NCBI GenBank assembly: GCA_000002445.1 | Contig: CP000070.1 | Span: forward strand, 224,001 to 288,000 | Length of the DNA: 64,000 nucleotides | Direction: 5' to 3' | From: Trypanosoma brucei | Lineage: Eukaryota | In this document: positions 1 to 64,000 of the stretch, piece after piece | How the letters are laid out: the number at the start of each line of letters is the position of its first letter | Position numbering within the stretch: the stretch's first letter is position 1 | Notes under the pieces: model-generated | What the model was told of the DNA's origin: nothing | Database searches by the model: none | Seen by the model: the letters and a program-made list of their open reading frames with translations, nothing else | Made by a program: the position numbers and the translations under genes

Positions 1-3000
1 GCCAGTGTCCGCGCATCCTTAAATCCTTCAGAGTAAAACATGATTTCAGCAATAAGAGCGTAATCGGGGATCATCATGCAGATGGGACGAAACAGGGCTT
101 TCAGGTTATCTGGAAGCTCGGTACGACCTGCATAACCAGGGTTCATGGTGATAAAAACACCGAAATTCCTGCTCAGTTTGATCATATGCCCGTCAAAGCT
201 CATGCTTTCTAGGCGTTGCGCAAGAGCACTAGTAATATCTAACATCTGCTGCGCCACCACAGAGAGCACCTCTAGTTCAATACGGTTGAACTCGTCAAAG
301 CACGCCCATGCACCCGCCTGCGCTAACCCAGCAAACATACGAGACATAGTCTTGTAGTTGATACCATCAGAACAGTTAAAAACAACAACTTGTCGGGCCA
401 ACGCTTTCCCCAAGTCCTTCACCGACTCGGTTTTGCCTGTACCCGCAGGTCCCTGGGGAGCGGCTCCAAGATTCATTGCCAGAGCGCTGGTACATGTCAG
501 AAATGCACGATCGGTCAGCGGGGTAATTACAAGACGCGGTTGATTCCCAAGATACTCATAACCATACCACAGATGAGCATCGCAGTGGTGGATTCCAACG
601 CTCATGCCAGATTTCACAGAGTCAGTAGCCTCCCAATAATAACGCAGTTGCTGAGCCCAGGCAAAATCACTGAGAGAAGTCACACTGCTCTCATGAAGAG
701 TATACACGATGTCACGATTGTGCACGTTAAGCACAATTAGTGTACAAACAAGCGTCCGTTGCAACTTAGTTAGGGACCCCTTCACCAAATTGACTGTCTG
801 AAAAATTTGTTGCTGGTAATGTTCGTGATACTCCAGTAATGAGCCTGCCCTTATAGCCTCTTCGACTTCTTGGGTCCACACAACCATATCAACCGCCTGA
901 ATACACTGCGCAGGGTGGTTAAAAAACCAGGTTTCACGTGCCTCTGGGGTATACGCCTCAACTGTCTTACGCATATGCATAAGCAACGAGGCTCTCATCA
1001 TACTCTCGATCTGGCACAACCACTTCTCTACATTGCCAATAGGATACACAACTTTCTCAAATTCAACTTCTTCTCCATCTCCAGACATCATCCCCGAAAT
1101 TTCGCTGTATGTATCCCCCGAAAAAATAAGGGATGCTATCGAATCAAAGCATTTGGTGAGATGCGGTTGCACTGCCTTGGGATTACGCACGTCGGAAAGA
1201 ATTGACAACAGTTCGTCGTTTGAGAGGAAGTAGAACCGAGGAAACGCAGCACGCTTCGTCTCGAGACACTCTTCCAGTTTCTTCTGAATGTAATCAATAT
1301 TCAAATTAGCTTGCTGCAGTTGCTCCAGCACACCGTTCTCGGTGCATATCTGGTAAACGTTCTTGTCGTTATGTGCCTTCATTGTCAGCAGACACAACAA
1401 GGTATCCACCGAGCTGAACTGCATACTTTCTTCAGGAAGCTGGGCTTTGATATCGTCTGAAGAAAAAATAAATTCAAGATACATCCAGTTCTTTTGAAGG
1501 TTAGTCCACTCTTCCATAACATTACCTACGTGTCGAAGGTTGCGAATCCATTCCTCCACACGGTCGCGAACCGGTGCAGCAAATCGTGAAGCCATTATCG
1601 TCTGAAGTTCAACTTGATTATCATCCAGTTGCTGGATTACATCTTCTAGAGCATCCAATATGAAAACACCGTCACGGTTTCTGTAAGGTTTGGTGGTGAA
1701 CGAAATCCCGTTCCATGTCTGTTTAATTTTGTCCAGGTCATTGGATATCTTCCACTCACCGGTTGCTAGCCCGACTTGCTCAGATAGTACCTCCTTGTAT
1801 TCAAGAATATTTAGGTCTTGCAAGTTCCGCAAACTCAAACCTTCGTGATAGCGATTATCCGAACCAGTGGCCTCCCTCAAAACAATATTCCAGTGGCTAT
1901 CAGTCATGTGTTTGTTACCACAATCGTGAATAACGGGCATAATCGCTCTGAGTTCTTGAAGTTCAGTTAAAAGATGCTGCCCCACTTCATCTTCATATTC
2001 CTTTTCCTGGACCTGTCTGTTCAGAGCACCGGTGCGCCTTATGAGTTGGTTGACTTCATCCTCCATGGCAGCTGTGTCCAGTTCTCTAACAGGACTATTA
2101 AACCACATTTCTCTTTGTTTCATAAACGTGTCTAAGAGTGTCCAAGCTTCACGGCGGACAAAAACCAAGCTCCTCATTTCTTTGAGAGTAGACCAGTCGA
2201 TTGGAGGCCGATCAAACAGTTTCGCATATTTGGTCAGCTGCGTTTCACTTGCCTGAATCTCGCTGAGCTTCGTATTAAGTTCCGCTAAGTACTGAATTAT
2301 CGGTTCTACGTTCTCCGTTAAAACAACAAACTCGCTGTTGGTAAGAATTTGCTTGATCGTAACGCACTCGTCTTCGACGTTGCACACGCTGTCTTCCAGC
2401 GTTTGAGTATGAAACGGCAAATTTTCTTCGATAAAGGCTTCGGCATGGAGTCGCGCTTCATCGAAGAGAATCTGAAGGGACATTGCCGTACTGACACTAC
2501 CTAGAGTTCTCTCTCTAAGTTGCTTGTCTTCGTCATCCAAAAACTCCACTTGTTGTCGGTCCATCAAATCGCACAAAGCGTCCGCCTGAGCAACAGCAGC
2601 TTCGGTTTCAGTAGTCTCGCTCACGACCTCCTTGTAATGCGCCACATACTCTGCAAACTGGCTCAGTTGACCCGGGCGTTCATTTAGCACCTGGATCTTC
2701 TGCTTGAAATACGAGTGCAGTGAAGAAATGGCCGTCCTCGTAATTTCCCGAAGTGTTGAATCAATTCCATCACGGACAATCCGCATACGAGGCTCAATTT
2801 CTGTCTTGAGCTTTGCTGCGTTAATCCATAACATATTCCCTACAAATGACGCCATCAGAACGCGTAACGTATCTTGTGCATCCTGGATTTTGTCGTACAA
2901 CTTGAACAGGGTAGAGCACGTTAACGGTCTTTCGCCCGTCTCCTCTTCCCATTGCGCCAATATATCGCTCCATTCCCTCTCCAAGAAATGAATGTGAGGG

Positions 3001-4655
3001 AGTGTAACGGCATACGCCTGCATCTTGGTGTTAGCCTGGGCGTAATCGTCGCCAACCAACTGAAGAATACTAGACTGAAGATAGAGCGTGCGTGCGTCAG
3101 ACTCGAGTTCACCTCCTAGCACCCAAAGAGCAGGTGCCTTGGTGAAGTGACCCTTCAGCCGCTTCTGGGAACACAACCGTGTAACCGAACCAGTAACCTC
3201 GATGCATTCGGTGATAAGCTCCGTGCAAAGAGTACGTATAGCCCTCTCAGGTGGATTAAATAACATCTGATCCTCCGTTGGCTGTAACAAAACCTGAAAA
3301 CCAACTGAACGCAGTTCTTGACTGCTCTGGATATGCAATGTGTTATACAGTGTTTTGATCGCCGAAAGGATTACACGAAACACAGTTTCCGATGTAACAC
3401 AGTCCACCATACGAATTAATTGGTCAATTTGTGAGTACTCTACTATACTGCGTTTCAGCTCACGCATTCTTTGTAACTGTTCTCCCCTGGCATCGTGCAT
3501 CGACTTCATCTTACGTTGTGAGCGAAAACTCCCCGACCCTGTAACAATGGCGTTAGCGAGTAGGTACTGCTCTAACGCCTCTTTTGTGTTTATGTCGGGA
3601 ACGTCTGCCTTGCTCTTCATAACTTCAATCAGTTTCATGACACCAGTCTCAATCTTCTCCATACACGCAACGAATGCAGCCGAAGTTTTTTGGCGCTGCT
3701 TCGCCTGCTGCGTCCGAAAGTCCTCGATAGTATAATCGTGCTTTCCCTGCGCCTCGTACAGCACCAATGGATGTGTTGTAAGGTCGTAGGAAGCGTTAAG
3801 AACTTCCAGAATAGGGGTACTGAAAGTGGATTTAGATATGAGTAAGTTCCTTGAAAGCAGCCGCCTCTTGTTGAGAAAGTCCTTAGCACGTACATTTTTG
3901 TACCACCGGAAAAAGGCTTTGTAGACGAGGTATGTCTTGAAGAAGTGTACTTTTCGAAGGACATCAAAAAGCGATGACTCCCGCATCCACTCAGCTAAAC
4001 TAACAACCTCCGAAGGGTGTCCTGGTCGGACATGGACAACCCCTGTTGCACTCATTATGTAGTGCTCCTTCTGCTCCAATCCACGCTTCATAGGGCTAAC
4101 ACATAAATCATAAGGTCTGAATTCGAGTACATGAGGAGCACGACATAAGTATACATATTTCAAATGGCTGCTCGATCCATTGGCTGCAAAAAAAGTTATA
4201 CAATCTTCAGCTGTTTTAAGTTTGCGGATGACGGCTGCATCGTCCGGAGCTACCGGGGGGACTGAGCTCTTGTTAGGTGGCCGCATTGCCCTTTGTATCA
4301 TACGAAGAATCTCACTGTCCTGCTCGTCTAGATGGGTACGCCAAAAGGGCCGGACCCCCGACACAGATTCAGGTTCCATGTGGTCACCATTTGCACCAGG
4401 ACCATTCAACCCTCTCTCACGGCTAAGGCTACTAGCATCACAAACTTTGTTAGCAACAGGAACACCTCCGTGACGCAAGTTATAACGGAAGTTTTCCGGC
4501 TTTTGAAACTCGTATAGCTGCACAGGATCCAACGTTCGATTAATTTCCTTCTCCACTTGTGCAGCAAGATAGGTTTGTGAGACAGTTTTCCCTCTCTCAG
4601 TCGACTGGTATAAGGTCTCAAGAAATTCAGAACTGCTATCCCTCTTCGACTGCAT
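1..4655 (-). CDS. Dynein heavy chain, 5' portion (N-terminal tail/linker through the AAA1 P-loop). Partial: the ORF continues past the window start.
   Basis: Reverse-complement translation from the ATG at 4655 (in-frame TAG 10 codons upstream) is open to position 1. It contains the canonical dynein AAA1 region ...GPAGTGKTESVKDLGKALARQVVVFNCSDGINYKTMSRMFAGLAQAGAWACFDEFNRIELEVLSVVAQQM...HMIKLSRNFGVFITMNPGYAGRTELPDNLKALFRPICMMIPDYALIAEIMFYSEGF (Walker A GPAGTGKT, Walker B CFDEFNRI). It is absent from the ORF track only because it is open-ended. Confidence 0.85.
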   Translation of the reverse strand, partial: MQSKRDSSSEFLETLYQSTERGKTVSQTYLAAQVEKEINRTLDPVQLYEFQKPENFRYNLRHGGVPVANKVCDASSLSRERGLNGPGANGDHMEPESVSGVRPFWRTHLDEQDSEILRMIQRAMRPPNKSSVPPVAPDDAAVIRKLKTAEDCITFFAANGSSSHLKYVYLCRAPHVLEFRPYDLCVSPMKRGLEQKEHYIMSATGVVHVRPGHPSEVVSLAEWMRESSLFDVLRKVHFFKTYLVYKAFFRWYKNVRAKDFLNKRRLLSRNLLISKSTFSTPILEVLNASYDLTTHPLVLYEAQGKHDYTIEDFRTQQAKQRQKTSAAFVACMEKIETGVMKLIEVMKSKADVPDINTKEALEQYLLANAIVTGSGSFRSQRKMKSMHDARGEQLQRMRELKRSIVEYSQIDQLIRMVDCVTSETVFRVILSAIKTLYNTLHIQSSQELRSVGFQVLLQPTEDQMLFNPPERAIRTLCTELITECIEVTGSVTRLCSQKRLKGHFTKAPALWVLGGELESDARTLYLQSSILQLVGDDYAQANTKMQAYAVTLPHIHFLEREWSDILAQWEEETGERPLTCSTLFKLYDKIQDAQDTLRVLMASFVGNMLWINAAKLKTEIEPRMRIVRDGIDSTLREITRTAISSLHSYFKQKIQVLNERPGQLSQFAEYVAHYKEVVSETTETEAAVAQADALCDLMDRQQVEFLDDEDKQLRERTLGSVSTAMSLQILFDEARLHAEAFIEENLPFHTQTLEDSVCNVEDECVTIKQILTNSEFVVLTENVEPIIQYLAELNTKLSEIQASETQLTKYAKLFDRPPIDWSTLKEMRSLVFVRREAWTLLDTFMKQREMWFNSPVRELDTAAMEDEVNQLIRRTGALNRQVQEKEYEDEVGQHLLTELQELRAIMPVIHDCGNKHMTDSHWNIVLREATGSDNRYHEGLSLRNLQDLNILEYKEVLSEQVGLATGEWKISNDLDKIKQTWNGISFTTKPYRNRDGVFILDALEDVIQQLDDNQVELQTIMASRFAAPVRDRVEEWIRNLRHVGNVMEEWTNLQKNWMYLEFIFSSDDIKAQLPEESMQFSSVDTLLCLLTMKAHNDKNVYQICTENGVLEQLQQANLNIDYIQKKLEECLETKRAAFPRFYFLSNDELLSILSDVRNPKAVQPHLTKCFDSIASLIFSGDTYSEISGMMSGDGEEVEFEKVVYPIGNVEKWLCQIESMMRASLLMHMRKTVEAYTPEARETWFFNHPAQCIQAVDMVVWTQEVEEAIRAGSLLEYHEHYQQQIFQTVNLVKGSLTKLQRTLVCTLIVLNVHNRDIVYTLHESSVTSLSDFAWAQQLRYYWEATDSVKSGMSVGIHHCDAHLWYGYEYLGNQPRLVITPLTDRAFLTCTSALAMNLGAAPQGPAGTGKTESVKDLGKALARQVVVFNCSDGINYKTMSRMFAGLAQAGAWACFDEFNRIELEVLSVVAQQMLDITSALAQRLESMSFDGHMIKLSRNFGVFITMNPGYAGRTELPDNLKALFRPICMMIPDYALIAEIMFYSEGFKDARTL

Positions 4656-7600
4656 TGTTTTTTTTTGTGCTTCTTCCCTTGACTAGGAGTTTTCAGTTTT
4701 GTAAAATTTATATCCGATCAAAATGGTGGAGAAAGTTATACACGAATACGCACATACGACGCAAATAATGCAAAAGATACGATGAATGCGCTAACCGCGG
4801 AAGCAAGATCGGCTCCTCGATCCCATTCGGTGGCACAGAGTCACAGACAAGTTTTCATATGCGTCACGTCTGCGCGCAAATGCATGGGGACGGAGACAGC
4901 GTGTAGTAGAGGCAAATGTGGCACGATACCCAGATGAGTAGATAACCACAATGACTCACAGCAAAATAATAATAACTCAAGTGTCCCGATGGCAAAAACT
5001 ATACAAACACAGTTGCAATGACGGCAGAATCACCAAAAGAGAAAAATCACCGCAAATAGATTGATGTGATGCTATAAATCAAATATCCCCTTTGACAAAG
5101 CGATCCAGAGACCGCGCAGTCCGTACACAACCAGCCGTTTTCCCAACATATTCGTCTAAAAATAGGCAAGTGTGCCCAATGCATCAACACGGTAATACTG
5201 TACCAAAGGTTTGCCGTGCTGACTCCATCCTAGTATCACAAACAGTCCAGAAATGCAGTCCTACGATACTTAAATCCTGGCCTACATTGAAGAAACCTAT
5301 AAGTTCATGGCATCGATGCCAACCTTCAAGTATGTCACGTCAACGTAAAATGTGAGCCCAACCAGAGCTGGAGAGTCGGCTTCATCCACTCAAACCCACC
5401 AAACTTCCCAGAAAAGGTCAAAAAAATATACACTAAATAAGCGAGTAACGAACACAATAGATCGCATGGGACCCGCAGAGCTAAAGCAACGGCCCCCAAC
5501 AAAAAAGAAAAAGACAAATACCCCAAACACGCTGCACGGACCAACACCAAACCACTTTCGCTCATTGAAAACTGGGGGAAGCCTGCGACAACTTAGTTTC
5601 CAGCGCAACTGGGAGAAGTAGAACAATGACACTTACGAAAAGCACGTTCTGGTAGGCTCCACCTAGACCAAAAGGGACGCCGATACGTCACTGCTCTGGT
5701 CGGGTGGAGCAGTCCATCGACAATGTGAGGGAAGGGGAGAGGAAATAGGCAACCGTACTTCTCTAGATCCCCTATTCGACAAACTCGGCACTTTAAATCT
5801 CAACGACTGCCTCAGGTGCAATTATCCATTTACAAATGACATTCCACCCACCTGCCATTATCCAACAGTACCTCAGTTGAAGCAAAAAGAACACAACAAG
5901 CAGGTGATCAAGGCACCCAGGAGACACAGTAGACATGCGGAACCCGCAGCACAACGAGAAAACCACAGCGACAATCCCAGGGACCACAACAACTGGAATC
6001 AAGGATCCTCCACCAACCAGCGGAACATCAGCAAGGGACACTACACACTACTAACCTCCGCAAACCACACTCCTCTCACGAATACACATAGCACAGCGGC
6101 ATCGCCTGACCACGCCAGGCGCCTTCCCATGGTGTTGCAACGCAGCGTCATCTTCCACAGTGAGAAATGTCGCAGCAGGACCCTCCGGGAAAGCCGGAGT
6201 GACGTGGTCGAGGCGGTCACACCTAAAGCGGAGCGGACCGTCATACTCGAAATGTGAAACAGTATCACCGACACCGAGGCCCCTAGCCTGGCACTCAGTA
6301 GAGAAAGTGCCCATGACCCCCACCCCTCTTTTTCAGCGCGGAAGCCAAGAACAGCTGACGTCCCAGCGTCAGAAGAATAAGACGGAGGAATACGCCGCCG
6401 GTAAAGGAGGCAGCTCCTCTTGGAGAACTAGCTATTGAATAGAACGGCACAACCGGGTTTTTTGAGGAAGCGAAAACCGTGGAGTGGAACGGGTCCGTCC
6501 GTTCCAGAATGCCACACCCGTAGCAAGAAACGGGACCCTTGCCTCCCGTTGCTGAAAGGACTGATTTGGCTGAGCGAAGAGGCCCGAACAATTGGTAGTC
6601 GCGAGAAGGGGTACGTTGTGAAAGGAACCATTCGGATTCAAGGAACTACTAACAAACTACAACGCAAGGTCCTCCCTAGATTAGTGCGTGTTAGTGGATA
6701 TGGGGTTGCAACCCCGACAAAAATGGGGGCGTCAAAGCGGTGGTACCTAGTGAATTGATTCGGTACTTTTTTGAACTTTTTGAATTTTCTTCGTGGCCCT
6801 GTGTGAGCCCGCTCGTTTCGCTGAAGCTCTCGACTCCAACCGCAAAGAGTGTTCCACGTTGCTGTTAGGGGGGTTCGTGGTCGATAACCCCTTTGTTGTT
6901 AGTATCGCGTGCCTCCATTCACCTTTTGCTTTCTGTGTTAGAGCCCTCACAGTCGGTAGATGGAGCAGAGAACTCCCTGCAACAGGCTCATTCCAAGAAC
7001 GTCTGCCAGCCATTTCAGCAGCCGTTGCAGCCCTATCTCTAATGCTAAGCATTCCGCTCTGTAACTGCATGAGAGTTCCCCTGCTCCGGTCTTGGGTGCG
7101 CAAATCAGCGTGTTGTTTCTATAGAGCAGGGCAGCTGCTCCGGACTTCTCGCCGAGGGACACGGATGTATCAGCCCACAATTCGTAGTGCTCTCGTCGCT
7201 GTGGCTCCTTCACCCTCCGTGCAAAATGCCGTGCAATCCACTTTTCGGAAGCCTCCCTTTTGACGTCGTCAGGGTCATCAGCGCACACAGGCTTTATCTG
7301 CGTGTGAAATAGCGGTCGGCAGCTGTGGCGGAGTGTCGATGTCTCTAGTGGGTGCTCGCGTGGCTCAATGTGGAGGTGGGGGTAGGACCGCATGATGCGG
7401 GAATGTAGGGCTCTGACTGGGTGTTTGCTGTGGTATACTTCCTCAGCACTGCGGCGCAAACATCCGCCTCGTGACTCACACATCAGCATGAATTTCATGC
7501 TGCGCACAAGAGTGGCCGTCTTGAGTGGCAGGAGGTTTGCTTCCAGCAGAGAGTCCTCTTTGCGCGTCCCATGCGGTATGCCGGCTATGATGCGACTACC

Positions 7601-10600
7601 CTTGTGTTGTGCTGCTGCAAGGAGGTCGCGACTTCGTTCCGAAGCGTCCCAGTACCATACCTCAATGCCATACATGGTGTGTGCCTGTAAGAGGTAAAAG
7701 AACCGCAGAAGCTGGTGTGCTTAGCCCTGCGTGAAAGCAGATATTGCTCCTATTTGAAGTAGCTCAGGTCAATTTTTTCGTACTGTCTGTGCAGCGCGCC
7801 CTACCATTTCAGCTGTGGAATAGTATCATAAAGAGAAACTTTTCAAGTTCTTTCAAGTCCCGCCCACACTCCATCGGCGTTTGGCGTGAGCTGTATTCAT
7901 TTCACAGAATCAAAGGATGTGCTTTTCATCTGCGTTACGTAAACTTCCATTAGGTACTCTCAAGACAATGGTGCCACCATGTCCACTTACCTCCGCAGTG
8001 TGTGTTTGATTGTTTCCTTCTTCGTTTGAGGAAGCAGCAGCGTTAGGTTATGTGCCGCTGCTCGACGCTCAACTGCTTCGTTTCCTGTACTGAGCTCAGC
8101 ATGCCCCATTGCGCCGAAGGCTTTTCACCACTGACAAATACCACAACCATACACGATGTTGGTAAGGCGCGGCTAAGGAATCCTGTTTAGTTTGGAAACC
8201 ATTTTGCTGTGCATAAACTTTGTCCAGTCCCTAACTGTTGTGGTGCGAGCTGGGCTTCAGTTATTCTTTCCCTCAATCTTCATGGAGAGCTCGTGAATGC
8301 CACTAGTTCATTTGTATTTTAATATTTCTTCTTCTTACCATCTTTCTGGATATGTAGAGGAACTCCACACTTCCATGCTGTTGGTGCAATTCCTTTCTGT
8401 GCATTCATATTGAACTGTTAAAGCACCAGTATTGGCACTGTGTGATCGAAGTAACGCAGTCACTCTCCGTGCAAGCGATTGTGGGCCGTCACTGAGGTAT
8501 GAAGTGTTTATTTTAGCGATTTTTCGGGTCCATCACTCATTGTTGGTTGGAATTCGGCGGCCTCCGTTTGTCTCAGCGGCTTTGTGTCTGAGCTGCCATA
8601 TATATCTTCTTATGTGATGCACGTGCTGCAACAAAATGTCGGGCCTTCCGAAAATCTCTGATAGCAGCTTCACCTACTGTGAGTGCCGTAATCATTGGGT
8701 GCTTGGCGATCGCAGCGAATAAGCATTCCTGATGCGCCAGTTGCAGCGGTTCTGTACTTCGTCTTGTGTGGGCGGCACGAAACACTTACGGGTCGCGTAC
8801 GGTCCAGCTACTCTCCCACAATGATGTCCAGTTTCTTCCTATTCGACCAATGGCGACACCCCACGATCTTCCTATGAAGGCCAGTAAGCTAAGGCGTCAA
8901 GTGCTGTGGTGTGACTCTGCTCCCTTAGGGAACACCTTCGTCGGTTCCAAAACTTTCGGCGCAGATCAGGTGTTTTTCAAATTCGTCTCTTCATCATATT
9001 CTAACCACCCCACAGAGTCACCAGGCAGGACTGTGAAGTGTTCTCCATTTGGCTTTGATCCATGAGCCTGTGATAGTGCTTTGACGCTAAAGGTTCAGGA
9101 TATCCGTTTTGTTTCGGCAACCATGTTGAAGAACATATGGTGGTGGCGACCACCTGCCTACTACGATGATTTCGCATGTAACGGTCAATTCCTTGACAGT
9201 GGCATATAAGTGTTGCCCTTCCGTGCTGTCGCGTGTGCACGGTGTATTCGGTAGTATTACAGAACGGAAAATTGTTATTTATGCACCACTTTATAAGGGA
9301 CCAATGCCTGGTGTTCGGTGGGGGTTGCGTGATCTCACGCCAAGGCGCATGCATTAGAATTCGTGTCGACATGTTGCGGGCGCCGACCTGCTTTTTGCTC
9401 AAAGGTTGGATATGGTGAGCATACGACGTCGTAGCAGCGGCAATTGGCATCTTTCTAGTTGGTTGCATTCCGGAGTGCACATGCCCGGTGCATTCAATGA
9501 TGGTACCGGCCGCCTCTGCCATCAGATCTTCCCCAGCGAGTGTGTGTAAGTCGCCGCCGTCACGGTTGTAAGCTATGCTATGACGTTGGCGACCGGAAAT
9601 GCTAAAGTGCCCCGGGTTTCTTTTGTCGTCTTTGCTGTCCTCGGCTGACAGAAGACCATCTTTTCGTAATAGAGGTTTTTGCGGAGTATTGATTTCTTTC
9701 CTTTTGGAACTCTGCGCAGTTCCTCCGCTTTTCGCGTGAGGGTAGGCCTGAGTCGTCCTTCGAATCACAGGACGGCGGCACCTCACTCCGGAAAATATTC
9801 GTGACGGCGCGGTACCGCGTTCGCAGTGACTGGGAAGGAAGAAAAGCGGTGCTCTGGCGCGGCACGGCTGGTCCCTCTGCGTTGCCCTGGCATCTGTGGA
9901 CATTTGAAGACGGTGTTCTGTCGGTCCAGAGCCCTATCGGCTGGCGTCTGCCCCTGAAAATGCGAGGTAAGAGAGTGAGCGGCGCCGCGTTGGATGGGTA
10001 GGAGGGTCGCACCATGGAATTGATGTGTGTGATGGCCTTCCTGCCTTAGCCGATTCCAGTGGAGGTTCTCGGAGGTGATGAGTTTTTACTTTCGAACTGA
10101 CTACATGCCGCAGCATGGGCGTTCATCGACCGCTGGACTCTAGCAGCCGTGGGGCGTGCTGATTTCGGGAGGAGCAACAAGTGCCGAAGCCTCCCCGAAA
10201 CATCCTCAGTTCGGGTCGGACACGGCAGCTGCTCCCCGTTCCGGTTGAGGCGTTGCTGCGCTTTCGAATCGTCGGCGGTTAAGGGATTCTAGTCCCACGT
10301 GAAAGAGACCACTTGTCAATACGATCGCCGCCGGTTTCGGCTAACCATTCTGATTGTGCTTTGCAGTGCGTCACTTGCCACGCTACTGCTTCAGAGCGTG
10401 GCTGCTCCGGAAGGGTTTTTGGCGAGCCCCCTGGCGGTTGTTTTCACGCTGGCGTTAATCGGACATGATCCCCCGTTTGTTGTCTGATAACGGAGGTAGC
10501 GAAAGAGCATGTGGCGTCGTCACATGGGAATAAGGGGAGCGGCGCCAGGCATTTTGCTGTGCAAACCCCTCTTTGTTATACAGTTTGCTGTCTCCTTTCC

Positions 10601-11925
10601 CATTGGGGTGCTGATGAAGTGCCGAAGAATGATCTTGTGAGGTAGGGGCGACTTTACTAGTCGGGGGAGGCGTCTGCTCTATTACTCTGGAGGTGTAACG
10701 CGTAAGTTAGGTGGATGTTGGAGCGTATGCTGGTAGTATTTCAATGTGGTGCAAAATTTTTTGTTTTCCTCCAGCGAAGTTATAAGTGCTCCATGAGCGT
10801 GCGGGTTCTGGGGATGTAGGAATCTGTGTGAACGGATCGTGTTTGGATGGGAGTCGCACATTTTCTCTTCGAGAGAGTGTTGGGAGGTTTGCTCCTTTTA
10901 ATTCCCTTTGTCTGAACAGCAGGAGTTTTCTGATTCTTTGTGGCTGGCCTCTTTTGCTCATCAAGTGTTATTATTATTTTTTAAATTTCATCGCCTACGG
11001 TACGTGGACGGGGAGCTGTGCTGATATCACCGCGCTTCCGTGTTTCGCTTCGTACTTGTTTATTGTTTTGCCGTCTTATCACTCTACGAACCGTACCTCG
11101 TGGATGGTGAGCAGTCTTGTTAGCTGCTTCGTTGCCCGAGGTAAAAGGTACGCGCTGCTTTTGGGTCGAGGAAGTCCCTGCGTTAGGGTGATTCACTCAC
11201 GCTGTGTTGGTCGTGAAGATGCGCTTCCGCTGCATTTCTTGGGGCACACGTGTCTGGAAAAGAAATTCCCCCGACTCACTTGATCGTTTGGGCTCCGCTG
11301 TGGTATGTCGCAACACATAACCACGATTTATCCTTCATAAAATATCTTCGTGTCAAGGAATTGAACTCGAAAACACTAAAGGAGGTGCGGAAAATGCTAA
11401 TATACAGTGCTGTTCCGCTTCGTTTGCTCACGTGCTCGCGTGAAGCGGGCCCATATTGCATGCGTGCCAAAACATGGGTTAAGTTGTCGTGTGTTTCGTC
11501 CTTTCCTCTTATCTTGTGCCCTGTCCCACGCTGTGCGACCTTACATTGTGACTGTTGGTTGGATAAATTGGGTATCGTGATTAAAGGAGTGTACCACTCC
11601 TTTCGTAGGTTTACATATGGGCTACTCTTCGCTTTGATGCTGCCCTTTTTCGCTCTTACTGGGCGGTGATTCCCGTGCACTTAGCACCGAAACAATCGTA
11701 TTTCAACATTTGAGAACTAACTCATAAATATAGCTTTTTTGTCCAAGATCGGTCCTTTATTTTTTAATGTTATACAAACTGTTGATTTATTTAAAATATG
11801 AACGGTCATCCCAGTTATCAGAGCTTTTATGCTTGTGCTCGTTGTTAAATTCAGCTCCACCTTTGTTCCAGTCGCTGAAAGGGTATTTCACTCTTCTTAT
11901 TTTCCTCTTTTGGTTAGTAGTAGCG
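4656..11925. promoter_or_regulatory. Divergent strand-switch region between the minus-strand dynein unit and the plus-strand polycistron. Candidate bidirectional Pol II transcription-initiation zone.
   Basis: The minus-strand gene starts at 4655 and the first convincing plus-strand gene starts at 11926. There are no long, non-repetitive ORFs in between. In trypanosomatids, divergent strand-switch regions are the known polycistron start sites. Confidence 0.6.
6947..7675 (-). mobile_element. Degenerate non-LTR (ingi/L1Tc/DIRE-like) retrotransposon remnant. RT C-terminal 'thumb' plus the start of RNase H. The relic probably extends further on both sides through frameshifts.
   Basis: The 242-aa minus ORF begins MYGIEVWYWDASERSRDLLAAAQHKGSRIIAGIPHGTRKEDSLLEANLLPL. 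This matches the conserved non-LTR RT thumb signature YGsEtWtl...R..L.afEm.clRrIlGI.w.drvtNEevl..agl.pL. Its C-terminus, ...ELWADTSVSLGEKSGAAALLYRNNTLICAPKTGAGELSCSYRAECLALEIGLQRL, matches the RNase H N-terminal motifs (YTDGS... GAG... TNNRAELxAxxxAL). Flanking frames contain stops, so the element is frameshifted. Confidence 0.6.
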
Positions 11926-13158
11926 ATGTCTCGTCGGCGTCCTAATGTGATGTTAACTATCCCTAAGAATACGCTACAAGTCTTTGATATGGGGTTAGAT
12001 TTCCGTTCTTACCTATCCCGCGTGGATGTCAATGGACTACCAGTTTTAGGCAATGTCGTATCCTATGAGGCATCAAAACTGACTGAAGTATTTACTCCGA
12101 CTGTAGGGTTGTTAGTGACGATACTGCACATGCTTGCTCATTGCACCTCAAGTTGCTCCGCCGTAGCTTGGCTGAAAGCCTATGATGCCATCCAAAAGAT
12201 GTATATCGAAAATTCAGAGGAAGAAAACACGGAAGCCGTTCGATACGCTGTGGAGGCTAGAGCGGCTATCAAGGATTATTTGACTGGTGACGCTGTACCC
12301 GGTACAAACCTCCTTTGTGAGAAATTGTTGACTCTTCTCGACCAGCAAAGTGGCATCCATGGTTCTCAAGCTCCATCTCAACGGAAGGTCCCGCGGGAAC
12401 CGAAGGGGGCTTTTTGCAACCTACATCTATCGGACCAAAAGTGCTACCAGGATTTTGCTTGTAATCAGCTTCATTTACAAGAAGTGAAGACGGTGCGTCA
12501 CAGGAAGATTTTTTACATGCGACTTATTGAAGTGCTAAAAGCGGAAAAGCGATCTCGCCAGCAAATCCGCCACCGAATAAAGGACTCAGTTTTCTTTGCC
12601 CGATATGGCAATAAGGTTACCGTTCAATGCCAGGGTAAATGGATTCCATTTTTCAAAACAGTTTATACGGACGGAAGGCTAGAGCAGGCGCTTCGAACTC
12701 AGCATTTCGCTTGTGGTGACAGCGCTTGCGCCGACGAAAATTGTCTGGGAATACATCCACAAGACCGGCGCGTTACCACGTCCAGTAAACTGATGGATCT
12801 TAATAACCCCGATGTAGTACTTCAACAGATAGAGGAAGAAGCGGAGCGACACCTGTCGATGGAGGGGGCATTCAACGATCACGAAGCAGAACATATCTCC
12901 GCAGCCGCAAGTTCATCTTCGATGCCTTCGCCTACATCGGAAATGTGGAGAAATACTGTAAGGGAATATGTGCGGCAAACGGGAATCCCACAGGTGGAGG
13001 CCGATGAGTCGTTACTCAGGACACTGCAAGATGCAAATGTCCTGGCCACACCAACGGCCTCAACAGAGAGCTTAACGCCACTCTTAGACGAACTCGATAT
13101 GCGCACGTTCAGCTCGAGCTCTCCGGTCAGAGAGCATCCCAATGCTGAAATAGGGTGA
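11926..13158 (+). CDS. Hypothetical protein, first gene of the plus-strand polycistron. No recognisable domain.
   Basis: Long ORF (track 11767..13158). The first 53 codons are pyrimidine-tract-derived low complexity. The likely start is MSRRRPNV at 11926, preceded by a polypyrimidine tract and AG dinucleotides. Coding-like, non-repetitive composition. Confidence 0.5.
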   Translation: MSRRRPNVMLTIPKNTLQVFDMGLDFRSYLSRVDVNGLPVLGNVVSYEASKLTEVFTPTVGLLVTILHMLAHCTSSCSAVAWLKAYDAIQKMYIENSEEENTEAVRYAVEARAAIKDYLTGDAVPGTNLLCEKLLTLLDQQSGIHGSQAPSQRKVPREPKGAFCNLHLSDQKCYQDFACNQLHLQEVKTVRHRKIFYMRLIEVLKAEKRSRQQIRHRIKDSVFFARYGNKVTVQCQGKWIPFFKTVYTDGRLEQALRTQHFACGDSACADENCLGIHPQDRRVTTSSKLMDLNNPDVVLQQIEEEAERHLSMEGAFNDHEAEHISAAASSSSMPSPTSEMWRNTVREYVRQTGIPQVEADESLLRTLQDANVLATPTASTESLTPLLDELDMRTFSSSSPVREHPNAEIG

Positions 13159-13818
13159 GATGCGTTTTACATAACAGTAATTGTGGGAGCTTACTAAAAC
13201 CTAGAGAACCGAAAATCCGTTTGAATAGCGTGGGATAGATACTGGGGAAGGGCGCAGGTGCACACAACTGCATGGGGCTGCGCATACCTGCAAGCGCAGG
13301 TATCGTTATATACGTATATATATAAATATTTATATATGTATATGGGTGACTATACCACTTTACCAAAAAAAAAAAACAACACAACACAGAACAAAAATAG
13401 TGAAGGAAAAACATGCTTTCATAAGATGATAAGTTTTATCTTAGTTGGAATGAAGGTGGTAAGGTTGTCTTCAAATGATTTTTTTTTTTTGAAGAGAAGG
13501 AATTAACTTTATGGAAAAAAGTCCAAGGAAGTGGTTGAGGGAAAGAGAGTACCCTGATGCATTTATCGGTTATCGACACCCGTATGGTATGGGACGGAAT
13601 CGCAGAAGTATTCCAGAGGAATCAGAGTCATCATTTTTTTTCTTTCGAAATATGATGTTTCAATGATGTCAGGAGCAGGTGAATTTCCCCACGTCACATT
13701 GTGCAGAGCATGAATTGAAAGAGAACTACTGCTCGCATATATCGGATTCTCTGCTGACTGTGCTTCTTCCTTGCTACTATTGTGTAAAATGTGACTAAGG
13801 TTAGTTTAGAAATATAAT

Positions 13819-15264
13819 ATGACCGATATGTTGTTTGCTGTTTTATTGACTATATCGTTGTTGGTGCATGTGTCGTTGGCACTGGACCCTACTTATGGAG
13901 CCCAAGACGCGTATCTTGACCATTTTAAGGGGATTAGTTCCAGTGGAGCGTTCCAGTGTCTTACCGGCAGCAAAGTCATAAAGGGTGATCAGATTAATGA
14001 TGATTTTTGTGATTGCCCCGACGGAAGTGATGAGCCAGGGACATCAGCTTGCACAAATCACTTTACCAAAGTTAAGTTTCCTGACGGGTGGAAATTCAGA
14101 TGTCGCAATATTGGTTTTAAGTCAAAGGAAATACCACACAATAGAGTCAACGATGGTTTATGTGACTGTTGTGACGGCTCTGATGAATATGGCGGTATTG
14201 TGCAGTGTGCTAACATTTGTGCGGAGGTGCAGGAGAAAGAGGCGGAGGAACTTATGCTGGAAAGGGAGAAAATGAAGCTTTCTTTAGAGGAAAAGAAGAA
14301 GATGGTTGAGCAGGCCACAGTCAAACGGGAACAAGATAAAGTTGCTTTAAAAGAAGAGAAAGCAGAGCTGGAAGCGGCGGAAATTTCCCGTGAGCGGATG
14401 TCAAGAGACCTTCCGCCGTTGGAAGACCACGAAAAGAAGGAGAAACAACGCTTATCCGAGGAGTTCAAAATTCTTCAAAAACACATCCAGGAAAATGAGG
14501 CGAATGAGGAGGGCACAAAGTTGAAATATAGGGCAGGCTGCACCAAATGGTACACAACAGTGGACTGTGGTACCAAATCAAGCGTAACAGATGAAAAGGG
14601 ATGTGACGAGCTAATTCCAGGTAACGTGTCTGGTTACTGTGAATGTGCTGAAGCAAAAACAGATGCTACAGTGAAATACCAAAAAAATTGTGACCACAAA
14701 CCTCTTCGCTGTTCATTTGTTTGCAAAACGGCGGGAGAGGAAGGGACCTTGTCAAGCAGTGAGGAGCAATACTTCGATACAACCAATGACCCCTCTTATG
14801 AGTTGCCAGGGGCCAAGAATTTACGGGCAAAAATAAAGGACCTTGACGAAAAAATGGACAATCTTCGGTCCTCTATTGCTGCTAAGGAGGCACGGTTGAA
14901 GAGAAACTTGAATACGGAAGACATAATACGGACACTCGAGGATGAATGCTTCACTCTCGACGTTAAAGTATACACTTACAAATTTTGTCCTTTTAAAGAT
15001 GCTCACCAGTACTCCAAAGGAACTGAAATTGGGAATAGCATAGGGAAATGGGTACGTTTCGGTGAGAGTACCTACTCTTTGTGGTCAACCACCGATGACC
15101 ACACACACATGTTGTACGAAGGGGGTGATTGGTGTTGGAATCATGATCAGCGAACCACGGATGTTCGTCTGGTGTGCGGCCCGGAGAACAAGTTGTTGAA
15201 GGCTGAGGAACCGATATCATGCAAATACGCAATGGTGTTCCAAACACCCGCTATATGCGAGTAA
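13819..15264 (+). CDS. Glucosidase II beta subunit (PRKCSH-like ER lectin subunit).
   Basis: N-terminal signal peptide MTDMLFAVLLTISLLVHVSLAL. Two LDLa-like Cys-rich repeats (CDCPDGSDEPGTSAC, DGLCDCCDGSDEY). Central coiled-coil/acidic region. C-terminal MRH domain (YTYKFCPFKDAHQ...GGDWCWN...RTTDVRLVCGPENKLL...CKYAMVFQTPAICE). Confidence 0.8.
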   Translation: MTDMLFAVLLTISLLVHVSLALDPTYGAQDAYLDHFKGISSSGAFQCLTGSKVIKGDQINDDFCDCPDGSDEPGTSACTNHFTKVKFPDGWKFRCRNIGFKSKEIPHNRVNDGLCDCCDGSDEYGGIVQCANICAEVQEKEAEELMLEREKMKLSLEEKKKMVEQATVKREQDKVALKEEKAELEAAEISRERMSRDLPPLEDHEKKEKQRLSEEFKILQKHIQENEANEEGTKLKYRAGCTKWYTTVDCGTKSSVTDEKGCDELIPGNVSGYCECAEAKTDATVKYQKNCDHKPLRCSFVCKTAGEEGTLSSSEEQYFDTTNDPSYELPGAKNLRAKIKDLDEKMDNLRSSIAAKEARLKRNLNTEDIIRTLEDECFTLDVKVYTYKFCPFKDAHQYSKGTEIGNSIGKWVRFGESTYSLWSTTDDHTHMLYEGGDWCWNHDQRTTDVRLVCGPENKLLKAEEPISCKYAMVFQTPAICE

Positions 15265-15477
15265 ACCGCCTAATAGTCGGTTAATAATTATCACTTTCTC
15301 GTAAGATGCTACCCAACTCCAACTACTCTTGACAACATTCCCTCTGGACCCCTGTACTTTGTAACATCTTCCTCCTCCGAGTTTTTCTTTCCCCCCCTCA
15401 CGTTGTAAATTGGATAGTGTGGAGTAAGGTAGTGTCAGGAGTAGTAAGTGGTATACTTTTCATAGTTTTGTCCACAT

Positions 15478-16962
15478 ATGAATCCGAAGCTGTTCTCGAC
15501 GTACGTAATCGACTGTGTCATACTGTTTCTTTTAGTTCTGTTTGCATTTGGATACCAAACGGTTCGAAATCAAGAGCGTGTTGATGCTCAATTTGAGTTA
15601 GCTGCTTCTCTCTTTGGCGCTAAGGACAAGTCTGCTGGAGCTGAGAAGAGCATAAGTTCCGTGAAAGATTTTTTTACAGTTTTCAAAGGTATAATTGATG
15701 CTTATTATCACATACCGGCTGCAGCAACTGGGACATTCATGCACTATACGTATGGGGTGGGCAATTTCACACCGTTGGTCCCTGTTGTTGAAATAACGTT
15801 TCACGACAGACCGCAGAACTCCCTCGCAAAGGTGCCGCTTGTCTTTTCCTTTGATGTTCAAGCAAGCGATGTACTAGGACCGTTCATAAGTCCTCAAAGT
15901 TATTATTACCAGAATGGCTTTTGTGGAGACGGAGTTACTAGCAGGTTGCGTTATATCCTATGCCAAACCTCATCCACACTGGATGTGTTTGACAACGTCG
16001 ACAAGGTTAAACTCTCATTTCAGCTATATTCCATGAGAAGGTCAGATGACGGTAGGGTGCGCCCTGCGGAATGGGACATAGAGGTGATGTTTGGTATGGG
16101 TGGGTACGGCCCTGTTATTACCATGACCACTTCGTTCAGCAGTATCGAGGAGCGTTTCCCGCAGCGTTTTCCCGTCATGATAAGTTGTGCGGTGGCACCT
16201 CTAGTACTGTTGAGCTTTTTGTTTCGCATGGATAGGATCTCGCAGCTTGTAACATACGTGAAAGTGGTGTTAACTACTTGCAGAAGGAGTCAGTGGTACG
16301 GAAGGTTGCGCCCCGATAATTCTGGTTTGAGAGGTCAGAGTTTTCTTCTGCTTGGTGTTTTTTCTGATATAGTTGCGTTGACGTTCAGTATAACGTCACT
16401 TGTGATTCAGTTTACCCCAAAAGTGAGCGGAACGACGGAGCATGCGTTAACAGTCCTACTCGGGTTCGCGGCTTTCATGCGCTCAACACAGTTGATCTCT
16501 GTGCTGAAGCTCTCACCAAGTCTTTGCGTAGTGGTCGATGGTTTTGTTACTGCTAGTGACCAACTTTTCATGTATGTCGTGGCGGTCTTCCCCATTCTGC
16601 TTGGTTATTCAGTGTGCGGTTTCATTGTTTACGGAAGTTACCAGTCTTACTTCAAAACCGTTCCGTATTCAATTGTTACTCTCATCTGTGCGGCGTTCGG
16701 GGATAACCTGATTGATACATTTGTGGACATGGATAGGGGAGCCTACGTTGTTCAAGTGCTCTTCACCCGTATCTTTTTTGGTTCATTTTTGGCGTTTTTT
16801 ATATGTAATGTGCTCAATGTGGCATACAGTATCATTCAGGATTCGTACAATCAAGCTATCCGGATGCACGGTGCGACATCCAGTGGCACCACTGGTGCAA
16901 ATGGCAGTGGTACTCGTTTAACCGAAGAATTGAGGGAAATATTGGGGAAGTTGAGGGGGTAG
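15478..16962 (+). CDS. Polycystin/mucolipin (TRPP/TRPML)-like multi-pass cation channel.
   Basis: N-terminal TM helix (YVIDCVILFLLVLFAFGY), then a ~200-aa loop and 5-6 further hydrophobic helices. Pore-like region ICAAFGDNLIDTF and terminal helix FFICNVLNVAYSIIQDSYNQA resemble the PKD2 filter/S6 (LGD..., LLNMFLAIINDTY). Confidence 0.5.
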   Translation: MNPKLFSTYVIDCVILFLLVLFAFGYQTVRNQERVDAQFELAASLFGAKDKSAGAEKSISSVKDFFTVFKGIIDAYYHIPAAATGTFMHYTYGVGNFTPLVPVVEITFHDRPQNSLAKVPLVFSFDVQASDVLGPFISPQSYYYQNGFCGDGVTSRLRYILCQTSSTLDVFDNVDKVKLSFQLYSMRRSDDGRVRPAEWDIEVMFGMGGYGPVITMTTSFSSIEERFPQRFPVMISCAVAPLVLLSFLFRMDRISQLVTYVKVVLTTCRRSQWYGRLRPDNSGLRGQSFLLLGVFSDIVALTFSITSLVIQFTPKVSGTTEHALTVLLGFAAFMRSTQLISVLKLSPSLCVVVDGFVTASDQLFMYVVAVFPILLGYSVCGFIVYGSYQSYFKTVPYSIVTLICAAFGDNLIDTFVDMDRGAYVVQVLFTRIFFGSFLAFFICNVLNVAYSIIQDSYNQAIRMHGATSSGTTGANGSGTRLTEELREILGKLRG

Positions 16963-17676
16963 TTTCCTGCCCTTCTTATTCATTGTTGTTGTTGGTGACA
17001 GCAACATCAGGTTTCTTAGGTGATGCGGCTGTGTCTGGTGAGCTCGCAGTCGGTTGCGTTTGCTTCGTTGTTGTTGCCTTGTTGAGTGAGGGGATGCTAC
17101 AAAGCGTCTTATGCGAATTTAAGTGGATGACTATTGCTCATATTTTTATCCTTTCCCTTTTTTGCTCCCTTCCTCTGTTAATTTGTTTTGTTGTGTAATC
17201 TTTTGATACCGTTGTACTATGGTGTTTTGTTTCTAAATTTCTACTCCAATAACGCACTTTTTGCGAAGCTCAGCGAACCCTAGTCGAAACATAAAATCAT
17301 TTTTATTCACCCCATCGAGTTGGCAAGTGCGTTTGCTGCGGTGAGTCGCCATACTTCAACTGCTAAGTTAACACCGAGAGGGAAGAGAGCTAGAGGAGCA
17401 GCATCAGCGCAATTTCACGGATTTAGTGTTGTTAGACACAACCCCTTTTTTGTGTTGCACCCGGCCGTTGCGTGAACGACGCGACGAAAACTCATACAAC
17501 ACAAAACCCTTACCGCAAACAGCAGGCAAATCGGCTGGGGAATAGAAAAAAGGTGTTGTAGCACCTTGTATATATATAATTTGTAGCACGAAAAGTATAA
17601 CGGATCCCTTCAAATAGTGGTGTACCCAAGTACTCCCTTTTCAGGTAGACAATAGTGCATATTTGGTTGTGCATCA

Positions 17677-20268
17677 TTGTTTGCTTGTGCGGTAGAGGGG
17701 CGTGCGCTAAAGGACGGCATGACCAGAAATGCTGATGCACACTTTTCTGTTGGGACGGCTGCGAATCGGCAATTGAACGTGCCTGCGCCAAGTCATTTAG
17801 TGACGTGGAGTGCTGACAGCCTTGCACAGAACCAGCCGTCGATCCCCTCACTGGGGAACCTGAACCTTCGCAACCCCGGCATCTGGTCCAAGCGTGAGGA
17901 ATTGACCCCGAGGCGCCAGTCTCCGGTTGTTGCTGCTCGCATGGCCAGGATAGTGAGTAGCAGTAATATATCACCACGCTACACCACCTTTACGCAACGC
18001 TGGTCTCCCGTGTCGCCTCTGGATCTTTCACTCACACAGAGCTCACACCGTGCACAGACAGCGGGCGAGCGGGGGTTCGCATTTATTGCGCGTTATGGAG
18101 GTATTGCGAGGTCTCCGGCGCGCCAGGCGGCCTCTCGTTCGGGTCAGTCACCCGAACTGGAAACAAGTGTTGCAAGCCGCCAAACTTCTCAACACTCCTC
18201 GCTTCCAGTGGAGATGACACCGCGTGACCGATCTTTGAAGCGTCAAATTATAACTGAGCGGAAACTTCGCATCGTTCGACAGGAAAGTAGCACGCCTGGG
18301 GCAAGCAGTTCTAATTTGGCATGTTTGAGTGAGGCTAATGGGTCCAGAACGAGGCTTTTGTCTCAGGAACAGCTTAAAAAGCAGGGGAGCTCGATTCATC
18401 ATGGAGGGGAAACCGGTTTAACCGATAAATCTCCTGTTGCCGCACCGCTCACGGTGGAGCAACTCCTGAGGAAACCTCCTCAGAAGGCCAGTACGTCCGT
18501 GGGACGGCGCGTGCAGACTCCAGAGATTAGCATCTCATTGCGTGGATCGTTTTCTGCAGGAAACGACTCGTTGAGTAGCGCACATGTGGCAGAACTGAGC
18601 ACCACTACCGCTCGCGAGTTGCCTTCCGGTGGCGTTCCATGTGTGGCTCCTCATCGGATGTCAGACAAATCGATGTCTGCCTCCATTTCCTCCTGTGTCC
18701 ATCCGGTAATTGTGCAGCGCCGGCGTTGCAGCGACTGTACTACTAAACCTGCTCCGTCCGCAACAACATCACCTGGGACCATGACAGCGACGACCGCAGG
18801 CGCCACTCCCACTACCAGTAGCAACCGTAGCCAAAGCAGTGTGGAGACGGTGACGGACATTCCCAGTGTTGGTCAAGTGGCTGCACCCTACAATGGGCAG
18901 AAGTCTTCTTTTGTCTCCAGTCGGCTAGTTATGCAGCAGTTTGTACAGCGTTGGAGCAACCATTACGAAGAGAACAAAAAGGCCTATTTCGAGGGAGGAT
19001 ACATGTCAGTCGTACCGGGGAAGAAGCTGAACTCTCGGTATGTAATCGTGCAGAAGCTTGGCTGGGGTGAGTTCAGCACTGTGTGGCTTGCGTACGACAC
19101 TCTGCATACAACCCTTGGGAAACCACATCAGGCATTCGTTGCGGTGAAGATTGCCAAGTGCGACAGTGTTGTGTCCGAGAGCACCCAGTACGAGATCAAG
19201 CTGCTCCGCTATATTGGATCGAATACGCCATCACATGCTCCACTCACAGGTCTGTTGGATTCATTTGAAGTGGCTGGTCAGTATGGTTCGCACACGTGCA
19301 TGGTTATGCCCCTACATGGTTCAAATCTTTTGAGTATTATTGACCAGATGAAGGCCAAGAAGGGTATCCGGAGCCCCTCCGAGATATCCCTGATTAAGGA
19401 GATCGTTGTTTCAATCCTTATTGGCCTTGATGAACTCGATAAGCTAGATGTCATTCACACGGACATCAAACCCGAAAATATCCTTTGCTCATCGTCCGAC
19501 CCCAAGGTGCTTGATACAATTGAGAATTTCTGCCTCCGGAACAAGGATCGCTCGAGCATGGTGCCGGCTGACCGCGTGCGGAAGGCTATGTGGCAGGGGG
19601 ACCCAAATCACTTGGTTTGTATTGCTGATTTCGGTCTATCTGTTGCGCTTAAGCCGTCCAAGGGCCAGGCTGTGACCGGAAAGGGACAAAAGGATGTTGC
19701 TGCGAAGGCCGCTATTGAGAGTAAAAAGGAATTCCCCGTTGAAAAGGCTGGTACTGTGTCAAACGTACGCGGTACGATGATTCAAACGCGTGAGTACCGC
19801 GCCCCTGAGATCCTTATGGGGATGGATTTCAACACCCGCACCGATATTTGGAGTGTTGGTTGCATGGTGTATGAGCTAATTACGGGAGAGTTCCTCATGG
19901 ACCCGAAGCGTCGTACAAGGAATGAACGCATGATGGACGTGGAGCACCTTGCCATGATGATGCAAATACTTGGTCCTGTTCCTGAGAAGATAATCAAGCT
20001 TCGAGAGGGATGTGGTAACGGCAAACCCCCTCCTCGCTACATCCATCGCTACTTCGATGAAAACAATCGTTTCATATACAGCGATAAGTACAGACTTTAC
20101 CCGCGTCGTCACATTGACAGGGAGTTGCAGGCATATCTTCCTCCTGCAGAAGCGAAATCGGCAGCGGCCTTTATTGTGGGCTGCCTCGCTTCCTATGAAC
20201 CAACTTCTCGCCCGTCAGCTGGAGAGATGCTTAACCACACGTGGCTGTATGATGCCACCAACAACTGA
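17677..20268 (+). CDS. SRPK-like (serine/arginine protein kinase family) CMGC kinase with a ~440-aa Ser/Thr/Pro-rich N-terminal extension.
   Basis: Kinase subdomains: YVIVQKLGWGEFSTVWLAYD (compare SRPK LGWGHFSTVWL), VAVKIAK, HTDIKPENIL, IADFGLS, a spacer insert, then TREYRAPEILMG and DIWSVGCMVYEL. The N-terminal region is low complexity and rich in S/T/P/R. Confidence 0.8.
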   Translation: MFACAVEGRALKDGMTRNADAHFSVGTAANRQLNVPAPSHLVTWSADSLAQNQPSIPSLGNLNLRNPGIWSKREELTPRRQSPVVAARMARIVSSSNISPRYTTFTQRWSPVSPLDLSLTQSSHRAQTAGERGFAFIARYGGIARSPARQAASRSGQSPELETSVASRQTSQHSSLPVEMTPRDRSLKRQIITERKLRIVRQESSTPGASSSNLACLSEANGSRTRLLSQEQLKKQGSSIHHGGETGLTDKSPVAAPLTVEQLLRKPPQKASTSVGRRVQTPEISISLRGSFSAGNDSLSSAHVAELSTTTARELPSGGVPCVAPHRMSDKSMSASISSCVHPVIVQRRRCSDCTTKPAPSATTSPGTMTATTAGATPTTSSNRSQSSVETVTDIPSVGQVAAPYNGQKSSFVSSRLVMQQFVQRWSNHYEENKKAYFEGGYMSVVPGKKLNSRYVIVQKLGWGEFSTVWLAYDTLHTTLGKPHQAFVAVKIAKCDSVVSESTQYEIKLLRYIGSNTPSHAPLTGLLDSFEVAGQYGSHTCMVMPLHGSNLLSIIDQMKAKKGIRSPSEISLIKEIVVSILIGLDELDKLDVIHTDIKPENILCSSSDPKVLDTIENFCLRNKDRSSMVPADRVRKAMWQGDPNHLVCIADFGLSVALKPSKGQAVTGKGQKDVAAKAAIESKKEFPVEKAGTVSNVRGTMIQTREYRAPEILMGMDFNTRTDIWSVGCMVYELITGEFLMDPKRRTRNERMMDVEHLAMMMQILGPVPEKIIKLREGCGNGKPPPRYIHRYFDENNRFIYSDKYRLYPRRHIDRELQAYLPPAEAKSAAAFIVGCLASYEPTSRPSAGEMLNHTWLYDATNN

Positions 20269-22019
20269 GGTGAAAGTACTGGTTCCCTGAGAGCGATAGC
20301 AATACAATCACCCTTCTTCACAATTCCGCTGTGATCTATATTATTTGTTTGATGTATTGGTCATTTCGGCGGTCTTGAGGCTAGTATGGAAAAGGAAGCA
20401 CGGAGATACAGGTGTCTTGGTCGTTGCAACTGGTTTAGTGCACAGAGGAGGATGGAAAGATATAATTAAAGGGTGACCGCTGGCGGTTGCGAGTTGGTCG
20501 AGAAGAGTTACGACCTGATGAAAGTGACGATTTGGGAACGGTAGGAGTGAAGAGGAGGGCCGCCCACAAGGCCGTTATTTCCACTATGTAATAATTTTAA
20601 AATGGTGGGGAAAATAAGGCAAGAAGGAAAAAAAAAATAAGAATAAGAAAGGCACGTACAGTTGAAGATTTTGATTTGTTGCCCTAACTCGTTCCCGCTT
20701 GTTAGTGTAAACCTTCCCCTTCGCGCTAGACTAAAGGGTTAAAACCCTGAGGTGAAGGACTGAAGGCTCTCCTTGTATATGTATTGGTATACTAATTTGA
20801 GTTGTCAGCACATATACTTATATACTTGAATATATGCGCATGCACGTGTGCGTGTATGTGTGTGGGTTTACACGACTGCTAGGTGGGCGCGATGGAGATA
20901 TACTTATGTTATCATGTGTGCTGTGGATGTTCGTGTTTTCAAATACACGTTGATTTGTTTGTGTTTGTGCTTGCGTTTTTTTTATGCCCTTAAATTTCAT
21001 CTCTTCCGTTTTAATATGTGCGTTTGATATGAGTTAGTTGCTGTTCACGCAGGGGAGTACAGGGCTACAAAAGGCTCACTGATGAAGGTAGAGTGACCTT
21101 CCCTGTTCTTTTCGGGAAAACGTGTGAGAGAAATGCAAAGGAAGAAGAGAAAATGATAATGATTGTAATAACAAATTGGTGAGATAGAATAAAAAATTTA
21201 AGTGAAAATGAAGGAGTGTGGTGGATACAGTACGTTTGTGTTTGTGTGTAGTGGAGTTGTTTTGGAGTCGGTGTGCTGAAAGGAATGAGAGGTGGAAGCA
21301 ATAAAAGTGAGAGAAAAGTATGTTATACGGAGCGGAGAAGAGAGAGAAAGAAGGGGGGAGGGACGGGGGAATTCACTGAGGGGGCGCGTGTGATGCTGCA
21401 TCATTTCCAAAAAAGGGTTAAATGGTTCCGTGTATCAGCTTGGTTTCCCCTGAGGAGAAGCTGTGTTGTACTCCACAAAGTGGGTAGAACTATCACTATG
21501 CATTTTCAGATGGCTTTTAACACACACACGCATAGTTCTTTGAATGGGTTCGGCTGTTCATAACACGGTTGTGCAAATACTTGTTTATCCTTGCGCATGC
21601 ATACTCTGTTTCTATGGGTCCTCTTTTGTGCTTCAGTTTGCCTAACAATGCAGTTTACCCTTCTGCGTATTTGGGTGTGCGTGCGTCTTCTCTGGTGCCG
21701 TTACCCTCATTGTTTTCTGTATCGGTTGCACTTCATTTTTTGCATCCGTTCTCCCCTTGTTTTCCTTTCGCTTTTATGCCTTTTTTGTTTTGGGGGACCC
21801 CAGGTGTGCATGACGATGCGTTGTTCTTTTTTTCCCCCCCGTTAGTCATTCATTTCTCCCCGTTTTCGTTGATTTTTTCCCTATCTACAATGCACGTGTA
21901 CATATGTCTGCAGTGTGCGGTATCATGTATGACATGTTAACCAATGACGAGGTAAAGATTTGACGTCTGGGAACCAACACGCATCCCCTCTCACGCTCCC
22001 GTATTCGTCCCCCCTTTAC

Positions 22020-22080
22020 TTTCTGTGTTCTTTTTCTTTTCTTTTTTCTTTTCTTTTTTTCTTTTCTGTTTTTTTTTTTA
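22020..22080. repeat. T-rich (TTTTC/TTTCT)n polypyrimidine tract.
   Basis: ttctttttcttttcttttttcttttctttttttcttttctgttttttttttt. Confidence 0.8.
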
Positions 22081-22542
22081 CTAATAGTTTATCTAACTTC
22101 ACTTTCTGCCACGACCACTCCCCGTCTCTTCCCGCTTGTCACTGCAGGGGAGAGTCGAGGGGGTGTTGCGACGCTCGTTTGGGACGAAGCGATTATTCAC
22201 GTAATGTGCCTCTCCTCCCTTTTGTCACAACTGATCCCGTCGGCAAGAGTGGCTTTTTTTTAAAAAAAATTCCCCTTCTTTTTTTTTCCCATTCATTACT
22301 TCTTTTCCCTCATATTCTGTGTTTTTCTTCCCCCTTTCTTCGGTAACACAGTTTATATTGTTTTGTAAGGCACCAGGCGTAACGTACGTGCCGTTTAATA
22401 TGAGAAGATATATAGTAACAATAATAATGATGGTTTTCTGTTTCTTCTTTTTTTCATTTGTGAGCCGGAAAAAAAAACCTACTATCCCACCTGCAATTTT
22501 TTCCCCTTTATATTTATTAATATTGTTAGTATTCTTCTGACT

Positions 22543-22615
22543 ACCATTATTATTATTATTATTACTATCACTATCACTATTGATTTTATTGTTATTGTTA
22601 TTCTTGTCATTTGGA
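22543..22615. repeat. (ATT)n / (ATC)n trinucleotide microsatellite.
   Basis: accattattattattattattactatcactatcactattgattttattgttattgttatt. Confidence 0.8.
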
Positions 22616-25600
22616 TCATTTTGTCCCCTCCACCGCATATGCTTTTTTTTTTTATTGGATGTGTTGAGTGGAGGGCTGCGAAACTAATGATATGGCCTCT
22701 CATTTGACAAGTGATTTCATTCGTAGTGGAAAGAAGCGAACGAATAGACGCAACAAATTGAAAACGGGTAGGCGAAGGAAAGGATGTATTTTTTTTTTTA
22801 AAAAAAAAAATGGAGTTTTCTCGCCTTGTGAGAGTATATAGGATCAGAAAGAGAGAAAGAGAGGGCAAAAAAAAAAAAGAAAGAAAAGGTGGAAGAAGAA
22901 GGAGGCGTTACATCACGGAAAGGAAGTTAACATTGTTTTGCGCCATCCGTTTCAAAGCTTTACGTACCCGCATGTACATAATCGTAAATAGTCCGCGGAT
23001 AGCGGATGCGCGGACTTGCAGTTAGTAAGGGTTTGGGAGAAGAAGATGTTTAATGGGGTGTAAAGTTTTTGATGTATGTGTGTGTGGTTATTAATATGAG
23101 TATATGGTGAGAAGAATATGGAAAGGAAAAAGGGGTGTAACGGAGTTTGGGTTCGGTGGCTGTAATTGGCTTTGGGCGCCGTTACTCCTCATAGTTTGAA
23201 AGCATCCATTTTCTTTTCTTTTCTTTTTTTTCTTTTTTTTTTTTTTAAACAGTCTCTTCGGATTCTTGTTTGCCATGTATATGAGTTTTTATTCACTCCC
23301 CACCCACTACCTTTTTCCCTCCGCAACGTCCCCTGCAAACCTGTTTTTTTTCCCCTTAATCCTTCTATCTTACCTGTTGTTCCTTTTTTTTTTTGGTTCT
23401 GTTGGTTAACTTCCGGGTTATCCACCAGCATCACTTGCTCTCATCCTGTAATTATAGTTTTTCAGGGACAGCACCTCGCAATGTATCGAAAGAACAAAAA
23501 TGGCATGAACGATGGGTTTGTACTTTCAGTGTGGGGAAAGGGTGTGGGTGGGAGGAGTGTAGAAGGATTTATGAACTTGGGTCTTCTTTATAAATAAATA
23601 ATATATATATATATACAAATTTGAGCGGTGCCAGCAGTGATTTTTTTTTTTCTTTGGTGGTGAGGAGGGAGGATTTCGTACGCAGCGTCGCGTGTTGCCT
23701 CCTCCGTTTTGTTTCACCTTTTGAACTTGTTGTGCTGTTAGGTGACAGTGAGAGGAAACTTTTTATGTATGTAAAAGGAGGCTGTGCAAACCTGAAGATA
23801 TGTATGGTGAGTTAGGGATACATCAGAAGGAAAGTGAAAAATCAAGTAAAGAGGTAAATGAGTGCATGTGCGGGTCGATGGAAGGGAGGTGAAAAAAAAA
23901 AAAGGAGAGATAAACATACGTATGAGTGTACCACTGCTTCAAGAGGTGTGATTTCTCAACACAGAGGAAATTTACTTTCCTCCACCTCTTTTTTATTTTA
24001 TTTTGTTGTTCCCCAAAGAATTAGTGCAGGGTATCGCCCAGTTTTTGTTGCCTGTTTCACTGCTGCTTCCTCTCTTTTTTTTTTTTCTTTACTTCATTCG
24101 TTGTGTCGGTCTTAGCCTGCTTTCGTTCGTGCCTCGGTTAGAATCACTGGCTATAACTGTGTCTCCATTGTGAATGTTTTTTGTCTTCCCCCGCTTTATC
24201 CCTTTGTTTGAATCAAAGCTGCTTTCTTCTTCCCCTCATCATCCTTTCACCATCTTTTTTTTTCCCCCTTCTTCTTCTTCCGTTGAATGATTGCACGACC
24301 CCCTTTTACCTTTTTCGTGTATAGATAATTTCCACAACAACTTTACATAACCCCGCGCATAGCATCGGTTATAGCCTATTACAGGCTTTTTCAAGTGATG
24401 TAAGTTCTGCGAGAGGTGTGTGGGTTAAACAAGGTGTAAAATGTGGTTTCTTTAAACACCCAAATTGAGGTGCTGGAGTCCCCCACATCACCACTTTACC
24501 CACCGCTACTGTTTTTTTTTTTGCCTTTTGTTTTGTTTTGTTCAGGGATAAGGCATCATATGCAACGATTGAGAAGCAGTCAAGCTTGCTTATGGTCGGG
24601 GAGGACATTTTGTGTTACCTCTTGCATTTTTTCCCCCTCCCCCTCCCGTGACGTTACATGGTTGAAGGTGAGAGAAGCTGAAAACAACGGACGTGTTGTA
24701 AAGTGAAGTGAAGCGAAGTGGAGTGGAGTGCTGCGTGTATGACTGTGGGATAGTGAGCTGAAGTTGGGGTTGCACTTCAGTACTGCAGCGTGTTTCTCGG
24801 TTTCTCTTTCTATTTCTGTGTGTGTGTGATTGCATTTGTGTTTATACGTGTATGTGTGTAAACGAAAAAAGGTTACCTGGTAGGAGTTAAGGTGTGCGGT
24901 GAGGGGCTTCTCAACATTTTCGGTTTGACTGCTTCCCTTCAGTGGAGCGTAATATCGCCCTTCTATTATCCGCATCTTCCTCTTCAGTATTCTTGAAAGC
25001 CGTGTTGAGCGACATGTGCTGATGGGACACACGGATTTCAAAAAAAAAAAGAAGGGAATGGAGCGTGTATGTATGCATGAAAGTGTGAATGACGGAGGAT
25101 GCGTATCTTACCTGACTTTACTTGATAGCGGTAAGGGAGAGCAGTGGGAGAGCGAAATGAAGGAAAAATGTGGTTAAGTGCACGGAGCAAAAAAAAAAAA
25201 AAAAGAAGGGATATAAAGTCCGTCATTGTAGTGGTGAAGGTGGAAAGAGGTAATTACGGAAAGAAAAAGGAAAGGTGAGCAATGCTGTCGGAAGGGTGTC
25301 ACAAGCTGAAAGAAGGAAATCTATGACGTAATGCGGCTGTTGTGTTTTCAAATACAGAGTTGTGGTAGGTATTCATAGATCCCTTCCCTCCCTCTTTACA
25401 TATATAAATATATATTTTACGACGTGGTGTTCACTGCCTCCAGTTCCTCATTTTTTTTTCTTGTGTTGCTCGCTTTGCTTTTTTCCCCCTGTGGTTACAC
25501 GGTGTTGTTTTTCCATTCGTCCTGATTCCAACCTCTTCCCTCTCACGGTGCTTCGGCGTCGTTTTGATTTGATGCTTGTGGTTCATTGGTTTCCTTGCAG

Positions 25601-26705
25601 TTTTTTGCCATCTGGTTAGTTGGTTGGCTCCTTCCTCCTTGTTGATGAACTGTCCACTTGTTTCGCAGTGCGAGTTGGTGAAACGGCGTGTGCTGTTCTG
25701 AAAAGTGTGTGGTCCCGTCGCTGCACTGCCATCTCACTTATCAGTTTGTTGCGCAGACTATCGTCGGCTAATGCTCTTTTTTTTTTTTCCACCATTCCCT
25801 GTCGTTGCTTACCTTTTGTAATCTTTCAAAGTCGTGTGATTCATCCCTACCTTAATTCTGTTATTTACATAACGAATTTTGTGTTCATTTTCAGCGTTGG
25901 TACCATCATTCTCATTCCTTCAACTTCTCATGGTCCAACAGGTGTGCAGAATGTGTGTATCGGGAAGCGGATTTAGCGGTGTGAGAGAGAGAGGGCGTGT
26001 GACCACATTAAAGGGGTGACGGCATTGATGCAAAGCAAACGAGAAGAAAGAGGATGAAAGGCAAAAAAAAGAAAAAAGAAATAATAGTTGAAAAGGTGAG
26101 GTGGGTACATATCACTCGTCCCACTTACAGTCGCTAAAAAGGGGGAAAAGAAGCAGAAGAAATTGAATTCAATTTAGCATCCCGAGTTCTTGGGTGCGTT
26201 GTTGATGTGGTTGGAGGGGGGAAAGTGGAGGACAGAGCTTCGGTTATATTGTATACGTTTGTATATATACATATATTTATGCATATGCACACCTGTGCTT
26301 GTGGGAGATTGTACGTCAAATAAGACTTACATGGACGGAAGGAAAAAAAAAAGAAGAAAAGAAGTTAGCAAGAAAAGGGGAACAGGTGATTGAGATTGTC
26401 CGCCTTTTATATTTTCTTCAGGACCTCTACTCCGCAGGAGTGATCTTTCCCCATACCATTATTCTTCACGTCGCACCACACTTATTGAAAATTTGGGTTA
26501 CTGGCAATAGCTTTTCGTGATCACAGTAGATTATTTTGTCTTATGCGATTAAGAGAACAACCGCATCTGTACTTTACGCTTTACTCCTTCTACCTCACTT
26601 GATTTATGTCTGAATTTTTTGTTCCCCCAGTAGCAACACCGATATAAGGGGGGCCTCTGCATTGAGAGCTAAATCGTAAGGACTAAGGGTTACTGTGCGG
26701 CTGAT

Positions 26706-26740
26706 CGCGCACACGCGCACATACACACACACACACACTG

Positions 26741-26774
<34 letters not shown>

Positions 26775-26778
26775 TACA
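26706..26778. repeat. (CA)n followed by (TA)n microsatellite immediately upstream of the NMD3 start codon.
   Basis: cgcgcacacgcgcacatacacacacacacactgacacacacacatatatatatatatatatatatat. Confidence 0.85.
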
Positions 26779-28407
26779 ATGGATCTCGATGACGAGTTCA
26801 TTACAAACCGCAGTGAGGCCACCATTCCAAAGGTCCTCTGCTGCGTGTGTGGGCTCCTCATTGACAGTAACCCGAGCAACATGTGTAGCAGCTGCCTACG
26901 CTCTCACGTTGATATCACAGAGTCTGTGCAAAAAGAATATATAATTGTGTATTGTCCCGAGTGCAGCCGCTATTTGCAACCCCCACAATACTGGACTCGA
27001 GCGGATCTAGAAAGCCGTGAGCTCCTTACCATCTGCCTCAAGCGTGTGAAAGGTCTCAGTCGAAACGTTTTCAAACTTGTTGACGCCAAATTTATATGGA
27101 CGGAACCACATTCCAAGCGCCTGAAAGTAAAATTGGTGCTTCAGAAGGAGGTGATGAGCAATATCGTGATTCAGCAAGCGTGCGTTATTGAGTATGTTGT
27201 CGTGTGGCAACAGTGTCCAACCTGTCAGAAGGTGGCTACCGGGCAGCCTCAGTGGGACGCTTGCGTTCAGCTGCGGCAGAAAGTTGCGCATAAGAAGACG
27301 TTTCTTTATCTTGAACAACTCATTCTGAAGCACAAGTTACAGGAAAATTTCATTCGAGTCGAGGCACAGCCCGATGGATTGGACTTCTTTTTTGCACACA
27401 AAAGTCACGCCTTGAACTTTTTGGAGTTTGTCAGTCGCAATAGTCCTGTCACGCGCCGCGATGCCGTACAGCTAGTCTCACACGATAGCAAGAACAATAC
27501 CGCGGTTCAGCATCATACCTTTTCTCTCGAAATTGCTCCCTTGTGCCGTGAGGATCTTGTACTGCTACCTTACCAAAGTTACTACCTGAAGCTTGGCGGA
27601 CTTGGACCTCTCGTGCTTGTCCACAAGGTTTACAGCAGTGTTGTCCTTGTCGATCCTCGGACGCTGCGGGCCAATGAGTTCACAGGGACGTATTATTGGA
27701 AGAAGCCCTTTCTTCCTCTCATGAACTCTCGCGAAATGACGGAATTTTACGTGCTACAGTGTACACCAACTGGTGTAACGAATGGTCGCTATCACTTAGG
27801 TGTTATTACCGTCTGTCTTTCCAGTGAAGTCGGCTACGGACGCGAATGGATCGTCACATCCCACTTGGGTGGGCTTCTGCAGCCGGGTGACCTTGCAATG
27901 GGTTACTTACTGGAAGGCAGAACCTTCAACCATGAGGAATGGGAAAACAACAAGTATAAGCAAGACCAGTTGCAAGAGGTGGTGCTTGTGAGGAAGCACT
28001 TTCCGGCGCAACGCGCTCGTCGCCACAGGCGGAACTGGAAGTTAAAGCGGTTGGATGTTATGGATCCTTCTTGTGCTGAACGCAACGCAAGGCGGCAGGA
28101 AGAACAGGAGGAGGAGCGGCTTGAGTTTGAGGACGAACTGGAGCGAGATGTGGAACTTCGCCGTGATGTACCCATCTATAAGATGCTTGATAGTGAATTA
28201 GCTGAGCGGGTGGTAAAGAAAAATGAAGGAAAAGGAAATGCCAACCCTGAGAATGAGTGTGATGACGACGCGGACGAGGCGCCGCAGATAGCATTGGAGG
28301 AGATGTTGGACGAACTTAGGCTTAGTGACGATGATGAGACCGCTGCTGCCGACGATGAAGAGGCATCCGTCGAAAACGCCAGAAAAAAGAAACGGCCTGA
28401 GGTGTAA
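26779..28407 (+). CDS. NMD3: 60S ribosomal subunit export adaptor NMD3.
   Basis: MDLDDEFITNRSEATIPKVLCCVCGLLIDSNPSNMCSSCLRSHVDITESVQKEYIIVYCPECSRYLQPPQYWTRADLESRELLTICLKRVKGL is the N-terminal four-Cys-cluster zinc-binding domain typical of NMD3, followed by a conserved middle region and an acidic C-terminal tail. The track ORF starts 28 codons earlier inside the CA/TA microsatellite. The ATG at 26779 is preferred. Confidence 0.85.
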   Translation: MDLDDEFITNRSEATIPKVLCCVCGLLIDSNPSNMCSSCLRSHVDITESVQKEYIIVYCPECSRYLQPPQYWTRADLESRELLTICLKRVKGLSRNVFKLVDAKFIWTEPHSKRLKVKLVLQKEVMSNIVIQQACVIEYVVVWQQCPTCQKVATGQPQWDACVQLRQKVAHKKTFLYLEQLILKHKLQENFIRVEAQPDGLDFFFAHKSHALNFLEFVSRNSPVTRRDAVQLVSHDSKNNTAVQHHTFSLEIAPLCREDLVLLPYQSYYLKLGGLGPLVLVHKVYSSVVLVDPRTLRANEFTGTYYWKKPFLPLMNSREMTEFYVLQCTPTGVTNGRYHLGVITVCLSSEVGYGREWIVTSHLGGLLQPGDLAMGYLLEGRTFNHEEWENNKYKQDQLQEVVLVRKHFPAQRARRHRRNWKLKRLDVMDPSCAERNARRQEEQEEERLEFEDELERDVELRRDVPIYKMLDSELAERVVKKNEGKGNANPENECDDDADEAPQIALEEMLDELRLSDDDETAAADDEEASVENARKKKRPEV

Positions 28408-28763
28408 AGGCGAGATCTAATTAAAAGACGGAAACTGCACCACCGCAGCAGGGAAATCCAATTACATGGCTACCGGGGAGGGGAAAAGGTTTGCCACGTG
28501 TGTAATGTAGGGGTTCCCTTCTCTGTGTGTTTGTGTGTGTGATGTTTGCGCATAAAAATCTTTTGTTATTAATACGGTACGTTAATCGAGGACACTATAT
28601 ATAAATTTATTTTCTAACCTCAGTGTTACCTTGCTTCAGGTGCTTCATGGGGTCAGGATTCCAACGAGTTCAAGACTTTATATCCCTTAACCCCGCTTAG
28701 CTGTTTTATCCTTTCATTTTTCGTTTCTGCCGTAGTAGACAAAATCAATACTTACAGAGGTGT

Positions 28764-31682
28764 TTGCTGCCCGAAGGTTTGTCAAATTGTGTCCATTGCA
28801 TAGCCATGAAAGTCGCAGGTTCAATTCTCGCATTACTGCGCAACAGACTACCAACTGCACCTCTACATCCAGTGACTGCAGCGGAGCTTCTGTGTGAGCT
28901 TCATCCATCTGAAGATCGAGTTGTGTCCGCCCATCTTGTGGGATGTGTGGAAGGGAATGGTGTTTTGCTATCGCTTCCCGTCCTACTCGGCCTCATTCGA
29001 CGCGGTTACTCCGACTCCTTAAAATCGTTTGGTAGTTCTGCACTTAGTCAATGGGGACCAATGGAAGAAACAATTTTTACTGCACTGTGGGTGCAGCTGC
29101 GAAGCCAGCGGGAAAGTTTAGTTGAAGTTGGAAGTGGTCCGGATGCCACAGACGGGATCGGTGAGAGTGAAGCCCAAGTGTCAGCACCGGAGAGACTCCA
29201 CGCAGATTCCTGTCTCCTTATTGAGAGGATGATGCTTTTGATGATTAGCCTGGGAAAATTTGTGCTTCACTCAACACTCACGCTGAAGGGTGTTCGCCTT
29301 CAGCTCTTAGCTGAAGCACTGTCACCACTATGCGATGCTGTCGAATCAGCATGGTGTCGCATGGCAGAAGCCAGGAATGCTGGTGAAATCCCTTCTGAAA
29401 GATTGCTGGACATCAGTAAGTTGGTGGCAAGGTGTGTTCATATATACGGAAAGTATTTTGCGGCGTATCATCACATATTTTGTGCAATTTTATTTACTGG
29501 TGTTGAAGCATCCCGAAAACTACTCGAGGCGCAGCTACCCTTGACCGATCGCGAAACACTCGCACGCGTACGTTCAGCTCGTGATGTGCTACTGGAGGTC
29601 AAGCCGCTGTTGACGGGACTGTTGGTTCGTGCTTCCTCTCGAGAAACTCAGAGGTACGTTACGGAAGTTGAGGAGTGGTTGGAAATGATTGTCAGTCTCG
29701 TTGAAACGCCTGTCCTGAAGGCCGTTGGCCTGCAACTGAGAAGTCATATCTGTAGTTTGGGCTCCTCTGGCAATGTAGATAACAGTGAAATTCTCGGCGC
29801 GGAGTTGAGAAATTGTTACATTGTGATGATGCACACAGCAGCGGTTTTGCTCGCAATGCGCTTTCACCGCAACCGATTTTTTGAGGAATGCAACTTCTGT
29901 GTGCGTGCGAATAATTTGATTGCTCAGGGCCTGAAAACGATATGGTGGATGCTAGACACCATTACCATGTCCATGGGGTCGCCAAATAAGGCTGTAGAGC
30001 TGCAGGATCTCCACTCCGAAGACAGCGTAACGTGGTGTGAGTGGGGAAACTGTTGCGAGGTAGCGGAAGTTGTTCGTAGGTTTTTCCCCCTTTATAGCGA
30101 TGACGCTCGTGTGTCTAAGATGGCCTTGACAAACCCTTATTTCTGCGTGTCTCACCACCCTCCGGTAAGTGAAATAACTAGCGTTCTTCTGCGCATACTT
30201 CGTGCGGCGTGTCATCGTCTCGCTAGGTCTGTTGCTGGTGATGGTGATTTGCAGTGCTCTACTGTTCCTTTCGTCGTTTTTCTTCAGATTGTACGGGCTG
30301 CACTCAGTTGGGGAGATGCATGTCATGAAGATGGGGGACTCTCCCCGAGTTTTGTATGGTCGACCATCCGTGCAACTTTACCCCGTCAGCTTCATGCATC
30401 CTCACCGCCACTTTGGACTGTGTTGGTGTTACTGGAAGATCTTGGCGCCTCCGCATATTTCTGTGCATATCATTGCCGGGTGAAGTTGAGCATTGAAGAC
30501 AGGACTGTAATTGATGCAATGAAGGAAATGTGTGACAACTGCTTGGCGTATCTGAACAAGCGTTACTTATGCGATGATGACCTAGCTGATGCTGATGTTA
30601 TTTGTCGTGTTCTCCATACCCTCGCCGCACTGAAAACGAGGGAAAGAGACCAGTCCACGCTCTTTGGAGGAGACCTTTTTTCTAGACATTCCACCCTAAT
30701 GAATCATTTAAGGAAGCAGCTTGTGCCACTGGACCAAGGTGTGCTGCGTCGCTCGGGTGGTTCATCCACGAGCTCAAGCCGTACGGGAATAAACAATCTG
30801 GCAGGTGATCCTCAAGGTGGGGACTTTCATGGAGGTGCTTACTGGTTCATCTGTAGTGCGTGCGAAACGAATATTCTTTGGCAGAAAGGTACCGCGTCAA
30901 TTAGCTCCCCGAGCAGTTGCCACTGCTGGATGCGACGCAATGACCCAGTTGAGGCTGTGGTAGCGTGCATAGAGCTGTTTCTTCCATTACTTGGACAGGA
31001 AGATAGGGTTGGAGACCACGAGCATTTTATGGAGGATGCTTATCCTACTTTACGGTCTGTGTACAATGCTGCCATCCTTAGTTATTGCACCACGACTCCT
31101 TTGTGCGGTAGCTTGGGATCCGATGAACTTTTTTCTTCAGATTGTGCCCTCCCATCAAAATATGGGACCGGTAGTGAACGCCAACCCCTGGCGCCTACAG
31201 CATTCCTCGTGGAGTGTCACCAGTATCTTCTGTTGCTTTACCCAACTGCAATGCAGCCGCAGCATGCGTATCGGATATTGAGGGTTATGCTAACTACCTC
31301 ACCACTTCTTTTTGCCCACACACCGCAATTGGCGCGCTTCCTTTTCCGTTGCCTTATTCCAGTGGAAAGGGGCAGAAGTACAAGCGCCCACGACTTCATT
31401 GAGAGTTGCGATCCCCAAGAGTTGTGGCAGGTTCTTTTGTGTGCCTGTGCCACTCAGGTTGCGTGCGCTGGGTGTAAAACCTCGTCAAATAATGTTCGTC
31501 GCGATGAGGGAGGCAAAGTGCCGATCATACCCTCAAGCATTTGGAGTGAAGATGCTGAAATTGTTTTTGGTGTTTTGTACGACGTTGGCAACAGTGATGT
31601 GGGAGATAACGACACGTTTCTTACCATACGAGGGCATGTGGTTCGTAGGGCGATGGAGATTCTACATGCACAGGGTCTTTAA
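28764..31682 (+). CDS. Large hypothetical protein (972 aa). No confidently recognisable domain. Possibly alpha-helical repeat architecture.
   Basis: Uninterrupted 2.9 kb ORF with coding-like composition on the polycistron strand. An alternative start, MKVAGS, lies at 28806. Confidence 0.55.
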   Translation: MLPEGLSNCVHCIAMKVAGSILALLRNRLPTAPLHPVTAAELLCELHPSEDRVVSAHLVGCVEGNGVLLSLPVLLGLIRRGYSDSLKSFGSSALSQWGPMEETIFTALWVQLRSQRESLVEVGSGPDATDGIGESEAQVSAPERLHADSCLLIERMMLLMISLGKFVLHSTLTLKGVRLQLLAEALSPLCDAVESAWCRMAEARNAGEIPSERLLDISKLVARCVHIYGKYFAAYHHIFCAILFTGVEASRKLLEAQLPLTDRETLARVRSARDVLLEVKPLLTGLLVRASSRETQRYVTEVEEWLEMIVSLVETPVLKAVGLQLRSHICSLGSSGNVDNSEILGAELRNCYIVMMHTAAVLLAMRFHRNRFFEECNFCVRANNLIAQGLKTIWWMLDTITMSMGSPNKAVELQDLHSEDSVTWCEWGNCCEVAEVVRRFFPLYSDDARVSKMALTNPYFCVSHHPPVSEITSVLLRILRAACHRLARSVAGDGDLQCSTVPFVVFLQIVRAALSWGDACHEDGGLSPSFVWSTIRATLPRQLHASSPPLWTVLVLLEDLGASAYFCAYHCRVKLSIEDRTVIDAMKEMCDNCLAYLNKRYLCDDDLADADVICRVLHTLAALKTRERDQSTLFGGDLFSRHSTLMNHLRKQLVPLDQGVLRRSGGSSTSSSRTGINNLAGDPQGGDFHGGAYWFICSACETNILWQKGTASISSPSSCHCWMRRNDPVEAVVACIELFLPLLGQEDRVGDHEHFMEDAYPTLRSVYNAAILSYCTTTPLCGSLGSDELFSSDCALPSKYGTGSERQPLAPTAFLVECHQYLLLLYPTAMQPQHAYRILRVMLTTSPLLFAHTPQLARFLFRCLIPVERGRSTSAHDFIESCDPQELWQVLLCACATQVACAGCKTSSNNVRRDEGGKVPIIPSSIWSEDAEIVFGVLYDVGNSDVGDNDTFLTIRGHVVRRAMEILHAQGL

Positions 31683-33176
31683 TCTGTTGTGGTTTAGTGA
31701 CGCCTGTTGTTATTGTTCTATTTTTTTAAAATCACAAATTATCTTTATTTCAGTTGACTGTGTGTCTCTCTCTCTCCCTTTTTTTTGGGGGGGCTCTTCA
31801 CATATTTTGCGCCTTTCGGTTTCACTTTATTTATTTATTTTTTGTCTCAATATTTGGTTACCACGTCTTTTTTTCTTCCTTTTTACAAGGATGGACGATT
31901 TGTTCTTTTTCTCTTTGGTTCTTACTGACTTTGACGTAATCAGTCTTCTTCTTTTGAAGCTTTTTATTTCACCTTATTGCTGTCTAGTTTTATGTTAGTT
32001 CGTTCTTTACCTCTTGTTCTTAGTCTTCTATTTTCACTTCGCTAATTCCATCTGGTCCTCGATCTATGGGGAGTTGACAGACATTCGAATTGTTTTGCAG
32101 GTGTCTGACTGTTTGTGTGGAAGGGGAAGAAGGTTTCAAGGATTGCCTTGTTAGTTAATCATTTTGATTTTTTTCCGTATCGGGATTTAAAGGGGGGTTC
32201 CATTGACCACGTTGTCGATTCTGTGGTTTTGGGGCAATTAGCACGTGAGCTCTTGTTTATATCCCTTTCTTGAGTGCTGATTAATGCCTCGAGGAGTCAC
32301 CGCACGTCCTCAGTGAGGTGCGTTGATGCCATGAGGTTGACAGTTATTTCATAGCGGATCGACTTGCGGTTGACTCAGCGTAGAAAATCTTTTTTTCTCG
32401 AATGTACGGGAAAGGGGCCATCTTCCGGGGTATCCGTGTGTCGGCCTTTGATATCAACGGAGGGGCTGAACTTATTTAACTCCTTGTTGTGGCTCCACCC
32501 GAGGTTGCTTCCCAAAACGAGACTGGGGTTAACGCCGGTTACTTAGTTTGTCGAAAGCTCTTTCCACTGTTGTTTGACGTGGGTGGTGCTTTCATTTTTT
32601 TTATCCTTTGCGATGATTTAAATCAGATACGTGCATGTGTGTGCAATTCTGTATGCCGGTGGTGTAGGGAGTGGGAATGTATCTGCAAGTTCAAAGGCTA
32701 TGTTGTCGCTGTTTGTGTGTGTGTGTGTGGTGAAGGGTGGGGAAAGTGTAGTTGTTTACGAGTTGTGTGAGTGAATTCTGTCCTATGAAACACATTAGTG
32801 TGCCGATATTTGGGCCTCATGCGCTTGTTTTCTTAATATTGTTTCCAACTCCGCTCCTGACCCCTACCTTGTTTGTCAATTTCACAATGGCGTGCTTGCT
32901 GTTAAAAGTATAGCTCGCGGTGTGCTGAGGGAGGTGTAGCGTCGCTAAAACAGTTTCTGAGGTAAGAAAGAGGGGAGACACACGCATAAATATCAATACA
33001 CACAGGGCAACAATATACGGCTGCCGTTACAGCAAGAGGTCAAGGACAAAAACAAATAGCGTAAAAAAGGAAGGGTGTGGTGTTTTTTCCCCCTCCAGTG
33101 TATCTGTCAGCCCTCCACGCTGCGGTAGGGTGAAAGTGGTTCATACTCACAAAAAAAAGAGGGGGAAGTATAATAA

Positions 33177-35513
33177 ATGTCTGACAGTGGTGACGAATAC
33201 GAAAGGAGGGAGGACATCCTTCTGCAGGATGATATTAACCTGGCGGGGGCCAATGTTAATGGAGTGGACACTGATCCGTGCGGTTATTACGCATCGCTTG
33301 GCGTGTCGCAGGACTCCTCGCAGGCAGCGATCCGCCGTGCGTTTCTCCAATTAAGTCAAATTTTTCACACAGATAAGCACGTTGGTGAGGACGAAGAAAT
33401 TCAGGCACTTATGAACGAGCGATTCCAGCAACTGATGGAGGCGTACTCTGTGCTTTCTGACGAAGGGAAGCGGGCTGCGTATGATGCAAGCGGCAAGTTG
33501 GGTCTTAACCGCTACTCGCTCATTCCCAAAGAGATCACACAGAGAGAAGATATTTTGCGTTACATGTCTACTCTGGAGAGGGAAGCAGAACTGTTGAAGC
33601 TATCGAAATTGCTCTCTGCTAGTTCTAGGACTACCGTCTCGTATTCTGTCGATCATCTCACAAATTCCATGTGGAAACTTGGAACTTCTGCAAATGATAC
33701 TTTGCAGCAGCAGAGTAATGGTGTTGATACTGAGGAGGCAGGTACTGACGAGGGGGAGACGGAGACACCTCCTAAAGGTGACATAGCGGATGCGGCAAAC
33801 GGGGCGGAAGGAAGCAGTGCGCAACCTGTTCCACTCAACACGAGTGTCGCCGTACGAGAAGTGCAGCTAGATGGAAAGAACTTACTTGTGTTAATTCCCG
33901 GAGATGAGGTGCAGCAGCAGTTGCGGCAGCAGTTACAGCATTCGACTGGTGGTGGCAGTGGAGGGTCAGCGGCTCCTCTCAGCCCTGAGCAGCGCTTTGG
34001 TGGGGTCCCACTTGCAGCGAAATTACTGCTTGGGTTGTTACCCCGAAAACTCCATTTCGAACACTCCATCCACCACTATGCATCGCCGTCATTTAGTGTG
34101 CGAACGAAAACGGAAGCCCAGCACGAGGGGATGCGATCGGTTTTGCGGTGTACAGCGATAGCATCCTATCAACCCAATCCAGTGACATTATATTCTATTT
34201 CGTGGCGCCTGTCTGTCGCGAGGTTGCACATCGCTTGTACTTGGGAGCGCATACTCAACAACTTGTGGAGACTTAAATCAAAACTGGTACTGTTCAACAC
34301 CCAGTCTCTACTTCCCATGTATGAGCTGTCTCTTAAACGGATGCTGGCTGCTGGGTTGGAGATCGAAAACACGTGGGTTATGTCAATGAGAAACAGGGGC
34401 TTGTTCAGAACTACGATAGGGCAATCTACGCCTGAAGGTGCGCAACGAGGTCTGCAGTTTCTTGTTGGTTATCGCAGTGCAAATGTTTCTCTTTTCAGCA
34501 CTGCGCCTGTGGTGTGGGGGGGAGGGGAACCAGGCTGTGGGGGTGTTTCGAGGGGCGTGTTGGAGCATTCAGTGAGCGTAGATGCGTTGCGGGGCAGAGC
34601 GCACGTTGGCTTCTCCTCATGGTATACTATTTCGAAGTATAATCGGATTGGGGTCGGTTTTTCCACGGCCCTTCCATGTCCTCGTGGTCTTTCGAGGTAC
34701 GTCTCGCCATTTGTGGACCACCCCGAATACCTTTCTATCAATGAAATGTCATTTCTCTTAGGGAGGGGTGACCATCTTATTCGGATCCCTGTCGTCGTTT
34801 TCCACTCACCGAAAGTTCAAAGCGCCTTACTGTGGTTGACAGCTCCGGTGTTACTTTATCGTATTGGGCGGCTTGTTATGCGACCATATCAATCGGCTCG
34901 CATGGCGGCTCTGTATCGTCAAAATCGTTTGGACCATCGAACAGAGATGGATGTGGCCCGTGTGCGTGCCACTCACGAACAAAAGGCATTGCAGAGCAGC
35001 TCCCTCCGCAGTCGTATGGCGGAGGAGCAAATCGGTGGACTTGTTATAATCAATGCGAGATATGGCGTGCTTCAGCCGCGCTACCCGGAGTCGTTGGTTT
35101 TGCCACCGAAACAACCGAATGCCGCGGGTAACCGTTCTGAAGTTAGTGGAAGGCAACGGCAGACGTGGTGGAGGTTTTGGCGGGCGGGGAGGGGGACCCC
35201 CACGCCTTCGGAGTCCGTGACCGTGAACGGTAAAAAAAAAGACGAAGGTGAAGAAACCGAAGGCGATTCATCATCCTCAGTACTTGTGTTGGACGTAACG
35301 GTGCCGCTGCAAAACTTTGTTCGAGACTCTCAGCTTGTACTTCCAGAGGGATCCAAGAGTAAATTGGTTGGTTTCACCGACCCTGATCCCTTTACACGGG
35401 AAAGAAAGCAACTTAAAATTGTTTATAGGTTCCAGCGTCGGCGACATGTGGTTATTTTAGATGATGAAGATATCGTTCGACTGCCACAAAGGGAACATTT
35501 GGTTGAGTCGTAG
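33177..35513 (+). CDS. J-domain protein with a large C-terminal region. The J domain has HTD in place of the canonical HPD tripeptide.
   Basis: DPCGYYASLGVSQDSSQAAIRRAFLQLSQIFHTDKHVGEDEEIQALMNERFQQLMEAYSVLSDEGKRAAYDASGKLG aligns to the DnaJ J domain (YY..LGV..., KYHPDKN, AYEVLSD..KR..YD). The HPD position reads HTD. Confidence 0.75.
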   Translation: MSDSGDEYERREDILLQDDINLAGANVNGVDTDPCGYYASLGVSQDSSQAAIRRAFLQLSQIFHTDKHVGEDEEIQALMNERFQQLMEAYSVLSDEGKRAAYDASGKLGLNRYSLIPKEITQREDILRYMSTLEREAELLKLSKLLSASSRTTVSYSVDHLTNSMWKLGTSANDTLQQQSNGVDTEEAGTDEGETETPPKGDIADAANGAEGSSAQPVPLNTSVAVREVQLDGKNLLVLIPGDEVQQQLRQQLQHSTGGGSGGSAAPLSPEQRFGGVPLAAKLLLGLLPRKLHFEHSIHHYASPSFSVRTKTEAQHEGMRSVLRCTAIASYQPNPVTLYSISWRLSVARLHIACTWERILNNLWRLKSKLVLFNTQSLLPMYELSLKRMLAAGLEIENTWVMSMRNRGLFRTTIGQSTPEGAQRGLQFLVGYRSANVSLFSTAPVVWGGGEPGCGGVSRGVLEHSVSVDALRGRAHVGFSSWYTISKYNRIGVGFSTALPCPRGLSRYVSPFVDHPEYLSINEMSFLLGRGDHLIRIPVVVFHSPKVQSALLWLTAPVLLYRIGRLVMRPYQSARMAALYRQNRLDHRTEMDVARVRATHEQKALQSSSLRSRMAEEQIGGLVIINARYGVLQPRYPESLVLPPKQPNAAGNRSEVSGRQRQTWWRFWRAGRGTPTPSESVTVNGKKKDEGEETEGDSSSSVLVLDVTVPLQNFVRDSQLVLPEGSKSKLVGFTDPDPFTRERKQLKIVYRFQRRRHVVILDDEDIVRLPQREHLVES

Positions 35514-35945
35514 TTAGCCACCCTGCGTTCATACAGCGCTAATGTGTGTTTGTGGGGGAGGGGCTGAGGAAGGCGAAATATGTTTCAAGTCCGCCCCGGC
35601 TGGGTGTCATTATGCAGCAGCGGGAGACTCGGGAATATCTGTGGTGCCACCTCCCTCTGCGGAGGTGTGGTGTGGGGGAGGCTTAAACTGGTGTTTAGAC
35701 TGATTTGAACGAACGGTAGCGAATGCGGATGGTATGATTCGCTGTGTAATTATAATCTTTAAGGGTTTCCTTTTTATTCATTCGTGCCCTTTCACCGGCA
35801 ACGTAGGCATGCCGCCGGTGCCGTTTAAGCATACTTCATCATTTTCTCATTATAAAAGGTATTTGCCTTCCTTTGTGGTATCAACCCCTTGCCTGAACTA
35901 TTCAACCTGTCGTGTTGTTTCTTATAGGGGGCCGCTACAGGTTAC

Positions 35946-38027
35946 ATGACACGTTGCCGGCTCGTTGGTGCTTCTTCTGGTGGGAAATATATTTCTACTA
36001 CCAATGCAAAGACTCGCCCCGTGATGGGCTGTTTGAGGTTTGCCTCAAGATTGTCGGCCCTCGGATCGACTCAACAACCGAAGTTCTTCGCCCTGCCGCT
36101 GCTTGCAACAACACGTGGTTTCGGTCACCTTGTGCGCGAGGTAGATATGCGGGGCTTTCGAGGTGATTTTGGACAACTGCGACACAAGAACTTGGCGAGT
36201 ACACAACGGTATGTCACTGATGCCCTTGGAGCCAAGAAAAACGTAATATTTTGTGGTGCCTATCACACGGGGAAGTTAACAATTCTGAAGGCAATAGGTG
36301 AAGCGTGTGAGGCCCGGGGGAAGAAGGTCGCATACGTGTCGTGTAACCCTCAGCGCGCGTCTCGTTTCGGTGGTTTTTTGTTGTATCACTTTGTTGGGCT
36401 GCGTTACCTGTTCCGTAACGAGATTCCCTCACGAGACCAGTTGGATGGGGCGTTGGAAAGACATGCACGGCTTTGTGAATCTACATACGCTGGATGCGTA
36501 CCAAGTTTGAAGTCAGTTGATGTGTTGATATTCGATGCTGTGGATCAACTTGAACCCACTATTCTGGCGTCTATGGATGCGGTGTGTCGCCGTTTGCGAG
36601 GGAAACCGAATGACGCCTTTGGGGGCCTGCGTGTCTTTGCTGCAGCTGATTTCTGGCGTCTCCCGGTTCATCCCAGCAGCGACACTGGTGGCTATATCTT
36701 CCAACTAGATAATTGGGGGGAGCTGTTTCCAAAGCAGCATCTGCTGAAGAAAATCTATGGGCAGACAAAAGCACTTACCACACTTGTGAACAAGGCATAT
36801 TACGGCCAACTCTCTGCTGAGGATATTGAAGAACTTGAGGCGCGGTCATCGGCGGGAAGGACGGAAAGTGGAGCTGCCTGTGGTGGCTCAAAAAAGGAGG
36901 CTTCCGAGACAAGTGGAAGTTTTAGTGTCAGTGACGATGGCAGTCGCCAGGTGGAGGTTGAAGAGGAAGGAGCAGGCTCTGGTTTGTTGCCACCGCAGCG
37001 ACTAATTTCCAACGCTGAAGCCATTATCAAATTTACCTCACGTTTCCCGAAACAGCCGTCGATCCGTGTACTGCCACCGCGTTTTCGAACGCTGAAACGA
37101 ACGGAAATAGGGAATTACATTGTAAACATGATGGTTCAGTCCTCCACGCTGCATTCTTTTGGCCTCGTTGACTCACTGAACCTTGACATCGGTGCGTCCG
37201 TGCATCTCCTTTTTGATGGCACCGCAGACTTTGGTGTAACGGCAGGAACGGTTGGTGAGGTGTTGCAGGTAAAAGAACACGCGCTTGTTGTCCACTTTCC
37301 TTCCGTACATCGCACTGTGGATGTTCCTCGCATGCGAATTAGCGTTTACCACCCCTTCTACCCCGAGGTGCGGTATGAAGTTCAACAGTTTCCCCTATAT
37401 CCACGCCATTGTATCTCACCTATTAACATGTTGACGTATCATCACGCATACCAAGTGCACATTGACTGTCATCAACTTGCAGACACAAACGATCTGGGGA
37501 ATATACTTGCACGCATGCGTACCTTCGATGACTTTACAATCGAGCGCGTCCATGACTTTGCCCATTTGGATGGTATGGTACACGAGCCAACTCGAATTTA
37601 TTATCAGCGCATCGACAACCAACCCCTTTCTTCAGCGGCAGAGCAATGGTGCCGAAACTGCAAGTCTTATGTTTCAACCTCCGACTTCTACACCCACTGG
37701 GATAAGTGTGTTCGTCAGGTTCGTTGGTGTACCGTATGCAACACGCGTATCCCACTGGAACGGCTTGGCCCCCACCAGGAGAAGCATCAAATTGTGTTAT
37801 GCCTGGACTGCGGTCGTGCGGTTGAGTGGCGTCGGTGGGAGGGCCACCGGCTCACGTGTTCCGCAATGATGCGCGAGGTTTCACCTGAAAATGAATTCCT
37901 TCCGCTACGTACCCGCCAGCTGGCGTTAGAGATGGGTCTCGATAAACGTGATTTACATACAATGAAGGGCTTTAACCGCGGCATGCTCCCAAAGTCGCGA
38001 AAACAGTGCAACGGTGGAGAAGCTTGA
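35946..38027 (+). CDS. PIF1-family helicase-like protein with degenerate Walker A/B motifs (probable pseudo-helicase) and a C-terminal Cys/His-rich zinc-finger-like region.
   Basis: Colinear PIF1 motifs: [16 protein letters not shown] (vs PIF1 NIFYTGSAGTGKSILL; P-loop Ser/Thr replaced by Leu), [12 protein letters not shown] (vs ALVVDEISML; Walker B Glu replaced by Ala), [19 protein letters not shown] (vs FGGIQLIFCGDFFQLPPV). The C-terminus carries CRNCKSY...HWDKC...[45 protein letters not shown]. Confidence 0.65.
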
Positions 38028-38522
38028 AGGAAGAGGCTACTAGTTTTTTTGGTGATGGTGGTGGTGGTGTGCTGCATGTACCATGGATTAGAGAGGATTG
38101 CAGAGGGTCAAGTGATGTGTGTGCGTGCAGGTGGGGACTTGGAGGGTGGGGGGAGGGGTGCGTTCATCTCTTTATTCCGCGCTTAGATGACAGATTGACT
38201 TTAGCGGTGTACGACTGGAATGCCGACGTAGATATGCACTTTCGTTGCCTCATAGTCATTTTCGTATTCACTTCTGTACTGTTGTTGTCATTGCTATTGC
38301 CTTCATGTTGAGTGGTGTGGGTGCTGTTTTGCTTTGCATTGCGAGGTTGCAGGTTTTCGCTCTACTAGCATTATTACTGGTTCCATCTTGAATGCACCCT
38401 CCGCTTCATGTACACAACACGTTTCTTTCCCATAACATTCTGGATCCGTAGTTAGTACGACCCTTAACCCAGGAGGCTCCGTATCAGCTAGCCGCACTTT
38501 CCCCTCTTGGTTGAAATAGGAA

Positions 38523-39038
38523 ATGCCACCGAATTCGGCTACGCGTTGGCTCCCGTTCGTCTCTTCTGACCTTAAGGATTATCTTAACCGCTATTGGGCG
38601 GTTATGTTTACGGTCGGTGCGCGCCCAATAGAGACGGGCCACATTCGCCACTACGTGTCATGGTATTGTACACGGATGAAGGTGGTGCTTTTGGACCACC
38701 ACGTTTACGTGGAACCGTTGCGCCAACAGTTGCAGGAGGTGAGTCGCACCCCTGAGTTACCGCTTCTCTTTGTTAATAAGAAACTTGTGGGGACACTCCG
38801 AGATGTGGAACTGCTGGAGCGTGAGAAGAAGTTGAAGGATGTGTTGCATTTTGGTTTCGAATGGCGCGTTGGGGGGAGCGTTGCCGCCACGAATGGACAA
38901 AAATCTCTAATGGGCGCCCTTCCAGCCCCTTACGGCGATGCGGAATTCTTCCGTGGCCGTTACCGTGGCCCCCCTGTTGCGCGCCCGGTTGTGTCCCTTC
39001 CAACGTTGCACCCCTTCGCCCTCCGATCGGAGGAGTGA
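38523..39038 (+). CDS. Small glutaredoxin-fold-like protein lacking a CxxC dithiol (single Cys in the YC context).
   Basis: AVMFTVG...VSWYCTRMKVVLLD...PELPLLFVNKKLVGTLRDVELLEREKKL resembles the Grx beta-alpha-beta core (VVIFSK..CPYC..K.LL ... PQVFINGKHIGG). Confidence 0.4.
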   Translation: MPPNSATRWLPFVSSDLKDYLNRYWAVMFTVGARPIETGHIRHYVSWYCTRMKVVLLDHHVYVEPLRQQLQEVSRTPELPLLFVNKKLVGTLRDVELLEREKKLKDVLHFGFEWRVGGSVAATNGQKSLMGALPAPYGDAEFFRGRYRGPPVARPVVSLPTLHPFALRSEE

Positions 39039-39264
39039 TTTTTCCCCATTGCATTATACTCGCTGTGTCAGCACTTAAAAGTTATTGGTGTGATAGAATG
39101 GGGTAATTGTAATTATATATTGCTGCAAACCGAAAGAACGTAGTGGGTCTGCATTAGTGTTTTCAATTTGCTTCTTCGCCTCCCCGTGCCTTCGATTTGT
39201 TAACGGTGTCGGCAATGCTAGGTAAGCAGCGGCCTCCTTCATGGTAGAGGAAGTGCTGTAACAA

Positions 39265-40218
39265 ATGTCCTCCGGCGAACTGCAACAATCGACCCCCGGA
39301 GCGCCGCAAGATCTGGAAGAAATGCTCACTGCTCTGCGCAATGAGGCGGAAGCAGGAGCATCTGGTGGATCTACCAAACCCGAGAGAAGCCACCCAGCTG
39401 TTGCATTTTACTGTGGTAAACGTGCTGTGCGACTGCAGGTAGTACCAGATGGCACAGATATTTCGCATTCTGAGGACTCCACACTGTATGTTATTTCCCT
39501 TCATCAAGCACTCCTCCCTGCCCACTACAATGATTCATTTAGCGAGGAGGAGCATTCGTTACGTCTTTCTAGCTCTGAGGGGCTTGAGTTGTTGCGCACT
39601 AACTGGGAACTCCTACTGTGGCTACTCATGCCCTCTGTACAAATTAGCGCTTCGTGCGACCCGATGGACGGGGCTGATGACTCCTCACCAATATCTTCAT
39701 GGCGTGAATTGTGTTGTCCCTTGACATGGGAGGACTATAAATGTCTTCGACGACACGGTGTAATGGACCGCGTGCATTATAGTTACGTAGTGTTTCTGCG
39801 CTTCTACGGATGGCGGTTGCATAATGAGGAGAACGGAGTTCTTGACCGACATAGAAATTGGGAAGCAAGGTACAGATTACTCGTATCTCCGGATCAGTGC
39901 TGTAAGTGTTCGCTCGGAGGTGGTGTTGCTTGCGACGAAGTTGTCAGGCGTTGGACATGTGATGACGGGGTGCCTTGTCCCTACACCGCGCTAACCCGGA
40001 TTTTAAAGGTGTTGCTGGAATTGTGCTTCAATCGATACGCGGTGAATTTGGTTGCATTCATCATTGAAGAAATGAGCAAGGGGCGCTTGCTGTTTTTGCA
40101 GCAAATACTGGAAAGTGTTTGGTTCCCAATTGTCGTGAACTCCAAGCAGGTTGCCGATGCCGACAGGGATTACCTCAGTCGGAAGCTGCATCACCTCACT
40201 CACAGCGACTCCGACTAG
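39265..40218 (+). CDS. OGFr (opioid growth factor receptor conserved region) family protein.
   Basis: YSYVVFLRFYGWRLHNEENGVLDRHRNWEARYRLL ... YTALTRILKVLLELCFNRYAVNLVAFIIEE is colinear with the OGFr conserved region (...LLMLSFYGIRLEDRATGAV.RAQNFQPRFQNL ... NLRITRILKSLGELGLEHFQAPLVRFFLEE). Confidence 0.45.
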   Translation: MSSGELQQSTPGAPQDLEEMLTALRNEAEAGASGGSTKPERSHPAVAFYCGKRAVRLQVVPDGTDISHSEDSTLYVISLHQALLPAHYNDSFSEEEHSLRLSSSEGLELLRTNWELLLWLLMPSVQISASCDPMDGADDSSPISSWRELCCPLTWEDYKCLRRHGVMDRVHYSYVVFLRFYGWRLHNEENGVLDRHRNWEARYRLLVSPDQCCKCSLGGGVACDEVVRRWTCDDGVPCPYTALTRILKVLLELCFNRYAVNLVAFIIEEMSKGRLLFLQQILESVWFPIVVNSKQVADADRDYLSRKLHHLTHSDSD

Positions 40219-41230
40219 GGACGGCAAACCTATTATAGCAGCTTGCATTGAGGCCAAGTCCCTATCCTTGCTGCAGTGGTGCCATTTCTCTTCCAGTGAT
40301 TGGACCAACATTAACGCTAAGCGCTGGTGGCGTGCTTACGATCATGCACTATGCTCTAGCTCTGCGATATTTGTGAATCTGGTGCAATAAGGTATTACGA
40401 ATCTACTCCTTGTTCATGTAGATTTGGTCGCTTCTTCCTCTTTCTTTTATTCCGTTGCCGTACGACTGGGATACTTCAGAGGCTTCAGAGTTGGAGGCAT
40501 TTGTAGGAATAGGTCAAGGGTGAGTGTTGTAACGCCTGTGAGACAACACGTAGTCCCCAATATGGATTATCAGTTCTTGTGGGATGTGGAGTTTGTCTTT
40601 CCACTGGCTAGTTTGCTGCTTTCCTCAGCCATCACTTGGGTAGGTGCTCCCATTGTTTCGCGGTGGTTGCCCCATCTTCCACCGGTGGAAGAGAATGAGC
40701 CCCGATTCACTCGAACACCGCGGAAAACCCGTACCAAGGGAGACTAAAAAGCTGCGTTGTTGCCAACTTCCCCCTCCCCCCATCTTTCACATTCACATGT
40801 GCACGTTTGTGGGTGCCCCTTTGCGTAAGGGGCTCAGCGCTGACTACCCACACGAACCGCAGGAGTAAAGGGAAGTGCCTCATTTTTGTTCATGATCAGC
40901 CATGTCGTTGGCGCGCTTCTGTAGACGTGTGTAACGTGGTAAGTATTTTGTGCTTTTGTATTTTGCGCTTCGAGGGCCCGCTACGCACAAAAAAAATGCT
41001 CTCCTCTAAACTTCGATTCCTTATCTCTTGTGATGTCTTTACACTGTGCAGAAGGGGTAGCGAGTGTGGGGTACAGAAGGTGCTGTCGCATTGTAGCGTT
41101 TGCACGGTCGTTATCGCTGTTGTTCTGCGGCGATCCACCAAAACAATAGCCCACAACGAAGCGCAGGCAAGACAGTTGTTTGTTCAGTTTATTTCCTTCT
41201 CTTTGTCTGTTCAACTGTCTATAGTGCCAC

Positions 41231-43843
41231 ATGCACTGTTGTAAGGTTTTTTCGTTTCGCCTCACGGCAGGCCTTCTGCAGCGGCTGCCTATGCCGATGC
41301 CTCCGCCGCGACCAGGAGTAAGCGTCAACATGCAGCATGCGGTTGAAATAGAGGCGAAACGGCGGGTGGAGCTTGACGAGGCCACGCGCGCCCGGTACGT
41401 CGTTGTGAAGGAAGAAACTCGTGCTTCGGGGGACCGTGTCATTGGCATAGACCTCGGTACTACGAACAGCTGTATTTCATATATCGACAAGAAAACGAAC
41501 AGGCCAAAGATAATTCCATCTCCAACGGGGTCGTGGGTTTTTCCCACCGCAATTACGTTTGATAAAAGTCACAAGGTTCGCTTATATGGTGAAGAGGCCC
41601 GGGCCTGCGTACGGACGAGTGCGAGCGCGACGTTGTGCAGTGGAAAGCGCCTTATTGGCAGGGGTGTTGGTGAGTTGGGCCGCGTACAGTCCCAGCTCCA
41701 TAAGACAAATATGGTTACGCTTAACGAACGGGGAGAGGTGGCAGTAGAAATTATGGGTCGCACCTATACAGTAACCCATATCATAGCCATGTTCCTGCGC
41801 TATCTGAAAAAGGAGGCAGAAAAATTTCTCAAGGAACCGGTGAATGCCGTTGTAGTGAGTGTTCCTGCATTCTTCACCCCACAACAGAAGGTAGCGACGG
41901 AGGATGCTGCACTTGCCGCGGGTTTTGATGTCCTGGAGGTAATTGACGAGCCATCCGCCGCTTGTTTGGCTCATACTGTTTTGCAGCCTAGTAATGCCTC
42001 ATCAAGGGAACATCTATCGGGATCTAAGCGTATTGTACGTTCGCTGGTGTTTGATTTGGGCGGTGGCACACTGGACTGTGCTGTGATGGAAAATGATCGG
42101 CGACGGGGTACTTTTACACTTGTTGCGACACATGGTGACCCATTGCTTGGCGGCAATGATTGGGATGCTGTATTGTCTCAGCATTTTTCTGACCAATTTG
42201 AGCGTAAGTGGCGAGTACCTCTGGAGGACGCAGAAGGAAACGTGGGGCAAGGTGTAGCTACGTACCGCCAGCTCCTTCTTGAGGCTGAGAAGGCAAAGAT
42301 TCATTTTACGCACTCAACGGAGCCATATTATGGCTACAATCGTGCATTTCACTTTTCAGAGAAGCTTCGTGACATTGTTCCACTCGAGGCCACGCTCACG
42401 CTTGAGGAATACATTGAACTAACTCGGCCATTGAGGGTTCGCTGCGTGGAATGCCTCAACAAGCTTTTCGACCACACAAGCATACGTCCAGCAGACATTG
42501 ACAATGTACTACTTGTGGGGGCCATGACACGTGACCCCCCAATACGCCATCTTCTGACAGAGTACTTTGGTCGACATGTGGAATCTGAAGCCTCGTGTCC
42601 TGCCGACTACGCTGTAGCCATCGGTGCCGCCGTCCGCGGTGCCATGCTTCAGGGTGGATTTGATGACTTATTGTCGAACACACGATTTGTCACGGGGACC
42701 GCACAAGCCTTGAAGCAGGGTGGTTTCCTGCGTCGCTGCTGCAATCGCATTGGATCCTTAGTCAGTAGCAGCGTTAATCCAAATGCCATTGGCCAGCGCT
42801 GGCGCGGGCGCGCAAAAGGGCTCTCTGATGAAGAAATAGCTAACTATGCAAAGGAGCTTGTTGAGTTTGAGGCAGCGTGCGACCGCCGGCTGCTGCTTGA
42901 AAGAGCAGAGAACGACGCAAACTTCGTGATGCGGCGTGTAACAGCCGATTCGAGCAAGCGGCAAGGGATGCAGGAAAAACGTGTGCGGCAGCTAAGTGAA
43001 CAACTGAAGTTCTGGCAGTATATGGTGCACAACTTTCATGATCACGAAGACGAGTTACTACGAACGGTACGAGAATTGGAGCAAGCACTGGATGAATTGG
43101 AAGGGCTGGCAGAGGATAACACGTCGGGCCTCACAACCGCAGGGACAGTTGACTTCTCCTCAGTGACCCCTGTGAACCATTGCGAGGAAGAAGAGCGAGA
43201 CTGCAGCAGTGTTTCTGCAGCGTCAAGATCGGCACAGCTTAGGACGGCACATGGGGACGGAAAGCTGAAGGAGCGCACACAGGACGAGGAGGGGGAGAAA
43301 CCGAAAGGTCGTAAAATCATGAGGCGAGCTGTACCGCTGCCAAGGGCAAGTGCAGAAGCGCAGGAATTGGTGGAGGCGGGGCATCCCGCACTGCGAGGTG
43401 CCGATGTTTCCATGACAGAGTCCACGAGAAGTGCATTTTTCGAGGCACAGGTGGAGGAACGGGCATGGCGGGAGCCACCAACACCGCCTGGTGAGCATGG
43501 CTCATGGCAGGAGGTGAAGCGTGCGGTTGACGCTGGTGAGCCCGTTGGGAGCCCAATTGGTCTTCAGGAGTTACAGCGCCCAATGACACATGAAGAGATG
43601 CTACAGGTACTTAACAATATCGCACCCATTGATGATCCGGTGAGCGAGGAGCACGCCAGGAAGAGGGACCACTCCATTGATATGCGAACCATGACTATTG
43701 TTGAGGGTGCCGTAGATATGGTCGCGCTGCAGGAACTACTTGAGGAAGAAGCCAAACGGGCGGAGGAGCTTCAGCGTGCTCAGAAGAAGGGTGAGAAGCA
43801 ACTTGTAGCCGATTCATCAGCCAAACTGTTCGCGATGGACTAG
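41231..43843 (+). CDS. Atypical Hsp70-like protein: a recognisable Hsp70 nucleotide-binding domain followed by a ~400-aa non-canonical, coiled-coil/acidic C-terminal region. Possible N-terminal targeting sequence.
   Basis: VIGIDLGTTNSCISY (phosphate-1), KRLIGR, VVSVPAFFTPQQKVATEDAALAAGFDVLEVIDEPSAACLAH, VFDLGGGTLDCAVM (phosphate-2), DPLLGGNDWD, VLLVGAMTRDPPIRHLL. No canonical substrate-binding domain or EEVD follows. Confidence 0.75.
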   Translation: MHCCKVFSFRLTAGLLQRLPMPMPPPRPGVSVNMQHAVEIEAKRRVELDEATRARYVVVKEETRASGDRVIGIDLGTTNSCISYIDKKTNRPKIIPSPTGSWVFPTAITFDKSHKVRLYGEEARACVRTSASATLCSGKRLIGRGVGELGRVQSQLHKTNMVTLNERGEVAVEIMGRTYTVTHIIAMFLRYLKKEAEKFLKEPVNAVVVSVPAFFTPQQKVATEDAALAAGFDVLEVIDEPSAACLAHTVLQPSNASSREHLSGSKRIVRSLVFDLGGGTLDCAVMENDRRRGTFTLVATHGDPLLGGNDWDAVLSQHFSDQFERKWRVPLEDAEGNVGQGVATYRQLLLEAEKAKIHFTHSTEPYYGYNRAFHFSEKLRDIVPLEATLTLEEYIELTRPLRVRCVECLNKLFDHTSIRPADIDNVLLVGAMTRDPPIRHLLTEYFGRHVESEASCPADYAVAIGAAVRGAMLQGGFDDLLSNTRFVTGTAQALKQGGFLRRCCNRIGSLVSSSVNPNAIGQRWRGRAKGLSDEEIANYAKELVEFEAACDRRLLLERAENDANFVMRRVTADSSKRQGMQEKRVRQLSEQLKFWQYMVHNFHDHEDELLRTVRELEQALDELEGLAEDNTSGLTTAGTVDFSSVTPVNHCEEEERDCSSVSAASRSAQLRTAHGDGKLKERTQDEEGEKPKGRKIMRRAVPLPRASAEAQELVEAGHPALRGADVSMTESTRSAFFEAQVEERAWREPPTPPGEHGSWQEVKRAVDAGEPVGSPIGLQELQRPMTHEEMLQVLNNIAPIDDPVSEEHARKRDHSIDMRTMTIVEGAVDMVALQELLEEEAKRAEELQRAQKKGEKQLVADSSAKLFAMD

Positions 43844-44227
43844 CGTGGAAGATTTACGAATGACGGTGTTGTCGTAGGTATCGGGGTAGGGCCGATTACT
43901 CTCTCTCTCTGTGCTTGCTCCTCTTTATCTGCCTGCACCGGGTTTTCCCTCATAGTTTTTTTTTAAAAAAGAGACCCAACGCGTCTGCCCAAGTTCTGTT
44001 AATGAGGAACATACGAATAGCGTAAATGCAGGTCCGCTCGGGACCATCGCATTCATTCAAAGGGCGCTTGGACAGGTTCTTCTGCCGTATATACGGCTCT
44101 GGAAGTGCAACTGACAGTTGTTTCCGCTAACACCCTCGTGTTTACCTGAGTCTCATTTTTCGACCTTTCCCATCATCTTTTTCTGATTGCGGATAAACGT
44201 TCAAACAAAACAGGTTAGCCGCTAAGA

Positions 44228-44677
44228 ATGTCCGGTGAGAAGACGCACACCCTCAAGCAGGTGCAGACCTTCGGCAAGAAGAAAACGGCCATTGCGGTCG
44301 CCACGGTGACGAAGGCCCCGCAGTGTAACATTCGCATCAATGGTGTCCCCATATCTCAGATCCTTCCTGAGACGCTCCGTGCGAAGATCATGGAAGCTGT
44401 CAAGGTAGTGGGCGCTCGGTACTTTTCTCGCCTGCGCGTTGATGTGAGGGTTCGTGGCTCCGGTCAGGTCGCTCAGGCATACGCCGTCCGCCAGGCCATC
44501 GCGAAGGGTATCATCGCATATTACCAAAAGTACCACAATGAGATTGAGAAGGCTGCACTGAAAGACAAGTACTTGGAGTATGACAAGTTCCTCCTCATTG
44601 CGGATCCTCGCCGCTGCGAACCCAAAAAATGGGGCCGTCACTCTGCCCGTACGCGCTTCACAAAGTCGTACCGTTAA
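44228..44677 (+). CDS. RPS16: 40S ribosomal protein S16 (uS9), copy 1.
   Basis: MSGEKTHTLKQVQTFGKKKTAIAVATVTKAPQCNIRINGVPISQILPETLRAKIMEAVKVVGARYFSRLRVDVRVRGSGQVAQAYAVRQAIAKGIIAYYQKYHNEIEKAALKDKYLEYDKFLLIADPRRCEPKKWGRHSARTRFTKSYR is a full-length eukaryotic S16/uS9. Confidence 0.9.
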   Translation: MSGEKTHTLKQVQTFGKKKTAIAVATVTKAPQCNIRINGVPISQILPETLRAKIMEAVKVVGARYFSRLRVDVRVRGSGQVAQAYAVRQAIAKGIIAYYQKYHNEIEKAALKDKYLEYDKFLLIADPRRCEPKKWGRHSARTRFTKSYR

Positions 44678-44951
44678 TCGCCTGCTGTATGACAGCGTAT
44701 TGATGAGGTGGCGGCACGATATACACCCGGGTTGCGGAGTTGCCTTTATCAGTTGCATGTTTTTAATTTCTCTTTTAACTGTTTGTTTCACTATTAATTT
44801 CTTATCTGCTTTCACACCCTTCTGTAATGGGGTGGTCGTCGCTGCCGTGTGTTGCCACTTTCCTACACTGTCATTGGAAGTTGCGGTGATTTGCTTTCAC
44901 CCCTATTTGTTTGTTTTATTTTCAACTTTTTTGTTGGTTGCTAGCACCCAA

Positions 44952-45401
44952 ATGTCCGGTGAGAAGACGCACACCCTCAAGCAGGTGCAGACCTTCGGCA
45001 AGAAGAAAACGGCCATTGCGGTCGCCACGGTGACGAAGGCCCCGCAGTGTAACATTCGCATCAATGGTGTCCCCATATCTCAGATCCTTCCTGAGACGCT
45101 CCGTGCGAAGATCATGGAAGCTGTCAAGGTAGTGGGCGCTCGGTACTTTTCTCGCCTGCGCGTTGATGTGAGGGTTCGTGGCTCCGGTCAGGTCGCTCAG
45201 GCATACGCCGTCCGCCAGGCCATCGCGAAGGGTATCATCGCATATTACCAAAAGTACCACAATGAGATTGAGAAGGCTGCACTGAAAGACAAGTACTTGG
45301 AGTATGACAAGTTCCTCCTCATTGCGGATCCTCGCCGCTGCGAACCCAAAAAATGGGGCCGTCACTCTGCCCGTACGCGCTTCACGAAGTCGTACCGTTA
45401 A
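44952..45401 (+). CDS. RPS16: 40S ribosomal protein S16 (uS9), copy 2. Tandem duplicate with a CDS identical to copy 1 except for one synonymous site.
   Basis: Nucleotide identity to 44228..44677 over the whole CDS (ACA vs ACG Thr codon near the 3' end). The track ORF 44580..45401 is intergenic read-in fused to this copy. Confidence 0.9.
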   Translation: MSGEKTHTLKQVQTFGKKKTAIAVATVTKAPQCNIRINGVPISQILPETLRAKIMEAVKVVGARYFSRLRVDVRVRGSGQVAQAYAVRQAIAKGIIAYYQKYHNEIEKAALKDKYLEYDKFLLIADPRRCEPKKWGRHSARTRFTKSYR

Positions 45402-46034
45402 TCGCCTGCTTTGTGCTCGTGCACTGGGTGCATACTTTCCTATTCAGATTTTTCGTCATTTCAGTCTCGTTATGTGACTTTAAATTTTAAAAGAGTGACA
45501 GAACTACCGAGGTGGAGCTGGAGGCGCTGCACGGCAACTGTTTGCCATTAACGTGGCCCCCTCCCCCTCGATATGTGCCTCACTGTGTTCTATCTTATCT
45601 GCCTTCTTGTCATCCGGGGGCTGTTATCGGTCTTTTTCTTGAAACCCTCTTCTTCTTTTCTTCGGTTTTTGCCCTTGGTTACATGATGAGGTCCCGGTAG
45701 GAAGGCACCGCACAACTCAAGGAACTGGTAAAAGCAAAAACAGAAGAACACGGCGAGAAAAGCATTCCCACATAAGCGGCCGGAGAGAAGTGTCTTCAAA
45801 TCATCGCTACATAGATTTACTGACGTTGACATAATAATTTCAGACGCATAAACATATACAAAGTTATTTCACAGCCCCGTTCTGCAGTAGTTCGTTACCC
45901 AATTACATCGAAGCTCGCACTGGAGGGTGATTTGGGTGTTTTTACTGGAGTTGTAACGTTTTTTTTCTTTGCGTGCGTCCTCTCAGGGTGGTGGTTGGCG
46001 GGACGAATACAAGCATAAACGAGACTCAGGCGAG

Positions 46035-47519
46035 ATGTTTCGCGTTGTGTCGTTTGGTTCACTTATTCAGGACTCGCGTTTCTACTTCAAACGCAATGGC
46101 AGAGTGACAACAATGTATCCTGACGGCTACACCATCCAGAGACGCGTTTTTTCGAAGGGGAGGCGTACACGTGCCAAGATCACACTCCCCGGCGATGACG
46201 CTAAGAACGACTTGGGTGAGGTATACTACACCGCTACTATTAAGCGGAGGGACGATGGTGGTCCGTGTTTTCAAGTAGTACGAAGTGATAAGCCAGATGT
46301 TATCCACAGCGGTGATCAATGCTCCCCAGCGTGGCGCAAGGCCCTGGAAGCCGCAAAGCAGGACTTTCCCGATGCCCATAAAGAACTGGCGTATGTAGGA
46401 TCTGATGACAAGGGTTGTATGATCGTCCAGGGTGCCATTCTGTTCGGGCTTACTGCAAAGCCTGTGGTGGACGAATTGAACAAGATGGCGAAGGCATTAA
46501 GCATAAATGAGTGGTTGAGCACTATATCGGCGGACACCAAATCATTGGGAGACCCGATAGGGAGCCCCATTCCCTCTTCATCTTCTCAGCCACGCAAGCC
46601 AAAGCAACAACTCGTCACGAGTTCACAACCCTCTCAGTCGTCCTCGTGGAAGACAAGGGGAAAGAAAAGCGTGGAGGCTCCTGAGGACGACGATGTACCG
46701 TATTGTGTCCGACTTTCCAATAGTGAAGTTAGTGCCTCTGTACCTTGTTCCATTTGCGGATCGACAACGCCATTTTGTCCAATAACGGGAAAACGGCATG
46801 ACACAACGGGAAAGGGTGGAAGAGGGAGAAAGAAGTCTGAGTTGACGGAAGGGGCCGTTGCTCCAAGTGAGCCAACCGGGAAGAAAAGGGGAAGGAGGAA
46901 GAAGCAACCCCGTGATGATGATGGAGCGGAAGGCTCTCAAAATATGAGTGCTTCCAGTGGCGATGCGGTAAAGCGGCGGAGGACATCAGATGGAGCCACT
47001 GAAAGAGGCCCCTCCACCCGAGATGCGAAGCGACAAATGCTGCTGTTTGAAAACAACGGTAACGCAGTTGACGGGTCGTTGGCGAATGGAGAAGTACCCT
47101 ATGCACCGCCCCCAGTACTGTTTCGGCCACCGCTTTCACCACCACAGTCGAAAGAGGCCCTGCGCGTTCTGCAGCGTACGCTACAGGCGTTGTCGGTCGT
47201 TCGAACACCATTTACCTCTTTGTTACAACTGCGTGAACCAGGCGTCAAGAAGACCACACACGCCAGCAGCAAGTCTGACAAGGGAGCCGGCTCTCAGGCA
47301 AATATTATTTCTGTTAATGGTGCCGACACTGACGGAAATGATGCGGCTGCCGCTAGGAAACAAGCAGAAGAGGGAACGCAACACTTCCTTGACATCGTAG
47401 ACATGGACAAAGGCACCCGGGCGAGACGTTACATAAAATTCATGAAACTGTACACAAGTGAGAGGACCAAAATGGATCTGTTGAAAAAGGCTGCTAACAG
47501 CAACCCAGACTCATCGTAG
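46035..47519 (+). CDS. Hypothetical basic protein with AT-hook-like GRGRKK / KKRGRRKKQP motifs. Possibly nuclear or DNA-associated.
   Basis: Track ORF 45969..47519. The likely start is MFRVVSFG at 46035. The C-terminal half is rich in S/P/K/R with RGR-cored basic clusters. No catalytic domain recognised. Confidence 0.45.
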   Translation: MFRVVSFGSLIQDSRFYFKRNGRVTTMYPDGYTIQRRVFSKGRRTRAKITLPGDDAKNDLGEVYYTATIKRRDDGGPCFQVVRSDKPDVIHSGDQCSPAWRKALEAAKQDFPDAHKELAYVGSDDKGCMIVQGAILFGLTAKPVVDELNKMAKALSINEWLSTISADTKSLGDPIGSPIPSSSSQPRKPKQQLVTSSQPSQSSSWKTRGKKSVEAPEDDDVPYCVRLSNSEVSASVPCSICGSTTPFCPITGKRHDTTGKGGRGRKKSELTEGAVAPSEPTGKKRGRRKKQPRDDDGAEGSQNMSASSGDAVKRRRTSDGATERGPSTRDAKRQMLLFENNGNAVDGSLANGEVPYAPPPVLFRPPLSPPQSKEALRVLQRTLQALSVVRTPFTSLLQLREPGVKKTTHASSKSDKGAGSQANIISVNGADTDGNDAAAARKQAEEGTQHFLDIVDMDKGTRARRYIKFMKLYTSERTKMDLLKKAANSNPDSS

Positions 47520-48233
47520 GGGCACTTAGGCTCAGTTGGAGAAATATCTATCGCCGAAGTGACCACTTGCTTATGTGCGCGCGTGTGTGACGGAAAGCAT
47601 TTGCATTTTTTCCCACGCGATATCTTGCAAGGACCGACGCGAAGGTTTTCATCAGCGGGAGAACAGCACAACGTGGTTAATAGGTTTGGTGCTTGCACCA
47701 GGGAAGCAGTTGATGCTGTACCACAATAGTGGTTTAAGATCGGACAGTTAGCAAACGGAACGCTTCTCATTGACAGGTGAAGGTGGTGACGTTCGAGAAG
47801 GGTAATGTGTGGTGGCGGTGAATCCAACAGATGAAATAATTTAACAATTACTATTTTTAAAAAAAAAATATTTGCGTCTTTGTCTTGCGGTACCCCACCT
47901 TAGGTTCCGTGGGAGCGAGTTTCGCAGATGAGTGAGGTAGCAGCACTTCACGTTGCGCCACCTGCCATGTGCCATAAAATTCTTCGTTTGGAGGAATTGG
48001 TATGCAGACGGAATGCTAAACGGTGTGGGTGCGTCTAATATTTCAATGTTTCTTTCTTAAATCATGTCCTACTCTGCCTCTTCATGTTTTCGGTTGTTCT
48101 AGCTGAACCGCAGAAGTTTTTTTTTTTAAAATCACTGCGTAAAACCTTTGTACACCACTATTTTTCTAATTTATTTTCTTCTACTATTCCCTCTCCTCTC
48201 TTGTTTTTTTTTCTTTGACTGGGTAGCTGAGCT

Positions 48234-50921
48234 TTGATGGCATTGGCTCAGTCATGTCGTCACTTTGCTGCGACGACGTACCGACAGTCCAAAATTACAG
48301 ATCGCTTCCAGCTGTTAATAACTAAAAAGGAAATTGAATGTGACTACGTTGCGGTGGACGCCACTGCCCTCGTCGCAACGGGGTTACGTCTCGCAAAGAA
48401 CGTTACAACTGAGCAGCGTCGCCATAAGGAAGTGGCGCGTCATGTAGTACAGTCAATACAACAGTTGTTGAAGAAGGTGCGTTGCAAGAAGTCTCTTCTT
48501 ATAGCAATGGACGGAGCTGAGAATCTGCTCAAGGCGGATCGTACACGGGGTAGCAGTTTAACCCGAAAGGTGGAAAGTCGTCTGATGAGACTACCGGGAA
48601 CTCCACTTATGCAGGCAGTGGAGGAACGTATCGTTCGTATGATGCCAGAGCGGCAGATATTACCCGGTGAAGTGGTGTTTGCCGGCACCTGTGTTCAAGG
48701 GTGTGTCGAGCAGAAGATGTCCGCTTGGGCACTTGATCTGGCGTCCCGAGACACCTTTAACGGCAGCAGCGACTCACTGAATTTGATTGGGGCCTCTGAG
48801 TTGTACCTTAATGTGTTGGCGCTGTCGCCCTTCTATAACGTATCGAGTGTGGTGCAAAATAACGCAGATTTGCGACATATACGACTGCAGGATATTTTGG
48901 AGTGGCTAGAGCTAGATAAGAAGGCGAAGGAAGGGGAGAGTGTCACAATAGCCAAGATGAGAACGGATATTTTATTCCTCTTCATTATCGCTAACGGCGC
49001 CTCGGCAACTGAGCTGAATCCCATTCCTGCTGTTGGTTTCCATGAAATTGTTGATAGGTACATGAAGGTTCTCGCAGAAAACGGTGCTACGCCCCCTTCT
49101 CAAAGCGCGACCGCGAGCGCCCCAACTGCTTCAGCCAACGTCCCGGCCGCCCCAGCATTTCTTTTTGAGGATAGTCCGGGCAACACACTCCAACTGAATC
49201 TTCGCATGCTCTGTCGCATCATGCAGTTAGTGGCGCGTAAGGAGGCGCCAGCCCGTGTGGATGGTCTGTCAGAAGCCTACTTGGAGCACGCCTTACAAAC
49301 GCATGCAATGTTGTGTACTGGACAGGCACCCCAATGCACCTACTTGCCAGCAGCGGGTACAGGACAACTAGGCTCGACGGCGCCTAGCGCCGTGCAGCTC
49401 GCAGGTCATCTTGCTGCATTATGCGCATCCACAGCACAACGCAACGCACGGTGTACTTCTCTGCAGCCCTCGCTGGTAACACCAGAAAAGGGATCGTGTG
49501 AGGAAGACAGTTCGGCAACAAAGCTGCCGCCGACACCCCCAACTAGCGCGGTCGCACCAGTTGAAGACAAGCCGCTGACAGCAGCTGAATACACCATTCT
49601 CTGTCAGTCGCTTCCCGCAGCTGTGGAAGGATTGATTCATCAGTACGTAGGCGTAGCGCCTAAGCCGGATGTTGGGAAGATGATTACAACGGCGACCACG
49701 GAGGAAGCCTACCGCCTTGTTCGGGAAGTGCTTTCTTATGCGAACCCTCTTCGACCGCATAAGTGCTTATGCCTTTCCCCATCTTATTGCTGGCTCCAGA
49801 ATGAAAAGACGCAACTGTGGCGCTTCGAATATGTCGATATTGGTGTCAAAAGTCATGAACTGGGGACACGTCGGCAACTCAATGCTATGAAGGGTGTAAC
49901 GCTTGAAGTGAACATGTCCCGTGATGGTCCTTCGCATTTTGATCCACTGAGTGGGACGTGGGAGCCAATTGCCAATTTCCCGTGCGGAGCGGAGTGCGAA
50001 TATGACAAACATACTGAAGAATGCACATCTTCTCCTTCAGCTCCACAAACTGCAAAAGAGGTTGAAGGAGGACCAGTTAAGGCATCTTTAAAATTGCTGA
50101 CATGGAATGTCATGTTTGATCGTTACAGCGGCAAACCAACTCCTTTAGGTATGCCTGGTATAGATTGGTGCTCCCCCAAGAGGTATCCCGTCATTGCCAA
50201 GATCATAGAGGAGGAGGATGCGGATGTTGTTGGCATGCAAGAGGTGGAGCCTGTATTTTGGGAGTTCCTTTCCAAGCGGCCACTTATACGCCAAAGGTAC
50301 TACTTTTCGTGCGGTCATATGAGTCCAGCTATTGCCCCGTGGGGGGTGCTGATGTTGATACACCGTCGGCGTCTTCCAGTACAGAGCATCAACTATCTTA
50401 ACGTCCCTGCGTGGACTAATCATGTTTCTCTCATGCCGGTTGTGGGTCTGAAGATGGTGCACGGTACTGTACACATAGCTGCCGCACACTTACTCGCGCC
50501 ATACACGAAGTCCCACGAGAACGCTCGTACTTCCCAGGATACCGCGTTACGCCATCACATGACGAAGACGTTGGGTGGCGGGGATGTGGTAACTATGGGA
50601 GATTTCAACGACTGGCCTACAAATGAATTTATTATGCCACATGAATCACAGTACGTGGACTGTTGGCCCGTTTTGCACCCCAACAACCCTGGAAAGACTA
50701 TGGATGAAACAAACACCTTTTGTAAACTGAAAGTGGAGGAAATGTTTTTTGGCCGTTCCGACAAGGTGTTTCTGCGAAGCAGGCGGCTTGTGCCAGTCGA
50801 AGCTCATCTCGTCGGAACACGGAGTGTAAACGATGAGAACAACAACGCCGACGCACCCGCATATTTGTTCCCATCCGATCACTACGGCGTAAGTATAACG
50901 TTTTCATTGAAGTTACCGTAA
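48234..50921 (+). CDS. Two-nuclease-domain protein: an N-terminal 5'-3' exonuclease/PIN-like motif plus a C-terminal endonuclease/exonuclease/phosphatase (EEP) domain. Architecture resembles the kinetoplastid RNA-editing exoUases KREX1/KREX2.
   Basis: N-terminal CDYVAVDATALV ... SLLIAMDGAENLL resembles the FEN1/XPG/XRN-type acidic strands (VAIDAS..., LDMNG...). C-terminal EEP motifs LKLLTWNVMFDRYSG, VVGMQEVEPVFWEF, TMGDFNDWP, FPSDHYGVSITFSL. Basic N-terminus MMALAQSCRHFAATTYRQ. Confidence 0.5.
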   Translation: MMALAQSCRHFAATTYRQSKITDRFQLLITKKEIECDYVAVDATALVATGLRLAKNVTTEQRRHKEVARHVVQSIQQLLKKVRCKKSLLIAMDGAENLLKADRTRGSSLTRKVESRLMRLPGTPLMQAVEERIVRMMPERQILPGEVVFAGTCVQGCVEQKMSAWALDLASRDTFNGSSDSLNLIGASELYLNVLALSPFYNVSSVVQNNADLRHIRLQDILEWLELDKKAKEGESVTIAKMRTDILFLFIIANGASATELNPIPAVGFHEIVDRYMKVLAENGATPPSQSATASAPTASANVPAAPAFLFEDSPGNTLQLNLRMLCRIMQLVARKEAPARVDGLSEAYLEHALQTHAMLCTGQAPQCTYLPAAGTGQLGSTAPSAVQLAGHLAALCASTAQRNARCTSLQPSLVTPEKGSCEEDSSATKLPPTPPTSAVAPVEDKPLTAAEYTILCQSLPAAVEGLIHQYVGVAPKPDVGKMITTATTEEAYRLVREVLSYANPLRPHKCLCLSPSYCWLQNEKTQLWRFEYVDIGVKSHELGTRRQLNAMKGVTLEVNMSRDGPSHFDPLSGTWEPIANFPCGAECEYDKHTEECTSSPSAPQTAKEVEGGPVKASLKLLTWNVMFDRYSGKPTPLGMPGIDWCSPKRYPVIAKIIEEEDADVVGMQEVEPVFWEFLSKRPLIRQRYYFSCGHMSPAIAPWGVLMLIHRRRLPVQSINYLNVPAWTNHVSLMPVVGLKMVHGTVHIAAAHLLAPYTKSHENARTSQDTALRHHMTKTLGGGDVVTMGDFNDWPTNEFIMPHESQYVDCWPVLHPNNPGKTMDETNTFCKLKVEEMFFGRSDKVFLRSRRLVPVEAHLVGTRSVNDENNNADAPAYLFPSDHYGVSITFSLKLP

Positions 50922-51341
50922 GTTCAGATTGTTGGTGCCCTTTAGGGCGTTACCTTCTGAGTCTGTCGCGGTCATTTCCCGCTGTCGACTTATATTCACA
51001 TATTTTTTACCTGTTTGAAATGGACACCACCCCTTCTTCTTGTAGTCGCGGGGCATTCGACATGAGGATGATTGTGTTTTGTCCAGTGGATGGAGTTCAA
51101 CTCCAAACATAGCTTACTTCCGGGACCTTTCCTATCCTTCCTGTCTCTTTTTTTTTTGTTTACGGTCTCCTCCATTACTCTCCGTCCTCTTTCGTGGCGC
51201 CTATAGCAAAGACAACGTGAGGGTTAGTGCGTGAGACGCTGGATTTTCCTCTGTTGGTACTGAATCAGTCGAGGGATTGCGAAGGTTAGTGCGCTCACGC
51301 GTGCAAAGCGCAAACATTACCTATTACCAACAGCAACATCT

Positions 51342-52490
51342 GTGTTGGGGCAACTGTGCCTTTCTTTATTTTCTGGCGCAGCAGTCCCATACCTCCCCTG
51401 TTCACGAATGATGCAACGTTGCGGCACTTCACTGAGTCGCCTGTGCTTCCGCCGCTTATTGCGTACACCACTCCTTGTTTATTCTATACCACCAATTCGT
51501 GATGTGCCATCGGGGATAGCACACTGCCCATTGAGCTGCAGCATGCGTATGGTCACTTCTTCGAATGATGACGAGTTTGTGTTTGATCCTACTCTCAGTA
51601 TCCAGAAGGACGCCGCGATACACACGGCCAAGAAAAGCTTCGAAACTATTGTACTCGAGTATGTTCCTGCGCACGCTCCCGAGGAGGCGAGGCAGAAGGT
51701 GAAGTCGTACCTGACCCAGCACCCAATCGACATACTTATAACGCAACCTAAGGTGCAAATCACTCACTTGGAAGACGCAGAGTCGGGGGCAGAGACAAAA
51801 GTTTCATTGAGTCCGTGTGACCTTCCCGAGGCGCTGCAGCAGGCAAGGGAGCGTGGGATGAATCTCGTTCAAATGGGGGCGCGTGGAGATGTGGCGTACT
51901 GCAGGATCCGCCGTGAGTCCGCCCGCATTCTGAGTCTCATACACACCGAACTTGAGGCCCTTCGCGAGCAGGAGGAGAAACAACAGGGGAAAGGACGCGG
52001 TGGGGTGCAGGCAGCGGCTAAAATGGGTGAGCTCATTGACCACACATTCCGTGACGCAGTGGATGCCCATTTTGTTGGGTGGCGAAGCAAGAAAATAGTG
52101 GAAGATATCAGGAGGCGGCACCCGGTGAAGTTGACTATCAAGGAGTTTCAATCACCCGAGTGTGCTATCGGTAAGCTTAGGGAGATGTGCCAGGCGATGC
52201 AGCATTACGCACAGGAGAAGGTCATATACCACCACTTCACCAGCATCGTGGCAAATGATCGCGAAGCAAGTATTACTTTTGCCCCTGCGCTGCCCATGGC
52301 CAAGAGTGATTCGTGGAAACATATAAAGTACCCGGGCGAGAAGGAATGGACTAATGCTTTGAGGCGAATGGAAGATGCGTGTCGTAAAAGTGGGCGTTAT
52401 GGCACGTATGCAAAAAGCAACAAACTCAAGTTGCGCTCCTTGGGTCAGACATCATATCGTGTAGACAAATACGGGAGGAAGATGGATTAA
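51342..52490 (+). CDS. Hypothetical protein (382 aa). The N-terminus is basic/amphipathic (possible mitochondrial presequence). An alternative start, MMQRCG, lies at 51408.
   Basis: Uninterrupted ORF on the polycistron strand, with polypyrimidine tract and AG upstream. No recognised domain. Confidence 0.45.
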   Translation: MLGQLCLSLFSGAAVPYLPCSRMMQRCGTSLSRLCFRRLLRTPLLVYSIPPIRDVPSGIAHCPLSCSMRMVTSSNDDEFVFDPTLSIQKDAAIHTAKKSFETIVLEYVPAHAPEEARQKVKSYLTQHPIDILITQPKVQITHLEDAESGAETKVSLSPCDLPEALQQARERGMNLVQMGARGDVAYCRIRRESARILSLIHTELEALREQEEKQQGKGRGGVQAAAKMGELIDHTFRDAVDAHFVGWRSKKIVEDIRRRHPVKLTIKEFQSPECAIGKLREMCQAMQHYAQEKVIYHHFTSIVANDREASITFAPALPMAKSDSWKHIKYPGEKEWTNALRRMEDACRKSGRYGTYAKSNKLKLRSLGQTSYRVDKYGRKMD

Positions 52491-53534
52491 TGAAAGGGAG
52501 GAAACTGAGGCTTCATGACAACCCAAAAGCATATTGTGAAGGGGTGATGGTGATGGTGATGGTGATAGCTTTGTTTTCAGTTGTGTGTGGACATTTTTTT
52601 TTTGTATCGGGCATCATGTTTTGTTTTCCCTTGTTCACCAGCGAGCACGGGCGCGAGAGTGAGCAAGTATTCAACTTGTGCATTTTGTATTCCTCTGGCG
52701 TCGACAGCGCACTGGATTGTGTGACTGCTGGGCCACAACGAGTCCGCCTTGCTGTTTGGGAGTTTGTTCCGTTCATACCTTCAGTTCCGCGCTCTATTTG
52801 TTTTATTGAACAGAAATTAGGGAGAACACATGTGGGGGATGGAGGCATATGTTAGCCCATGTGGGAAGTGGAATAGTGTATGCTTACTCTGTGTATTATA
52901 AAGGTTCTTTGTTGTTGGTTGCAGTATTGTTGGGAACAATGGAGTGGGGAGAAAATGTGCATTCTTCAGTAAGTTACGATGAGATGTCGCATGTATTGGA
53001 CATGTCTGCTTACCCTTCAGCATAAATTACTCCACTCTGGCAATGGCGTGCACTCATGTGCGGTATTTCTCGCTGAGCCTCTTATCCTTTATCGTGATTT
53101 ATTGCCCACACCTTTATTTTTGCCGATGTTACCGGAGAGGGTATCCACGTGTATACAAGAGTGTAAAAAGAAAATGGATCGTGAGCGCCAATGGCTTAAA
53201 GAGGTGTGGGTGAGTGGGTAGTTCGTGCGGCCAATAGGTTGTGTTTCACGTAATATCAAAGAAGTCTTCTCGTTCAGGGTGCCGGCCCACTCGCGCTGAG
53301 TTTGGTTTCGGGCTGTAATAAACGCGAAGCTAACGCTTCACGAAACTTCTCTTTCTTTTCCTCATTTTTTAAATTCTTTGTGCCGCTTCCTCAGCTACAT
53401 GTTAAGGGTGAGGCTCTGTTTGGCTTCCAATTTTTTTTGGTTTTGGGGCTTTCTATGACTTTATTTGAGAACTGCATCGTCTTTCCACCAAGCATCAAAA
53501 AGAAGTACCAAGAGGCTTGCGCGGTCGTGAGTAA

Positions 53535-56500
53535 ATGCCACCGAGGAAGAGAAGCAAGCGGCCACGAGACCAAGAACAGTCCGCTGAAGCTGAGACAGCA
53601 ACGACAGGAATCGAATCACTGGTGGGTCGTGAAGGGGACCCCATTACACATGATTTCATTGACGAATGCAACGGTGATGAAAGTGATTCGGATAACCAGA
53701 TATTAGCAGCTTCATTCAAGAAGCGGACGAAACGCCGAGCTGAAAAGATGGTGGGCAACGGGAACGACACTGTGCTGACTGATGGTGACGATGATGAGTG
53801 TATCGCTGAGCAGGAAGACAAGGTAACGAAAGCGCTACAGGCACGACTGCGGTGTGGAATGCAGCGCTTTGCAACGTCGGCAACGAATCAGGGGGGACTA
53901 GTCAAACCCTCCGGGCCACCGAGTTCAGTTGCAGCCGCCGCTCAACGTAGTACGACCACGAAAAGGGATAATCTCACTAACAGCCGGCGTCAGGAGATTT
54001 TTGTTGAGCACGTGAAGCACTTTATGCGATACACGGTGATTGCCGATAAGGCCCGGAAGTTGGTTTCGCTCGAAGAACGGCCGAAGGAGGATCCAGATGT
54101 TGGGAACGACCGCGTAGAACTACTGCGGATTCACGTGTCCTTGCCATGCGTATGGCGCTACATACTGCACGAGTGGGAGCGAGTGGAAGAAGCGTCTAAG
54201 AAATCATCGTCGTTGGCAGCATCCCGTGATGCCTCAGTGAGCAGACTCGTGAGTTTATTCATGAAGTGCCTTAACTCTTTAGATGGCATTCACGCGCTTC
54301 TATTCATTGCTTGTGCAGCTTGCCGTGCGTTGGATTTGACGGGCGGCGTAACGAGCGTTCTATTGCACTTGTTGCTGGAGACTGGTCGCGTGGAGGAGGA
54401 CCGCCTTTTGAAATCAGATAGTGGGGAGCTCGTGTACAAGGCGATCGAAGAAATTGATAAGGAAATGCATAGTCGGTTTGGGGGCAGCGACTGTTGTTAT
54501 TTCCAGACTCACTCGTACCTTTTGTTGTTAATATGGTACACCCAAAGGGATGTGTCCGACAACGGAGGTCCTCTGAAAATGAGCCACCAAGTCGTCCTTT
54601 CACAGGCATTTGTGAAGGCGACATCGCCTTACCAAACGGCGCGCACGCGAAGGGGAAGTAAAGCAGCGGCTTCTGTTGCTCCCTCTGAGGAATCAGGGAA
54701 GAGAAAGCCGCGCGGCCGGCGCTGCGCGGGAAGCAGCGAAGACGGTGCCGCGTTATCAGGTTTTGATCGGCATGCGACTTTGGTGACGGAGGTGCAGGAG
54801 CATGAGACGAGGTGGGCGGAAGACAGTTCCAAATTCCTTTTCAGTTTGTACGCTCTTCAAAATGCCAGCGGTAGTGCCTCCTACGGCATGAAGAAACTGG
54901 CGCTCCGGGAGGTCATGGGAGCCGTGTTCCTCTTCCACCGCGTCCTTTCTGAAAGCGGAGTGAATGACTTCCTATTGGAATCAAAGGAAAGCCGCATAAG
55001 GGAGTTACATGAATGGTCGTTGTCAAAAGGCTTTGTCACGCCCCCTCTCACACATGGTGGTGAGAGCAGCAACAACGGTACCACTGTTAACAGCTTTGCT
55101 TCAACTGATGTTGGAGAGGATGGTCTGAACGTAATGAGTATGGCCGGAAGGACCTACCGTGAATGTACTGACGTGGAGAGAAGTTTTCCACGCGTGGCGA
55201 ATGCGCGAGCTATGCTTCAACACGTCACGCAGATTGCTGCCGCTAATTACCGTGGGAACACACGTGCAGTAGGGGAGGGGTTCCCCCATGAGTATATTCG
55301 GGCACGTCTGCATCCTCACCAAGTAGAGAGCCTCGCTTACATGCTTGAACGGGAAACGCGTGGTCTGGCACAGTACGTTGAACTTCGTGGCTTCTTTGAA
55401 GCTACCTCAGGCTTACCCTCAGAAGTTGCGGATCGAAGTGCAGGAAGAGGGAGCAGAGAGTTTTCACTCTTCTACTCTTCCATGTCCTCTGAGTGGTTCA
55501 TTGTGCGCAGTGATTCTTTGTCTGCTCGCTTCGCTCGTCGAGCACTGCATTGCGGTTTTTTATGTGATGAAATGGGATTGGGTAAAACGCTGGTAGTGCT
55601 CTCCCTGTGTGCAACCGCAAAGAAGCGTGCCATTGAGTTGGAGGAAACAGAAGTACCGACGGTCACCACATTAGGCACCGTGAAGGGGTCTAATGTGGGT
55701 GCCGTCAACAAGGCATTTGCAGAGAGTGATGCCGGCACGGCGGGCGCAGGTGAGGATGAACCGATCTATTTGTGGCGACACATCCGGGTTCGTAAAACAG
55801 GTGCACCGTGGTCAGATATGTTGGAGGTTTTATACGGCAGCTTACCGCAGCCGGTGTACCTTCCCACACCAAAGCCGCTTCCGAAAACGACCCTTGTGGT
55901 GGTGCCGCTCTCACTATTGATTCAGTGGGTGTCGGAAATTGATCGCTTTTATCCACTTGCTCGATACATATTGTTTCACGGCCCATCGCGGCAGCGCTAC
56001 ACCTATGAAGACTTTTGCTCTGCCGATTTTGTGATCACCACGTACGAAACCGTCGGTGCCCACCTGCGAGTGGAGACAGATGCAGCGTTTCGTCTTCTAA
56101 CTATGACGCTGCCGTATATGGAACATAAAGATGCTTCCTTGGCGCAGTGGGATACCTTTTGCCGCGGATGTAACGAACGTCGGGCCCGGGCAGCGTCAGC
56201 GTCCCAAGGGGTAAATGACTGCGATGGATCCGCTGATGTCTTCGATAGCATTCTTAGCCTGTTTGAATCGGCCCGGAGGCAAGTAGTTCTGGAGGCGGAA
56301 GGGGCACCGCCCGGTCCGACACTTGACTTTGTTTCTCAGTGGGACAAAACGTTTCGAGAGTTCCTGCGGAGTGACGTTCTTTACCTGACGGATTTCGTCT
56401 TTGAACGCATTATACTTGACGAATCGCAGAAGTGCTCGAAGACCTCCAGGCTTCAGTACCTCCAGGCTCGCCGACGATGGGTTGTGTCGGGAACACCCAT

Positions 56501-58373
56501 CAACAACAACGACGTCAACTCTCTTCAACCTTTATTTAAGTTCCTGTGGGCCGAGCTTAGTCCATCGTATTCTGTGTCTCCACTAAGCGCGTTTTATTGC
56601 TCCTCTTACGACAAACAGCGGCACATGATCTCCGCCCTCAACGCATTCAGAAGTTCGAGGAAGATGGCACGATATGCGATTAACAGCTTTTACGTCGGCC
56701 GTCACTCAAAGTCGTCCCCAAGTGACACACGACATGTCCTGACCCAACCGGCAATAAGGAAGCCACTGTGCATGTGTAGGCTCTGCAATCCGTTTACTAA
56801 GCAAACAGTTTATCCGAAATCCCCTGTGCTCACTTTGAAGGATGCATTGTATCGTCGTGTAACGTCCGCTGCAAGCGAGGAAGAAACCGAGGGATTCATT
56901 TCCGACCGTGGTGGTTTGTTCCGGTCGTGGCGGTTTTCTGTGCCCTTGACACATCTGATGGTCCGTCATGAGAAAACGGAGGAGCTGCAGAGGGCTCTGC
57001 AACTTTCTCCTGTCACCGAAGCGCATGTGGAGGTTCCACTACTGGACGGCGAGCGCTTTCTCTATGATTACGCGGGAGACGTTGTAGCTCGGGGCGTTGC
57101 ACTTTTGCAACGCCAGGGGTTGGTGGGAAACTGTTCAGCGAAGCTGCTGTCATGGGTCTGCTTACTTGGCCGTATGGCGTTGCATCCTTCAACAGCCTTC
57201 GCTGACGTCCGAAACAGTGATCAAGCACTGTATGTGCAGTCCCATCAGAAAAATGAGCAAGTCGCTTCCAACTTCCTGAGTTCAGTTGTTTCCGTAACAC
57301 CTAACGACGCGTTGGCGTACGCTAGGAAGCTTATCGCGAACCGGCTTAATACTACGGGAACCAGGAAAGGTCGGGGTGAAACCAATGTGTTGGTTCCCCC
57401 GGAGACGACGGTGGAGACACTGCGCAAACTGACGCTTGATCCCCCTGAAGTTCCAGAGTGCGCCATATGTCTCGATACTATGCTCCACCCAACCTTACTA
57501 AGCTGCTTCCATCTATTTTGTAAGGAGTGTCTGTTTGCGACGATACAGGTGGCGAGACCAACACTTTCAAACGAAACTACCGCCCGCTGCCCTCATTGTA
57601 GAAACCCCAAAAGCATGAGGGAAAAAATGATGGTAATTCAGGTGGAAAATACGCAAGTAAGCACGCTGGGTGCACTCCAAGATGAGGGCATGGCGCCCCC
57701 CAACGGTGAAAACGTTTCTCACGAAGAACTGAAGCGACGGGTTGATGCTGTTGGGCGCGGTAGTCGAATTCCAAGGCTGATTCAACTGCTTGAAGACATA
57801 TGGGATGAGGCCCCAGACGACAACGTGTTGGTGTTCTCAAAGGTGCCAGCGATCCTGCAAATGGGAGAGGCAGCCCTAAAGGAGGCTGGCTACCAAAACG
57901 TACACGTGATCGATAATCACGTAACTTTGGTTCAGCGGAAGAAAATTTTCGCCCAGCTCCACGCCAATGCAGCGACCACCGCCTCAGCAACAGGGTCGGC
58001 CTCAGGAAGCACGCCTTCGGGTAACAACCGAGGACACGTGCTGTTTCTCTCTTCCCGGGTTGCATGCTCAGGGCTCAATTTGGTCTTTGCGAACCGCTTG
58101 ATTTTTATGGAACCCAACCTCAACCCAGCCCAGCACCAGCAGGCAGTTGGTCGCATTGACCGTTGCGGACAGTTGAAGAGAACATATGTGTATGTAATGT
58201 ATGCACCTCGCACTATTGAGGAGAGGATCATGAATCGGACCTCAGCTCTGCTGCAGGAGGCAAGTCAAGGTACTTTTCCTGACGTAGCAACAGGTCGAGG
58301 GGCTCCGGCAGGAAATACCTCTTCAATGGGACAAAGCGAGTTAATTACTTTACTTCAAGCGCAACAAGCGTGA
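53535..58373 (+). CDS. SNF2-family ATPase with a RING finger inserted between the helicase lobes (Rad5/Rad16/HLTF-like) and a ~570-aa N-terminal extension.
   Basis: LHPHQVESLAYMLERE (SNF2_N start), GFLCDEMGLGKTL (motif I), RIILDESQKCSKTS...RWVVSGTPINN (motifs II/III; DESQ in place of DEAH/DEGH), CAICLDTMLHPTLLSCFHLFCKECL...CPHCR (C3HC4 RING), VLVFSKV...LFLSSRVACSGLNLVFANRLIFMEPNLNPAQHQQAVGRIDRCGQ (helicase C, motif VI). Confidence 0.85.
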   Translation: MPPRKRSKRPRDQEQSAEAETATTGIESLVGREGDPITHDFIDECNGDESDSDNQILAASFKKRTKRRAEKMVGNGNDTVLTDGDDDECIAEQEDKVTKALQARLRCGMQRFATSATNQGGLVKPSGPPSSVAAAAQRSTTTKRDNLTNSRRQEIFVEHVKHFMRYTVIADKARKLVSLEERPKEDPDVGNDRVELLRIHVSLPCVWRYILHEWERVEEASKKSSSLAASRDASVSRLVSLFMKCLNSLDGIHALLFIACAACRALDLTGGVTSVLLHLLLETGRVEEDRLLKSDSGELVYKAIEEIDKEMHSRFGGSDCCYFQTHSYLLLLIWYTQRDVSDNGGPLKMSHQVVLSQAFVKATSPYQTARTRRGSKAAASVAPSEESGKRKPRGRRCAGSSEDGAALSGFDRHATLVTEVQEHETRWAEDSSKFLFSLYALQNASGSASYGMKKLALREVMGAVFLFHRVLSESGVNDFLLESKESRIRELHEWSLSKGFVTPPLTHGGESSNNGTTVNSFASTDVGEDGLNVMSMAGRTYRECTDVERSFPRVANARAMLQHVTQIAAANYRGNTRAVGEGFPHEYIRARLHPHQVESLAYMLERETRGLAQYVELRGFFEATSGLPSEVADRSAGRGSREFSLFYSSMSSEWFIVRSDSLSARFARRALHCGFLCDEMGLGKTLVVLSLCATAKKRAIELEETEVPTVTTLGTVKGSNVGAVNKAFAESDAGTAGAGEDEPIYLWRHIRVRKTGAPWSDMLEVLYGSLPQPVYLPTPKPLPKTTLVVVPLSLLIQWVSEIDRFYPLARYILFHGPSRQRYTYEDFCSADFVITTYETVGAHLRVETDAAFRLLTMTLPYMEHKDASLAQWDTFCRGCNERRARAASASQGVNDCDGSADVFDSILSLFESARRQVVLEAEGAPPGPTLDFVSQWDKTFREFLRSDVLYLTDFVFERIILDESQKCSKTSRLQYLQARRRWVVSGTPINNNDVNSLQPLFKFLWAELSPSYSVSPLSAFYCSSYDKQRHMISALNAFRSSRKMARYAINSFYVGRHSKSSPSDTRHVLTQPAIRKPLCMCRLCNPFTKQTVYPKSPVLTLKDALYRRVTSAASEEETEGFISDRGGLFRSWRFSVPLTHLMVRHEKTEELQRALQLSPVTEAHVEVPLLDGERFLYDYAGDVVARGVALLQRQGLVGNCSAKLLSWVCLLGRMALHPSTAFADVRNSDQALYVQSHQKNEQVASNFLSSVVSVTPNDALAYARKLIANRLNTTGTRKGRGETNVLVPPETTVETLRKLTLDPPEVPECAICLDTMLHPTLLSCFHLFCKECLFATIQVARPTLSNETTARCPHCRNPKSMREKMMVIQVENTQVSTLGALQDEGMAPPNGENVSHEELKRRVDAVGRGSRIPRLIQLLEDIWDEAPDDNVLVFSKVPAILQMGEAALKEAGYQNVHVIDNHVTLVQRKKIFAQLHANAATTASATGSASGSTPSGNNRGHVLFLSSRVACSGLNLVFANRLIFMEPNLNPAQHQQAVGRIDRCGQLKRTYVYVMYAPRTIEERIMNRTSALLQEASQGTFPDVATGRGAPAGNTSSMGQSELITLLQAQQA

Positions 58374-58844
58374 TGCTGGCATTTTTTTTGCTGTTTCTGA
58401 ATTGACCTCGGGATCGCCGACGATCACACGACCCTCCACCCTCCACCCTCCAAGCCCAAACCCATTTTTTGAGTCGTTTCTTTTTTTTTTTTTTAAATAA
58501 CTATTTTATTTCCTCTCCCTTATATTTGTGACGCCCAGGATATTTTGTTTCTGTTTGGAGACGATTGTTGTGAGTTCTAGAACTGCACCCTGAAAAAGGA
58601 TTAAAAAAAAAGGGGGCGATGGGATGTTTGCCATTTTACGTTTTTTTGTTTTTCTTTTTATGTCGTGCATTCTTTTAACGTTTGTTGCCGTCTCCATTTT
58701 GTCTTTGTTTATTATTATTATTTTTTTTTAGGGTTGATTCAGGGGTGGTGGGTGAGGAGGCCCTTGGCGGGGAATTTATCTCTTTCTCTTTTCTTCTGTT
58801 GACTTTGTTTTTCCTTTTATCCACAGGGTAGCGATGAGGCAAGG

Positions 58845-58849
58845 ATGTC

Positions 58850-58884
<35 letters not shown>
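58845..58884. repeat. (TA)n microsatellite.
   Basis: catacatatatatatatatatatatatatatattta. Confidence 0.85.
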
Positions 58885-58890
<6 letters not shown>

Positions 58891-61258
58891 GAAGGAATGT
58901 ACAAACATGAAACAAATAAGCGGATATTTAAATATATAAGTATATATGTACTTGTGTAATGTGAGTGAGTAAATAAATAAGTGAATGAGTCTGCGTGTGT
59001 TTCGAATATTGACGAAGTGAATCTATGAACTAAGTTATGTATTCTTTTCCCCCCTTTCCAGTATCCCTTGTATTTTCGGGCGCTGATGTTCCTTTTGTTC
59101 TGTTCTGTTGTTGTTCTTTTCTAGAGACTTCGTTCCAAAGTACGAAAATGCCTCGTTGGTCTCTTTTCTTGTTCTTATTCTGTCTGTGAGATGCATTGCT
59201 TCATCTTAAATTTTCTGGCTTCACCTTTCGTTTTTTTTTATTGTTTTCGCCTTACTACCGCTTCCGTGACCATCGAGAGGCGCACGTTGCTTTTGTTATG
59301 GTGCCTACGTATGCGTTGCCCATATTCCTTCACATTACATTACATTACATCACTGTTGTGAGCTCAATAACGTACTCAAGGAGACGGCACCACAACGAAC
59401 GAGAGCGAAATGAATAAATGGAGGACAGGTGGCGAAAAAGAAAAAGTAAGAAAAAAGAGGAAAATAATAAAAGAGAAAGAAATAGAGAAGTAGAGAAAAC
59501 AATTACAATAATAAAGCAAAGCATATATCATGACGGTAACTACAATGTCTCGTGCTTTCCCCCACACATCAACGGCCCCCAAAATCTCGTCTTCCAATCA
59601 GTTCTTTCTTTCCTTTTTTGTTTTGTTGTTGTCGGCATTGGCTTTGCTTTATCAACCTATATCTATATCTATCCATATTTATATATTTTTATGATTTGAA
59701 GTGACGCAACCTGCCGGTTCGCTTTATGTTAACTGAGTGGGTGGGAACAAAAGAAATTGTAAATAGCTAATTTTGTTTTCCTTTAATTGGGACAATTTTA
59801 GCGAGTACATGAGATCTTTTCCCCTTCCGTTTTTTTGCCTCTATTGTTTATGACACAAACACAAACACACACACATATGCTCAAAAAGGGGGGAAAAAGA
59901 GAGGAATACTTGTGTATGCACAAAGAAGAAAGAAAAAAAAAGAAGAATGAAATATAGAAGGGAGCTATGGGAAGAGCAATTTTCATTGTGGTTATTTCTA
60001 CTACTATTATGAGGAACGGTAACATTGTTATTATTTAGCTTTAGTGTGCGACTATGTTACCCCATTTTGTGTTTGTTTGTTTAATTGTTATGTTCGTTCT
60101 TATGGATATGTGTAACAAACACATCATCTTTATCTTCTATGCGCCGGGCAGGAATGATCTTGTGAATGGCGTCTTTTGCTTTTTTTTGTATGTGATGGAA
60201 AGAGAGAGTTCAAGAAGGGGGAAGGGGAGTAAAAAAAAATAAATAAAAGAAAACATCATGCTTGCATGCATAAGCATTAATGTATGTCTTTGTGCGTAGT
60301 ACATCGTTGCTCCAGAACACAGAAATGCAATATCTCACCAAAGTAAGGAGAGAGGAGACATAATGCGTGATACTATTTTTTTCTTTTGAAAAAGATGAAA
60401 AAGAGATAAAGCAACAGGGGATGAAAGGTTTAAAATTATGCTTTGCTAATCGGTTACTATTATCACTACGATTATCATTACAATTACTGTTGTCATTTTT
60501 TTTTTTTAAGTTTTAATAAAAAGAAAAGCAACAATACCATCATCGTTGCGTCGTAGAGGATACACACTTCTTTGCTACATCCCCTGTTATTTTTCCATTT
60601 TAAAACAAAATTTGTGGTGCTGACTAATGGAAGTTAAGTGGAGCGCTCATGCACCAACGAAGAAGGACGAGGAGAGGAGGGAAATGCGGAAAGGAAAAGG
60701 AAAAAAGAAAGATCGAAACCTTCAAAGAGAGTCTAAAGGGGTGGCGTGCCGCTTACATAAAAGTAACTCCATACAAGACGTACACAAATATACATATACC
60801 TGTTCATCCTTTGATTTTCCCTTTCTTCCTCTTCTTTTTCATTTCGGCCTTGAAGCGACATTAATACTTAAAGATCCCTTGTTTTACATCTCACAGTTTA
60901 AGATTTGTGAAGAGTGTGCATGTTTTGCTCGGCAATAAATGGGAAAATAAAGACGTGAAATATATGTATGTATGTATATATATGTATTTCGTCCTCTCTC
61001 ACACCCTCGTGTGTTCCACACGCTCAAGGGCGAACTTTTGTTGATTCTTTTTATTATTTTTCTCTTGAATGCTCTTTTACTTCCTCATAAGTTTTTATTA
61101 GGAAGTTTAATTGTTTATTACCCTTTAAAAAAAAATACGTATTTTAATTTGTTTTTGCTGTTTTTTGCGAAAAAAAAATTCACAAAAATTTCGTAAAATA
61201 AGTTGTCTTTTTCCTCCTTTTCTTTTCTTTTTTCTTTTAAATTCGTTCTTCCCGCTGT

Positions 61259-61283
61259 TTATATATATATATATATATATATG
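61259..61283. repeat. (TA)n microsatellite.
   Basis: tatatatatatatatatatatatatg. Confidence 0.85.
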
Positions 61284-61384
61284 TGATGTGCGTGTATTGA
61301 GAAAAGTGGGTTAAGTAGGGAGGTGGAAAAGGGTTCGTTAATCAAATTAGGTTAAACCTGAGAAAATAAAAAGAACGAAAATTT

Positions 61385-63604
61385 GTGCCAATGAATACCA
61401 CCGGGGAGCCCGCAAAGGCTGCTGCCCCACCAGCGGTCCGGCGGCGTGGGCGGGGGACATTCAACAGGCCGTTGCGAGCTGAAGAACCCACCGCGCCCAA
61501 CGCCACAGCGAGTCATGCGGGTGATAATGTTTCCGTAATAACAACCGTCACAACCGCTGTTCTTCCCGCCTCAACAGGTCCGTCAACTCGGGTACCTGAG
61601 GAGGATCTTGCGGCGGAATATGGCGGACAGAAGCGTGACATTCCTCTCAACATCCGTGAAAACTTCGGTGTGCATGAGGAGGAACAGGTGGTGGACACGG
61701 TGCGGCAGCTTCTGTTCCGCGGAGAGAAGCGCCGGCGGTATTGCGTTATCGTGGGAAACCTTCAAAACCCCGACAGGCCCATTACACTGAAACTGTTTGG
61801 TCATAAAGGATTGAAGCCATTTAAACTACAGAACAAACTCATCAGGTTAGTTAATATAAGCGTTAGCCGCCCACGTCTAATCAAGCAAACAGATGCATCG
61901 AAGGAAGAACAAGAGGTGTGGAGTGGGGGTGGTAGCGACGATGAGGTAATTGCGGACGCTCAGGCTGACACTGTGACTAAGACCGAAAATGATTTCGACA
62001 ATCAAGGTTCCTGTGACCACGGACAGCAGCAAAAATGGCGAAAAGAAGAACAAGAAGGCACACCGAAACGCGACTATGAAAGCGAAATCCAGAGGGCGCA
62101 TGAGCGACGAAACCCGGGAGGGGATGGGGGAGTAAAGGATGGTGAAGAATCCCAACCGACCATTCGAATGAGTGGAAGTGAAGTGGAAAAAAACGGAAGT
62201 GGGGATATGGATGTTAAGGCCAACGAGCGACCACCCAGTCAATCTGGTGAAGGACGAGACCAGGGTTGGGAGGAGAAGACGATGGATACAGAAACTCGCG
62301 ACGTTGATGACTATGCGAACGAGGATGTGGTTTTGCCGCTCACCGTGGAGATACGTGATTCCACCGCCACCAACATTGGTCAGCCGTCGTCCATTGCGAA
62401 CAGTCCTGTTCTCACCGCAGCACGCTTCGACACTCTTTATGGTTATTTTTTTCGTGAGTTTCAGCATCTTCTGCAACTAGAGGATGTTCGGATGCATCAA
62501 GTCTCTATTAACCTTAGTCTTGGTGCCGTCTATTGTTGTTTGGCCCGTGAGGGTTCGTACATCACTCCGCTGAAATACGCAACATTTAGTGAGTTTGTAC
62601 AGCGCATGAACGAGGAAAGCATGCAACTTTACTTCTTGAAGGACGCCCCGATTTGTGTTTCCCGTGCTGTTGACAGGGAGTGCGGTGCGCTGCAGTCTGA
62701 GGCCGCATTTTCGCTTGTCAAGATTTACTTCTTTTCAAATGAGCGGCAAAGCCGAACGGTTGCGCGGGCGATGTGGGATGCGCATGAAAATCGGTTCGTA
62801 TTGCTCGATATGGAGAACATGGGCGTAACCTTCACATGGACCGTCTTCTCCGTTGATGAAACTGATATTCAGAATAACCGAAAGAAACATCAAGGGGAAG
62901 GCGTAAGCAATGATAGTGGTATTCCCGATGGTGACAGTGCTACGGAGACCGATAAACCCATGCGGAAGAAAACAGTAGCGTTCCCTTTCGAATTGGAGCT
63001 CCGGGCCTATCGTCGTTGGAAGCAGCACACGGAGCACCCGGTCGCCCCAATTGCTGAGGCAATCCTCGACAAACTTTCGTTGGCGGAGCACAATCTCATT
63101 CAGTACGGTTCCACAATAGGCTATGAGAATATGGACTTGTCGAAAGTATGCGATGCAGACGCCGAATCAGAAGACTTTAACGTTGAGAGTATCATCGTCG
63201 AGCACACATCAAGGGTCAAACCGCGCGGTACCGACCTAACGGTTGACAGTACCTCATCATTGTGGATTGAAAACTTTGCCGCCGCCCGGGCACTTCGCGA
63301 GCGCATGGCGAAAGGACTCGTTGGAAATGAGGAAAGAAGTAACGTGAAAACGCGCCACGGGGAGCGGTCGGGGCGCAAGGGAGCGCCAGTTCCTAACGTA
63401 AAGCCAGTGACGCCCGCATCCCGGTTGACATTTTTTCGTTCTCGTGGTTCAACAGTGCACTGGAAACTTCGACCGGGATACAGCACTGAGGAGAACCTCT
63501 CCCCTCTGAGCGAAGCTCTACATTTTGTGCAACAGGTGCTCAAGACGGCAAACGAAATTGAAGGCCGGTCCGCGCGTGGTGGTGTAGCACCTGAACCTTT
63601 ATAG
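61385..63604 (+). CDS. Hypothetical protein (739 aa). The N-terminal third is Ala/Pro/Glu-rich low complexity and the C-terminal half is globular. No recognised domain.
   Basis: Uninterrupted 2.2 kb ORF on the polycistron strand with coding-like composition. Confidence 0.5.
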   Translation: MPMNTTGEPAKAAAPPAVRRRGRGTFNRPLRAEEPTAPNATASHAGDNVSVITTVTTAVLPASTGPSTRVPEEDLAAEYGGQKRDIPLNIRENFGVHEEEQVVDTVRQLLFRGEKRRRYCVIVGNLQNPDRPITLKLFGHKGLKPFKLQNKLIRLVNISVSRPRLIKQTDASKEEQEVWSGGGSDDEVIADAQADTVTKTENDFDNQGSCDHGQQQKWRKEEQEGTPKRDYESEIQRAHERRNPGGDGGVKDGEESQPTIRMSGSEVEKNGSGDMDVKANERPPSQSGEGRDQGWEEKTMDTETRDVDDYANEDVVLPLTVEIRDSTATNIGQPSSIANSPVLTAARFDTLYGYFFREFQHLLQLEDVRMHQVSINLSLGAVYCCLAREGSYITPLKYATFSEFVQRMNEESMQLYFLKDAPICVSRAVDRECGALQSEAAFSLVKIYFFSNERQSRTVARAMWDAHENRFVLLDMENMGVTFTWTVFSVDETDIQNNRKKHQGEGVSNDSGIPDGDSATETDKPMRKKTVAFPFELELRAYRRWKQHTEHPVAPIAEAILDKLSLAEHNLIQYGSTIGYENMDLSKVCDADAESEDFNVESIIVEHTSRVKPRGTDLTVDSTSSLWIENFAAARALRERMAKGLVGNEERSNVKTRHGERSGRKGAPVPNVKPVTPASRLTFFRSRGSTVHWKLRPGYSTEENLSPLSEALHFVQQVLKTANEIEGRSARGGVAPEPL

Positions 63605-64000
63605 TTGGGAGGTATTCTACGCGGCAATTACGATTGGCTTTCGTGAGAGAATGTGTTTCATACTGTTGGGCTAAGAAGTCTGCTTTCCCCCTCTTAACCT
63701 GTTCGAAGCCCCTCGATCTCGTTATGTCGTTGGGTACACCAATTGCCCCTCCTCTATTGCTTGCAGCTTATGGAATTTTTGTTCTGTTGCTCTTTTTTTT
63801 TTTTCCTCCTCCTCCCCTCAATCTTTGCGCTACTGACATTCCCATCAATACCAATAACAGACACAAAACAGTGTAAGCAGGTACCATCGCAATACCGAGG
63901 AGAATATAGCTTTGTTTGTTTTATTTTGACGTAGTGCTAAACTTTGTGTTCGCGTGCAAGTTCAGTGATATATATATATATTTTTTTTGGTAAAAGTAAA

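What the first reader, a model, noticed from the sequence alone, without database searches (positions are those of the whole stretch)
4656..11925. A 7.3 kb divergent strand-switch region that is GC-rich and holds a retroelement relic: candidate polycistron start site and possibly a centromere
The dynein gene starts at 4655 going leftward. The first plus-strand gene starts at 11926. From there to 63.6 kb every convincing gene is on the plus strand. In trypanosomatids such divergent strand-switch regions are the polycistron initiation sites, marked epigenetically rather than by sequence. This one is long (typical ones are 1-3 kb) and visibly GC-rich between ~6.2 and 10.7 kb. It contains a degenerate non-LTR retrotransposon. 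In T. cruzi the functionally mapped centromeres are exactly this kind of GC-rich strand-switch domain built from degenerate retroelements. That makes this a candidate centromeric or insulator domain, but sequence alone cannot prove it.
Basis: partly seen in the sequence, partly recalled or inferred. Interest (0 to 1): 0.55.

Follow-up and report, generated by a model that had tools for sequence, protein, structure and literature searches.

The report
Known T. brucei transcription start region
This is the already catalogued point on Trypanosoma brucei chromosome 7 where two gene clusters are transcribed in opposite directions; a dead retrotransposon fragment has enlarged it, and it is not the centromere, which lies about 1.7 Mb away.

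Summary
The window is T. brucei TREU927 chromosome 7, v4 coordinates 224,001-288,000. The finding is the divergent strand-switch region between dynein heavy chain Tb927.7.920 (minus strand) and ZC3H17 Tb927.7.930 (plus strand).

The observation largely holds:
- The gene boundaries at 4655 and 11926 are correct.
- A degenerate ingi/L1Tc-type retroelement (DIRE) lies on the minus strand at about 7007-9880.
- GC content is only modestly raised: 0.52 over 6.2-10.7 kb, against 0.505 for coding DNA and 0.42 for intergenic DNA.

The "polycistron start" reading is right but already published. Kolev 2010 lists both flanking transcription units as "Divergent". Tiengwe 2012 cites twin H4K10ac peaks with central ORC1/CDC6 binding at about 0.25 Mb on chromosome 7. 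G+T strand skew flips sharply at 6676, as expected for GT-rich coding-strand promoters.

The centromere reading fails:
- The chromosome 7 centromere maps between Tb927.7.6860 and Tb927.7.6870, at about 1.93-1.96 Mb, and carries AT-rich repeat arrays.
- This region has no tandem repeats.
- The orthologous region in T. cruzi is 533 bp with no retroelement.

A length of 7.3 kb is normal for T. brucei, where such regions are 5-10 kb. The finding is ordinary and already known.

The parts
3..4655 (-). 5' part of dynein heavy chain gene Tb927.7.920, the first gene of the leftward polycistron
   Evidence: Open frame 3-4655. Pfam DHC_N2 (E 3.8e-121) and AAA_6. Gene identity from Kolev Table S14 and PMC3332058.
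4656..6676 (-). Leftward half of the strand-switch region. GT-rich on the minus (leftward coding) strand. Presumed leftward transcription start region and dynein 5' UTR.
   Evidence: Keto skew on the plus strand is -0.189 overall. The six lowest 500-bp values in the whole window all fall here. No similarity to retroelement proteins or to the HIT-like gene that sits here in other trypanosomes.
6600..6750 (.). Strand-composition switch point, taken as the centre of divergence
   Evidence: The cumulative G+T skew minimum of the whole window is at 6676. AT skew changes sign between 6501 and 6751.
6677..11925 (+). Rightward half of the strand-switch region, GT-rich on the plus strand throughout
   Evidence: Keto skew is +0.05 to +0.26 in every 500-bp window.
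7007..9880 (-). DIRE: a degenerate ingi/L1Tc-related non-LTR retroelement relic. It holds endonuclease, reverse-transcriptase and the first half of RNase H. It is frameshifted and lacks a recognisable 5' signature and the 3' third.
   Evidence: 84% identity to an annotated 'reverse transcriptase' and 49% to a T. grayi 'Tbingi protein'; collinear tblastx chain with a chromosome 6 DIRE. DNA homology extends up to 9880; full-length ingi-clade proteins align at 8495-8238 and 7807-6980; no Pfam match in any minus-strand frame; no Pr77 signature and no C-terminal homology.
9004..9903 (-). 300-aa pseudo-ORF inside the DIRE, over the endonuclease region. Annotated 'hypothetical protein' in T. equiperdum.
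   Evidence: Exact match to TEOVI_000091600 and to a close relative, DPX39_070020900. Lies within the DIRE homology chain.
6950..7675 (-). 242-aa pseudo-ORF inside the DIRE, over the RT C-terminal to RNase H region
7001..7693 (-). Sharply bounded patch 92-97% identical to three DIRE copies on chromosome 6
9501..10500 (.). GC maximum of the window (0.57-0.60). It straddles the 5' end of the DIRE and about 0.6 kb of unassigned sequence.
10251..11250 (+). Strongest GT-rich tract on the plus strand upstream of the first plus-strand gene. Candidate rightward promoter element.
   Evidence: Keto skew 0.20-0.26, among the highest in the window. Compared with the GT-rich promoters of Wedel 2017.
11890..11918 (+). 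Polypyrimidine tract, AG acceptor at 11916-11917 and published spliced-leader addition site at 11918
   Evidence: Sequence. Kolev 2010 supplement gives the transcript 5' end at 235,918.
11926..13158 (+). ZC3H17 (Tb927.7.930), the first gene of the rightward polycistron

Best explanation
The region is the divergent strand-switch region, a pair of RNA polymerase II transcription start regions, between Tb927.7.920 and Tb927.7.930. It lies on T. brucei chromosome 7 at about 228.7-235.9 kb in v4 coordinates.

Transcription leaves in both directions from around window position 6.7 kb. It is driven by dispersed GT-rich sequence on each coding strand within chromatin bearing H2A.Z and H4K10ac. The first plus-strand mRNA is trans-spliced at 11918.

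The boundary is ancestral to trypanosomatids. In the T. brucei lineage it grew from about 0.5-2 kb to 7.3 kb. One cause was the insertion of an ingi/L1Tc-type retroelement, which has since decayed into a 2.9-kb DIRE lying antisense to rightward transcription. The growth was accompanied by loss of a HIT-like gene that sits next to the dynein gene in other trypanosomes.

The modest GC rise is the coding-like base composition of that relic and its immediate flanks. It is not a centromeric signature.

Shown here: the gene arrangement, the DIRE, the strand skew and the synteny. Taken from the literature: transcription start evidence, H4K10ac and ORC1/CDC6 binding. Inferred: the exact initiation sites and the passive role of the DIRE.
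For: Identity of the locus:
- Exact protein matches to T. brucei TREU927 and T. equiperdum.
- Three independent coordinate matches give window = Tb927_07_v4 minus 224,000. These are the old Tb927.7.930 start at 235,767, the spliced-leader site at 235,918, and the poly(A) sites of Tb927.7.930 and Tb927.7.940.

Divergent Pol II units:
- Both units are listed in Kolev 2010 Table S14. That paper states that 5'-triphosphate RNA was enriched at every divergent unit.
- Tiengwe 2012 names the chromosome 7 region at about 0.25 Mb for twin H4K10ac peaks with central ORC1/CDC6 binding. By Table S14 it is the only divergent region between about 0.04 and 0.7 Mb on chromosome 7.

Strand skew:
- The skew flips at 6676 and the extreme values in the window flank it. 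This matches GT-rich coding-strand promoters.

Synteny:
- The dynein(-)|ZC3H17(+) arrangement is conserved in T. cruzi (533 bp), T. rangeli (553 bp), T. melophagium (1006 bp) and L. orientalis (1899 bp). None of these has ingi-clade homology.

DIRE:
- Demonstrated.
- DIRE copies elsewhere have the same GC content, 0.51-0.53.

Size:
- 5-10 kb is typical in T. brucei.
Against: - I could not map ChIP-seq or 5'-triphosphate reads onto the sequence. Initiation positions inside the 7.3 kb are inferred from composition only.
- The '0.25 Mbp' in Tiengwe 2012 is an approximate figure reading and not a coordinate.
- About 0.9 kb of GC-rich DNA on each side of the recognisable DIRE (6.0-7.0 kb and 9.9-10.75 kb) has no assigned origin.
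- Part of the plus-strand GT excess over 7-9.9 kb is intrinsic to an antisense DIRE. The DIRE sense strand has a skew of about -0.06.
Confidence: 0.9

Rival explanations
1. The region is a centromere, or a second or latent centromere, of the T. cruzi type: a GC-rich strand-switch domain built from degenerate retroelements.
For: It lies between divergent gene clusters and contains a DIRE, as all mapped T. brucei centromeric regions do. It holds the highest local GC value of the window.
Against: - Topoisomerase-II cleavage maps to a single site per chromosome. On chromosome 7 that site lies between Tb927.7.6860 and 6870 and has a 29-bp, 75% AT repeat array. The array was later sized at 100 kb or more. 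It sits at about 1.93-1.96 Mb, against 0.23 Mb here.
- There is no tandem array in 4.6-11.9 kb or anywhere else in the window.
- Only about 40% of the region is recognisable retroelement, and mean GC is 0.50.
- The T. cruzi orthologue is a 533-bp strand-switch region with no retroelement.
Confidence: 0.02
2. The DIRE relic is itself functional. It might supply a Pr77-type internal Pol II promoter, act as an insulator or spacer between the two promoters, or produce antisense RNA or siRNA.
For: - The first 77 bp of L1Tc act as a Pol II promoter and are conserved in DIREs.
- Strand-switch regions correlate with non-LTR retroelement sites.
- The relic is retained and collinear in T. b. equiperdum.
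Against: - No Pr77-like sequence is detectable in the window, although the same search finds it in the chromosome 6 DIREs.
- The same paper reports that the 5' ends of T. brucei ingi/RIME showed no promoter activity.
- The element points leftward from within the rightward half.
- It is riddled with frameshifts and stops.
- Other species manage the same boundary without it.
- Divergence from T. b. equiperdum shows no special constraint, at 1-10 differences per kb.
Confidence: 0.05
3. As well as being a transcription start, the region is an active early-firing replication origin.
For: ORC1/CDC6 binds centrally in divergent strand-switch regions, and the chromosome 7 region at about 0.25 Mb is named as an example. 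All 42 mapped origins sit at transcription-unit boundaries.
Against: About 80% of ORC1/CDC6 site groups do not coincide with active origins. I could not read the chromosome 7 replication profile, so there is no locus-specific evidence of firing.
Confidence: 0.2

Closest known systems
Divergent strand-switch regions / Pol II transcription start regions of T. brucei (Siegel 2009; Kolev 2010; Wedel 2017)
   Same: Two polycistrons diverge here. It has GT-rich coding strands, a 5-10 kb size, twin H4K10ac peaks and central ORC1/CDC6 binding reported for this locus. It is listed by name in Kolev 2010 Table S14.
   Different: Nothing essential differs. It carries a DIRE relic, which many such regions have but not all.
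T. brucei centromeric regions (Obado 2007; Echeverry 2012)
   Same: It lies between directional gene clusters and contains a DIRE.
   Different: It lacks the AT-rich tandem repeat array. It is about 1.7 Mb from the mapped chromosome 7 site, and there is one centromere per chromosome.
T. cruzi centromeres: GC-rich strand-switch domains of degenerate retroelements (Obado 2005/2007; Bellini 2026)
   Same: It is a strand-switch location holding a degenerate ingi/L1Tc-clade element, with local GC above the intergenic background.
   Different: It is in a different species. It holds 2.9 kb of relic, against 11-16 kb domains made predominantly of VIPER/SIRE/L1Tc. Mean GC is only about 0.50-0.52. The T. 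cruzi orthologue of this locus is a 533-bp retroelement-free strand-switch region.
DIRE (degenerate ingi/L1Tc-related elements; Bringaud and colleagues)
   Same: It shows endonuclease-RT-RNase H homology to ingi-clade ORFs, has many frameshifts and stops, and has coding-like GC.
   Different: It lacks a detectable 79-bp 5' signature and the 3' third. It contains a roughly 700-bp patch that is about 95% identical to the chromosome 6 copies.

Membership tests
T. brucei divergent strand-switch region / Pol II transcription start region | Two gene clusters transcribed away from each other | tested here: met
   Dynein on the minus strand up to 4655. ZC3H17 and all later genes are on the plus strand.
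T. brucei divergent strand-switch region / Pol II transcription start region | Experimental evidence of initiation (5'-triphosphate RNA) for both flanking units | tested here: met
   Checked by look-up, not by mapping reads. Kolev 2010 Table S14 lists both units as 'Divergent'. The main text says enrichment was seen at every divergent unit.
T. brucei divergent strand-switch region / Pol II transcription start region | G+T excess on each coding strand, switching sign within the region | tested here: met
   The cumulative keto-skew minimum is at 6676, with the extreme values of the window on either side. The criterion comes from Wedel 2017.
T. brucei divergent strand-switch region / Pol II transcription start region | H2A.Z / H2B.V / H4K10ac enrichment | not testable with these tools
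   Literature statement only. Twin H4K10ac peaks are reported at about 0.25 Mb on chromosome 7.
T. brucei centromere | Array of AT-rich tandem repeats (29-30 bp or about 147 bp units) | tested here: not met
   Tandem Repeats Finder finds no array in 4.6-11.9 kb and none of this kind anywhere in the window. The repeat finder reports only one chance 21-nt pair.
T. brucei centromere | Coincides with the single topoisomerase-II cleavage site of the chromosome | tested here: not met
   The chromosome 7 site lies between Tb927.7.6860 and 6870, at about 1.93-1.96 Mb. This locus is at 0.229-0.236 Mb.
T. brucei centromere | [quoted passage not shown] | tested here: met
   DIRE at 7007-9880. This feature is not specific to centromeres.
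T. brucei centromere | Kinetochore protein (KKT) binding | not testable with these tools
   No ChIP data are accessible.
T. cruzi-type centromere | GC-rich domain of 10 kb or more, composed predominantly of degenerate retroelements | tested here: not met
   2.9 kb of the 7.27 kb is recognisable retroelement. GC is 0.50 overall and 0.52 in the core.
T. cruzi-type centromere | Synteny with a T. cruzi centromeric domain | tested here: not met
   The T. cruzi orthologous region is 533 bp with GC 0.456 and no ingi-clade hit.
DIRE | Homology to the ingi/L1Tc endonuclease-RT-RNase H polyprotein | tested here: met
DIRE | Coding capacity destroyed by frameshifts and stops | tested here: met
   Homology is spread over three frames. 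There are dozens of stops per frame. No Pfam domain is recovered.
DIRE | Conserved 77-79-bp 5' signature (Pr77) | tested here: not met
   There is no alignment above chance in the window. The same query finds the signature at L004 8131-8162 and 19849-19883. The relic is 5'-truncated or decayed there.

The most novel reading that the evidence does not exclude
The GC-rich spacer containing the DIRE, which lies between the two oppositely directed start regions, is not inert. On this reading it would be the landing site for ORC1/CDC6, or a boundary that keeps the two H4K10ac/H2A.Z domains apart. Retroelement relics would then have been co-opted to organise replication or transcription boundaries at some T. 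brucei strand-switch regions.
Probability: 0.06. Interest if true: 0.4.

Novelty: already known. Interest (0 to 1): 0.08.

Why it matters
It matters little beyond annotation. The locus is a textbook T. brucei divergent transcription start region that has been in published tables since 2010. The useful outcome is negative: a DIRE plus a mild GC rise at a strand-switch region is not a centromere signature in T. brucei.

Minor points of value:
- The region shows how an ancestral boundary of about 0.5 kb was inflated in the African trypanosome lineage by a retroelement insertion, accompanied by loss of a gene.
- Two "hypothetical proteins" annotated in T. equiperdum genomes are retroelement debris.

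Tried and rejected
- Rfam at gathering thresholds and ARAGORN over the whole window found no RNA gene or tRNA. The region is therefore not a Pol III-associated boundary.
- Tandem and dispersed repeat searches found nothing in the region.
- Pfam scans of the listed ORFs and of all three minus-strand frames of 5900-10900 found no domain. The relic is too decayed for profile recognition.
- A Pr77 signature search by blastn-short and Smith-Waterman gave only chance matches in the window.
- tblastn with the C-terminal thirds and N-termini of full-length ingi-clade proteins against 4656-7100 and 9700-11925 gave nothing significant. The GC-rich flanks of the DIRE remain unassigned.
- tblastn of the T. 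cruzi HIT-like gene against the window found no remnant.
- A G-quadruplex motif scan found none in the region.
- The T. congolense orthologue has no contig on record. The T. vivax contig ends 2.67 kb upstream of ZC3H17, and that stretch has no dynein, HIT or DIRE homology. The age of the insertion within Salivaria is therefore unresolved.
- Cordon-Obras 2022, on sequence-specific Pol II promoters, is not held in the library. Its motif could not be tested.
Full report
**Identity of the window.**
- Proteins encoded at 13819-15264 and 15478-16962 are identical to T. brucei TREU927 and T. equiperdum entries on 2.2-Mb chromosome 7 records.
- The first plus-strand gene is ZC3H17, which is Tb927.7.930 (Kramer 2010 supplement).
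- The minus-strand gene is the dynein heavy chain Tb927.7.920.
- Kolev 2010 supplementary tables give Tb927.7.930 as annotated 235,767-237,158, with its transcript 5' end at 235,918. They place poly(A) sites at about 237,598-237,681 for Tb927.7.930 and at about 239,285 for Tb927.7.940.
- These correspond to window 11767, 11918, a stop at 13158 and a stop at 15264. So window coordinate equals Tb927_07_v4 coordinate minus 224,000.
- An AG at 11916-11917, preceded by a polypyrimidine tract, sits exactly at the predicted acceptor.

**The observation.**
- The dynein frame ends at 4655 and the true ZC3H17 start is 11926.
- All long ORFs to 63.6 kb are on the plus strand.
- GC content is only mildly raised. 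It is 0.499 for the region and 0.522 for 6201-10700, against 0.505 for coding and 0.424 for intergenic DNA in the same window.
- The rise forms two humps, and the window's top 500-bp value (0.596) is at 9751-10250.

**The retroelement.**
- The ORF at 6950-7675(-) is 84% identical to an annotated reverse transcriptase on chromosome 6 of T. b. equiperdum. It is 49% identical to a T. grayi "Tbingi protein".
- A collinear, frame-shifting tblastx chain links window 9800->7006 on the minus strand to a chromosome 6 DIRE, including its RVT_1 region.
- DNA homology reaches 9880, at the start of the endonuclease domain.
- Full-length ingi-clade proteins retrieved align at 8495-8238 (RT) and at 7807-6980 (RT C-terminus to RNase H).
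- Nothing is recognisable beyond those limits. The Pr77 5' signature is absent and Pfam sees no domain.
- This is a roughly 2.9-kb DIRE relic. Its GC of 0.51 equals that of other DIREs, 0.51-0.53. That accounts for most of the GC rise.

**Transcription start.**
- Kolev 2010 Table S14 lists Tb927.7.920->7.310 (-) and Tb927.7.930->7.1930 (+) as "Divergent" Pol II units. The paper reports 5'-triphosphate RNA enrichment at every divergent unit.
- Tiengwe 2012 names the chromosome 7 divergent region at about 0.25 Mb as showing two H4K10ac sites with ORC1/CDC6 between them. Table S14 shows it is the only divergent region in that part of the chromosome.
- In the sequence, G+T skew has its window-wide cumulative minimum at 6676.
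- 4751-6500 holds the six most AC-rich 500-bp windows on the plus strand, which means the minus strand is GT-rich there. 10251-11250 is among the most GT-rich stretches of the window.
- This is the pattern Wedel 2017 showed to drive directional initiation and H2A.Z deposition.
- The 7.3-kb length is within the 5-10 kb quoted for T. brucei.

**Centromere.**
- Obado 2007 maps a single topoisomerase-II site per chromosome. Each site has a DIRE or ingi element plus an AT-rich repeat array. On chromosome 7 it lies between Tb927.7.6860 and 6870, with a 29-bp unit of 75% AT.
- Echeverry 2012 sizes those arrays at 100 kb or more.
- That position is about 1.93-1.96 Mb, roughly 1.7 Mb from this locus.
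- The window has no such array.

**Synteny.**
- The dynein(-)|ZC3H17(+) divergence is conserved in four other species. The distance between the divergent genes is 533 bp in T. cruzi, 553 bp in T. rangeli, 1006 bp in T. melophagium and 1899 bp in L. orientalis. None shows ingi-clade homology.
- The skew minimum falls in or next to each of these short regions.
- The three non-salivarian trypanosomes carry a 381-383-aa HIT/DcpS_C-like gene between the dynein gene and the switch. It is absent from the T. brucei window. No salivarian or Leishmania protein appears among its best 120 homologues.
- The T. brucei region is therefore an ancestral boundary enlarged by a DIRE insertion, with loss of that gene alongside.
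- It is collinear in T. b. equiperdum at 98.75% identity over 4001-12500, with only a few small indels across the first 19.9 kb.

**Verdict.** The transcription-start interpretation is correct but already published. The centromere interpretation is refuted by mapping, by the absence of repeats and by synteny.

Noticed in passing
window 7001-7693; L004 10430-11071, 14439-15079, 17488-18129: A sharply bounded patch of about 700 bp in the DIRE is 92-97% identical to three chromosome 6 DIRE copies. The adjoining DIRE sequence is only weakly similar. This suggests ectopic gene conversion or a nested younger fragment.
   Followed up: partly
L008 8322-9467, L011 8302-9447, L009 7843-8994 (all minus strand); window 4656-6676: T. 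cruzi, T. rangeli and T. melophagium have a conserved HIT/DcpS_C-like gene of about 381 aa between the dynein gene and the strand switch. It is missing at this position in T. brucei and in L. orientalis. No salivarian trypanosome or Leishmania protein appears among its 120 best homologues, so it was probably lost.
   Followed up: partly
window 9004-9903(-) and 6950-7675(-): These ORFs are called as genes in T. b. equiperdum. The first is named a 'hypothetical protein' there and in T. equiperdum OVI (DPX39_070020900, TEOVI_000091600). Both are frames left open by chance inside the DIRE relic.
   Followed up: yes
window 11767-11925: The older annotation started Tb927.7.930 at window 11767, giving 463 aa and 52.4 kDa. 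The spliced-leader site at 11918 and the 408-410-aa orthologues show the real start is 11926.
   Followed up: yes
L004 8725-13200 versus 19836-15358 (T. b. equiperdum chromosome 6, about 844-866 kb): A 4.5-kb inverted duplication of DIRE sequence at 99% identity, arranged head to head. Pr77 signatures are detectable at 8131-8162 and 19849-19883.
   Followed up: no
L001/L007 (T. equiperdum OVI contig CZPT02001196.1), start = window 7616: The T. equiperdum OVI contig breaks inside the highly repeated DIRE patch. This is presumably an assembly break caused by the repeat.
   Followed up: no
window 40480-41103 and 52785-53376 (+): By the coordinate offset, Kolev 2010 'new transcripts' Tb7.NT.4 and Tb7.NT.5 fall inside the window. 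None falls inside the strand-switch region.
   Followed up: no
window 20269-26778 and 58374-61390: Two unusually long AT-rich intergenic stretches (GC 0.415 and 0.353) lie within the plus-strand polycistron. They contain T-rich and TTA or AT microsatellites.
   Followed up: no

What the first reader, a model, noticed from the sequence alone, without database searches (positions are those of the whole stretch)
6290..7700. Non-LTR retrotransposon fossil (RT thumb and RNase H) on the minus strand inside the strand-switch region
The 242-aa minus ORF 6947..7675 carries the highly characteristic non-LTR RT 'YG.E.W...R.I.GI...E.vL..a.L.PL' thumb motif, followed by RNase H motifs (TGAGELSCSYRAECLALEIGL). 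Stops and frameshifts around it suggest an ingi/L1Tc-clade degenerate element (DIRE-like). A 118-aa ORF in another frame (6747..7103) and Cys/His-containing ORFs at 6295..6641 could be the frameshifted continuation (RNase H C-terminus, zinc-finger ORF). The true 5' extent (APE and RT core, expected at higher coordinates) was not resolved by eye.
Basis: seen in the sequence. Interest (0 to 1): 0.5.

Follow-up and report, generated by a model that had tools for sequence, protein, structure and literature searches.

The report
Dead ingi-type retroposon, partly refreshed
This is the decayed, 3'-truncated remnant of an ingi-family jumping gene (a "DIRE") between two diverging gene clusters on Trypanosoma brucei chromosome 7; it is an ordinary, well-known kind of genomic fossil, and its one unusual trait is that its last 686 bases are a much younger copy of the active ingi element.

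Summary
ORF 6947-7675(-) exists and matches T. brucei-group "reverse transcriptase" proteins (E=1e-114). It aligns to residues 849-1078 of an intact 1656-aa Tbingi polyprotein. That is the segment after the RVT_1 domain plus the first 61 residues of RNase H.

The element is larger than flagged. nhmmer with a full 5250-bp Tbingi finds one colinear minus-strand fossil at 7005-9973, covering endonuclease, RT and the RNase H N-terminus.

The fossil is a mosaic:
- 7008-7693 is 95% identical to Tbingi copies.
- 7694-9973 is only 42-68% identical, with 19 stops in 402 aligned RT codons, at least four frameshifts and a destroyed FADD box.
- Both junctions are sharp and are present in an independent chromosome-level assembly.

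The proposed continuation into 6290-7000 (RNase H C-terminus, zinc fingers, A-tail, TSD) is not supported. Protein, HMM, Pfam and DNA-profile searches find nothing there.

The locus is a divergent strand-switch region between a dynein heavy chain gene (minus strand) and the plus-strand cluster starting at 11767. It is not the mapped chromosome 7 centromere.

The best mechanism, which is inferred, is an ancient DIRE partly overwritten by homology-guided recombination with Tbingi and then truncated. This is a known kind of element and of low interest.

The parts
7005..9973 (-). Whole retroposon fossil (TbDIRE-type). It is colinear with positions 39-3243 of a 5250-bp Tbingi. The 5' end is nearly complete and the 3' ~2 kb is missing.
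   Evidence: nhmmer of L006:7045-12294 against the 64-kb window gives only two significant hits (E<1e-80; one stray at E=3.5), both minus strand. Model 39-1928 maps to 9973-8120 (E=2e-83) and model 2188-3243 maps to 8055-7005 (E=2e-212).
7008..7693 (-). Young Tbingi-like tract: 686 bp, 94.9% identical and gap-free to Tbingi copies, GC 56%.
   Evidence: blastn against L006, L001 and L002. The identity profile is 92-97% inside the tract, 42-68% upstream and 38-45% (background) downstream. Both junctions are sharp. There are 35 differences, 14 synonymous and 21 non-synonymous.
6947..7675 (-). It is the residual open frame of the Tbingi-like tract and starts at an internal Met of the polyprotein. 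It encodes the post-RVT_1 'thumb' segment, a linker and the RNase H N-terminal 61 residues. Its last ~20 codons run into unrelated DNA.
   Evidence: Between strains it has 7 non-synonymous and 3 synonymous changes. Its codon-usage score is intermediate.
7694..8055 (-). Degenerate RT palm C-terminal part. The FADD catalytic box region is destroyed, with 4 stops in 73 aligned codons.
   Evidence: tblastn of P0174 residues 728-800 aligns to 8055-7837 at 37% identity. Residues 811-848 continue into 7807-7694 with 2 stops.
8121..9107 (-). Degenerate linker plus RT fingers/palm N-terminal part. It has 15 in-frame stops in 329 codons.
   Evidence: tblastn of P0174 residues 305-640 at 29% identity, sum E=3e-32. 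P0079 aligns to 9065-8325 with E=3e-15.
9211..9704 (-). Degenerate AP-endonuclease domain remnant. The catalytic D-N-H motif is lost.
   Evidence: tblastn of P0174 residues 99-268 and ingiA residues 124-260 (E=1e-14). BLASTP against the Exo_endo_phos_2 ORF of L006 gives E=5e-10. blastn finds 9186-9357 and 9673-9851 at 67-69% identity to L006.
9001..9903 (-). 300-aa ORF lying over the endonuclease remnant. About 140 codons are in the ancestral frame. It is annotated as a hypothetical protein in two T. equiperdum/T. b. equiperdum genomes.
   Evidence: The stop-free run is longer than in 0 of 2000 local shuffles, but its codon usage resembles spurious ORFs.
3..4655 (-). Context: 5' part of the dynein heavy chain gene, the first gene of the minus-strand cluster. 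It runs off the window.
   Evidence: A stop-free frame of 1560 codons. The orthologue in L014 is a 4112-aa protein with dynein Pfam domains.
11767..13158 (+). Context: first ORF of the plus-strand gene cluster. It forms the right edge of the divergent strand-switch region.
   Evidence: A 410-aa gene is annotated here in the OVI and IVM-t1 assemblies.

Best explanation
The feature is a dead, non-autonomous remnant of an ingi-clade non-LTR retroposon, a TbDIRE. It occupies 7005-9973 on the minus strand of a 7-kb divergent strand-switch region on T. brucei-group chromosome 7.

Shown:
- It retains, in order, a decayed AP-endonuclease, a decayed reverse transcriptase, the post-palm segment and the first ~45% of RNase H.
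- It lacks the rest of RNase H, the C2H2 fingers, the 3'UTR, the poly(A) tail and the TSD.
- It is a mosaic. The 5' 2.3 kb is near saturation divergence from Tbingi and full of stops. The 3'-most 686 bp (7008-7693) is 95% identical to Tbingi copies, the same as Tbingi copies are to each other.
- The junction between the two parts is colinear to within 6 bp.

Inferred mechanism:
- An ancient DIRE already lay in this strand-switch region.
- A later homology- or microhomology-guided repair or gene-conversion event, using a Tbingi copy or its cDNA as donor, overwrote the thumb/RNase H segment.
- The 3' side of that event, or a later deletion, joined it to unrelated DNA at 7008 and removed the remainder of the element.

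The 242-aa ORF is simply the still-open part of the young tract. It encodes no complete domain and has no demonstrated function.
For: Family identity:
- phmmer, tblastn and nhmmer hits.
- Homologues carry Exo_endo_phos, RVT_1, RNase_H and zf-C2H2 domains in the expected order.
- The reference copies have Tbingi hallmarks: 5250 bp, poly(A), a perfect 12-bp TSD, an intact 1656-aa ORF, and the ingi4 target motif at 7-8 of 10 positions. These match the published descriptions (PMC2323293, PMC3820030).

Decay:
- 19 stops in 402 RT codons, at least four frame changes and loss of the FADD and D-N-H motifs.
- The whole window has no other copy, no LTR-like repeat and no tandem array.

Mosaic:
- The stepwise identity profile and sharp junctions.
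- Tbingi copies are 94-95% identical to each other along their full length, so the tract is a normal family member while the rest is not.
- GC is 56% in the tract against 49.6% in the old part, matching the published ingi and DIRE values.
- The 300-aa ORF of the old part has no relative above 33% identity among 1.84 billion representative proteins.

Not an artefact:
- T. b. equiperdum IVM-t1 chromosome 7 is colinear with window 1-19909 at 99.1%.
- A T. equiperdum OVI contig crosses the 7693 junction.

Context:
- Retroelements are known to accumulate in strand-switch regions (PMC1868937, PMC4748587).
Against: - The gene-conversion step is inferred from present-day sequence only. The old part is now too diverged (~55-60%) to support classical homologous recombination, so the event needs microhomology or an earlier date.
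- The donor and the pre-event sequence are unknown.
- I could not compare the syntenic locus in T. congolense or T. vivax.
- The 76-79-bp 5' signature that defines ingi-clade elements is not recognisable.
- Absence of the old element's 3' part downstream of 7005 cannot be fully proven. At this divergence a poorly conserved C-terminal region might be undetectable.
- The 'thumb' label rests on position relative to RVT_1. The AlphaFold model was weak (pLDDT 62) and Foldseek gave no significant match.
Confidence: 0.85

Rival explanations
1. Two independent events. A Tbingi copy retrotransposed by target-primed reverse transcription into or next to an older DIRE. It was 5'-truncated at what is now 7693, and a later deletion removed its 3' 2 kb with the poly(A) and TSD.
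For: Non-LTR insertions are commonly 5'-truncated. ingi-clade elements cluster in strand-switch regions. The tract is of ordinary Tbingi age.
Against: - The young tract continues the old element at the homologous position, in the same orientation and frame, with only a 6-bp offset. That is very unlikely for a random insertion.
- No poly(A), TSD or ingi4 target motif is present.
Confidence: 0.15
2. Chimeric cDNA. Reverse transcriptase started on a Tbingi RNA, switched template at a homologous position to a transcript of an already diverged DIRE lineage, and the hybrid inserted as one unit.
For: - It explains the colinear junction together with a near-complete 5' end reaching model position 39.
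- Template switching is a general property of reverse transcriptases (established knowledge).
Against: - The 3' end is internal (model position 3243) with no A-tail or TSD.
- It requires an expressed, already stop-ridden DIRE RNA.
- No second copy of such a hybrid exists in the loci examined or in the protein library.
Confidence: 0.07
3. The 242-aa ORF, and/or the 300-aa ORF, is a domesticated host gene derived from the retroposon and is kept open by selection.
For: - Both ORFs are annotated as hypothetical proteins in independent genomes.
- The 300-aa ORF is stop-free far beyond local shuffles, 0 of 2000.
- The fossil core diverges less between strains than synonymous sites do.
Against: - Between strains, non-synonymous to synonymous counts are 7:3 (ORF242) and 4:1 (ORF300), which is neutral.
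- Neither ORF contains a complete domain, and the catalytic motifs are lost.
- The ORF300 codon-usage score of 0.020 is below every 300-codon window of real genes and equal to spurious ORFs.
- There are no orthologues outside the T. brucei group.
- The region with the lowest divergence is the stop-saturated RT part, which cannot be coding.
Confidence: 0.04
4. One reading: the element continues downstream, with ORFs 6747-7103 and 6295-6641 being the frameshifted RNase H C-terminus and zinc-finger region, ending in an A-tail near 6.3-6.8 kb.
For: The expected domain order of ingi-clade proteins places the RNase H C-terminal half and C2H2 fingers 3' of the ORF.
Against: - tblastn with P0141, P0174 and 13 other homologues (E<=1), a family HMM (model positions 310-617) and three-frame Pfam scans find nothing below 7004.
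- nhmmer with the full Tbingi finds nothing there either.
- Identity to Tbingi drops to the 38-45% background.
- The 118-aa ORF merely overlaps the tract in another frame.
- The Cys/His pattern in 6295-6591 does not fit C-X2-4-C-X12-H-X3-5-H (direct reading of the sequence).
- There are no A-runs of 7 or more on the minus strand in 4683-7010.
Confidence: 0.03

Closest known systems
TbDIRE (degenerate ingi/L1Tc-related element of T. brucei)
   Same: It is ingi-clade by homology and is riddled with stops and frameshifts. GC is about 49.6% (published TbDIRE value 48.7%). It is single-copy, cannot transpose, and lies in a strand-switch region, as described for DIREs (PMC1868937, PMC2323293, PMC3820030).
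   Different: It is only 2.97 kb rather than about 5 kb because the 3' 2 kb is missing. The 5' 76-79-bp signature is not recognisable. It carries a 686-bp tract at Tbingi-level identity, which I did not find described for DIREs in the papers read.
Tbingi (ingi4 subclade, the 5.25-kb potentially active retroposon of T. brucei)
   Same: The 7008-7693 tract is 95% identical to Tbingi copies, and Tbingi is the closest relative of every part of the fossil. The domain order is the same (APE, RT, RNase H).
   Different: This is not a Tbingi copy. There is no intact ORF, poly(A), 12-bp TSD or ingi4 target motif, and 77% of the fossil's length is only 42-68% identical to Tbingi.
L1Tc and T. cruzi DIREs
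   Same: They belong to the same clade. T. cruzi hypothetical proteins match the RNase H N-terminal motif region at 33-40% identity.
   Different: They belong to a different species and subclade. The similarity is much weaker than to Tbingi and is restricted to 7007-7471.
Centromeric strand-switch domains of T. brucei (Obado et al. 2007)
   Same: [quoted passage not shown]
   Different: There is no AT-rich repeat array anywhere in the 64-kb window. The mapped chromosome 7 array lies between Tb927.7.6860 and Tb927.7.6870, far from this locus (orthologue DPX39_070020900 at ~0.49 Mb).

Membership tests
Non-LTR (APE-type LINE) retrotransposon | AP-endonuclease domain N-terminal to the RT | tested here: met
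   9704-9211 aligns to residues 99-268 of P0174, whose Exo_endo_phos/Exo_endo_phos_2 domains span 90-295. BLASTP against the L006 endonuclease ORF gives E=5e-10. The catalytic motifs are decayed.
Non-LTR (APE-type LINE) retrotransposon | Reverse transcriptase (RVT_1) domain | tested here: met
   9107-7837 aligns to P0174 residues 305-800, which include RVT_1 at 563-805 (sum E=3e-32). The window translation itself gives no direct Pfam hit. The FADD box is destroyed.
Non-LTR (APE-type LINE) retrotransposon | 3' poly(A) or A-rich tail and target-site duplication; no LTRs | tested here: not met
   There is no A-run or TSD, and homology ends at model position 3243 of 5250. There are also no terminal repeats: the self-BLAST of the strand-switch region found nothing. 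The failure is explained by 3' truncation.
ingi clade (ingi/L1Tc) | Conserved 76-79-bp signature (Pr77) at the 5' end | tested here: not met
   The first 131 bp of the L006 Tbingi give no alignment above shuffled controls anywhere in the window. The nhmmer alignment begins at model position 39 with weak identity.
ingi clade (ingi/L1Tc) | Closest relatives by RT and RNase H sequence are ingi-clade elements; single polyprotein with C-terminal RNase H and C2H2 fingers | tested here: met
   The best hits are Tbingi-type proteins of the T. brucei group, followed by T. grayi, T. theileri, T. congolense and T. vivax ingi proteins. The RNase H N-terminal half is present. The C2H2 region is absent from this copy.
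[quoted passage not shown] | Long ingi-related element inactivated by many stops, frameshifts and deletions | tested here: met
   19 stops in 402 aligned RT codons, at least four frame changes, ~220 bp of internal deletions and a 2-kb 3' truncation.
Tbingi (active family) | High identity to other copies along the whole 5.25 kb, a long ORF (~1650 aa), poly(A), a 12-bp TSD and the ingi4 target motif | tested here: not met
   Only 7008-7693 reaches 95% identity. There is no long pol ORF, no poly(A) or TSD, and no ingi4 motif at the predicted 5' end. The reference copies do meet all of these features.
   The position fits: it aligns to P0174 residues 849-~950, just after RVT_1 ends at 805. The AF2 model is helical for residues 13-97 but has pLDDT 62, and Foldseek against the PDB finds no hit with E<0.19. 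phmmer alignments of P0174 to R2 and LINE-1 ORF2p stop at residue 827.
RNase H domain | Complete RNase H fold with the D-E-D-D catalytic residues | tested here: not met
   Only the part equivalent to P0174 residues 1018-1078 of the 1018-1155 Pfam RNase_H match is present. The first Asp and the Glu are retained. The FSDSLS Asp motif and everything after it are missing.
T. brucei centromeric domain | AT-rich tandem repeat array next to DIRE/ingi in a strand-switch region | tested here: not met
   TRF finds only short poly-pyrimidine and ATAT runs in the 64 kb. The published chromosome 7 array is elsewhere.

The most novel reading that the evidence does not exclude
The fossil is not inert. The ancient DIRE core of this divergent strand-switch region may be maintained at the DNA level, for example as part of the transcription-start, chromatin-boundary or replication-origin architecture. 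It may also be repeatedly patched by gene conversion from active Tbingi copies.

Three hints point this way:
- Inter-strain divergence of 7694-9973 is about 3.5-fold below synonymous sites and about 5-fold below the flanking spacers.
- A 310-codon stop-free frame in the endonuclease remnant is reached by no shuffle.
- Identity to Tbingi is stepped (95% / 60-68% / 41-56%), suggesting more than one conversion layer.
Probability: 0.1. Interest if true: 0.5.

Novelty: already known. Interest (0 to 1): 0.15.

Why it matters
It matters mainly for annotation.
- The 242-aa and 300-aa 'hypothetical proteins' called at this locus in T. equiperdum and T. b. equiperdum genomes are retroposon debris, not host genes.
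- The 686-bp Tbingi-identical tract is a repeat that breaks short-read assemblies. The OVI contig ends inside it.

Biologically, the locus is one more example of retroposon remnants sitting in trypanosome strand-switch regions. The mosaic gives a concrete, datable case of sequence exchange between an active ingi family and a dead relative. If such exchange is general, it would affect age estimates for DIREs and would show that dispersed ingi copies act as recombination donors inside core chromosome regions.

Tried and rejected
- Direct Pfam scans found nothing. This covered the seven ORFs in and around the finding and all three minus-strand frames of 5401-11700. Domain assignment had to go through full-length homologues.
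- A PDB sequence search with the ORF found nothing.
- Structure prediction of the ORF gave a weak model (pLDDT 62). Foldseek against the PDB gave only non-significant EndoV-like matches. The structural route to the 'thumb' label led nowhere.
- The Rfam gathering scan and the tRNA scan of the window were empty. No HDV-like or Pr77 ribozyme family was hit.
- The Tbingi 5' signature was not found in the window.
- Literature full-text searches for three signature strings found no paper.
- Exact-protein look-ups for four window ORFs found no record, so the window's own strain could not be named. It is 99.66% identical to T. equiperdum OVI and 99.14% identical to T. b. equiperdum IVM-t1.
- Assembly artefact was considered and rejected on the basis of the two independent assemblies.
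- A centromere was considered and rejected.
- A coding role for ORF300 was considered and provisionally rejected on codon usage and pN/pS.

Full report
**Origin of the window.** The 481-aa ORF at 13819-15264 is an exact match to a T. equiperdum OVI protein. That contig aligns to window 7616-25262 at 99.66%. The chromosome-level T. b. equiperdum IVM-t1 assembly (chromosome 7, CM010678.1, 484-505 kb) aligns colinearly to window 1-19909 at 99.14%. The window is therefore Trypanosoma brucei-group chromosome 7.

**Genomic context.**
- All ORFs of at least 200 aa from 11767 onward are on the plus strand.
- A 1560-codon open frame on the minus strand runs from 4682 off the left edge. It is the dynein heavy chain gene.
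- The region contains no tandem or AT-rich arrays.
- It is not the mapped chromosome 7 centromere, which lies between Tb927.7.6860 and Tb927.7.6870 (PMC1868937).

**The observation.** ORF 6947-7675(-), 242 aa, exists. It has no direct Pfam or PDB hit. A search of 5.8 billion proteins gives E=1e-114 to 'reverse transcriptase' of T. b. equiperdum, E=1e-49 to 'Tbingi protein' of T. grayi, and weaker T. cruzi hits. Longer homologues supply the domain frame:
- P0141 (967 aa) has RVT_1 at 70-312 and RNase_H at 526-663.
- P0174 is an intact 1656-aa polyprotein. It has Exo_endo_phos at 90-295, RVT_1 at 563-805, RNase_H at 1018-1155 and C2H2 fingers near 1402-1532.
- The window aligns to P0174 residues 811-1078 at 7807-7007.

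The ORF is thus the post-palm segment, a linker and the first 61 RNase H residues. The 'thumb' label fits by position but could not be confirmed structurally.

**What the reference family is.** The T. b. equiperdum copies in L006 and L013 show the following features:
- They are 5250 bp long and end in poly(A).
- The L006 copy has a perfect 12-bp TSD, TTCTCACAATGC.
- They encode a 349-aa endonuclease ORF and a 1138-aa RT/RNase H/zinc-finger ORF.
- They are 94-95% identical to each other over their full length.
- They are preceded by the published ingi4 target motif at 7-8 of 10 specified positions (motif from PMC3820030).

These are the published hallmarks of Tbingi: 5.25 kb and a 12-bp TSD (PMC2323293).

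**True extent of the element.** nhmmer with the whole Tbingi against the 64-kb window gives only two significant hits, both on the minus strand and colinear (one stray hit at E=3.5):
- Model 39-1928 maps to 9973-8120 (E=2e-83).
- Model 2188-3243 maps to 8055-7005 (E=2e-212).

At protein level the map is as follows:

| Window coordinates | Part | Identity to Tbingi protein | Decay |
|---|---|---|---|
| 9704-9211 | endonuclease | 30% | D-N-H motif lost |
| 9107-8121 | linker and RT N-terminal part | 29% | 15 stops in 329 codons |
| 8055-7837 | RT C-terminal part | 37% | 4 stops in 73 codons, FADD box destroyed |
| 7807-7007 | post-palm segment to RNase H N-terminus | 87% | none inside the 242-aa ORF; 2 stops in 7807-7694 |

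The frame changes at least four times. The 5' 76-79-bp signature is not detectable.

**What is not there.** Homology stops at 7005-7008. The searches that found nothing below 7004:
- tblastn with 15 homologues.
- A family HMM covering the RNase H C-terminal half and beyond.
- Three-frame Pfam scans.
- nhmmer with the full element.

There is no A-run and no repeat shared with the 5' flank. Those ORFs score like other spurious ORFs of the strand-switch region.

**The mosaic.** A global alignment to Tbingi shows three identity levels:
- 92-97% in 7008-7693.
- 42-68% in 7694-9900.
- 38-45%, the background level, below 7008.

Both edges are sharp. The 5' edge is colinear with the old element to within a 6-bp gap, in the same frame. 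Other properties of the tract:
- It is gap-free over 686 bp, with 35 differences (14 synonymous, 21 non-synonymous; pN/pS 0.47). That is what is expected between copies descended from different active masters.
- GC is 56% in the tract and 49.6% in the old part, matching the published ingi (52.3%) and TbDIRE (48.7%) values.
- The old part is unique. Its 300-aa ORF has no relative above 33% identity in 1.84 billion representative proteins.
- Both junctions are present in IVM-t1, and the 7693 junction is present in OVI, so this is not a misassembly.

**Mechanism.** The structure and the two ages are shown. The cause is inferred. Colinearity argues against an unrelated insertion. I favour repair or gene conversion of an ancient DIRE from a Tbingi donor, with an estimated probability of 0.55-0.6. 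The 3' end would have been resolved by joining to non-homologous DNA, or followed by a deletion. The alternatives are a 5'-truncated Tbingi insertion followed by deletion, or a template-switched chimeric cDNA.

Nothing suggests a current function. The ORF encodes no complete domain, and between strains it has 7 non-synonymous and 3 synonymous changes.

**Comparison with the known.** DIREs and ingi elements in T. brucei strand-switch regions are well described, and the literature states that they have been annotated genome-wide (PMC1868937, PMC2323293, PMC4748587). This fossil meets the DIRE definition. It fails the Tbingi definition and the centromere definition. The only feature I did not find described in the papers read is the Tbingi-identical tract inside a DIRE.

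**Verdict.** The feature is ordinary and of low interest.

Noticed in passing
window 9001-9903 (-): The 300-aa ORF over the decayed endonuclease remnant is stop-free for 310 codons. The other two frames carry 10 and 12 stops, and the adjacent RT remnant has 15 stops in 329 codons. None of 2000 local dinucleotide shuffles reaches this length. However, its codon-usage score of 0.020 equals that of spurious ORFs, and the inter-strain changes are 4 non-synonymous to 1 synonymous. This is unexplained.
   Followed up: partly
window 4656-11766 versus L014: Substitution density between the window strain and T. b. equiperdum IVM-t1 is very uneven:
- 17/kb in both spacers next to the first genes.
- 13/kb in the Tbingi-like tract.
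- 3.5/kb in the old DIRE part, with only 2 substitutions in 1307 bp at 7694-9000.
- 12.4/kb at synonymous sites of five flanking genes, for comparison.

The cause was not resolved. It could be constraint, local genealogy, or a lower mutation rate in the untranscribed core.
   Followed up: partly
window 7371-7382: Five of the nine inter-strain substitutions in the Tbingi-like tract fall within 12 bp, changing HLH to YIC in IVM-t1. This looks like a micro-conversion or a complex mutation. The window allele matches the Tbingi consensus.
   Followed up: no
L003 (T. equiperdum OVI contig CZPT02001196), position 1 = window 7616: The short-read OVI contig ends inside the 686-bp Tbingi-identical tract. 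This is consistent with the tract acting as a dispersed repeat that breaks assemblies.
   Followed up: yes
L001 8118-20064 (T. b. equiperdum chromosome 6, 844-866 kb): Three rearranged Tbingi-type copies form a large inverted or palindromic arrangement whose arms are 98.6-99.7% identical to each other but ~94% identical to other copies. The arrangement lies next to a RESC7 gene. It may be a recombination or centromere-associated structure.
   Followed up: no
protein cluster of P0157: A Schistosoma mansoni 'LOW QUALITY PROTEIN' (Smp_186480, XP_018644078.1, on a 13-kb contig) sits in the same 90%-identity cluster as T. brucei ingi endonuclease fragments. This most likely reflects trypanosome DNA contamination of that assembly.
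   Followed up: no
window 7094-7134: A 42-bp segment encoding AAALLYRNNTLICAPKT-type residues is present in the window, L006, L013 and T. grayi, but is deleted in all three chromosome 6 (L001) copies. This marks those copies as a sub-lineage.
   Followed up: partly

What the first reader, a model, noticed from the sequence alone, without database searches (positions are those of the whole stretch)
20269..26778. A 6.5 kb gene desert inside a polycistron, made of low-complexity DNA
Intergenic spacers elsewhere in this unit are 0.2-1.5 kb. Here 6.5 kb separates the kinase stop from the NMD3 start, with no credible ORF. The sequence is a mosaic of poly-T/polypyrimidine tracts, (TTTTC)n, (ATT)n, (TG)n, (TA)n, poly-A runs and G-rich blocks. 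It must still be transcribed as part of the polycistron. It could be an exceptionally long UTR, a fully decayed gene or array, or a source of non-coding RNA. Weak C-box-like TGATGA motifs occur (for example at ~21079), but I could not pair them convincingly with D boxes.
Basis: seen in the sequence. Interest (0 to 1): 0.5.

Follow-up and report, generated by a model that had tools for sequence, protein, structure and literature searches.

The report
Long kinase 3'UTR spacer in trypanosome
The 6.5 kb "gene desert" is real, but it is most likely the very long, low-complexity 3' untranslated region of a Trypanosoma brucei protein-kinase mRNA, a known feature of regulator genes in this parasite, and not a lost gene or a hidden small-RNA cluster.

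Summary
The window is T. brucei TREU927 chromosome 7 (chromosome coordinate = window + 224,000). Positions 20269-26778 lie between the stop codon of SRPK1 (Tb927.7.960) and the ATG of NMD3 (Tb927.7.970). The stretch has no credible ORF and is rich in homopolymers and microsatellites.

Tests for a hidden gene were negative:
- No Pfam domain in 129 six-frame pieces.
- No Rfam family, tRNA or C/D-box pair.
- No internal or dispersed repeats.
- No structured RNA.
- No sequence conservation outside T. brucei.
- It diverges between subspecies at the rate of other spacers in the window.

In nine other trypanosomatids (seven genera) where both genes were called, the kinase and NMD3 are direct neighbours with nothing annotated between them. 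In Trypanosoma this spacer is the longest local one, so no gene was lost here.

The sequence is five purine-block to pyrimidine-block modules. Its internal polypyrimidine tracts (up to 52 nt) are longer than the longest tract upstream of any start codon in the window.

Published work shows that T. brucei kinase and RNA-binding-protein mRNAs often carry multi-kb, tract-rich 3'UTRs, and that DRBD18 masks their internal processing signals. SRPK1 mRNA rises 2.8-fold when DRBD18 is depleted.

Best reading: a roughly 6 kb SRPK1 3'UTR with cryptic alternative processing sites. This is ordinary for the organism. I could not access RNA mapping for this locus.

The parts
17719..20268 (+). CDS of the CMGC/SRPK protein kinase SRPK1 (Tb927.7.960), 849 aa. 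The gap follows its stop codon.
   Evidence: Pkinase domain, E 2e-30. 100% identical to the T. brucei equiperdum protein P0121. Gene identity and RNAi phenotype from PMC5522463. Chromosome offset.
20269..26778 (+). The 6,510-bp inter-CDS spacer (chr7 244,269-250,778). Non-coding. Inferred to be mostly SRPK1 3'UTR.
   Evidence: No ORF longer than 153 aa. No Pfam, Rfam or tRNA match. Substitution rate 11.8-12.3 per kb against 3.5-6.8 in the flanking CDSs.
20369..21468 (+). Module 1, purine-rich part: R blocks at about 20369-20668 and 21069-21468, including GA/G-rich tracts at 21334-21371. Predicted proximal poly(A) zone at about 21.4-21.6 kb.
   Evidence: Purine fraction 0.64-0.72 in 200-nt windows. 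R tracts listed. The poly(A) position is an inference from the trypanosome processing rule.
21569..22668 (+). Module 1, pyrimidine-rich block. It holds the strongest tract (22028-22079, 52 nt, 85% T; first AG ends at 22087), further tracts at 21749-21769, 22270-22290, 22322-22341 and 22434-22455, and (ATT)n at 22514-22602.
   Evidence: This tract is longer than the longest pyrimidine tract upstream of any start codon in the window (median 14 nt, maximum 33 nt).
22669..23168 (+). Module 2, purine block. Includes T11A11 at 22789-22810, a 60-nt GA tract at 22846-22905 and A12 at 22867-22878.
23169..23394 (+). Module 2, pyrimidine block. Tract 23209-23246 (38 nt, 89% T; AG ends at 23252) and tract 23380-23394.
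23769..23968 (+). Module 3, purine block. R tracts at 23825-23841 and 23880-23910, with A12 at 23892-23903.
23969..24316 (+). Module 3, pyrimidine block. Tracts 23975-23994, 24066-24090, 24177-24205, 24253-24281 and 24299-24316. The first AG after each ends at 24018, 24115, 24218 or 24324.
24969..25368 (+). Module 4, purine block. A11 at 25040-25050 and A16 at 25189-25204. These genomic A runs can prime oligo-dT and mimic poly(A) sites in RNA-seq.
25369..25868 (+). Module 4, pyrimidine block. Tracts 25380-25397, 25444-25462 and 25774-25790. The first AG after each ends at 25443, 25600 or 25831.
25869..26368 (+). Module 5, purine block. R tracts 26041-26081, 26136-26162, 26213-26232 and 26337-26364. 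The predicted distal SRPK1 poly(A) zone (about 26.3-26.56 kb) starts at the block's 3' end and extends downstream of it.
   Evidence: The poly(A) zone is inferred.
26573..26630 (+). Predicted NMD3 trans-splice acceptor: a pyrimidine-rich stretch ending in TTTTTTGTTCCCCC (26615-26628), followed by AG at 26629-26630.
   Evidence: Sequence read directly. It implies a 148-nt 5'UTR, close to the published T. brucei median of 128 nt (PMC2936537). Not confirmed by spliced-leader mapping.
26631..26778 (+). Predicted NMD3 5'UTR, containing (CA)n(TA)n at 26706-26774, which varies in length between subspecies.
26779..28407 (+). CDS of NMD3 (Tb927.7.970), 542 aa.
   Evidence: NMD3, SH3 and OB domains. 100% identical to the T. 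b. gambiense protein. Gene identity from PMC3326296 and PMC4482084.

Best explanation
The stretch is the spacer between the SRPK1 kinase gene (Tb927.7.960) and NMD3 (Tb927.7.970) on T. brucei chromosome 7. It contains no gene.

Most likely about 6.0-6.3 kb of it is transcribed as the 3' untranslated region of the SRPK1 mRNA. The last 150 nt or so would be the NMD3 5'UTR, after a predicted splice acceptor AG at 26629-26630.

The low-complexity mosaic is organised as five purine-block to pyrimidine-block modules. Each resembles a trypanosome processing region: poly(A) addition in an A-rich zone, then a polypyrimidine tract, then an AG acceptor.

Inferred mechanism: RNA-binding proteins such as DRBD18 coat the internal polypyrimidine tracts. 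Trans-splicing and the coupled polyadenylation then skip them, producing a long, poorly expressed mRNA of about 9 kb that carries many regulatory elements. When masking is relieved (DRBD18 depletion, possibly stumpy forms), proximal sites are used. That would give shorter, more abundant SRPK1 mRNAs, plus spliced-leader-capped polyadenylated RNAs derived from the 3'UTR as by-products.

Shown here: the absence of any gene, the modular composition, the strength of the internal tracts, the synteny, and the published DRBD18 sensitivity of SRPK1 mRNA abundance. Inferred: the transcript boundaries and the use of alternative sites at this locus.
For: 1. Identity. Five published poly(A) sites fit the offset window + 224,000 on Tb927_07_v4. 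The flanking genes are Tb927.7.960 (SRPK1) and Tb927.7.970 (NMD3).

2. No gene.
- ORFs.
- Pfam on 10 ORFs and on 129 six-frame pieces. The best per-sequence E-value was 0.0045 among 129 queries, which is chance level.
- None of the 10 gap ORFs tested is in the 15-billion-protein collection.
- Rfam and tRNA scans found nothing.
- 0 C/D pairs against 0.35 expected.
- No repeats.
- The one strong fold-scan window was not confirmed: z = -1.4 with 200 shuffles.

3. Synteny. The kinase is directly followed by NMD3 in T. b. gambiense, T. melophagium (3,537 bp), T. rangeli (3,349), T. theileri (5,034, including 720 N), T. cruzi, L. donovani (3,258), Novymonas (1,943), Leptomonas (2,679) and Angomonas. 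None has a gene between them. In each of the four Trypanosoma loci with a usable length (T. b. gambiense, T. melophagium, T. rangeli, T. theileri) this is the longest local spacer, by threefold or more in the three non-brucei species.

4. Modular composition. The SD of purine fraction is 0.134 against 0.038 +/- 0.004 in shuffles. There are 24 pyrimidine tracts of 15 nt or more. The longest are 52 and 38 nt, against a median of 14 and a maximum of 33 for the longest tract upstream of the 16 start codons in the window.

5. Literature.
- T. brucei 3'UTRs have a median of 400-500 nt, but some exceed 5 kb. The longest are in RNA-binding-protein and protein-kinase mRNAs (PMC8982893; PMC6597758).
- DRBD18 binds long, tract-rich 3'UTRs and prevents internal splicing and polyadenylation (PMC9380746). 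It promotes distal poly(A) sites in more than 1,500 transcripts. Its depletion raises kinase, RNA-binding-protein and stumpy-specific mRNAs (PMC11260167).
- Tb927.7.960 has logFC +1.50 (FDR 4e-10) in procyclic DRBD18 RNAi (PMC12592628 Table S5) and is 2.44-fold up in stumpy forms (PMC5879877).
- ZC3H28 prefers long mRNAs with low-complexity 3'UTRs (PMC10090614).

6. No separate transcript called here. Kolev 2010's list of novel transcripts jumps from chr7 57 kb to 264 kb. [quoted passage not shown] The portion of the nanopore novel-lncRNA list that was shown has nothing between chr7 34 kb and 479 kb.
Against: - No RNA-seq, spliced-leader or poly(A)-site data for this locus could be read, so the UTR boundaries are predictions.
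- Kolev 2010 determined 3'UTRs for only 1,902 genes, and Tb927.7.960 is not among the poly(A) entries I could see. The absence of called novel transcripts is therefore weak negative evidence.
- The internal pyrimidine tracts are so strong that constitutive internal processing is plausible.
- The sequence shows no purifying selection beyond other spacers and no conservation across species. Any regulatory function therefore rests on composition and length, not on specific conserved elements.
- The DRBD18 effect is on abundance only. A shift in poly(A) site at this gene was not seen by me.
Confidence: 0.7

Rival explanations
1. The gap holds one or more independent lncRNA genes. The internal polypyrimidine tracts would be used constitutively as trans-splice acceptors. 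SRPK1 would then have a short 3'UTR of about 1.2-1.7 kb, and the remaining 4-5 kb would be released as several spliced-leader-capped, polyadenylated non-coding RNAs of about 1 kb, some of which might act in trans as grumpy does. This is not fully exclusive of the best explanation, because such RNAs can be both UTR parts and separate species.
For: - Internal tracts of 52 and 38 nt with an AG within 5-10 nt exceed the longest tract upstream of any start codon in the window.
- There are five R-to-Y modules spaced about 1-1.3 kb apart.
- 1,428 mostly intergenic lncRNAs with normal splice and poly(A) motifs are annotated in T. brucei (PMC9200285).
- Many of them are embedded in 3'UTRs and can be processed either way (PMC12592628).
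- Kolev 2010 described 394 genes with UTR-internal transcripts.
Against: - Kolev 2010 called no novel transcript in chr7 244-251 kb and did not list Tb927.7.960 among alternatively processed genes.
- The portion of the nanopore novel-lncRNA list that was shown has none here.
- There is no conservation and no structure signal.
- Tb927.7.960 does not appear as a neighbour of a regulated lncRNA in the parts of PMC12592628's supplementary tables that are held as text.
Confidence: 0.2
2. It is a neutrally expanded spacer. The length would be a by-product of microsatellite and homopolymer slippage and relaxed selection, with no regulatory role beyond carrying the signals needed to process the two flanking genes.
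For: - Substitutions between T. brucei subspecies run at 11.8-12.3 per kb, like other spacers (8-11) and 2-3 times the CDS rate. There are also 3.9 indel events per kb, concentrated in repeats.
- No sequence conservation with any other species.
- Length varies widely between species, from about 1.1 kb or less to 6.5 kb.
- Assemblies break here in T. cruzi and T. theileri.
Against: - The spacer after this kinase is the longest local spacer in each Trypanosoma locus with a usable length, and among the longest in Leishmaniinae, even though its sequence is not conserved.
- Kinase mRNAs as a class have long 3'UTRs.
- SRPK1 mRNA is regulated by stage and by DRBD18.
- Dissection of the RBP10 3'UTR found many dispersed regulatory segments without conserved short motifs.
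Confidence: 0.2
3. It is the remains of a gene or gene array that has decayed beyond recognition.
For: Its size would fit 2-4 genes. The T. b. gambiense annotation calls three small ORFs in it, of 113, 106 and 122 aa.
Against: - In none of the other trypanosomatids where kinase and NMD3 were both called is there a gene between them.
- No Pfam remnant, including reverse transcriptase, VSG, ESAG or RHS families.
- No tblastn or blastn similarity between the spacers of different species.
- No tandem or dispersed repeats.
- The 10 window ORFs tested are absent from the protein collection, and their translations are low-complexity.
Confidence: 0.03
4. It hosts snoRNA or other small structured RNA genes that are processed out of the polycistronic precursor.
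For: TGATGA motifs occur at 20516, 21080 and 25643. snoRNAs can sit inside T. brucei lncRNAs and 3'UTRs (snoGRUMPY in PMC9200285; Kolev 2010, supplementary Figure S7, legend listed).
Against: - 0 Rfam matches at gathering score in the whole window, and only chance-level miRNA-type matches on microsatellites in the sensitive scan.
- 0 C-box...D-box pairs on either strand against 0.35 expected.
- No tandem cluster structure.
- No window with a significant folding z-score after re-testing.
Confidence: 0.03
5. It is an internal boundary of a transcription unit, where Pol II terminates and re-initiates. Such boundaries tend to lie in wide gene-free regions.
For: Internal initiation sites exist in T. 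brucei polycistrons (Kolev 2010). The gap contains GT-rich and G-run stretches.
Against: - A divergent strand-switch region, the expected start site of this unit, lies only about 8.5 kb upstream at 9904-11766.
- There is no tRNA gene.
- G runs are only mildly enriched, 8 against 3.9 expected.
- Kolev's Table S14 and histone-variant maps could not be read, so this was not tested directly.
Confidence: 0.04

Closest known systems
Multi-kb regulatory 3'UTRs of T. brucei regulator mRNAs: RBP10 (about 7.3 kb), DRBD12 (mRNA about 8.4 kb), ZC3H20/21/22 (over 4-5 kb)
   Same: - It lies directly after the CDS of a regulatory protein, here a kinase.
- It is several kb long and full of polypyrimidine tracts and low-complexity sequence.
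- It has no conserved short motifs.
- The host mRNA's abundance changes on DRBD18 depletion and between life-cycle stages.
   Different: - The transcript boundaries of SRPK1 were not seen by me.
- Only one RBP10-type UA(U)6 motif is present, which is chance level.
- No reporter dissection exists for this UTR.
- SRPK1 changed significantly in procyclic DRBD18 RNAi but is absent from the bloodstream-form table.
lncRNAs embedded in 3'UTRs, and 3'UTR-derived spliced-leader/poly(A) RNAs of T. brucei (for example KS17gene_1750a/1751a after RBP10 and KS17gene_6446a after Tb927.8.1300; Kolev 2010 'UTR-internal transcripts')
   Same: The signals needed are present several times inside the gap: a strong polypyrimidine tract followed by an AG, with an A-rich block upstream. 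This class is produced when masking proteins such as DRBD18 or DRBD3 are depleted.
   Different: No such transcript is documented here in the lists I could read. Whether the Guegan 2022 annotation has an entry in chr7 244-251 kb is unknown.
grumpy lncRNA, host of the C/D snoRNA snoGRUMPY
   Same: It is intergenic, lies on the sense strand of a polycistron, and sits next to a regulator gene.
   Different: No C/D box pair, no Rfam snoRNA match and no structured element were found in the gap. It therefore lacks the feature that gives grumpy its known mechanism.
Ordinary T. brucei inter-CDS processing regions (poly(A) site, then polypyrimidine tract, then AG acceptor)
   Same: Each of the five R-to-Y modules has the composition of one such region. 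The last module is the predicted true NMD3 acceptor.
   Different: Here four extra modules are not followed by any ORF. Their tracts (20-52 nt) are longer than the median of 14 nt for the longest tract upstream of the start codons in the same polycistron.

Membership tests
Long regulatory 3'UTR of a T. brucei regulator mRNA (RBP10/DRBD12/ZC3H22 type) | Lies immediately downstream of a protein-coding CDS on the transcribed strand, with no other gene before the next CDS | tested here: met
   Kinase stop at 20268, NMD3 ATG at 26779, same strand. No ORF, Pfam, Rfam or tRNA match between them.
Long regulatory 3'UTR of a T. brucei regulator mRNA (RBP10/DRBD12/ZC3H22 type) | The host gene encodes an RNA-binding protein or a protein kinase | tested here: met
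   Pkinase domain. The gene is Tb927.7.960, CMGC/SRPK1. The class statement is in PMC6597758 and PMC8982893.
Long regulatory 3'UTR of a T. brucei regulator mRNA (RBP10/DRBD12/ZC3H22 type) | Continuous mRNA from the CDS to a distal poly(A) site several kb downstream (RNA-seq or Northern blot) | not testable with these tools
   No RNA data are available here. Indirect evidence only: Kolev 2010 called no separate transcript in the gap, and the nanopore novel-lncRNA list as shown has none there.
Long regulatory 3'UTR of a T. brucei regulator mRNA (RBP10/DRBD12/ZC3H22 type) | Rich in polypyrimidine tracts and low-complexity sequence | tested here: met
   24 pyrimidine tracts of 15 nt or more (3.7 per kb against 2.1 per kb in the other spacers). 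Homopolymers and microsatellites are far above shuffles.
Long regulatory 3'UTR of a T. brucei regulator mRNA (RBP10/DRBD12/ZC3H22 type) | mRNA abundance or 3'-end choice depends on DRBD18 | tested here: inconclusive
   Abundance: logFC +1.50, FDR 4e-10, in procyclic DRBD18 RNAi (PMC12592628 Table S5).
Independent spliced-leader/poly(A) lncRNA gene (Guegan 2022 class) | Own trans-splice acceptor and poly(A) site, with full-length reads from spliced leader to poly(A) | not testable with these tools
   Sequence signals are present. No RNA evidence was found in the accessible lists. The Guegan tables are not held.
Independent spliced-leader/poly(A) lncRNA gene (Guegan 2022 class) | Low coding potential | tested here: met
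   Longest ATG ORF is 137 aa and low-complexity. No Pfam match, and absent from the protein collection.
C/D box snoRNA gene or cluster | C box (RUGAUGA) and D box (CUGA) 50-125 nt apart, with a terminal stem | tested here: not met
   0 pairs on either strand against 0.35 expected in shuffles.
C/D box snoRNA gene or cluster | Match to a curated snoRNA family, or a tandemly reiterated cluster as in trypanosomatids | tested here: not met
   Rfam gave 0 matches at gathering score, and none of the 9 weak matches in the sensitive scan reached even a third of its family's gathering score; the one snoRNA-class match (SCARNA7, 18 bits against 65) lies on the (CA)n(TA)n repeat. No repeat units.
Pseudogene or decayed gene | An intact homologue at the syntenic position in related species | tested here: not met
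   Kinase and NMD3 are adjacent in 9 other trypanosomatids, with no gene called between them. T. congolense and T. vivax loci were not obtainable.
Pseudogene or decayed gene | Residual protein-level similarity to a known family | tested here: not met
   Pfam on 129 six-frame pieces gave a best E-value of 0.0045, about 0.6 expected by chance. tblastn against the relatives' spacers found nothing below E 0.004.
Retroposon remnant (ingi/RIME/SIDER-like) | Reverse transcriptase or endonuclease remnants, or dispersed copies | tested here: inconclusive
   No Pfam reverse-transcriptase match and no copy elsewhere in the 64 kb window. Non-coding retroposon consensus sequences and the whole genome were not available to search.

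The most novel reading that the evidence does not exclude
The five purine-to-pyrimidine modules form a graded 'ladder' of alternative polyadenylation and trans-splicing sites. The parasite would use it to set SRPK1 dosage during the slender-to-stumpy-to-procyclic transitions. One or more of the roughly 1 kb spliced-leader-capped RNAs released from the 3'UTR would have a function of its own as a lncRNA in differentiation or stress survival.
Probability: 0.12. Interest if true: 0.45.

Novelty: already known. Interest (0 to 1): 0.2.

Why it matters
If the reading is right, this adds nothing new in kind. It is one more example of the multi-kb, tract-rich 3'UTRs that T. brucei uses for kinase and RNA-binding-protein genes, in a reference genome whose RNA-seq tracks are public.

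Three points have modest value:
- SRPK1 is needed for survival in the mouse and for serum and complement resistance (PMC5522463), so its post-transcriptional control is of some biological interest.
- The locus is a clean case for studying how very strong internal polypyrimidine tracts are ignored by the splicing machinery. The tracts here are longer than the longest one upstream of any start codon in the same polycistron.
- The comparison shows that the position and length of the long spacer persist across Trypanosoma while its sequence does not. That is relevant to the debate over whether long 3'UTRs act through composition and length or through specific motifs.

Tried and rejected
**Sequence scans that found nothing**
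- Rfam at gathering threshold on the 64 kb window, and a sensitive scan of the gap. The only matches were chance-level miRNA, SCARNA7 or lncRNA hits, several of them on (TG)n/(TA)n/(CA)n repeats.
- tRNA scan: none.
- De novo C/D-box scan: no pairs.
- Sliding-window folding. One window (22969-23088) gave z = -5.9 with 25 shuffles. An overlapping 121-nt window (22940-23060) re-tested with 200 shuffles gave z = -1.4. It is just an 8-bp GC hairpin. An earlier version of the scan timed out.
- Pfam on the 10 longest ORFs and on all 129 stop-to-stop pieces of 33 aa or more: chance-level only.
- Exact look-up of 10 gap ORFs among 15 billion proteins: none present.
- blastn and tblastn of the gap against the equivalent spacers of 7 species: only low-complexity residue.
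- Internal and dispersed repeats: only microsatellites.
- Motif census. RBP10 UA(U)6, PUF9 and the DRBD3 nonamer are not enriched. AAGAA, UGUA and (AUU)n are enriched, but that is expected from the block composition.

**Literature look-ups that failed**
- The supplements of Guegan 2022, Siegel 2010, Bard 2024 and Bishola Tshitenge 2022 are not held.
- Kolev's splice-site and poly(A)-site tables are truncated before chromosome 7.

**Other dead ends and corrections**
- The exact NMD3 look-up from the window failed, but it worked through the identical protein P0001.
- T. congolense and T. vivax orthologues have no contigs in the collection. The closest informative outgroups are therefore missing.
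- T. cruzi's apparently short spacer (1,116 bp) was rejected as evidence because 716 of its bases are N.

Full report
**What the window is.** The NMD3 protein encoded at 26779-28407 is 100% identical to that of T. brucei gambiense. The kinase at 17719-20268 is 100% identical to that of T. b. equiperdum. Five poly(A) sites published for the TREU927 reference fit a single offset, chromosome 7 coordinate = window coordinate + 224,000:
- Tb927.7.930: stop at 13158, plus a 523-nt 3'UTR.
- Tb927.7.940: stop at 15264, plus 21 nt.
- Tb927.7.1010: stop at 39038, plus 38 nt.
- Tb927.7.1040: stop at 44677, plus 118 nt.
- Tb927.7.1050: stop at 45401, plus 80 nt.

These come from Kolev et al. 2010, PMC2936537, Table S13. 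The gap is therefore chr7 244,269-250,778. It lies between Tb927.7.960 (CMGC/SRPK1; PMC5522463) and Tb927.7.970 (NMD3; PMC3326296).

**Check of the observation.** The kinase ends with TGA at 20266-20268, and NMD3 begins with ATG at 26779. No ORF in between exceeds 153 aa, or 137 aa from ATG, and the translations are low-complexity strings.

Two corrections apply. First, only about 15% of the bases are in strict pyrimidine or purine tracts, and the remainder is unique non-coding sequence. Second, the polycistron has another long spacer of the same make-up, 3.0 kb at 58374-61384.

**Is anything hidden in it?** I found nothing.
- Rfam found nothing at gathering score in the whole window, and only chance-level matches, several of them on microsatellites, in the sensitive scan.
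- There is no tRNA.
- A C/D-box scan found no C...D pair on either strand, against 0.35 expected. TGATGA at 21080 is one of three occurrences, which is a chance number.
- One window from the folding scan looked strong, but an overlapping 121-nt window (22940-23060) re-tested with 200 shuffles gave z = -1.4.
- Pfam searches of the ten longest ORFs and of all 129 six-frame pieces gave only chance-level scores. There was no reverse transcriptase, VSG, ESAG or RHS remnant.
- None of the 10 gap ORFs tested exists in a collection of 15 billion proteins.
- There are no repeat units within the gap and no copies elsewhere in the window.

**Synteny.** Nine other trypanosomatids have the kinase immediately followed by NMD3, with no gene called between them:

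| Species | Spacer (bp) | Note |
|---|---|---|
| T. b. gambiense | 6,471 | |
| T. theileri | 5,034 | includes 720 N |
| T. melophagium | 3,537 | |
| T. rangeli | 3,349 | |
| T. cruzi | 1,116 | 716 bases are N, so the length is unreliable |
| L. donovani | 3,258 | |
| Leptomonas pyrrhocoris | 2,679 | |
| Novymonas | 1,943 | |
| Angomonas | at most about 1,100 | |

In T. b. equiperdum, NMD3 was not called and its CDS carries a 1-nt indel.

In T. theileri, T. melophagium and T. rangeli this is the longest local spacer by threefold or more, and it is also the longest in T. b. gambiense. In Phytomonas the gene called upstream of NMD3 has no kinase domain.

The spacer sequences share nothing detectable at nucleotide or translated level. 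Between T. brucei subspecies the gap accumulates 11.8-12.3 substitutions and 3.9 indel events per kb. Neighbouring spacers run at 8-11 substitutions per kb, which is 2-3 times faster than the flanking CDSs.

So no gene was lost here. The long spacer is positionally persistent in Trypanosoma, but its sequence is free to drift.

**Anatomy.** Purine content swings between about 0.25 and 0.72 in 200-nt windows. The SD is 0.134 against 0.038 +/- 0.004 in shuffles, and T. melophagium and T. rangeli show the same property.

This defines five purine-block to pyrimidine-block modules. The + strand carries 24 pyrimidine tracts of 15 nt or more. The longest are 52 nt (22028-22079) and 38 nt (23209-23246), each followed by an AG within 5-10 nt.

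For comparison, the longest pyrimidine tract within 400 nt upstream of the 16 start codons in the window has a median of 14 nt and a maximum of 33 nt.

The fifth module ends in the predicted NMD3 acceptor: TTTTTTGTTCCCCC followed by AG at 26629-26630. That gives a 148-nt 5'UTR, close to the published median of 128 nt.

**Mechanism.** In trypanosomes a polypyrimidine tract directs trans-splicing at a downstream AG and, coupled to it, polyadenylation of the upstream RNA (PMC9380746). Each module therefore looks like a processing region with no gene behind it.

Published work explains how such UTRs exist:
- T. brucei 3'UTRs have a median of 400-500 nt, but some exceed 5 kb. The longest belong to RNA-binding-protein and protein-kinase mRNAs (PMC8982893; PMC6597758).
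- DRBD18 binds long, tract-rich 3'UTRs and prevents use of the internal signals. Its depletion yields shortened mRNAs plus spliced-leader-capped, polyadenylated RNAs derived from the 3'UTR.
- In procyclic forms DRBD18 promotes distal poly(A) sites on more than 1,500 transcripts. Its loss raises kinase, RNA-binding-protein and stumpy-form mRNAs (PMC11260167).
- ZC3H28 prefers long mRNAs with low-complexity 3'UTRs (PMC10090614).

Locus-specific evidence fits this picture. Tb927.7.960 is up 2.8-fold (logFC 1.50, FDR 4e-10) in procyclic DRBD18 RNAi. That figure is from the re-analysis in PMC12592628, Table S5. The hit lies in part 11 of the supplementary file, and that table spans parts 9-13. The mRNA is also 2.44-fold higher in stumpy than in slender forms (PMC5879877).

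Kolev et al. listed no novel transcript between chr7 57 kb and 264 kb, and did not list Tb927.7.960 among alternatively processed genes. The portion of the nanopore novel-lncRNA list that I could see has none between chr7 34 kb and 479 kb.

I therefore read the gap as an SRPK1 3'UTR of about 6.0-6.3 kb, with four cryptic proximal processing modules that are normally masked.

**What is not shown.** I could not read any spliced-leader, poly(A) or coverage data for this locus. Kolev et al. defined 3'UTRs for only 1,902 genes. The Guegan 2022 lncRNA table is not held.

A rough estimate from my own arithmetic gives an even chance or better that at least one annotated lncRNA lies in the gap. It assumes 1,428 lncRNAs over roughly 11 Mb of non-coding DNA. 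Many such annotations are parts of longer 3'UTRs, so that would not contradict the main reading.

**Comparison and verdict.** The closest known things are the RBP10, DRBD12 and ZC3H22 3'UTRs and the lncRNAs embedded in them. The defining features I could test are met: position, host-gene class, composition and DRBD18-dependent abundance. The decisive one, a continuous long mRNA, is not testable with these tools.

Membership in the snoRNA and pseudogene families was tested and not met, and the retroposon test was inconclusive because only coding remnants and the 64 kb window could be searched. This is a known kind of feature in a well-studied reference genome.

The most novel reading still open is a regulated ladder of alternative 3' ends whose released RNAs act on their own. 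I put that at about 12%.

Noticed in passing
window 58374-61384: A second long spacer (3.0 kb, GC 0.35) lies downstream of the SNF2/RING helicase CDS (53535-58373). It has the same low-complexity, purine/pyrimidine-block make-up, and its longest ORFs are 93 and 103 aa. It is probably another long 3'UTR.
   Followed up: partly
window 31683-33176 (expected position); L002 16062-17693, L007 19098-20573, L003 19408-21249: A gene with an Mcp5_PH domain sits between the large hypothetical gene and the DnaJ gene in T. melophagium, T. cruzi, L. donovani, Novymonas and Angomonas. It also follows the large hypothetical gene in T. rangeli, where the locus ends before the DnaJ gene. It is absent from the whole T. 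brucei window: tblastn with three orthologues found nothing. It has been lost or relocated in T. brucei.
   Followed up: partly
window 26706-26774: A (CA)n(TA)n microsatellite lies directly upstream of the NMD3 start codon, inside the predicted 5'UTR. Its length differs between T. brucei subspecies, with 22-26 gapped columns in the alignment.
   Followed up: partly
L007 12626-13741; L008 12806-17839; L010: The T. cruzi and T. theileri assemblies have scaffold gaps (716 and 720 N) inside the equivalent spacer, so its length there is unreliable. In the T. b. equiperdum assembly, NMD3 is not called, and its CDS carries a 1-nt indel.
   Followed up: yes
L001 4877-5218, 6515-6835, 7055-7423: The T. 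b. gambiense annotation calls three small ORFs (113, 106 and 122 aa, no Pfam) inside the gap. The roughly corresponding TREU927 ORFs tested are not in the protein collection, and they translate pyrimidine-rich blocks. They are almost certainly spurious.
   Followed up: partly
window 40480-41103 and 52785-53376: Kolev 2010's novel transcripts Tb7.NT.4 and Tb7.NT.5 fall in two ordinary spacers of this window. Their method therefore did detect small intergenic transcripts nearby, while calling none in the 6.5 kb gap.
   Followed up: no
window 38523-39038 and 44228-44677: Two small genes are missed by a 200-aa ORF cut-off: 171 aa (Tb927.7.1010) and 149 aa (Tb927.7.1040). Published poly(A) sites 38 and 118 nt after their stop codons confirm them. 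The second overlaps the mechanical start of ORF 44580-45401, whose true start must lie further downstream.
   Followed up: partly
window 9904-11766: There is a divergent strand-switch region. ORFs upstream are on the - strand (9001-9903, 6947-7675), and all large ORFs from 11767 onward are on the + strand. It is the likely transcription start of the polycistron that contains the gap.
   Followed up: no
window 22789-22810 and 22990-23017: A T11A11 junction and an 8-bp GC-rich hairpin (AGUCCGCG...CGCGGACU) are present. The hairpin region is not significantly more stable than shuffles, at z = -1.4.
   Followed up: yes

Follow-up and report, generated by a model that had tools for sequence, protein, structure and literature searches.

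TbPIF8 of Trypanosoma brucei: a PIF1-type helicase fold with a degenerate ATPase site, TRAF/XAF1-like zinc fingers and a probable non-motor role at the kinetoplast

An open reading frame (ORF) within a 64,000-nucleotide stretch of Trypanosoma brucei DNA (contig CP000070.1, positions 224,001 to 288,000; hereafter the window) encodes a protein that resembles a PIF1 helicase in which key catalytic residues are replaced. The ORF (35946..38027, forward strand) runs intact from ATG to stop, and its translation (693 aa plus stop) is identical (100 % over 693 aa) to the T. brucei TREU927 protein XP_845724.1 / UniProt Q57VU6, annotated as "ATP-dependent DNA helicase-like PIF8" (Tb927.7.1000); a Leptomonas orthologue also carries the annotation '(TbPIF8)'. 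The ORF is TbPIF8, a nuclear-encoded, mitochondrially targeted paralogue of the PIF1 (SF1B) helicases, and the dead PIF1-type helicase recognized in the initial annotation of this DNA is this already known protein, so that the description was correct but not new. TbPIF8 has reportedly been named as such since Liu et al. 2009 (Mol Cell 35:490), and Wang, Englund & Jensen 2012 (Mol Microbiol 83:471) are said to have found it essential for kinetoplast DNA (kDNA) maintenance, probably in a non-enzymatic capacity. In its passages on PIF8, a 2022 review describes the protein as the most divergent mitochondrial PIF, likely without helicase activity, as mitochondrial and associated with the kDNA disc, and as essential by RNAi, with disorganization of kDNA upon depletion and a requirement in kDNA organization (PMC10719067). 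TbPIF8 also serves as a reference kinetoplast marker (PMC6529878), and is involved in the segregation of kDNA (PMC6254582). The kinetoplastid origin and the structural role in mitochondrial DNA that were proposed from the nucleotide sequence agree, respectively, with the match to the T. brucei protein and its kinetoplastid orthologues, and with the published work. As it stands the result is of small consequence, the protein being already named and characterized; the residue-level reading in the initial annotation nevertheless proved accurate, and is now documented motif by motif across the PIF8 clade. Rfam and tRNA scans of the whole window returned no matches. The features of the locus are collected in Table 1.

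Table 1. Features of the TbPIF8 locus, with positions counted from the first nucleotide of the window.
Feature	Coordinates	Strand	Basis or conservation
Candidate trans-splice acceptor (polypyrimidine tract, then AG)	35908..35927	+	From sequence; 19 nt upstream of first ATG
Complete TbPIF8 ORF	35946..38027	+	Sequence identity to Tb927.7.1000 / UniProt Q57VU6
Likely mitochondrial presequence, ~60 aa	35946..36125	+	Composition, low conservation, pLDDT <50; localization according to the PIF8 passages of PMC10719067
Alternative start M27	36024-36026	+	Sequence
PIF1-like helicase core (RecA-like 1A, 2A; SH3-like 2B)	36126..37625	+	aa 61-560; alignments, AF2, Foldseek
Degenerate Walker A	36255..36281	+	G104, G109, K110 invariant; Ser/Thr position L or M in 23 orthologues
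Degenerate Walker B	36522..36545	+	D197 invariant in 23 orthologues; catalytic Glu position A or S
PIF1 signature motif running into degenerate motif III (AADFWRLPV)	36567..36674	+	R215, FGGL invariant
Motif IV equivalent (LLKKIYGQT)	36741..36767	+	Alignments to PIF1 and of 23 orthologues
Acidic low-complexity linker inside core, variable length	36861..36995	+	aa 306-350; pLDDT <50, pI 4.1
SH3-like 2B domain, all-beta	37158..37355	+	aa ~405-470; AF2, hhalign, Foldseek
Degenerate motif V (..SPINMLT..) and motif VI equivalents	37401..37520	+	hhalign, alignment of 23 orthologues
HEPTRIYY, PIF8-specific motif joining core to fingers	37581..37604	+	H546-I551, Y553 invariant; Y552 at least 90 %
Zinc finger 1, C-x2-C-x11-H-x3-C	37650..37709	+	C569, C572, H584, C588 invariant
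Zinc finger 2, C-x2-C-x11-H-x3-H	37728..37787	+	C595, H610 invariant; C598, H614 at least 90 %
Zinc finger 3, C-x2-C-x11-H-x3-C	37800..37859	+	C619, C622, H634, C638 invariant
Highly conserved C-terminal segment, ending LPK	37866..37994	+	Short predicted helix, low model confidence; PIF8-type proteins only

A Pfam scan with the T. brucei protein alone produced no PIF1 match, only matches at noise level, and homology was therefore established by other routes. Searched against PDB sequences with phmmer, TbPIF8 matches human PIF1 (E 4.7e-7); PF05970 matches 16 of the 23 aligned orthologues (best E 1.3e-8); and hhalign pairs the protein with canonical PIF1 over 373 columns (probability 98.7 %, E 3e-16). 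The AlphaFold2 (AF2) model (pLDDT 78, pTM 0.76) predicts two RecA-like domains, 1A and 2A, with an inserted SH3-like 2B domain, and the top 33 matches to this model in a Foldseek search of the PDB are all PIF1 structures, the best being human PIF1 (E 9e-20, ~490 aligned columns, target-normalized TM 0.71-0.73). Membership of the PIF1 family, with colinear motifs, is thereby borne out by sequence, profile and fold, and the motifs lie at the positions originally assigned to them when aligned by phmmer and hhalign.

Walker A reads GAYHTGKL in alignment with GSAGTGKS and GPAGSGKS of human and canonical PIF1, Walker B reads LIFDAVD against VIDEIS and IIIDEIS, and a counterpart of motif III aligns to ICGDFLQLPP of PIF1. 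Intact canonical Walker motifs elsewhere in the protein are ruled out, as a regular-expression scan of all 693 aa found no GK[ST], no hydrophobic run followed by D[DE], and no 'DE' dipeptide. Among 23 kinetoplastid orthologues (mean column identity 52 %), residue 111 is Leu in 21 and Met in two and never Ser or Thr, and residue 198 is Ala in 16 and Ser in seven and never Glu. The claimed losses of the Mg-coordinating Ser/Thr from the P-loop and of the catalytic Glu from motif II (DAVD, versus DEIS) are thus fixed across these orthologues, as the conservation check proposed in the initial annotation was meant to establish. The initial annotation also considered the FGG...GDF.QLPPV stretch degenerate, which holds for the GDFxQLPP half, rendered as AADFW[R/E/A/H/Q]LPV versus GDxxQLPP with a variable Gln position, but not for the FGG part, since R215 and F225-G226-G227-L228 of the PIF1 signature motif are intact and invariant. 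Beyond the motifs considered at that time, motifs IV, V and VI are degenerate too: in TbPIF8, YGQ stands for the WRQ of motif IV, the Arg of which is replaced by Gly, Val, Tyr or Thr among the orthologues, motif V has INMLTYH instead of TIHKSQG, and motif VI has, across the orthologues, LA[R/Q/H/L/K] instead of LSR. Other elements of the site are preserved. G104, G109, K110 and D197 are invariant and T108 nearly so, position 112, directly after the Leu or Met, is Thr, Ser or Asn, and the pocket region is modeled at pLDDT >90. The invariance of the P-loop glycines, K110 and D197 suggests continuing selection on the nucleotide pocket, which may still bind nucleotide without hydrolyzing it, or hydrolyze it weakly.

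Ahead of the core, the N-terminal 60 aa contain nine Lys and Arg and no Asp or Glu (pI 11.7), and are disordered in the model. Trypanosoma orthologues have long, unconserved N-termini, and those of Leishmaniinae, Phytomonas and Strigomonas begin just before LVREVD. The candidate trans-splice acceptor upstream of the ORF would fit translation beginning at M1.

The Cys/His-rich tail, already taken for a zinc-finger module in the initial annotation, comprises three C-x2-C-x11-H-x3-[C/H] units (aa 569-588, 595-614 and 619-638), of whose 12 zinc ligands ten are invariant among the 23 orthologues and two are shared by at least 90 % of them; these ligands and the TRAF-type matches below sustain that identification. 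Each unit is predicted to adopt a beta-beta-alpha fold in a model of the tail. Among PDB sequences, a profile of the tail matched TRAF6 at E 0.007 and FLN29/TRAFD1 at E 0.13, with modest support from a Foldseek search of the tail model (TRAF6 5vo0, E 9e-4; FLN29 2d9k, prob 0.97; TRAF4 2eod, TM 0.46). Among 1.8 billion representative proteins, the nearest matches outside PIF8 (E down to 4e-15) carry TRAFD1-XIAF1_ZnF (PF21366), Znf_XAF1_N (PF23580) or zf-TRAF (PF02176) domains. No curated Pfam finger model matched above its gathering score, Znf_XAF1_N (0.0035) and CEP104_ZnF (0.0019) each appearing in three of the 23 members. By sequence and by model, the fingers of TbPIF8 are closest to those of TRAF6 and of the TRAFD1/XAF1 type, with predicted zinc binding. 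Fingers of the TRAF type do not by themselves distinguish a protein partner from a nucleic-acid partner. The array is present in 23/23 aligned orthologues, as is the conserved MMRE..DKRDLH segment that follows; in the library of 1.8 billion proteins, every match extending past the fingers into this segment had an E of 1.7e-28 or better, and was either in a fragment or at the C-terminal end of a protein of PIF8 size. We found no description of the TRAF/XAF1 type of these fingers in the literature searched, the primary papers (Liu 2009; Wang 2012) being outside its coverage, and a search combining PIF8, zinc finger and kinetoplast retrieved the review PMC10719067 alone, in which the available passages on PIF8 do not mention fingers. 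The array, together with its clade-specific segment, offers a lead for mutagenesis and interaction mapping.

Considered together, these features make it likely that TbPIF8 is a structural or organizing factor of kDNA devoid of motor activity, in which a dead helicase body is joined to an interaction platform formed by the fingers and C-terminal segment. TbPIF8 keeps the whole PIF1 fold (1A, 2A and SH3-like 2B) and the signature motif, and has lost the residues for Mg-ATP coordination, water activation and gamma-phosphate sensing, a loss which would most likely leave ATP hydrolysis uncoupled from translocation. The helicase body would then be a static nucleic-acid-binding or clamp-like module, and the three TRAF/XAF1-type fingers and invariant C-terminal segment would link the kDNA disc to partner proteins or to further DNA. 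We infer a lack of ATPase activity from the substituted motifs, DNA binding by the core from the retained, modeled fold, and likewise that the fingers serve as an adaptor.

Relatives beyond the 23 aligned orthologues indicate how such a protein may have arisen. In some of these, Arg, Phe or Val occupies the Walker A Ser/Thr position, one has His at the position of the Walker B Asp (D197), and the Walker B DE pair was found in no member of the wider PIF8 clade. The orthologue in the early-branching prokinetoplastid Apiculatamorpha retains GKS, GGDYFNLP and LLSR, and a second deep-branching clade member has GKT. The GKS kept in Apiculatamorpha suggests stepwise decay of the ATP site, and more canonical ATP sites in early-branching kinetoplastids provide a natural comparison for when and why activity was lost. 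Tentatively, we entertain a joint reading in which a helicase was converted to a scaffold step by step in the PIF8 clade, the finger array and invariant C-terminal segment being the real working end which tethers partners to kDNA. The last common kinetoplastid ancestor would already have had the fused array of three TRAF/XAF1-type fingers and have lacked the Walker B Glu, and the P-loop Ser/Thr, near-canonical motif III and motif VI Arg would have been lost later, after the split from Prokinetoplastina, because the Apiculatamorpha protein keeps all three. The partners tied to kDNA by the tail may be, for example, KP37, KP45 or the mitochondrial RNA polymerase, and the pocket preserved around K110 and D197 might serve as a switch by binding nucleotide. 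A paper on prokinetoplastids (PMC7859406) makes no mention of PIF proteins or helicases, and no description of prokinetoplastid PIF8 orthologues was found in the literature searched, again with the coverage of primary papers noted above (Liu 2009; Wang 2012).

The assignment of roles to the two ends of the protein could also be reversed, with the zinc-finger tail binding DNA, for example a feature of kDNA, and the dead core mediating protein interaction or oligomerization. The fingers (net charge +4) and the C-terminal segment (+3) are indeed basic, invariant Trp, Arg and Lys are abundant in the tail, lower-ranked Foldseek matches include the DNA-binding C2H2 arrays of ZBTB7A, CTCF and BCL11A, and there is a weak match to an Sgf11-type finger, a kind which touches nucleosomal DNA. 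However, these C2H2 matches have probabilities of 0.1-0.5 and rmsd of ~9-14 Å, and the best and only significant matches are to fingers of the TRAF6, TRAFD1, XAF1 and Cep104 types, which are mainly protein-interaction modules; we regard this arrangement as somewhat unlikely. Less probable still is that PIF8 works as a switch that binds nucleotide, or hydrolyzes ATP very slowly, and in which occupancy by ATP or ADP sets conformation, grip on DNA or choice of partners without translocation. The invariant pocket residues (G104, G109, K110 and D197, and nearly so T108) and the confident model of this region would accord with such a switch, as would the GKS, GGDYFNLP and LLSR of Apiculatamorpha and the GKT of the second deep member, which imply that part of the clade may bind Mg-nucleotide. 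Against this, the Mg-binding Ser/Thr, catalytic Glu, motif III Gln, motif IV Arg and motif V are jointly missing in the 23 orthologues, in which the motif VI Arg position also varies, and tolerance of Leu, Met, Arg, Phe or Val at the Ser/Thr position across the clade speaks against a precise Mg-binding geometry. Finally, there is next to no chance that this is an annotation artifact or a pseudogene decaying in one strain, as the absent Pfam PIF1 match for the T. brucei protein and the mutation of all catalytic motifs might suggest, because the substitutions recur at 52 % mean column identity and are fixed across 23 orthologues, which, with an intact ORF of 693 aa, full-length orthologues in Trypanosoma, Leishmania, Phytomonas, Strigomonas, Leptomonas, Novymonas, Porcisia and deeper lineages, and essentiality by RNAi according to the PIF8 passages of the published review (PMC10719067), rules this out.

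With TbPIF8 as previously described (Tb927.7.1000) there is no difference, the ORF encoding the same protein of the same strain. The canonical PIF1 SF1B helicases, such as human PIF1, S. cerevisiae Pif1 and Rrm3, and Bacteroides Pif1, share with TbPIF8 the three-domain fold, colinear motifs and the conserved FGG-containing signature motif, and a role in mitochondrial DNA maintenance is common to both, TbPIF1 and TbPIF5 being counted among the canonical members in the literature. In contrast to these, TbPIF8 has an acidic stretch inserted into its core and a tail of three fingers at its C-terminal end, with Leu or Met in place of the Walker A Ser/Thr, and Ala or Ser in place of the Walker B Glu; the Gln of motif III and the Arg of motif IV are gone, motif V is unrecognizable and the motif VI Arg is unconserved. 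The fingers of TRAF6, TRAFD1/FLN29 and XAF1 are the best sequence and structure matches of the tail, a reciprocal profile search lands on the same families, and they share with it the C-x2-C-x11-H-x3-C/H spacing, a tandem period of ~25 residues and the beta-beta-alpha fold. Unlike them, the fingers of TbPIF8 are fused to a helicase-like core and sit in a mitochondrion, outside the context of ubiquitin and TRAF signaling, and the array is followed by a conserved segment specific to PIF8.

The ORF at 35946..38027 (+), in which the initial annotation had proposed an ATPase-dead PIF1 paralogue with a zinc-finger tail, runs uninterrupted from ATG to stop (693 aa), and its product is 100 % identical to the T. 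brucei brucei TREU927 protein XP_845724.1 (AAZ12165.1; UniProt Q57VU6), named 'ATP-dependent DNA helicase-like PIF8' in the database; the Leptomonas pyrrhocoris orthologue carries '(TbPIF8)' in its annotation. Given this identity and the published work, the ORF is a correct rediscovery of the known protein TbPIF8; the observation itself is confirmed, and the reading supported. Published work describes it as the most divergent mitochondrial PIF and regards helicase activity as unlikely. According to the 2022 review PMC10719067, which draws on the original studies by Liu et al. (2009) and Wang et al. (2012), PIF8 (Tb927.7.1000) is one of three essential PIFs and lies mainly on the kDNA disc face distal to the basal body, and RNAi against it leads to moderate kDNA loss, disorganized kDNA and a decrease of approximately 50 % in nicked/gapped minicircle intermediates, in agreement with the mitochondrial, kDNA-related role first supposed. 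In both T. brucei and L. mexicana, PIF8 serves as the standard against which kinetoplast position is marked (PMC6529878), and a role in kDNA segregation is cited (PMC6254582). Residues 1-60 contain nine Lys and Arg and no Asp or Glu (pI 11.7), are unconserved in the orthologue alignment and disordered in the AlphaFold2 model, and are typical of a mitochondrial presequence, consistent with the published localization. M1 is a plausible start, since a polypyrimidine tract and AG are found 19 nt 5' of the first ATG, although translation may alternatively begin at M27 (MGCLRF...).

Searched against all PDB chain sequences with phmmer, PIF8 significantly matched PIF1 helicases only (human PIF1, E 4.7e-7; yeast Pif1, 1.5e-5; Candida Pif1, 5e-5), and a 23-orthologue profile aligned with a canonical PIF1 (P0038) at 98.7 % probability (hhalign; E 3e-16, 373 columns) in the same motif register, bearing out the claimed colinearity. 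The AlphaFold2 model built from these 23 sequences (mean pLDDT 78, pTM 0.76) has a core mostly at pLDDT of at least 90, with low confidence limited to residues 1-56, an acidic linker (308-345) and about the last 30 residues. The top 33 Foldseek matches in the PDB were all PIF1 helicases, led by human PIF1 (E 9e-20, about 490 aligned columns, target-normalized TM 0.71-0.73), with a Helitron helicase, RecD2, Dda and a herpesvirus helicase ranking after them; these matches indicate that PIF8, as modelled, keeps the full 1A/2A/2B architecture. The acidic insertion in the core differs in length among the aligned orthologues: it is only a few residues long in some, exceeds 100 by a wide margin in others, and is longest in Leishmaniinae.

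Features of PIF8 and of neighbouring genes (nucleotide positions in the window; aa, residues of PIF8)
Feature	Position	Strand	Remarks
PIF8 ORF	35946..38027	+	
Walker A equivalent GAYHTGKL	aa 104-111		pairs with GSAGTGKS of human PIF1 (phmmer)
Walker B equivalent FDAVD	aa 196-200		LIFDAVD pairs with LVIDEIS (phmmer)
Motif III equivalent [10 protein letters not shown]	aa 233-242		pairs with ICGDFLQLPP (phmmer)
Motif IV			WRQ to YGQ (hhalign, canonical PIF1 P0038)
Motif V			TIHKSQG to INMLTYH (hhalign, P0038)
Motif VI			LSR to LAR, Arg position varying among orthologues (hhalign, P0038)
Acidic low-complexity insertion in helicase core	36861..36995; aa 306-350	+	modelled as disordered
Three Cys/His units, C-x2-C-x11-H-x3-C/H	aa 569-588, 595-614, 619-638		
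DNAJC11-like protein	33177..35513	+	upstream neighbour; Pfam DnaJ 8e-14, DnaJ-like_C11_C 1e-33
317-aa ORF	39265..40218	+	two genes downstream; partial OGFr_N match (Pfam, 2e-11)
Hsp70-family ORF	41231..43843		near the DNAJC11-like gene

All motif strings on which the initial annotation rested are present in the ORF, and the substitutions recur across the aligned orthologues. Full-length or near-full-length relatives number 36, among them proteins of Trypanosoma (vivax, grayi, cruzi, rangeli, conorhini), Phytomonas, Strigomonas, Leishmania, Porcisia, Leptomonas and Novymonas; 23 were aligned (mean column identity 52 %). The Walker A Ser/Thr site (position 111) is Leu in 21 and Met in two of the 23, and the Walker B Glu site (198) is Ala in 16 and Ser in seven, as the postulated losses of both residues require. 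Variation extends to the Gln of motif III (R, E, A, H or Q) and the Arg of motifs IV (G, V, Y or T) and VI (R, H, K, Q or L). The FGG...GDF.QLPPV motif, described as degenerate, is so only in its GDFxQLPP half, whereas the PIF1 signature (R215, F225-G226-G227-L228) is invariant, as are the PIF8-specific blocks LVREVD, SDTGGY, QFPL, DTNDLGN and HEPTRIYY. By this pattern, the ATP-site substitutions are ancestral and fixed. P-loop residues G104, G109 and K110, and Walker B D197, are likewise unchanged in all 23 orthologues, which makes a nucleotide-binding switch the main rival to the non-motor role favoured below. GK[ST], a hydrophobic run followed by D[DE], and the DE dipeptide each have zero occurrences in the whole 693 aa, so the foreseen refutation, canonical motifs elsewhere in the protein, does not apply. 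A pseudogene is ruled out by conservation across the 23-sequence alignment.

A single 693-aa PIF8 sequence (P0188) is common to T. b. gambiense and T. equiperdum and clusters at 90 % with the TREU927 protein. T. equiperdum is dyskinetoplastic, so the ORF has stayed intact in a lineage that can do without complete kDNA, probably owing to the recency of the kDNA loss. Two orthologues from JGI metagenome assemblies (P0013, P0033) are labelled 'energy-coupling factor transporter ATP-binding protein EcfA2' by their source, an evident P-loop-driven mis-annotation.

Among more divergent tail-bearing relatives, the residue after the Walker A GK is R, L, F or V in most sequences, and the one after the Walker B D is S, A or G; DE occurs at Walker B in none of those aligned. 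P0051, from the prokinetoplastinan Apiculatamorpha spiralis (EukProt EP00759), bears the same three-finger tail together with a canonical P-loop (GIEYSGKS), Walker B IIDD, motif VI LLSR and a motif III close to canonical (GGDYFNLP), and P0052, encoded on a 1.39-Mb ENA contig, keeps LSGKT and IVDD; P0047 has His at the Walker B Asp position, and P0054 is a fragment without the Walker region. The GKS, GGDYFNLP and LLSR of P0051 and the GKT of P0052 suggest that the clade lost its ATP site step by step. On the simplest reading of these few sequences, made without an explicit phylogeny, loss of the catalytic Glu and gain of the finger tail would both predate the radiation of kinetoplastids, and the remaining ATP-site residues would have decayed later.

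Elsewhere in the window, the J domain of the DNAJC11-like protein reads 'HTDKH' in place of the Hsp70-activating HPD tripeptide normal in J proteins, and may be unable to stimulate Hsp70. OGFr_N, partly matched by the 317-aa ORF, is the opioid growth factor receptor conserved region. From 11767 on, every ORF of 250 aa or more is on the + strand, the sole - strand example being 9001..9903, and the sign of the GC skew flips at around 6-10 kb; 1..12000 resembles a strand-switch region where polycistronic transcription units diverge. Positions 20300..26700 and 58400..61400 lack ORFs of at least 250 aa and overlap the lowest-GC bins (0.38-0.45, vs about 0.50 elsewhere). Scans of the whole 64 kb for tRNAs and Rfam families gave no hits.

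The predicted Cys/His-rich tail holds up: the ligands of its three units are invariant save C598 and H614, missing from one divergent sequence, and each unit is predicted to fold as beta-beta-alpha. Among PDB sequences, a 13-sequence tail profile matched the fingers of TRAF6 at E 0.0074 and the zf-TRAF domain of FLN29/TRAFD1 at E 0.13, and for the tail model Foldseek placed TRAF6 first (E 9e-4, prob 1.0), then Cep104, RNF125, FLN29 and TRAF4. Against 1.8 billion representative proteins, matches fell into two groups: about 20 representatives, PIF8-sized with a C-terminal tail or fragments, gave matches that ran on from the fingers to the C-terminal segment (all E <= 1.7e-28), and after a gap a second group, starting at 3.8e-15, matched in the fingers alone, in many cases with 5-19 repeats in an array. 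When ten finger-only proteins were scanned with Pfam, they contained TRAFD1-XIAF1_ZnF (9/10), Znf_XAF1_N (8/10) or both (7/10), and some zf-TRAF or XAF1_C. From the profile, structural and reciprocal matches we infer that the PIF8 fingers are TRAF/XAF1-type, though their own scores fall under Pfam's thresholds. The segment after them ([34 protein letters not shown]) ranks with the best-conserved stretches of PIF8, and the profile found no match to it beyond the PIF8 clade in the 1.8 billion representatives.

A PIF1 fold without hydrolysis residues, a presequence-like N-terminus, conserved TRAF-type fingers, a clade-specific C-terminal segment and the published phenotype are together best fitted by a non-motor kDNA organizing factor, in which DNA would be held by the inactive helicase body and partners brought in by the tail; the ligand of the fingers may be protein or DNA. 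In both sequence and structure, the closest matches to this tail are fingers of the TRAF6, FLN29 (TRAFD1) and XAF1 type.
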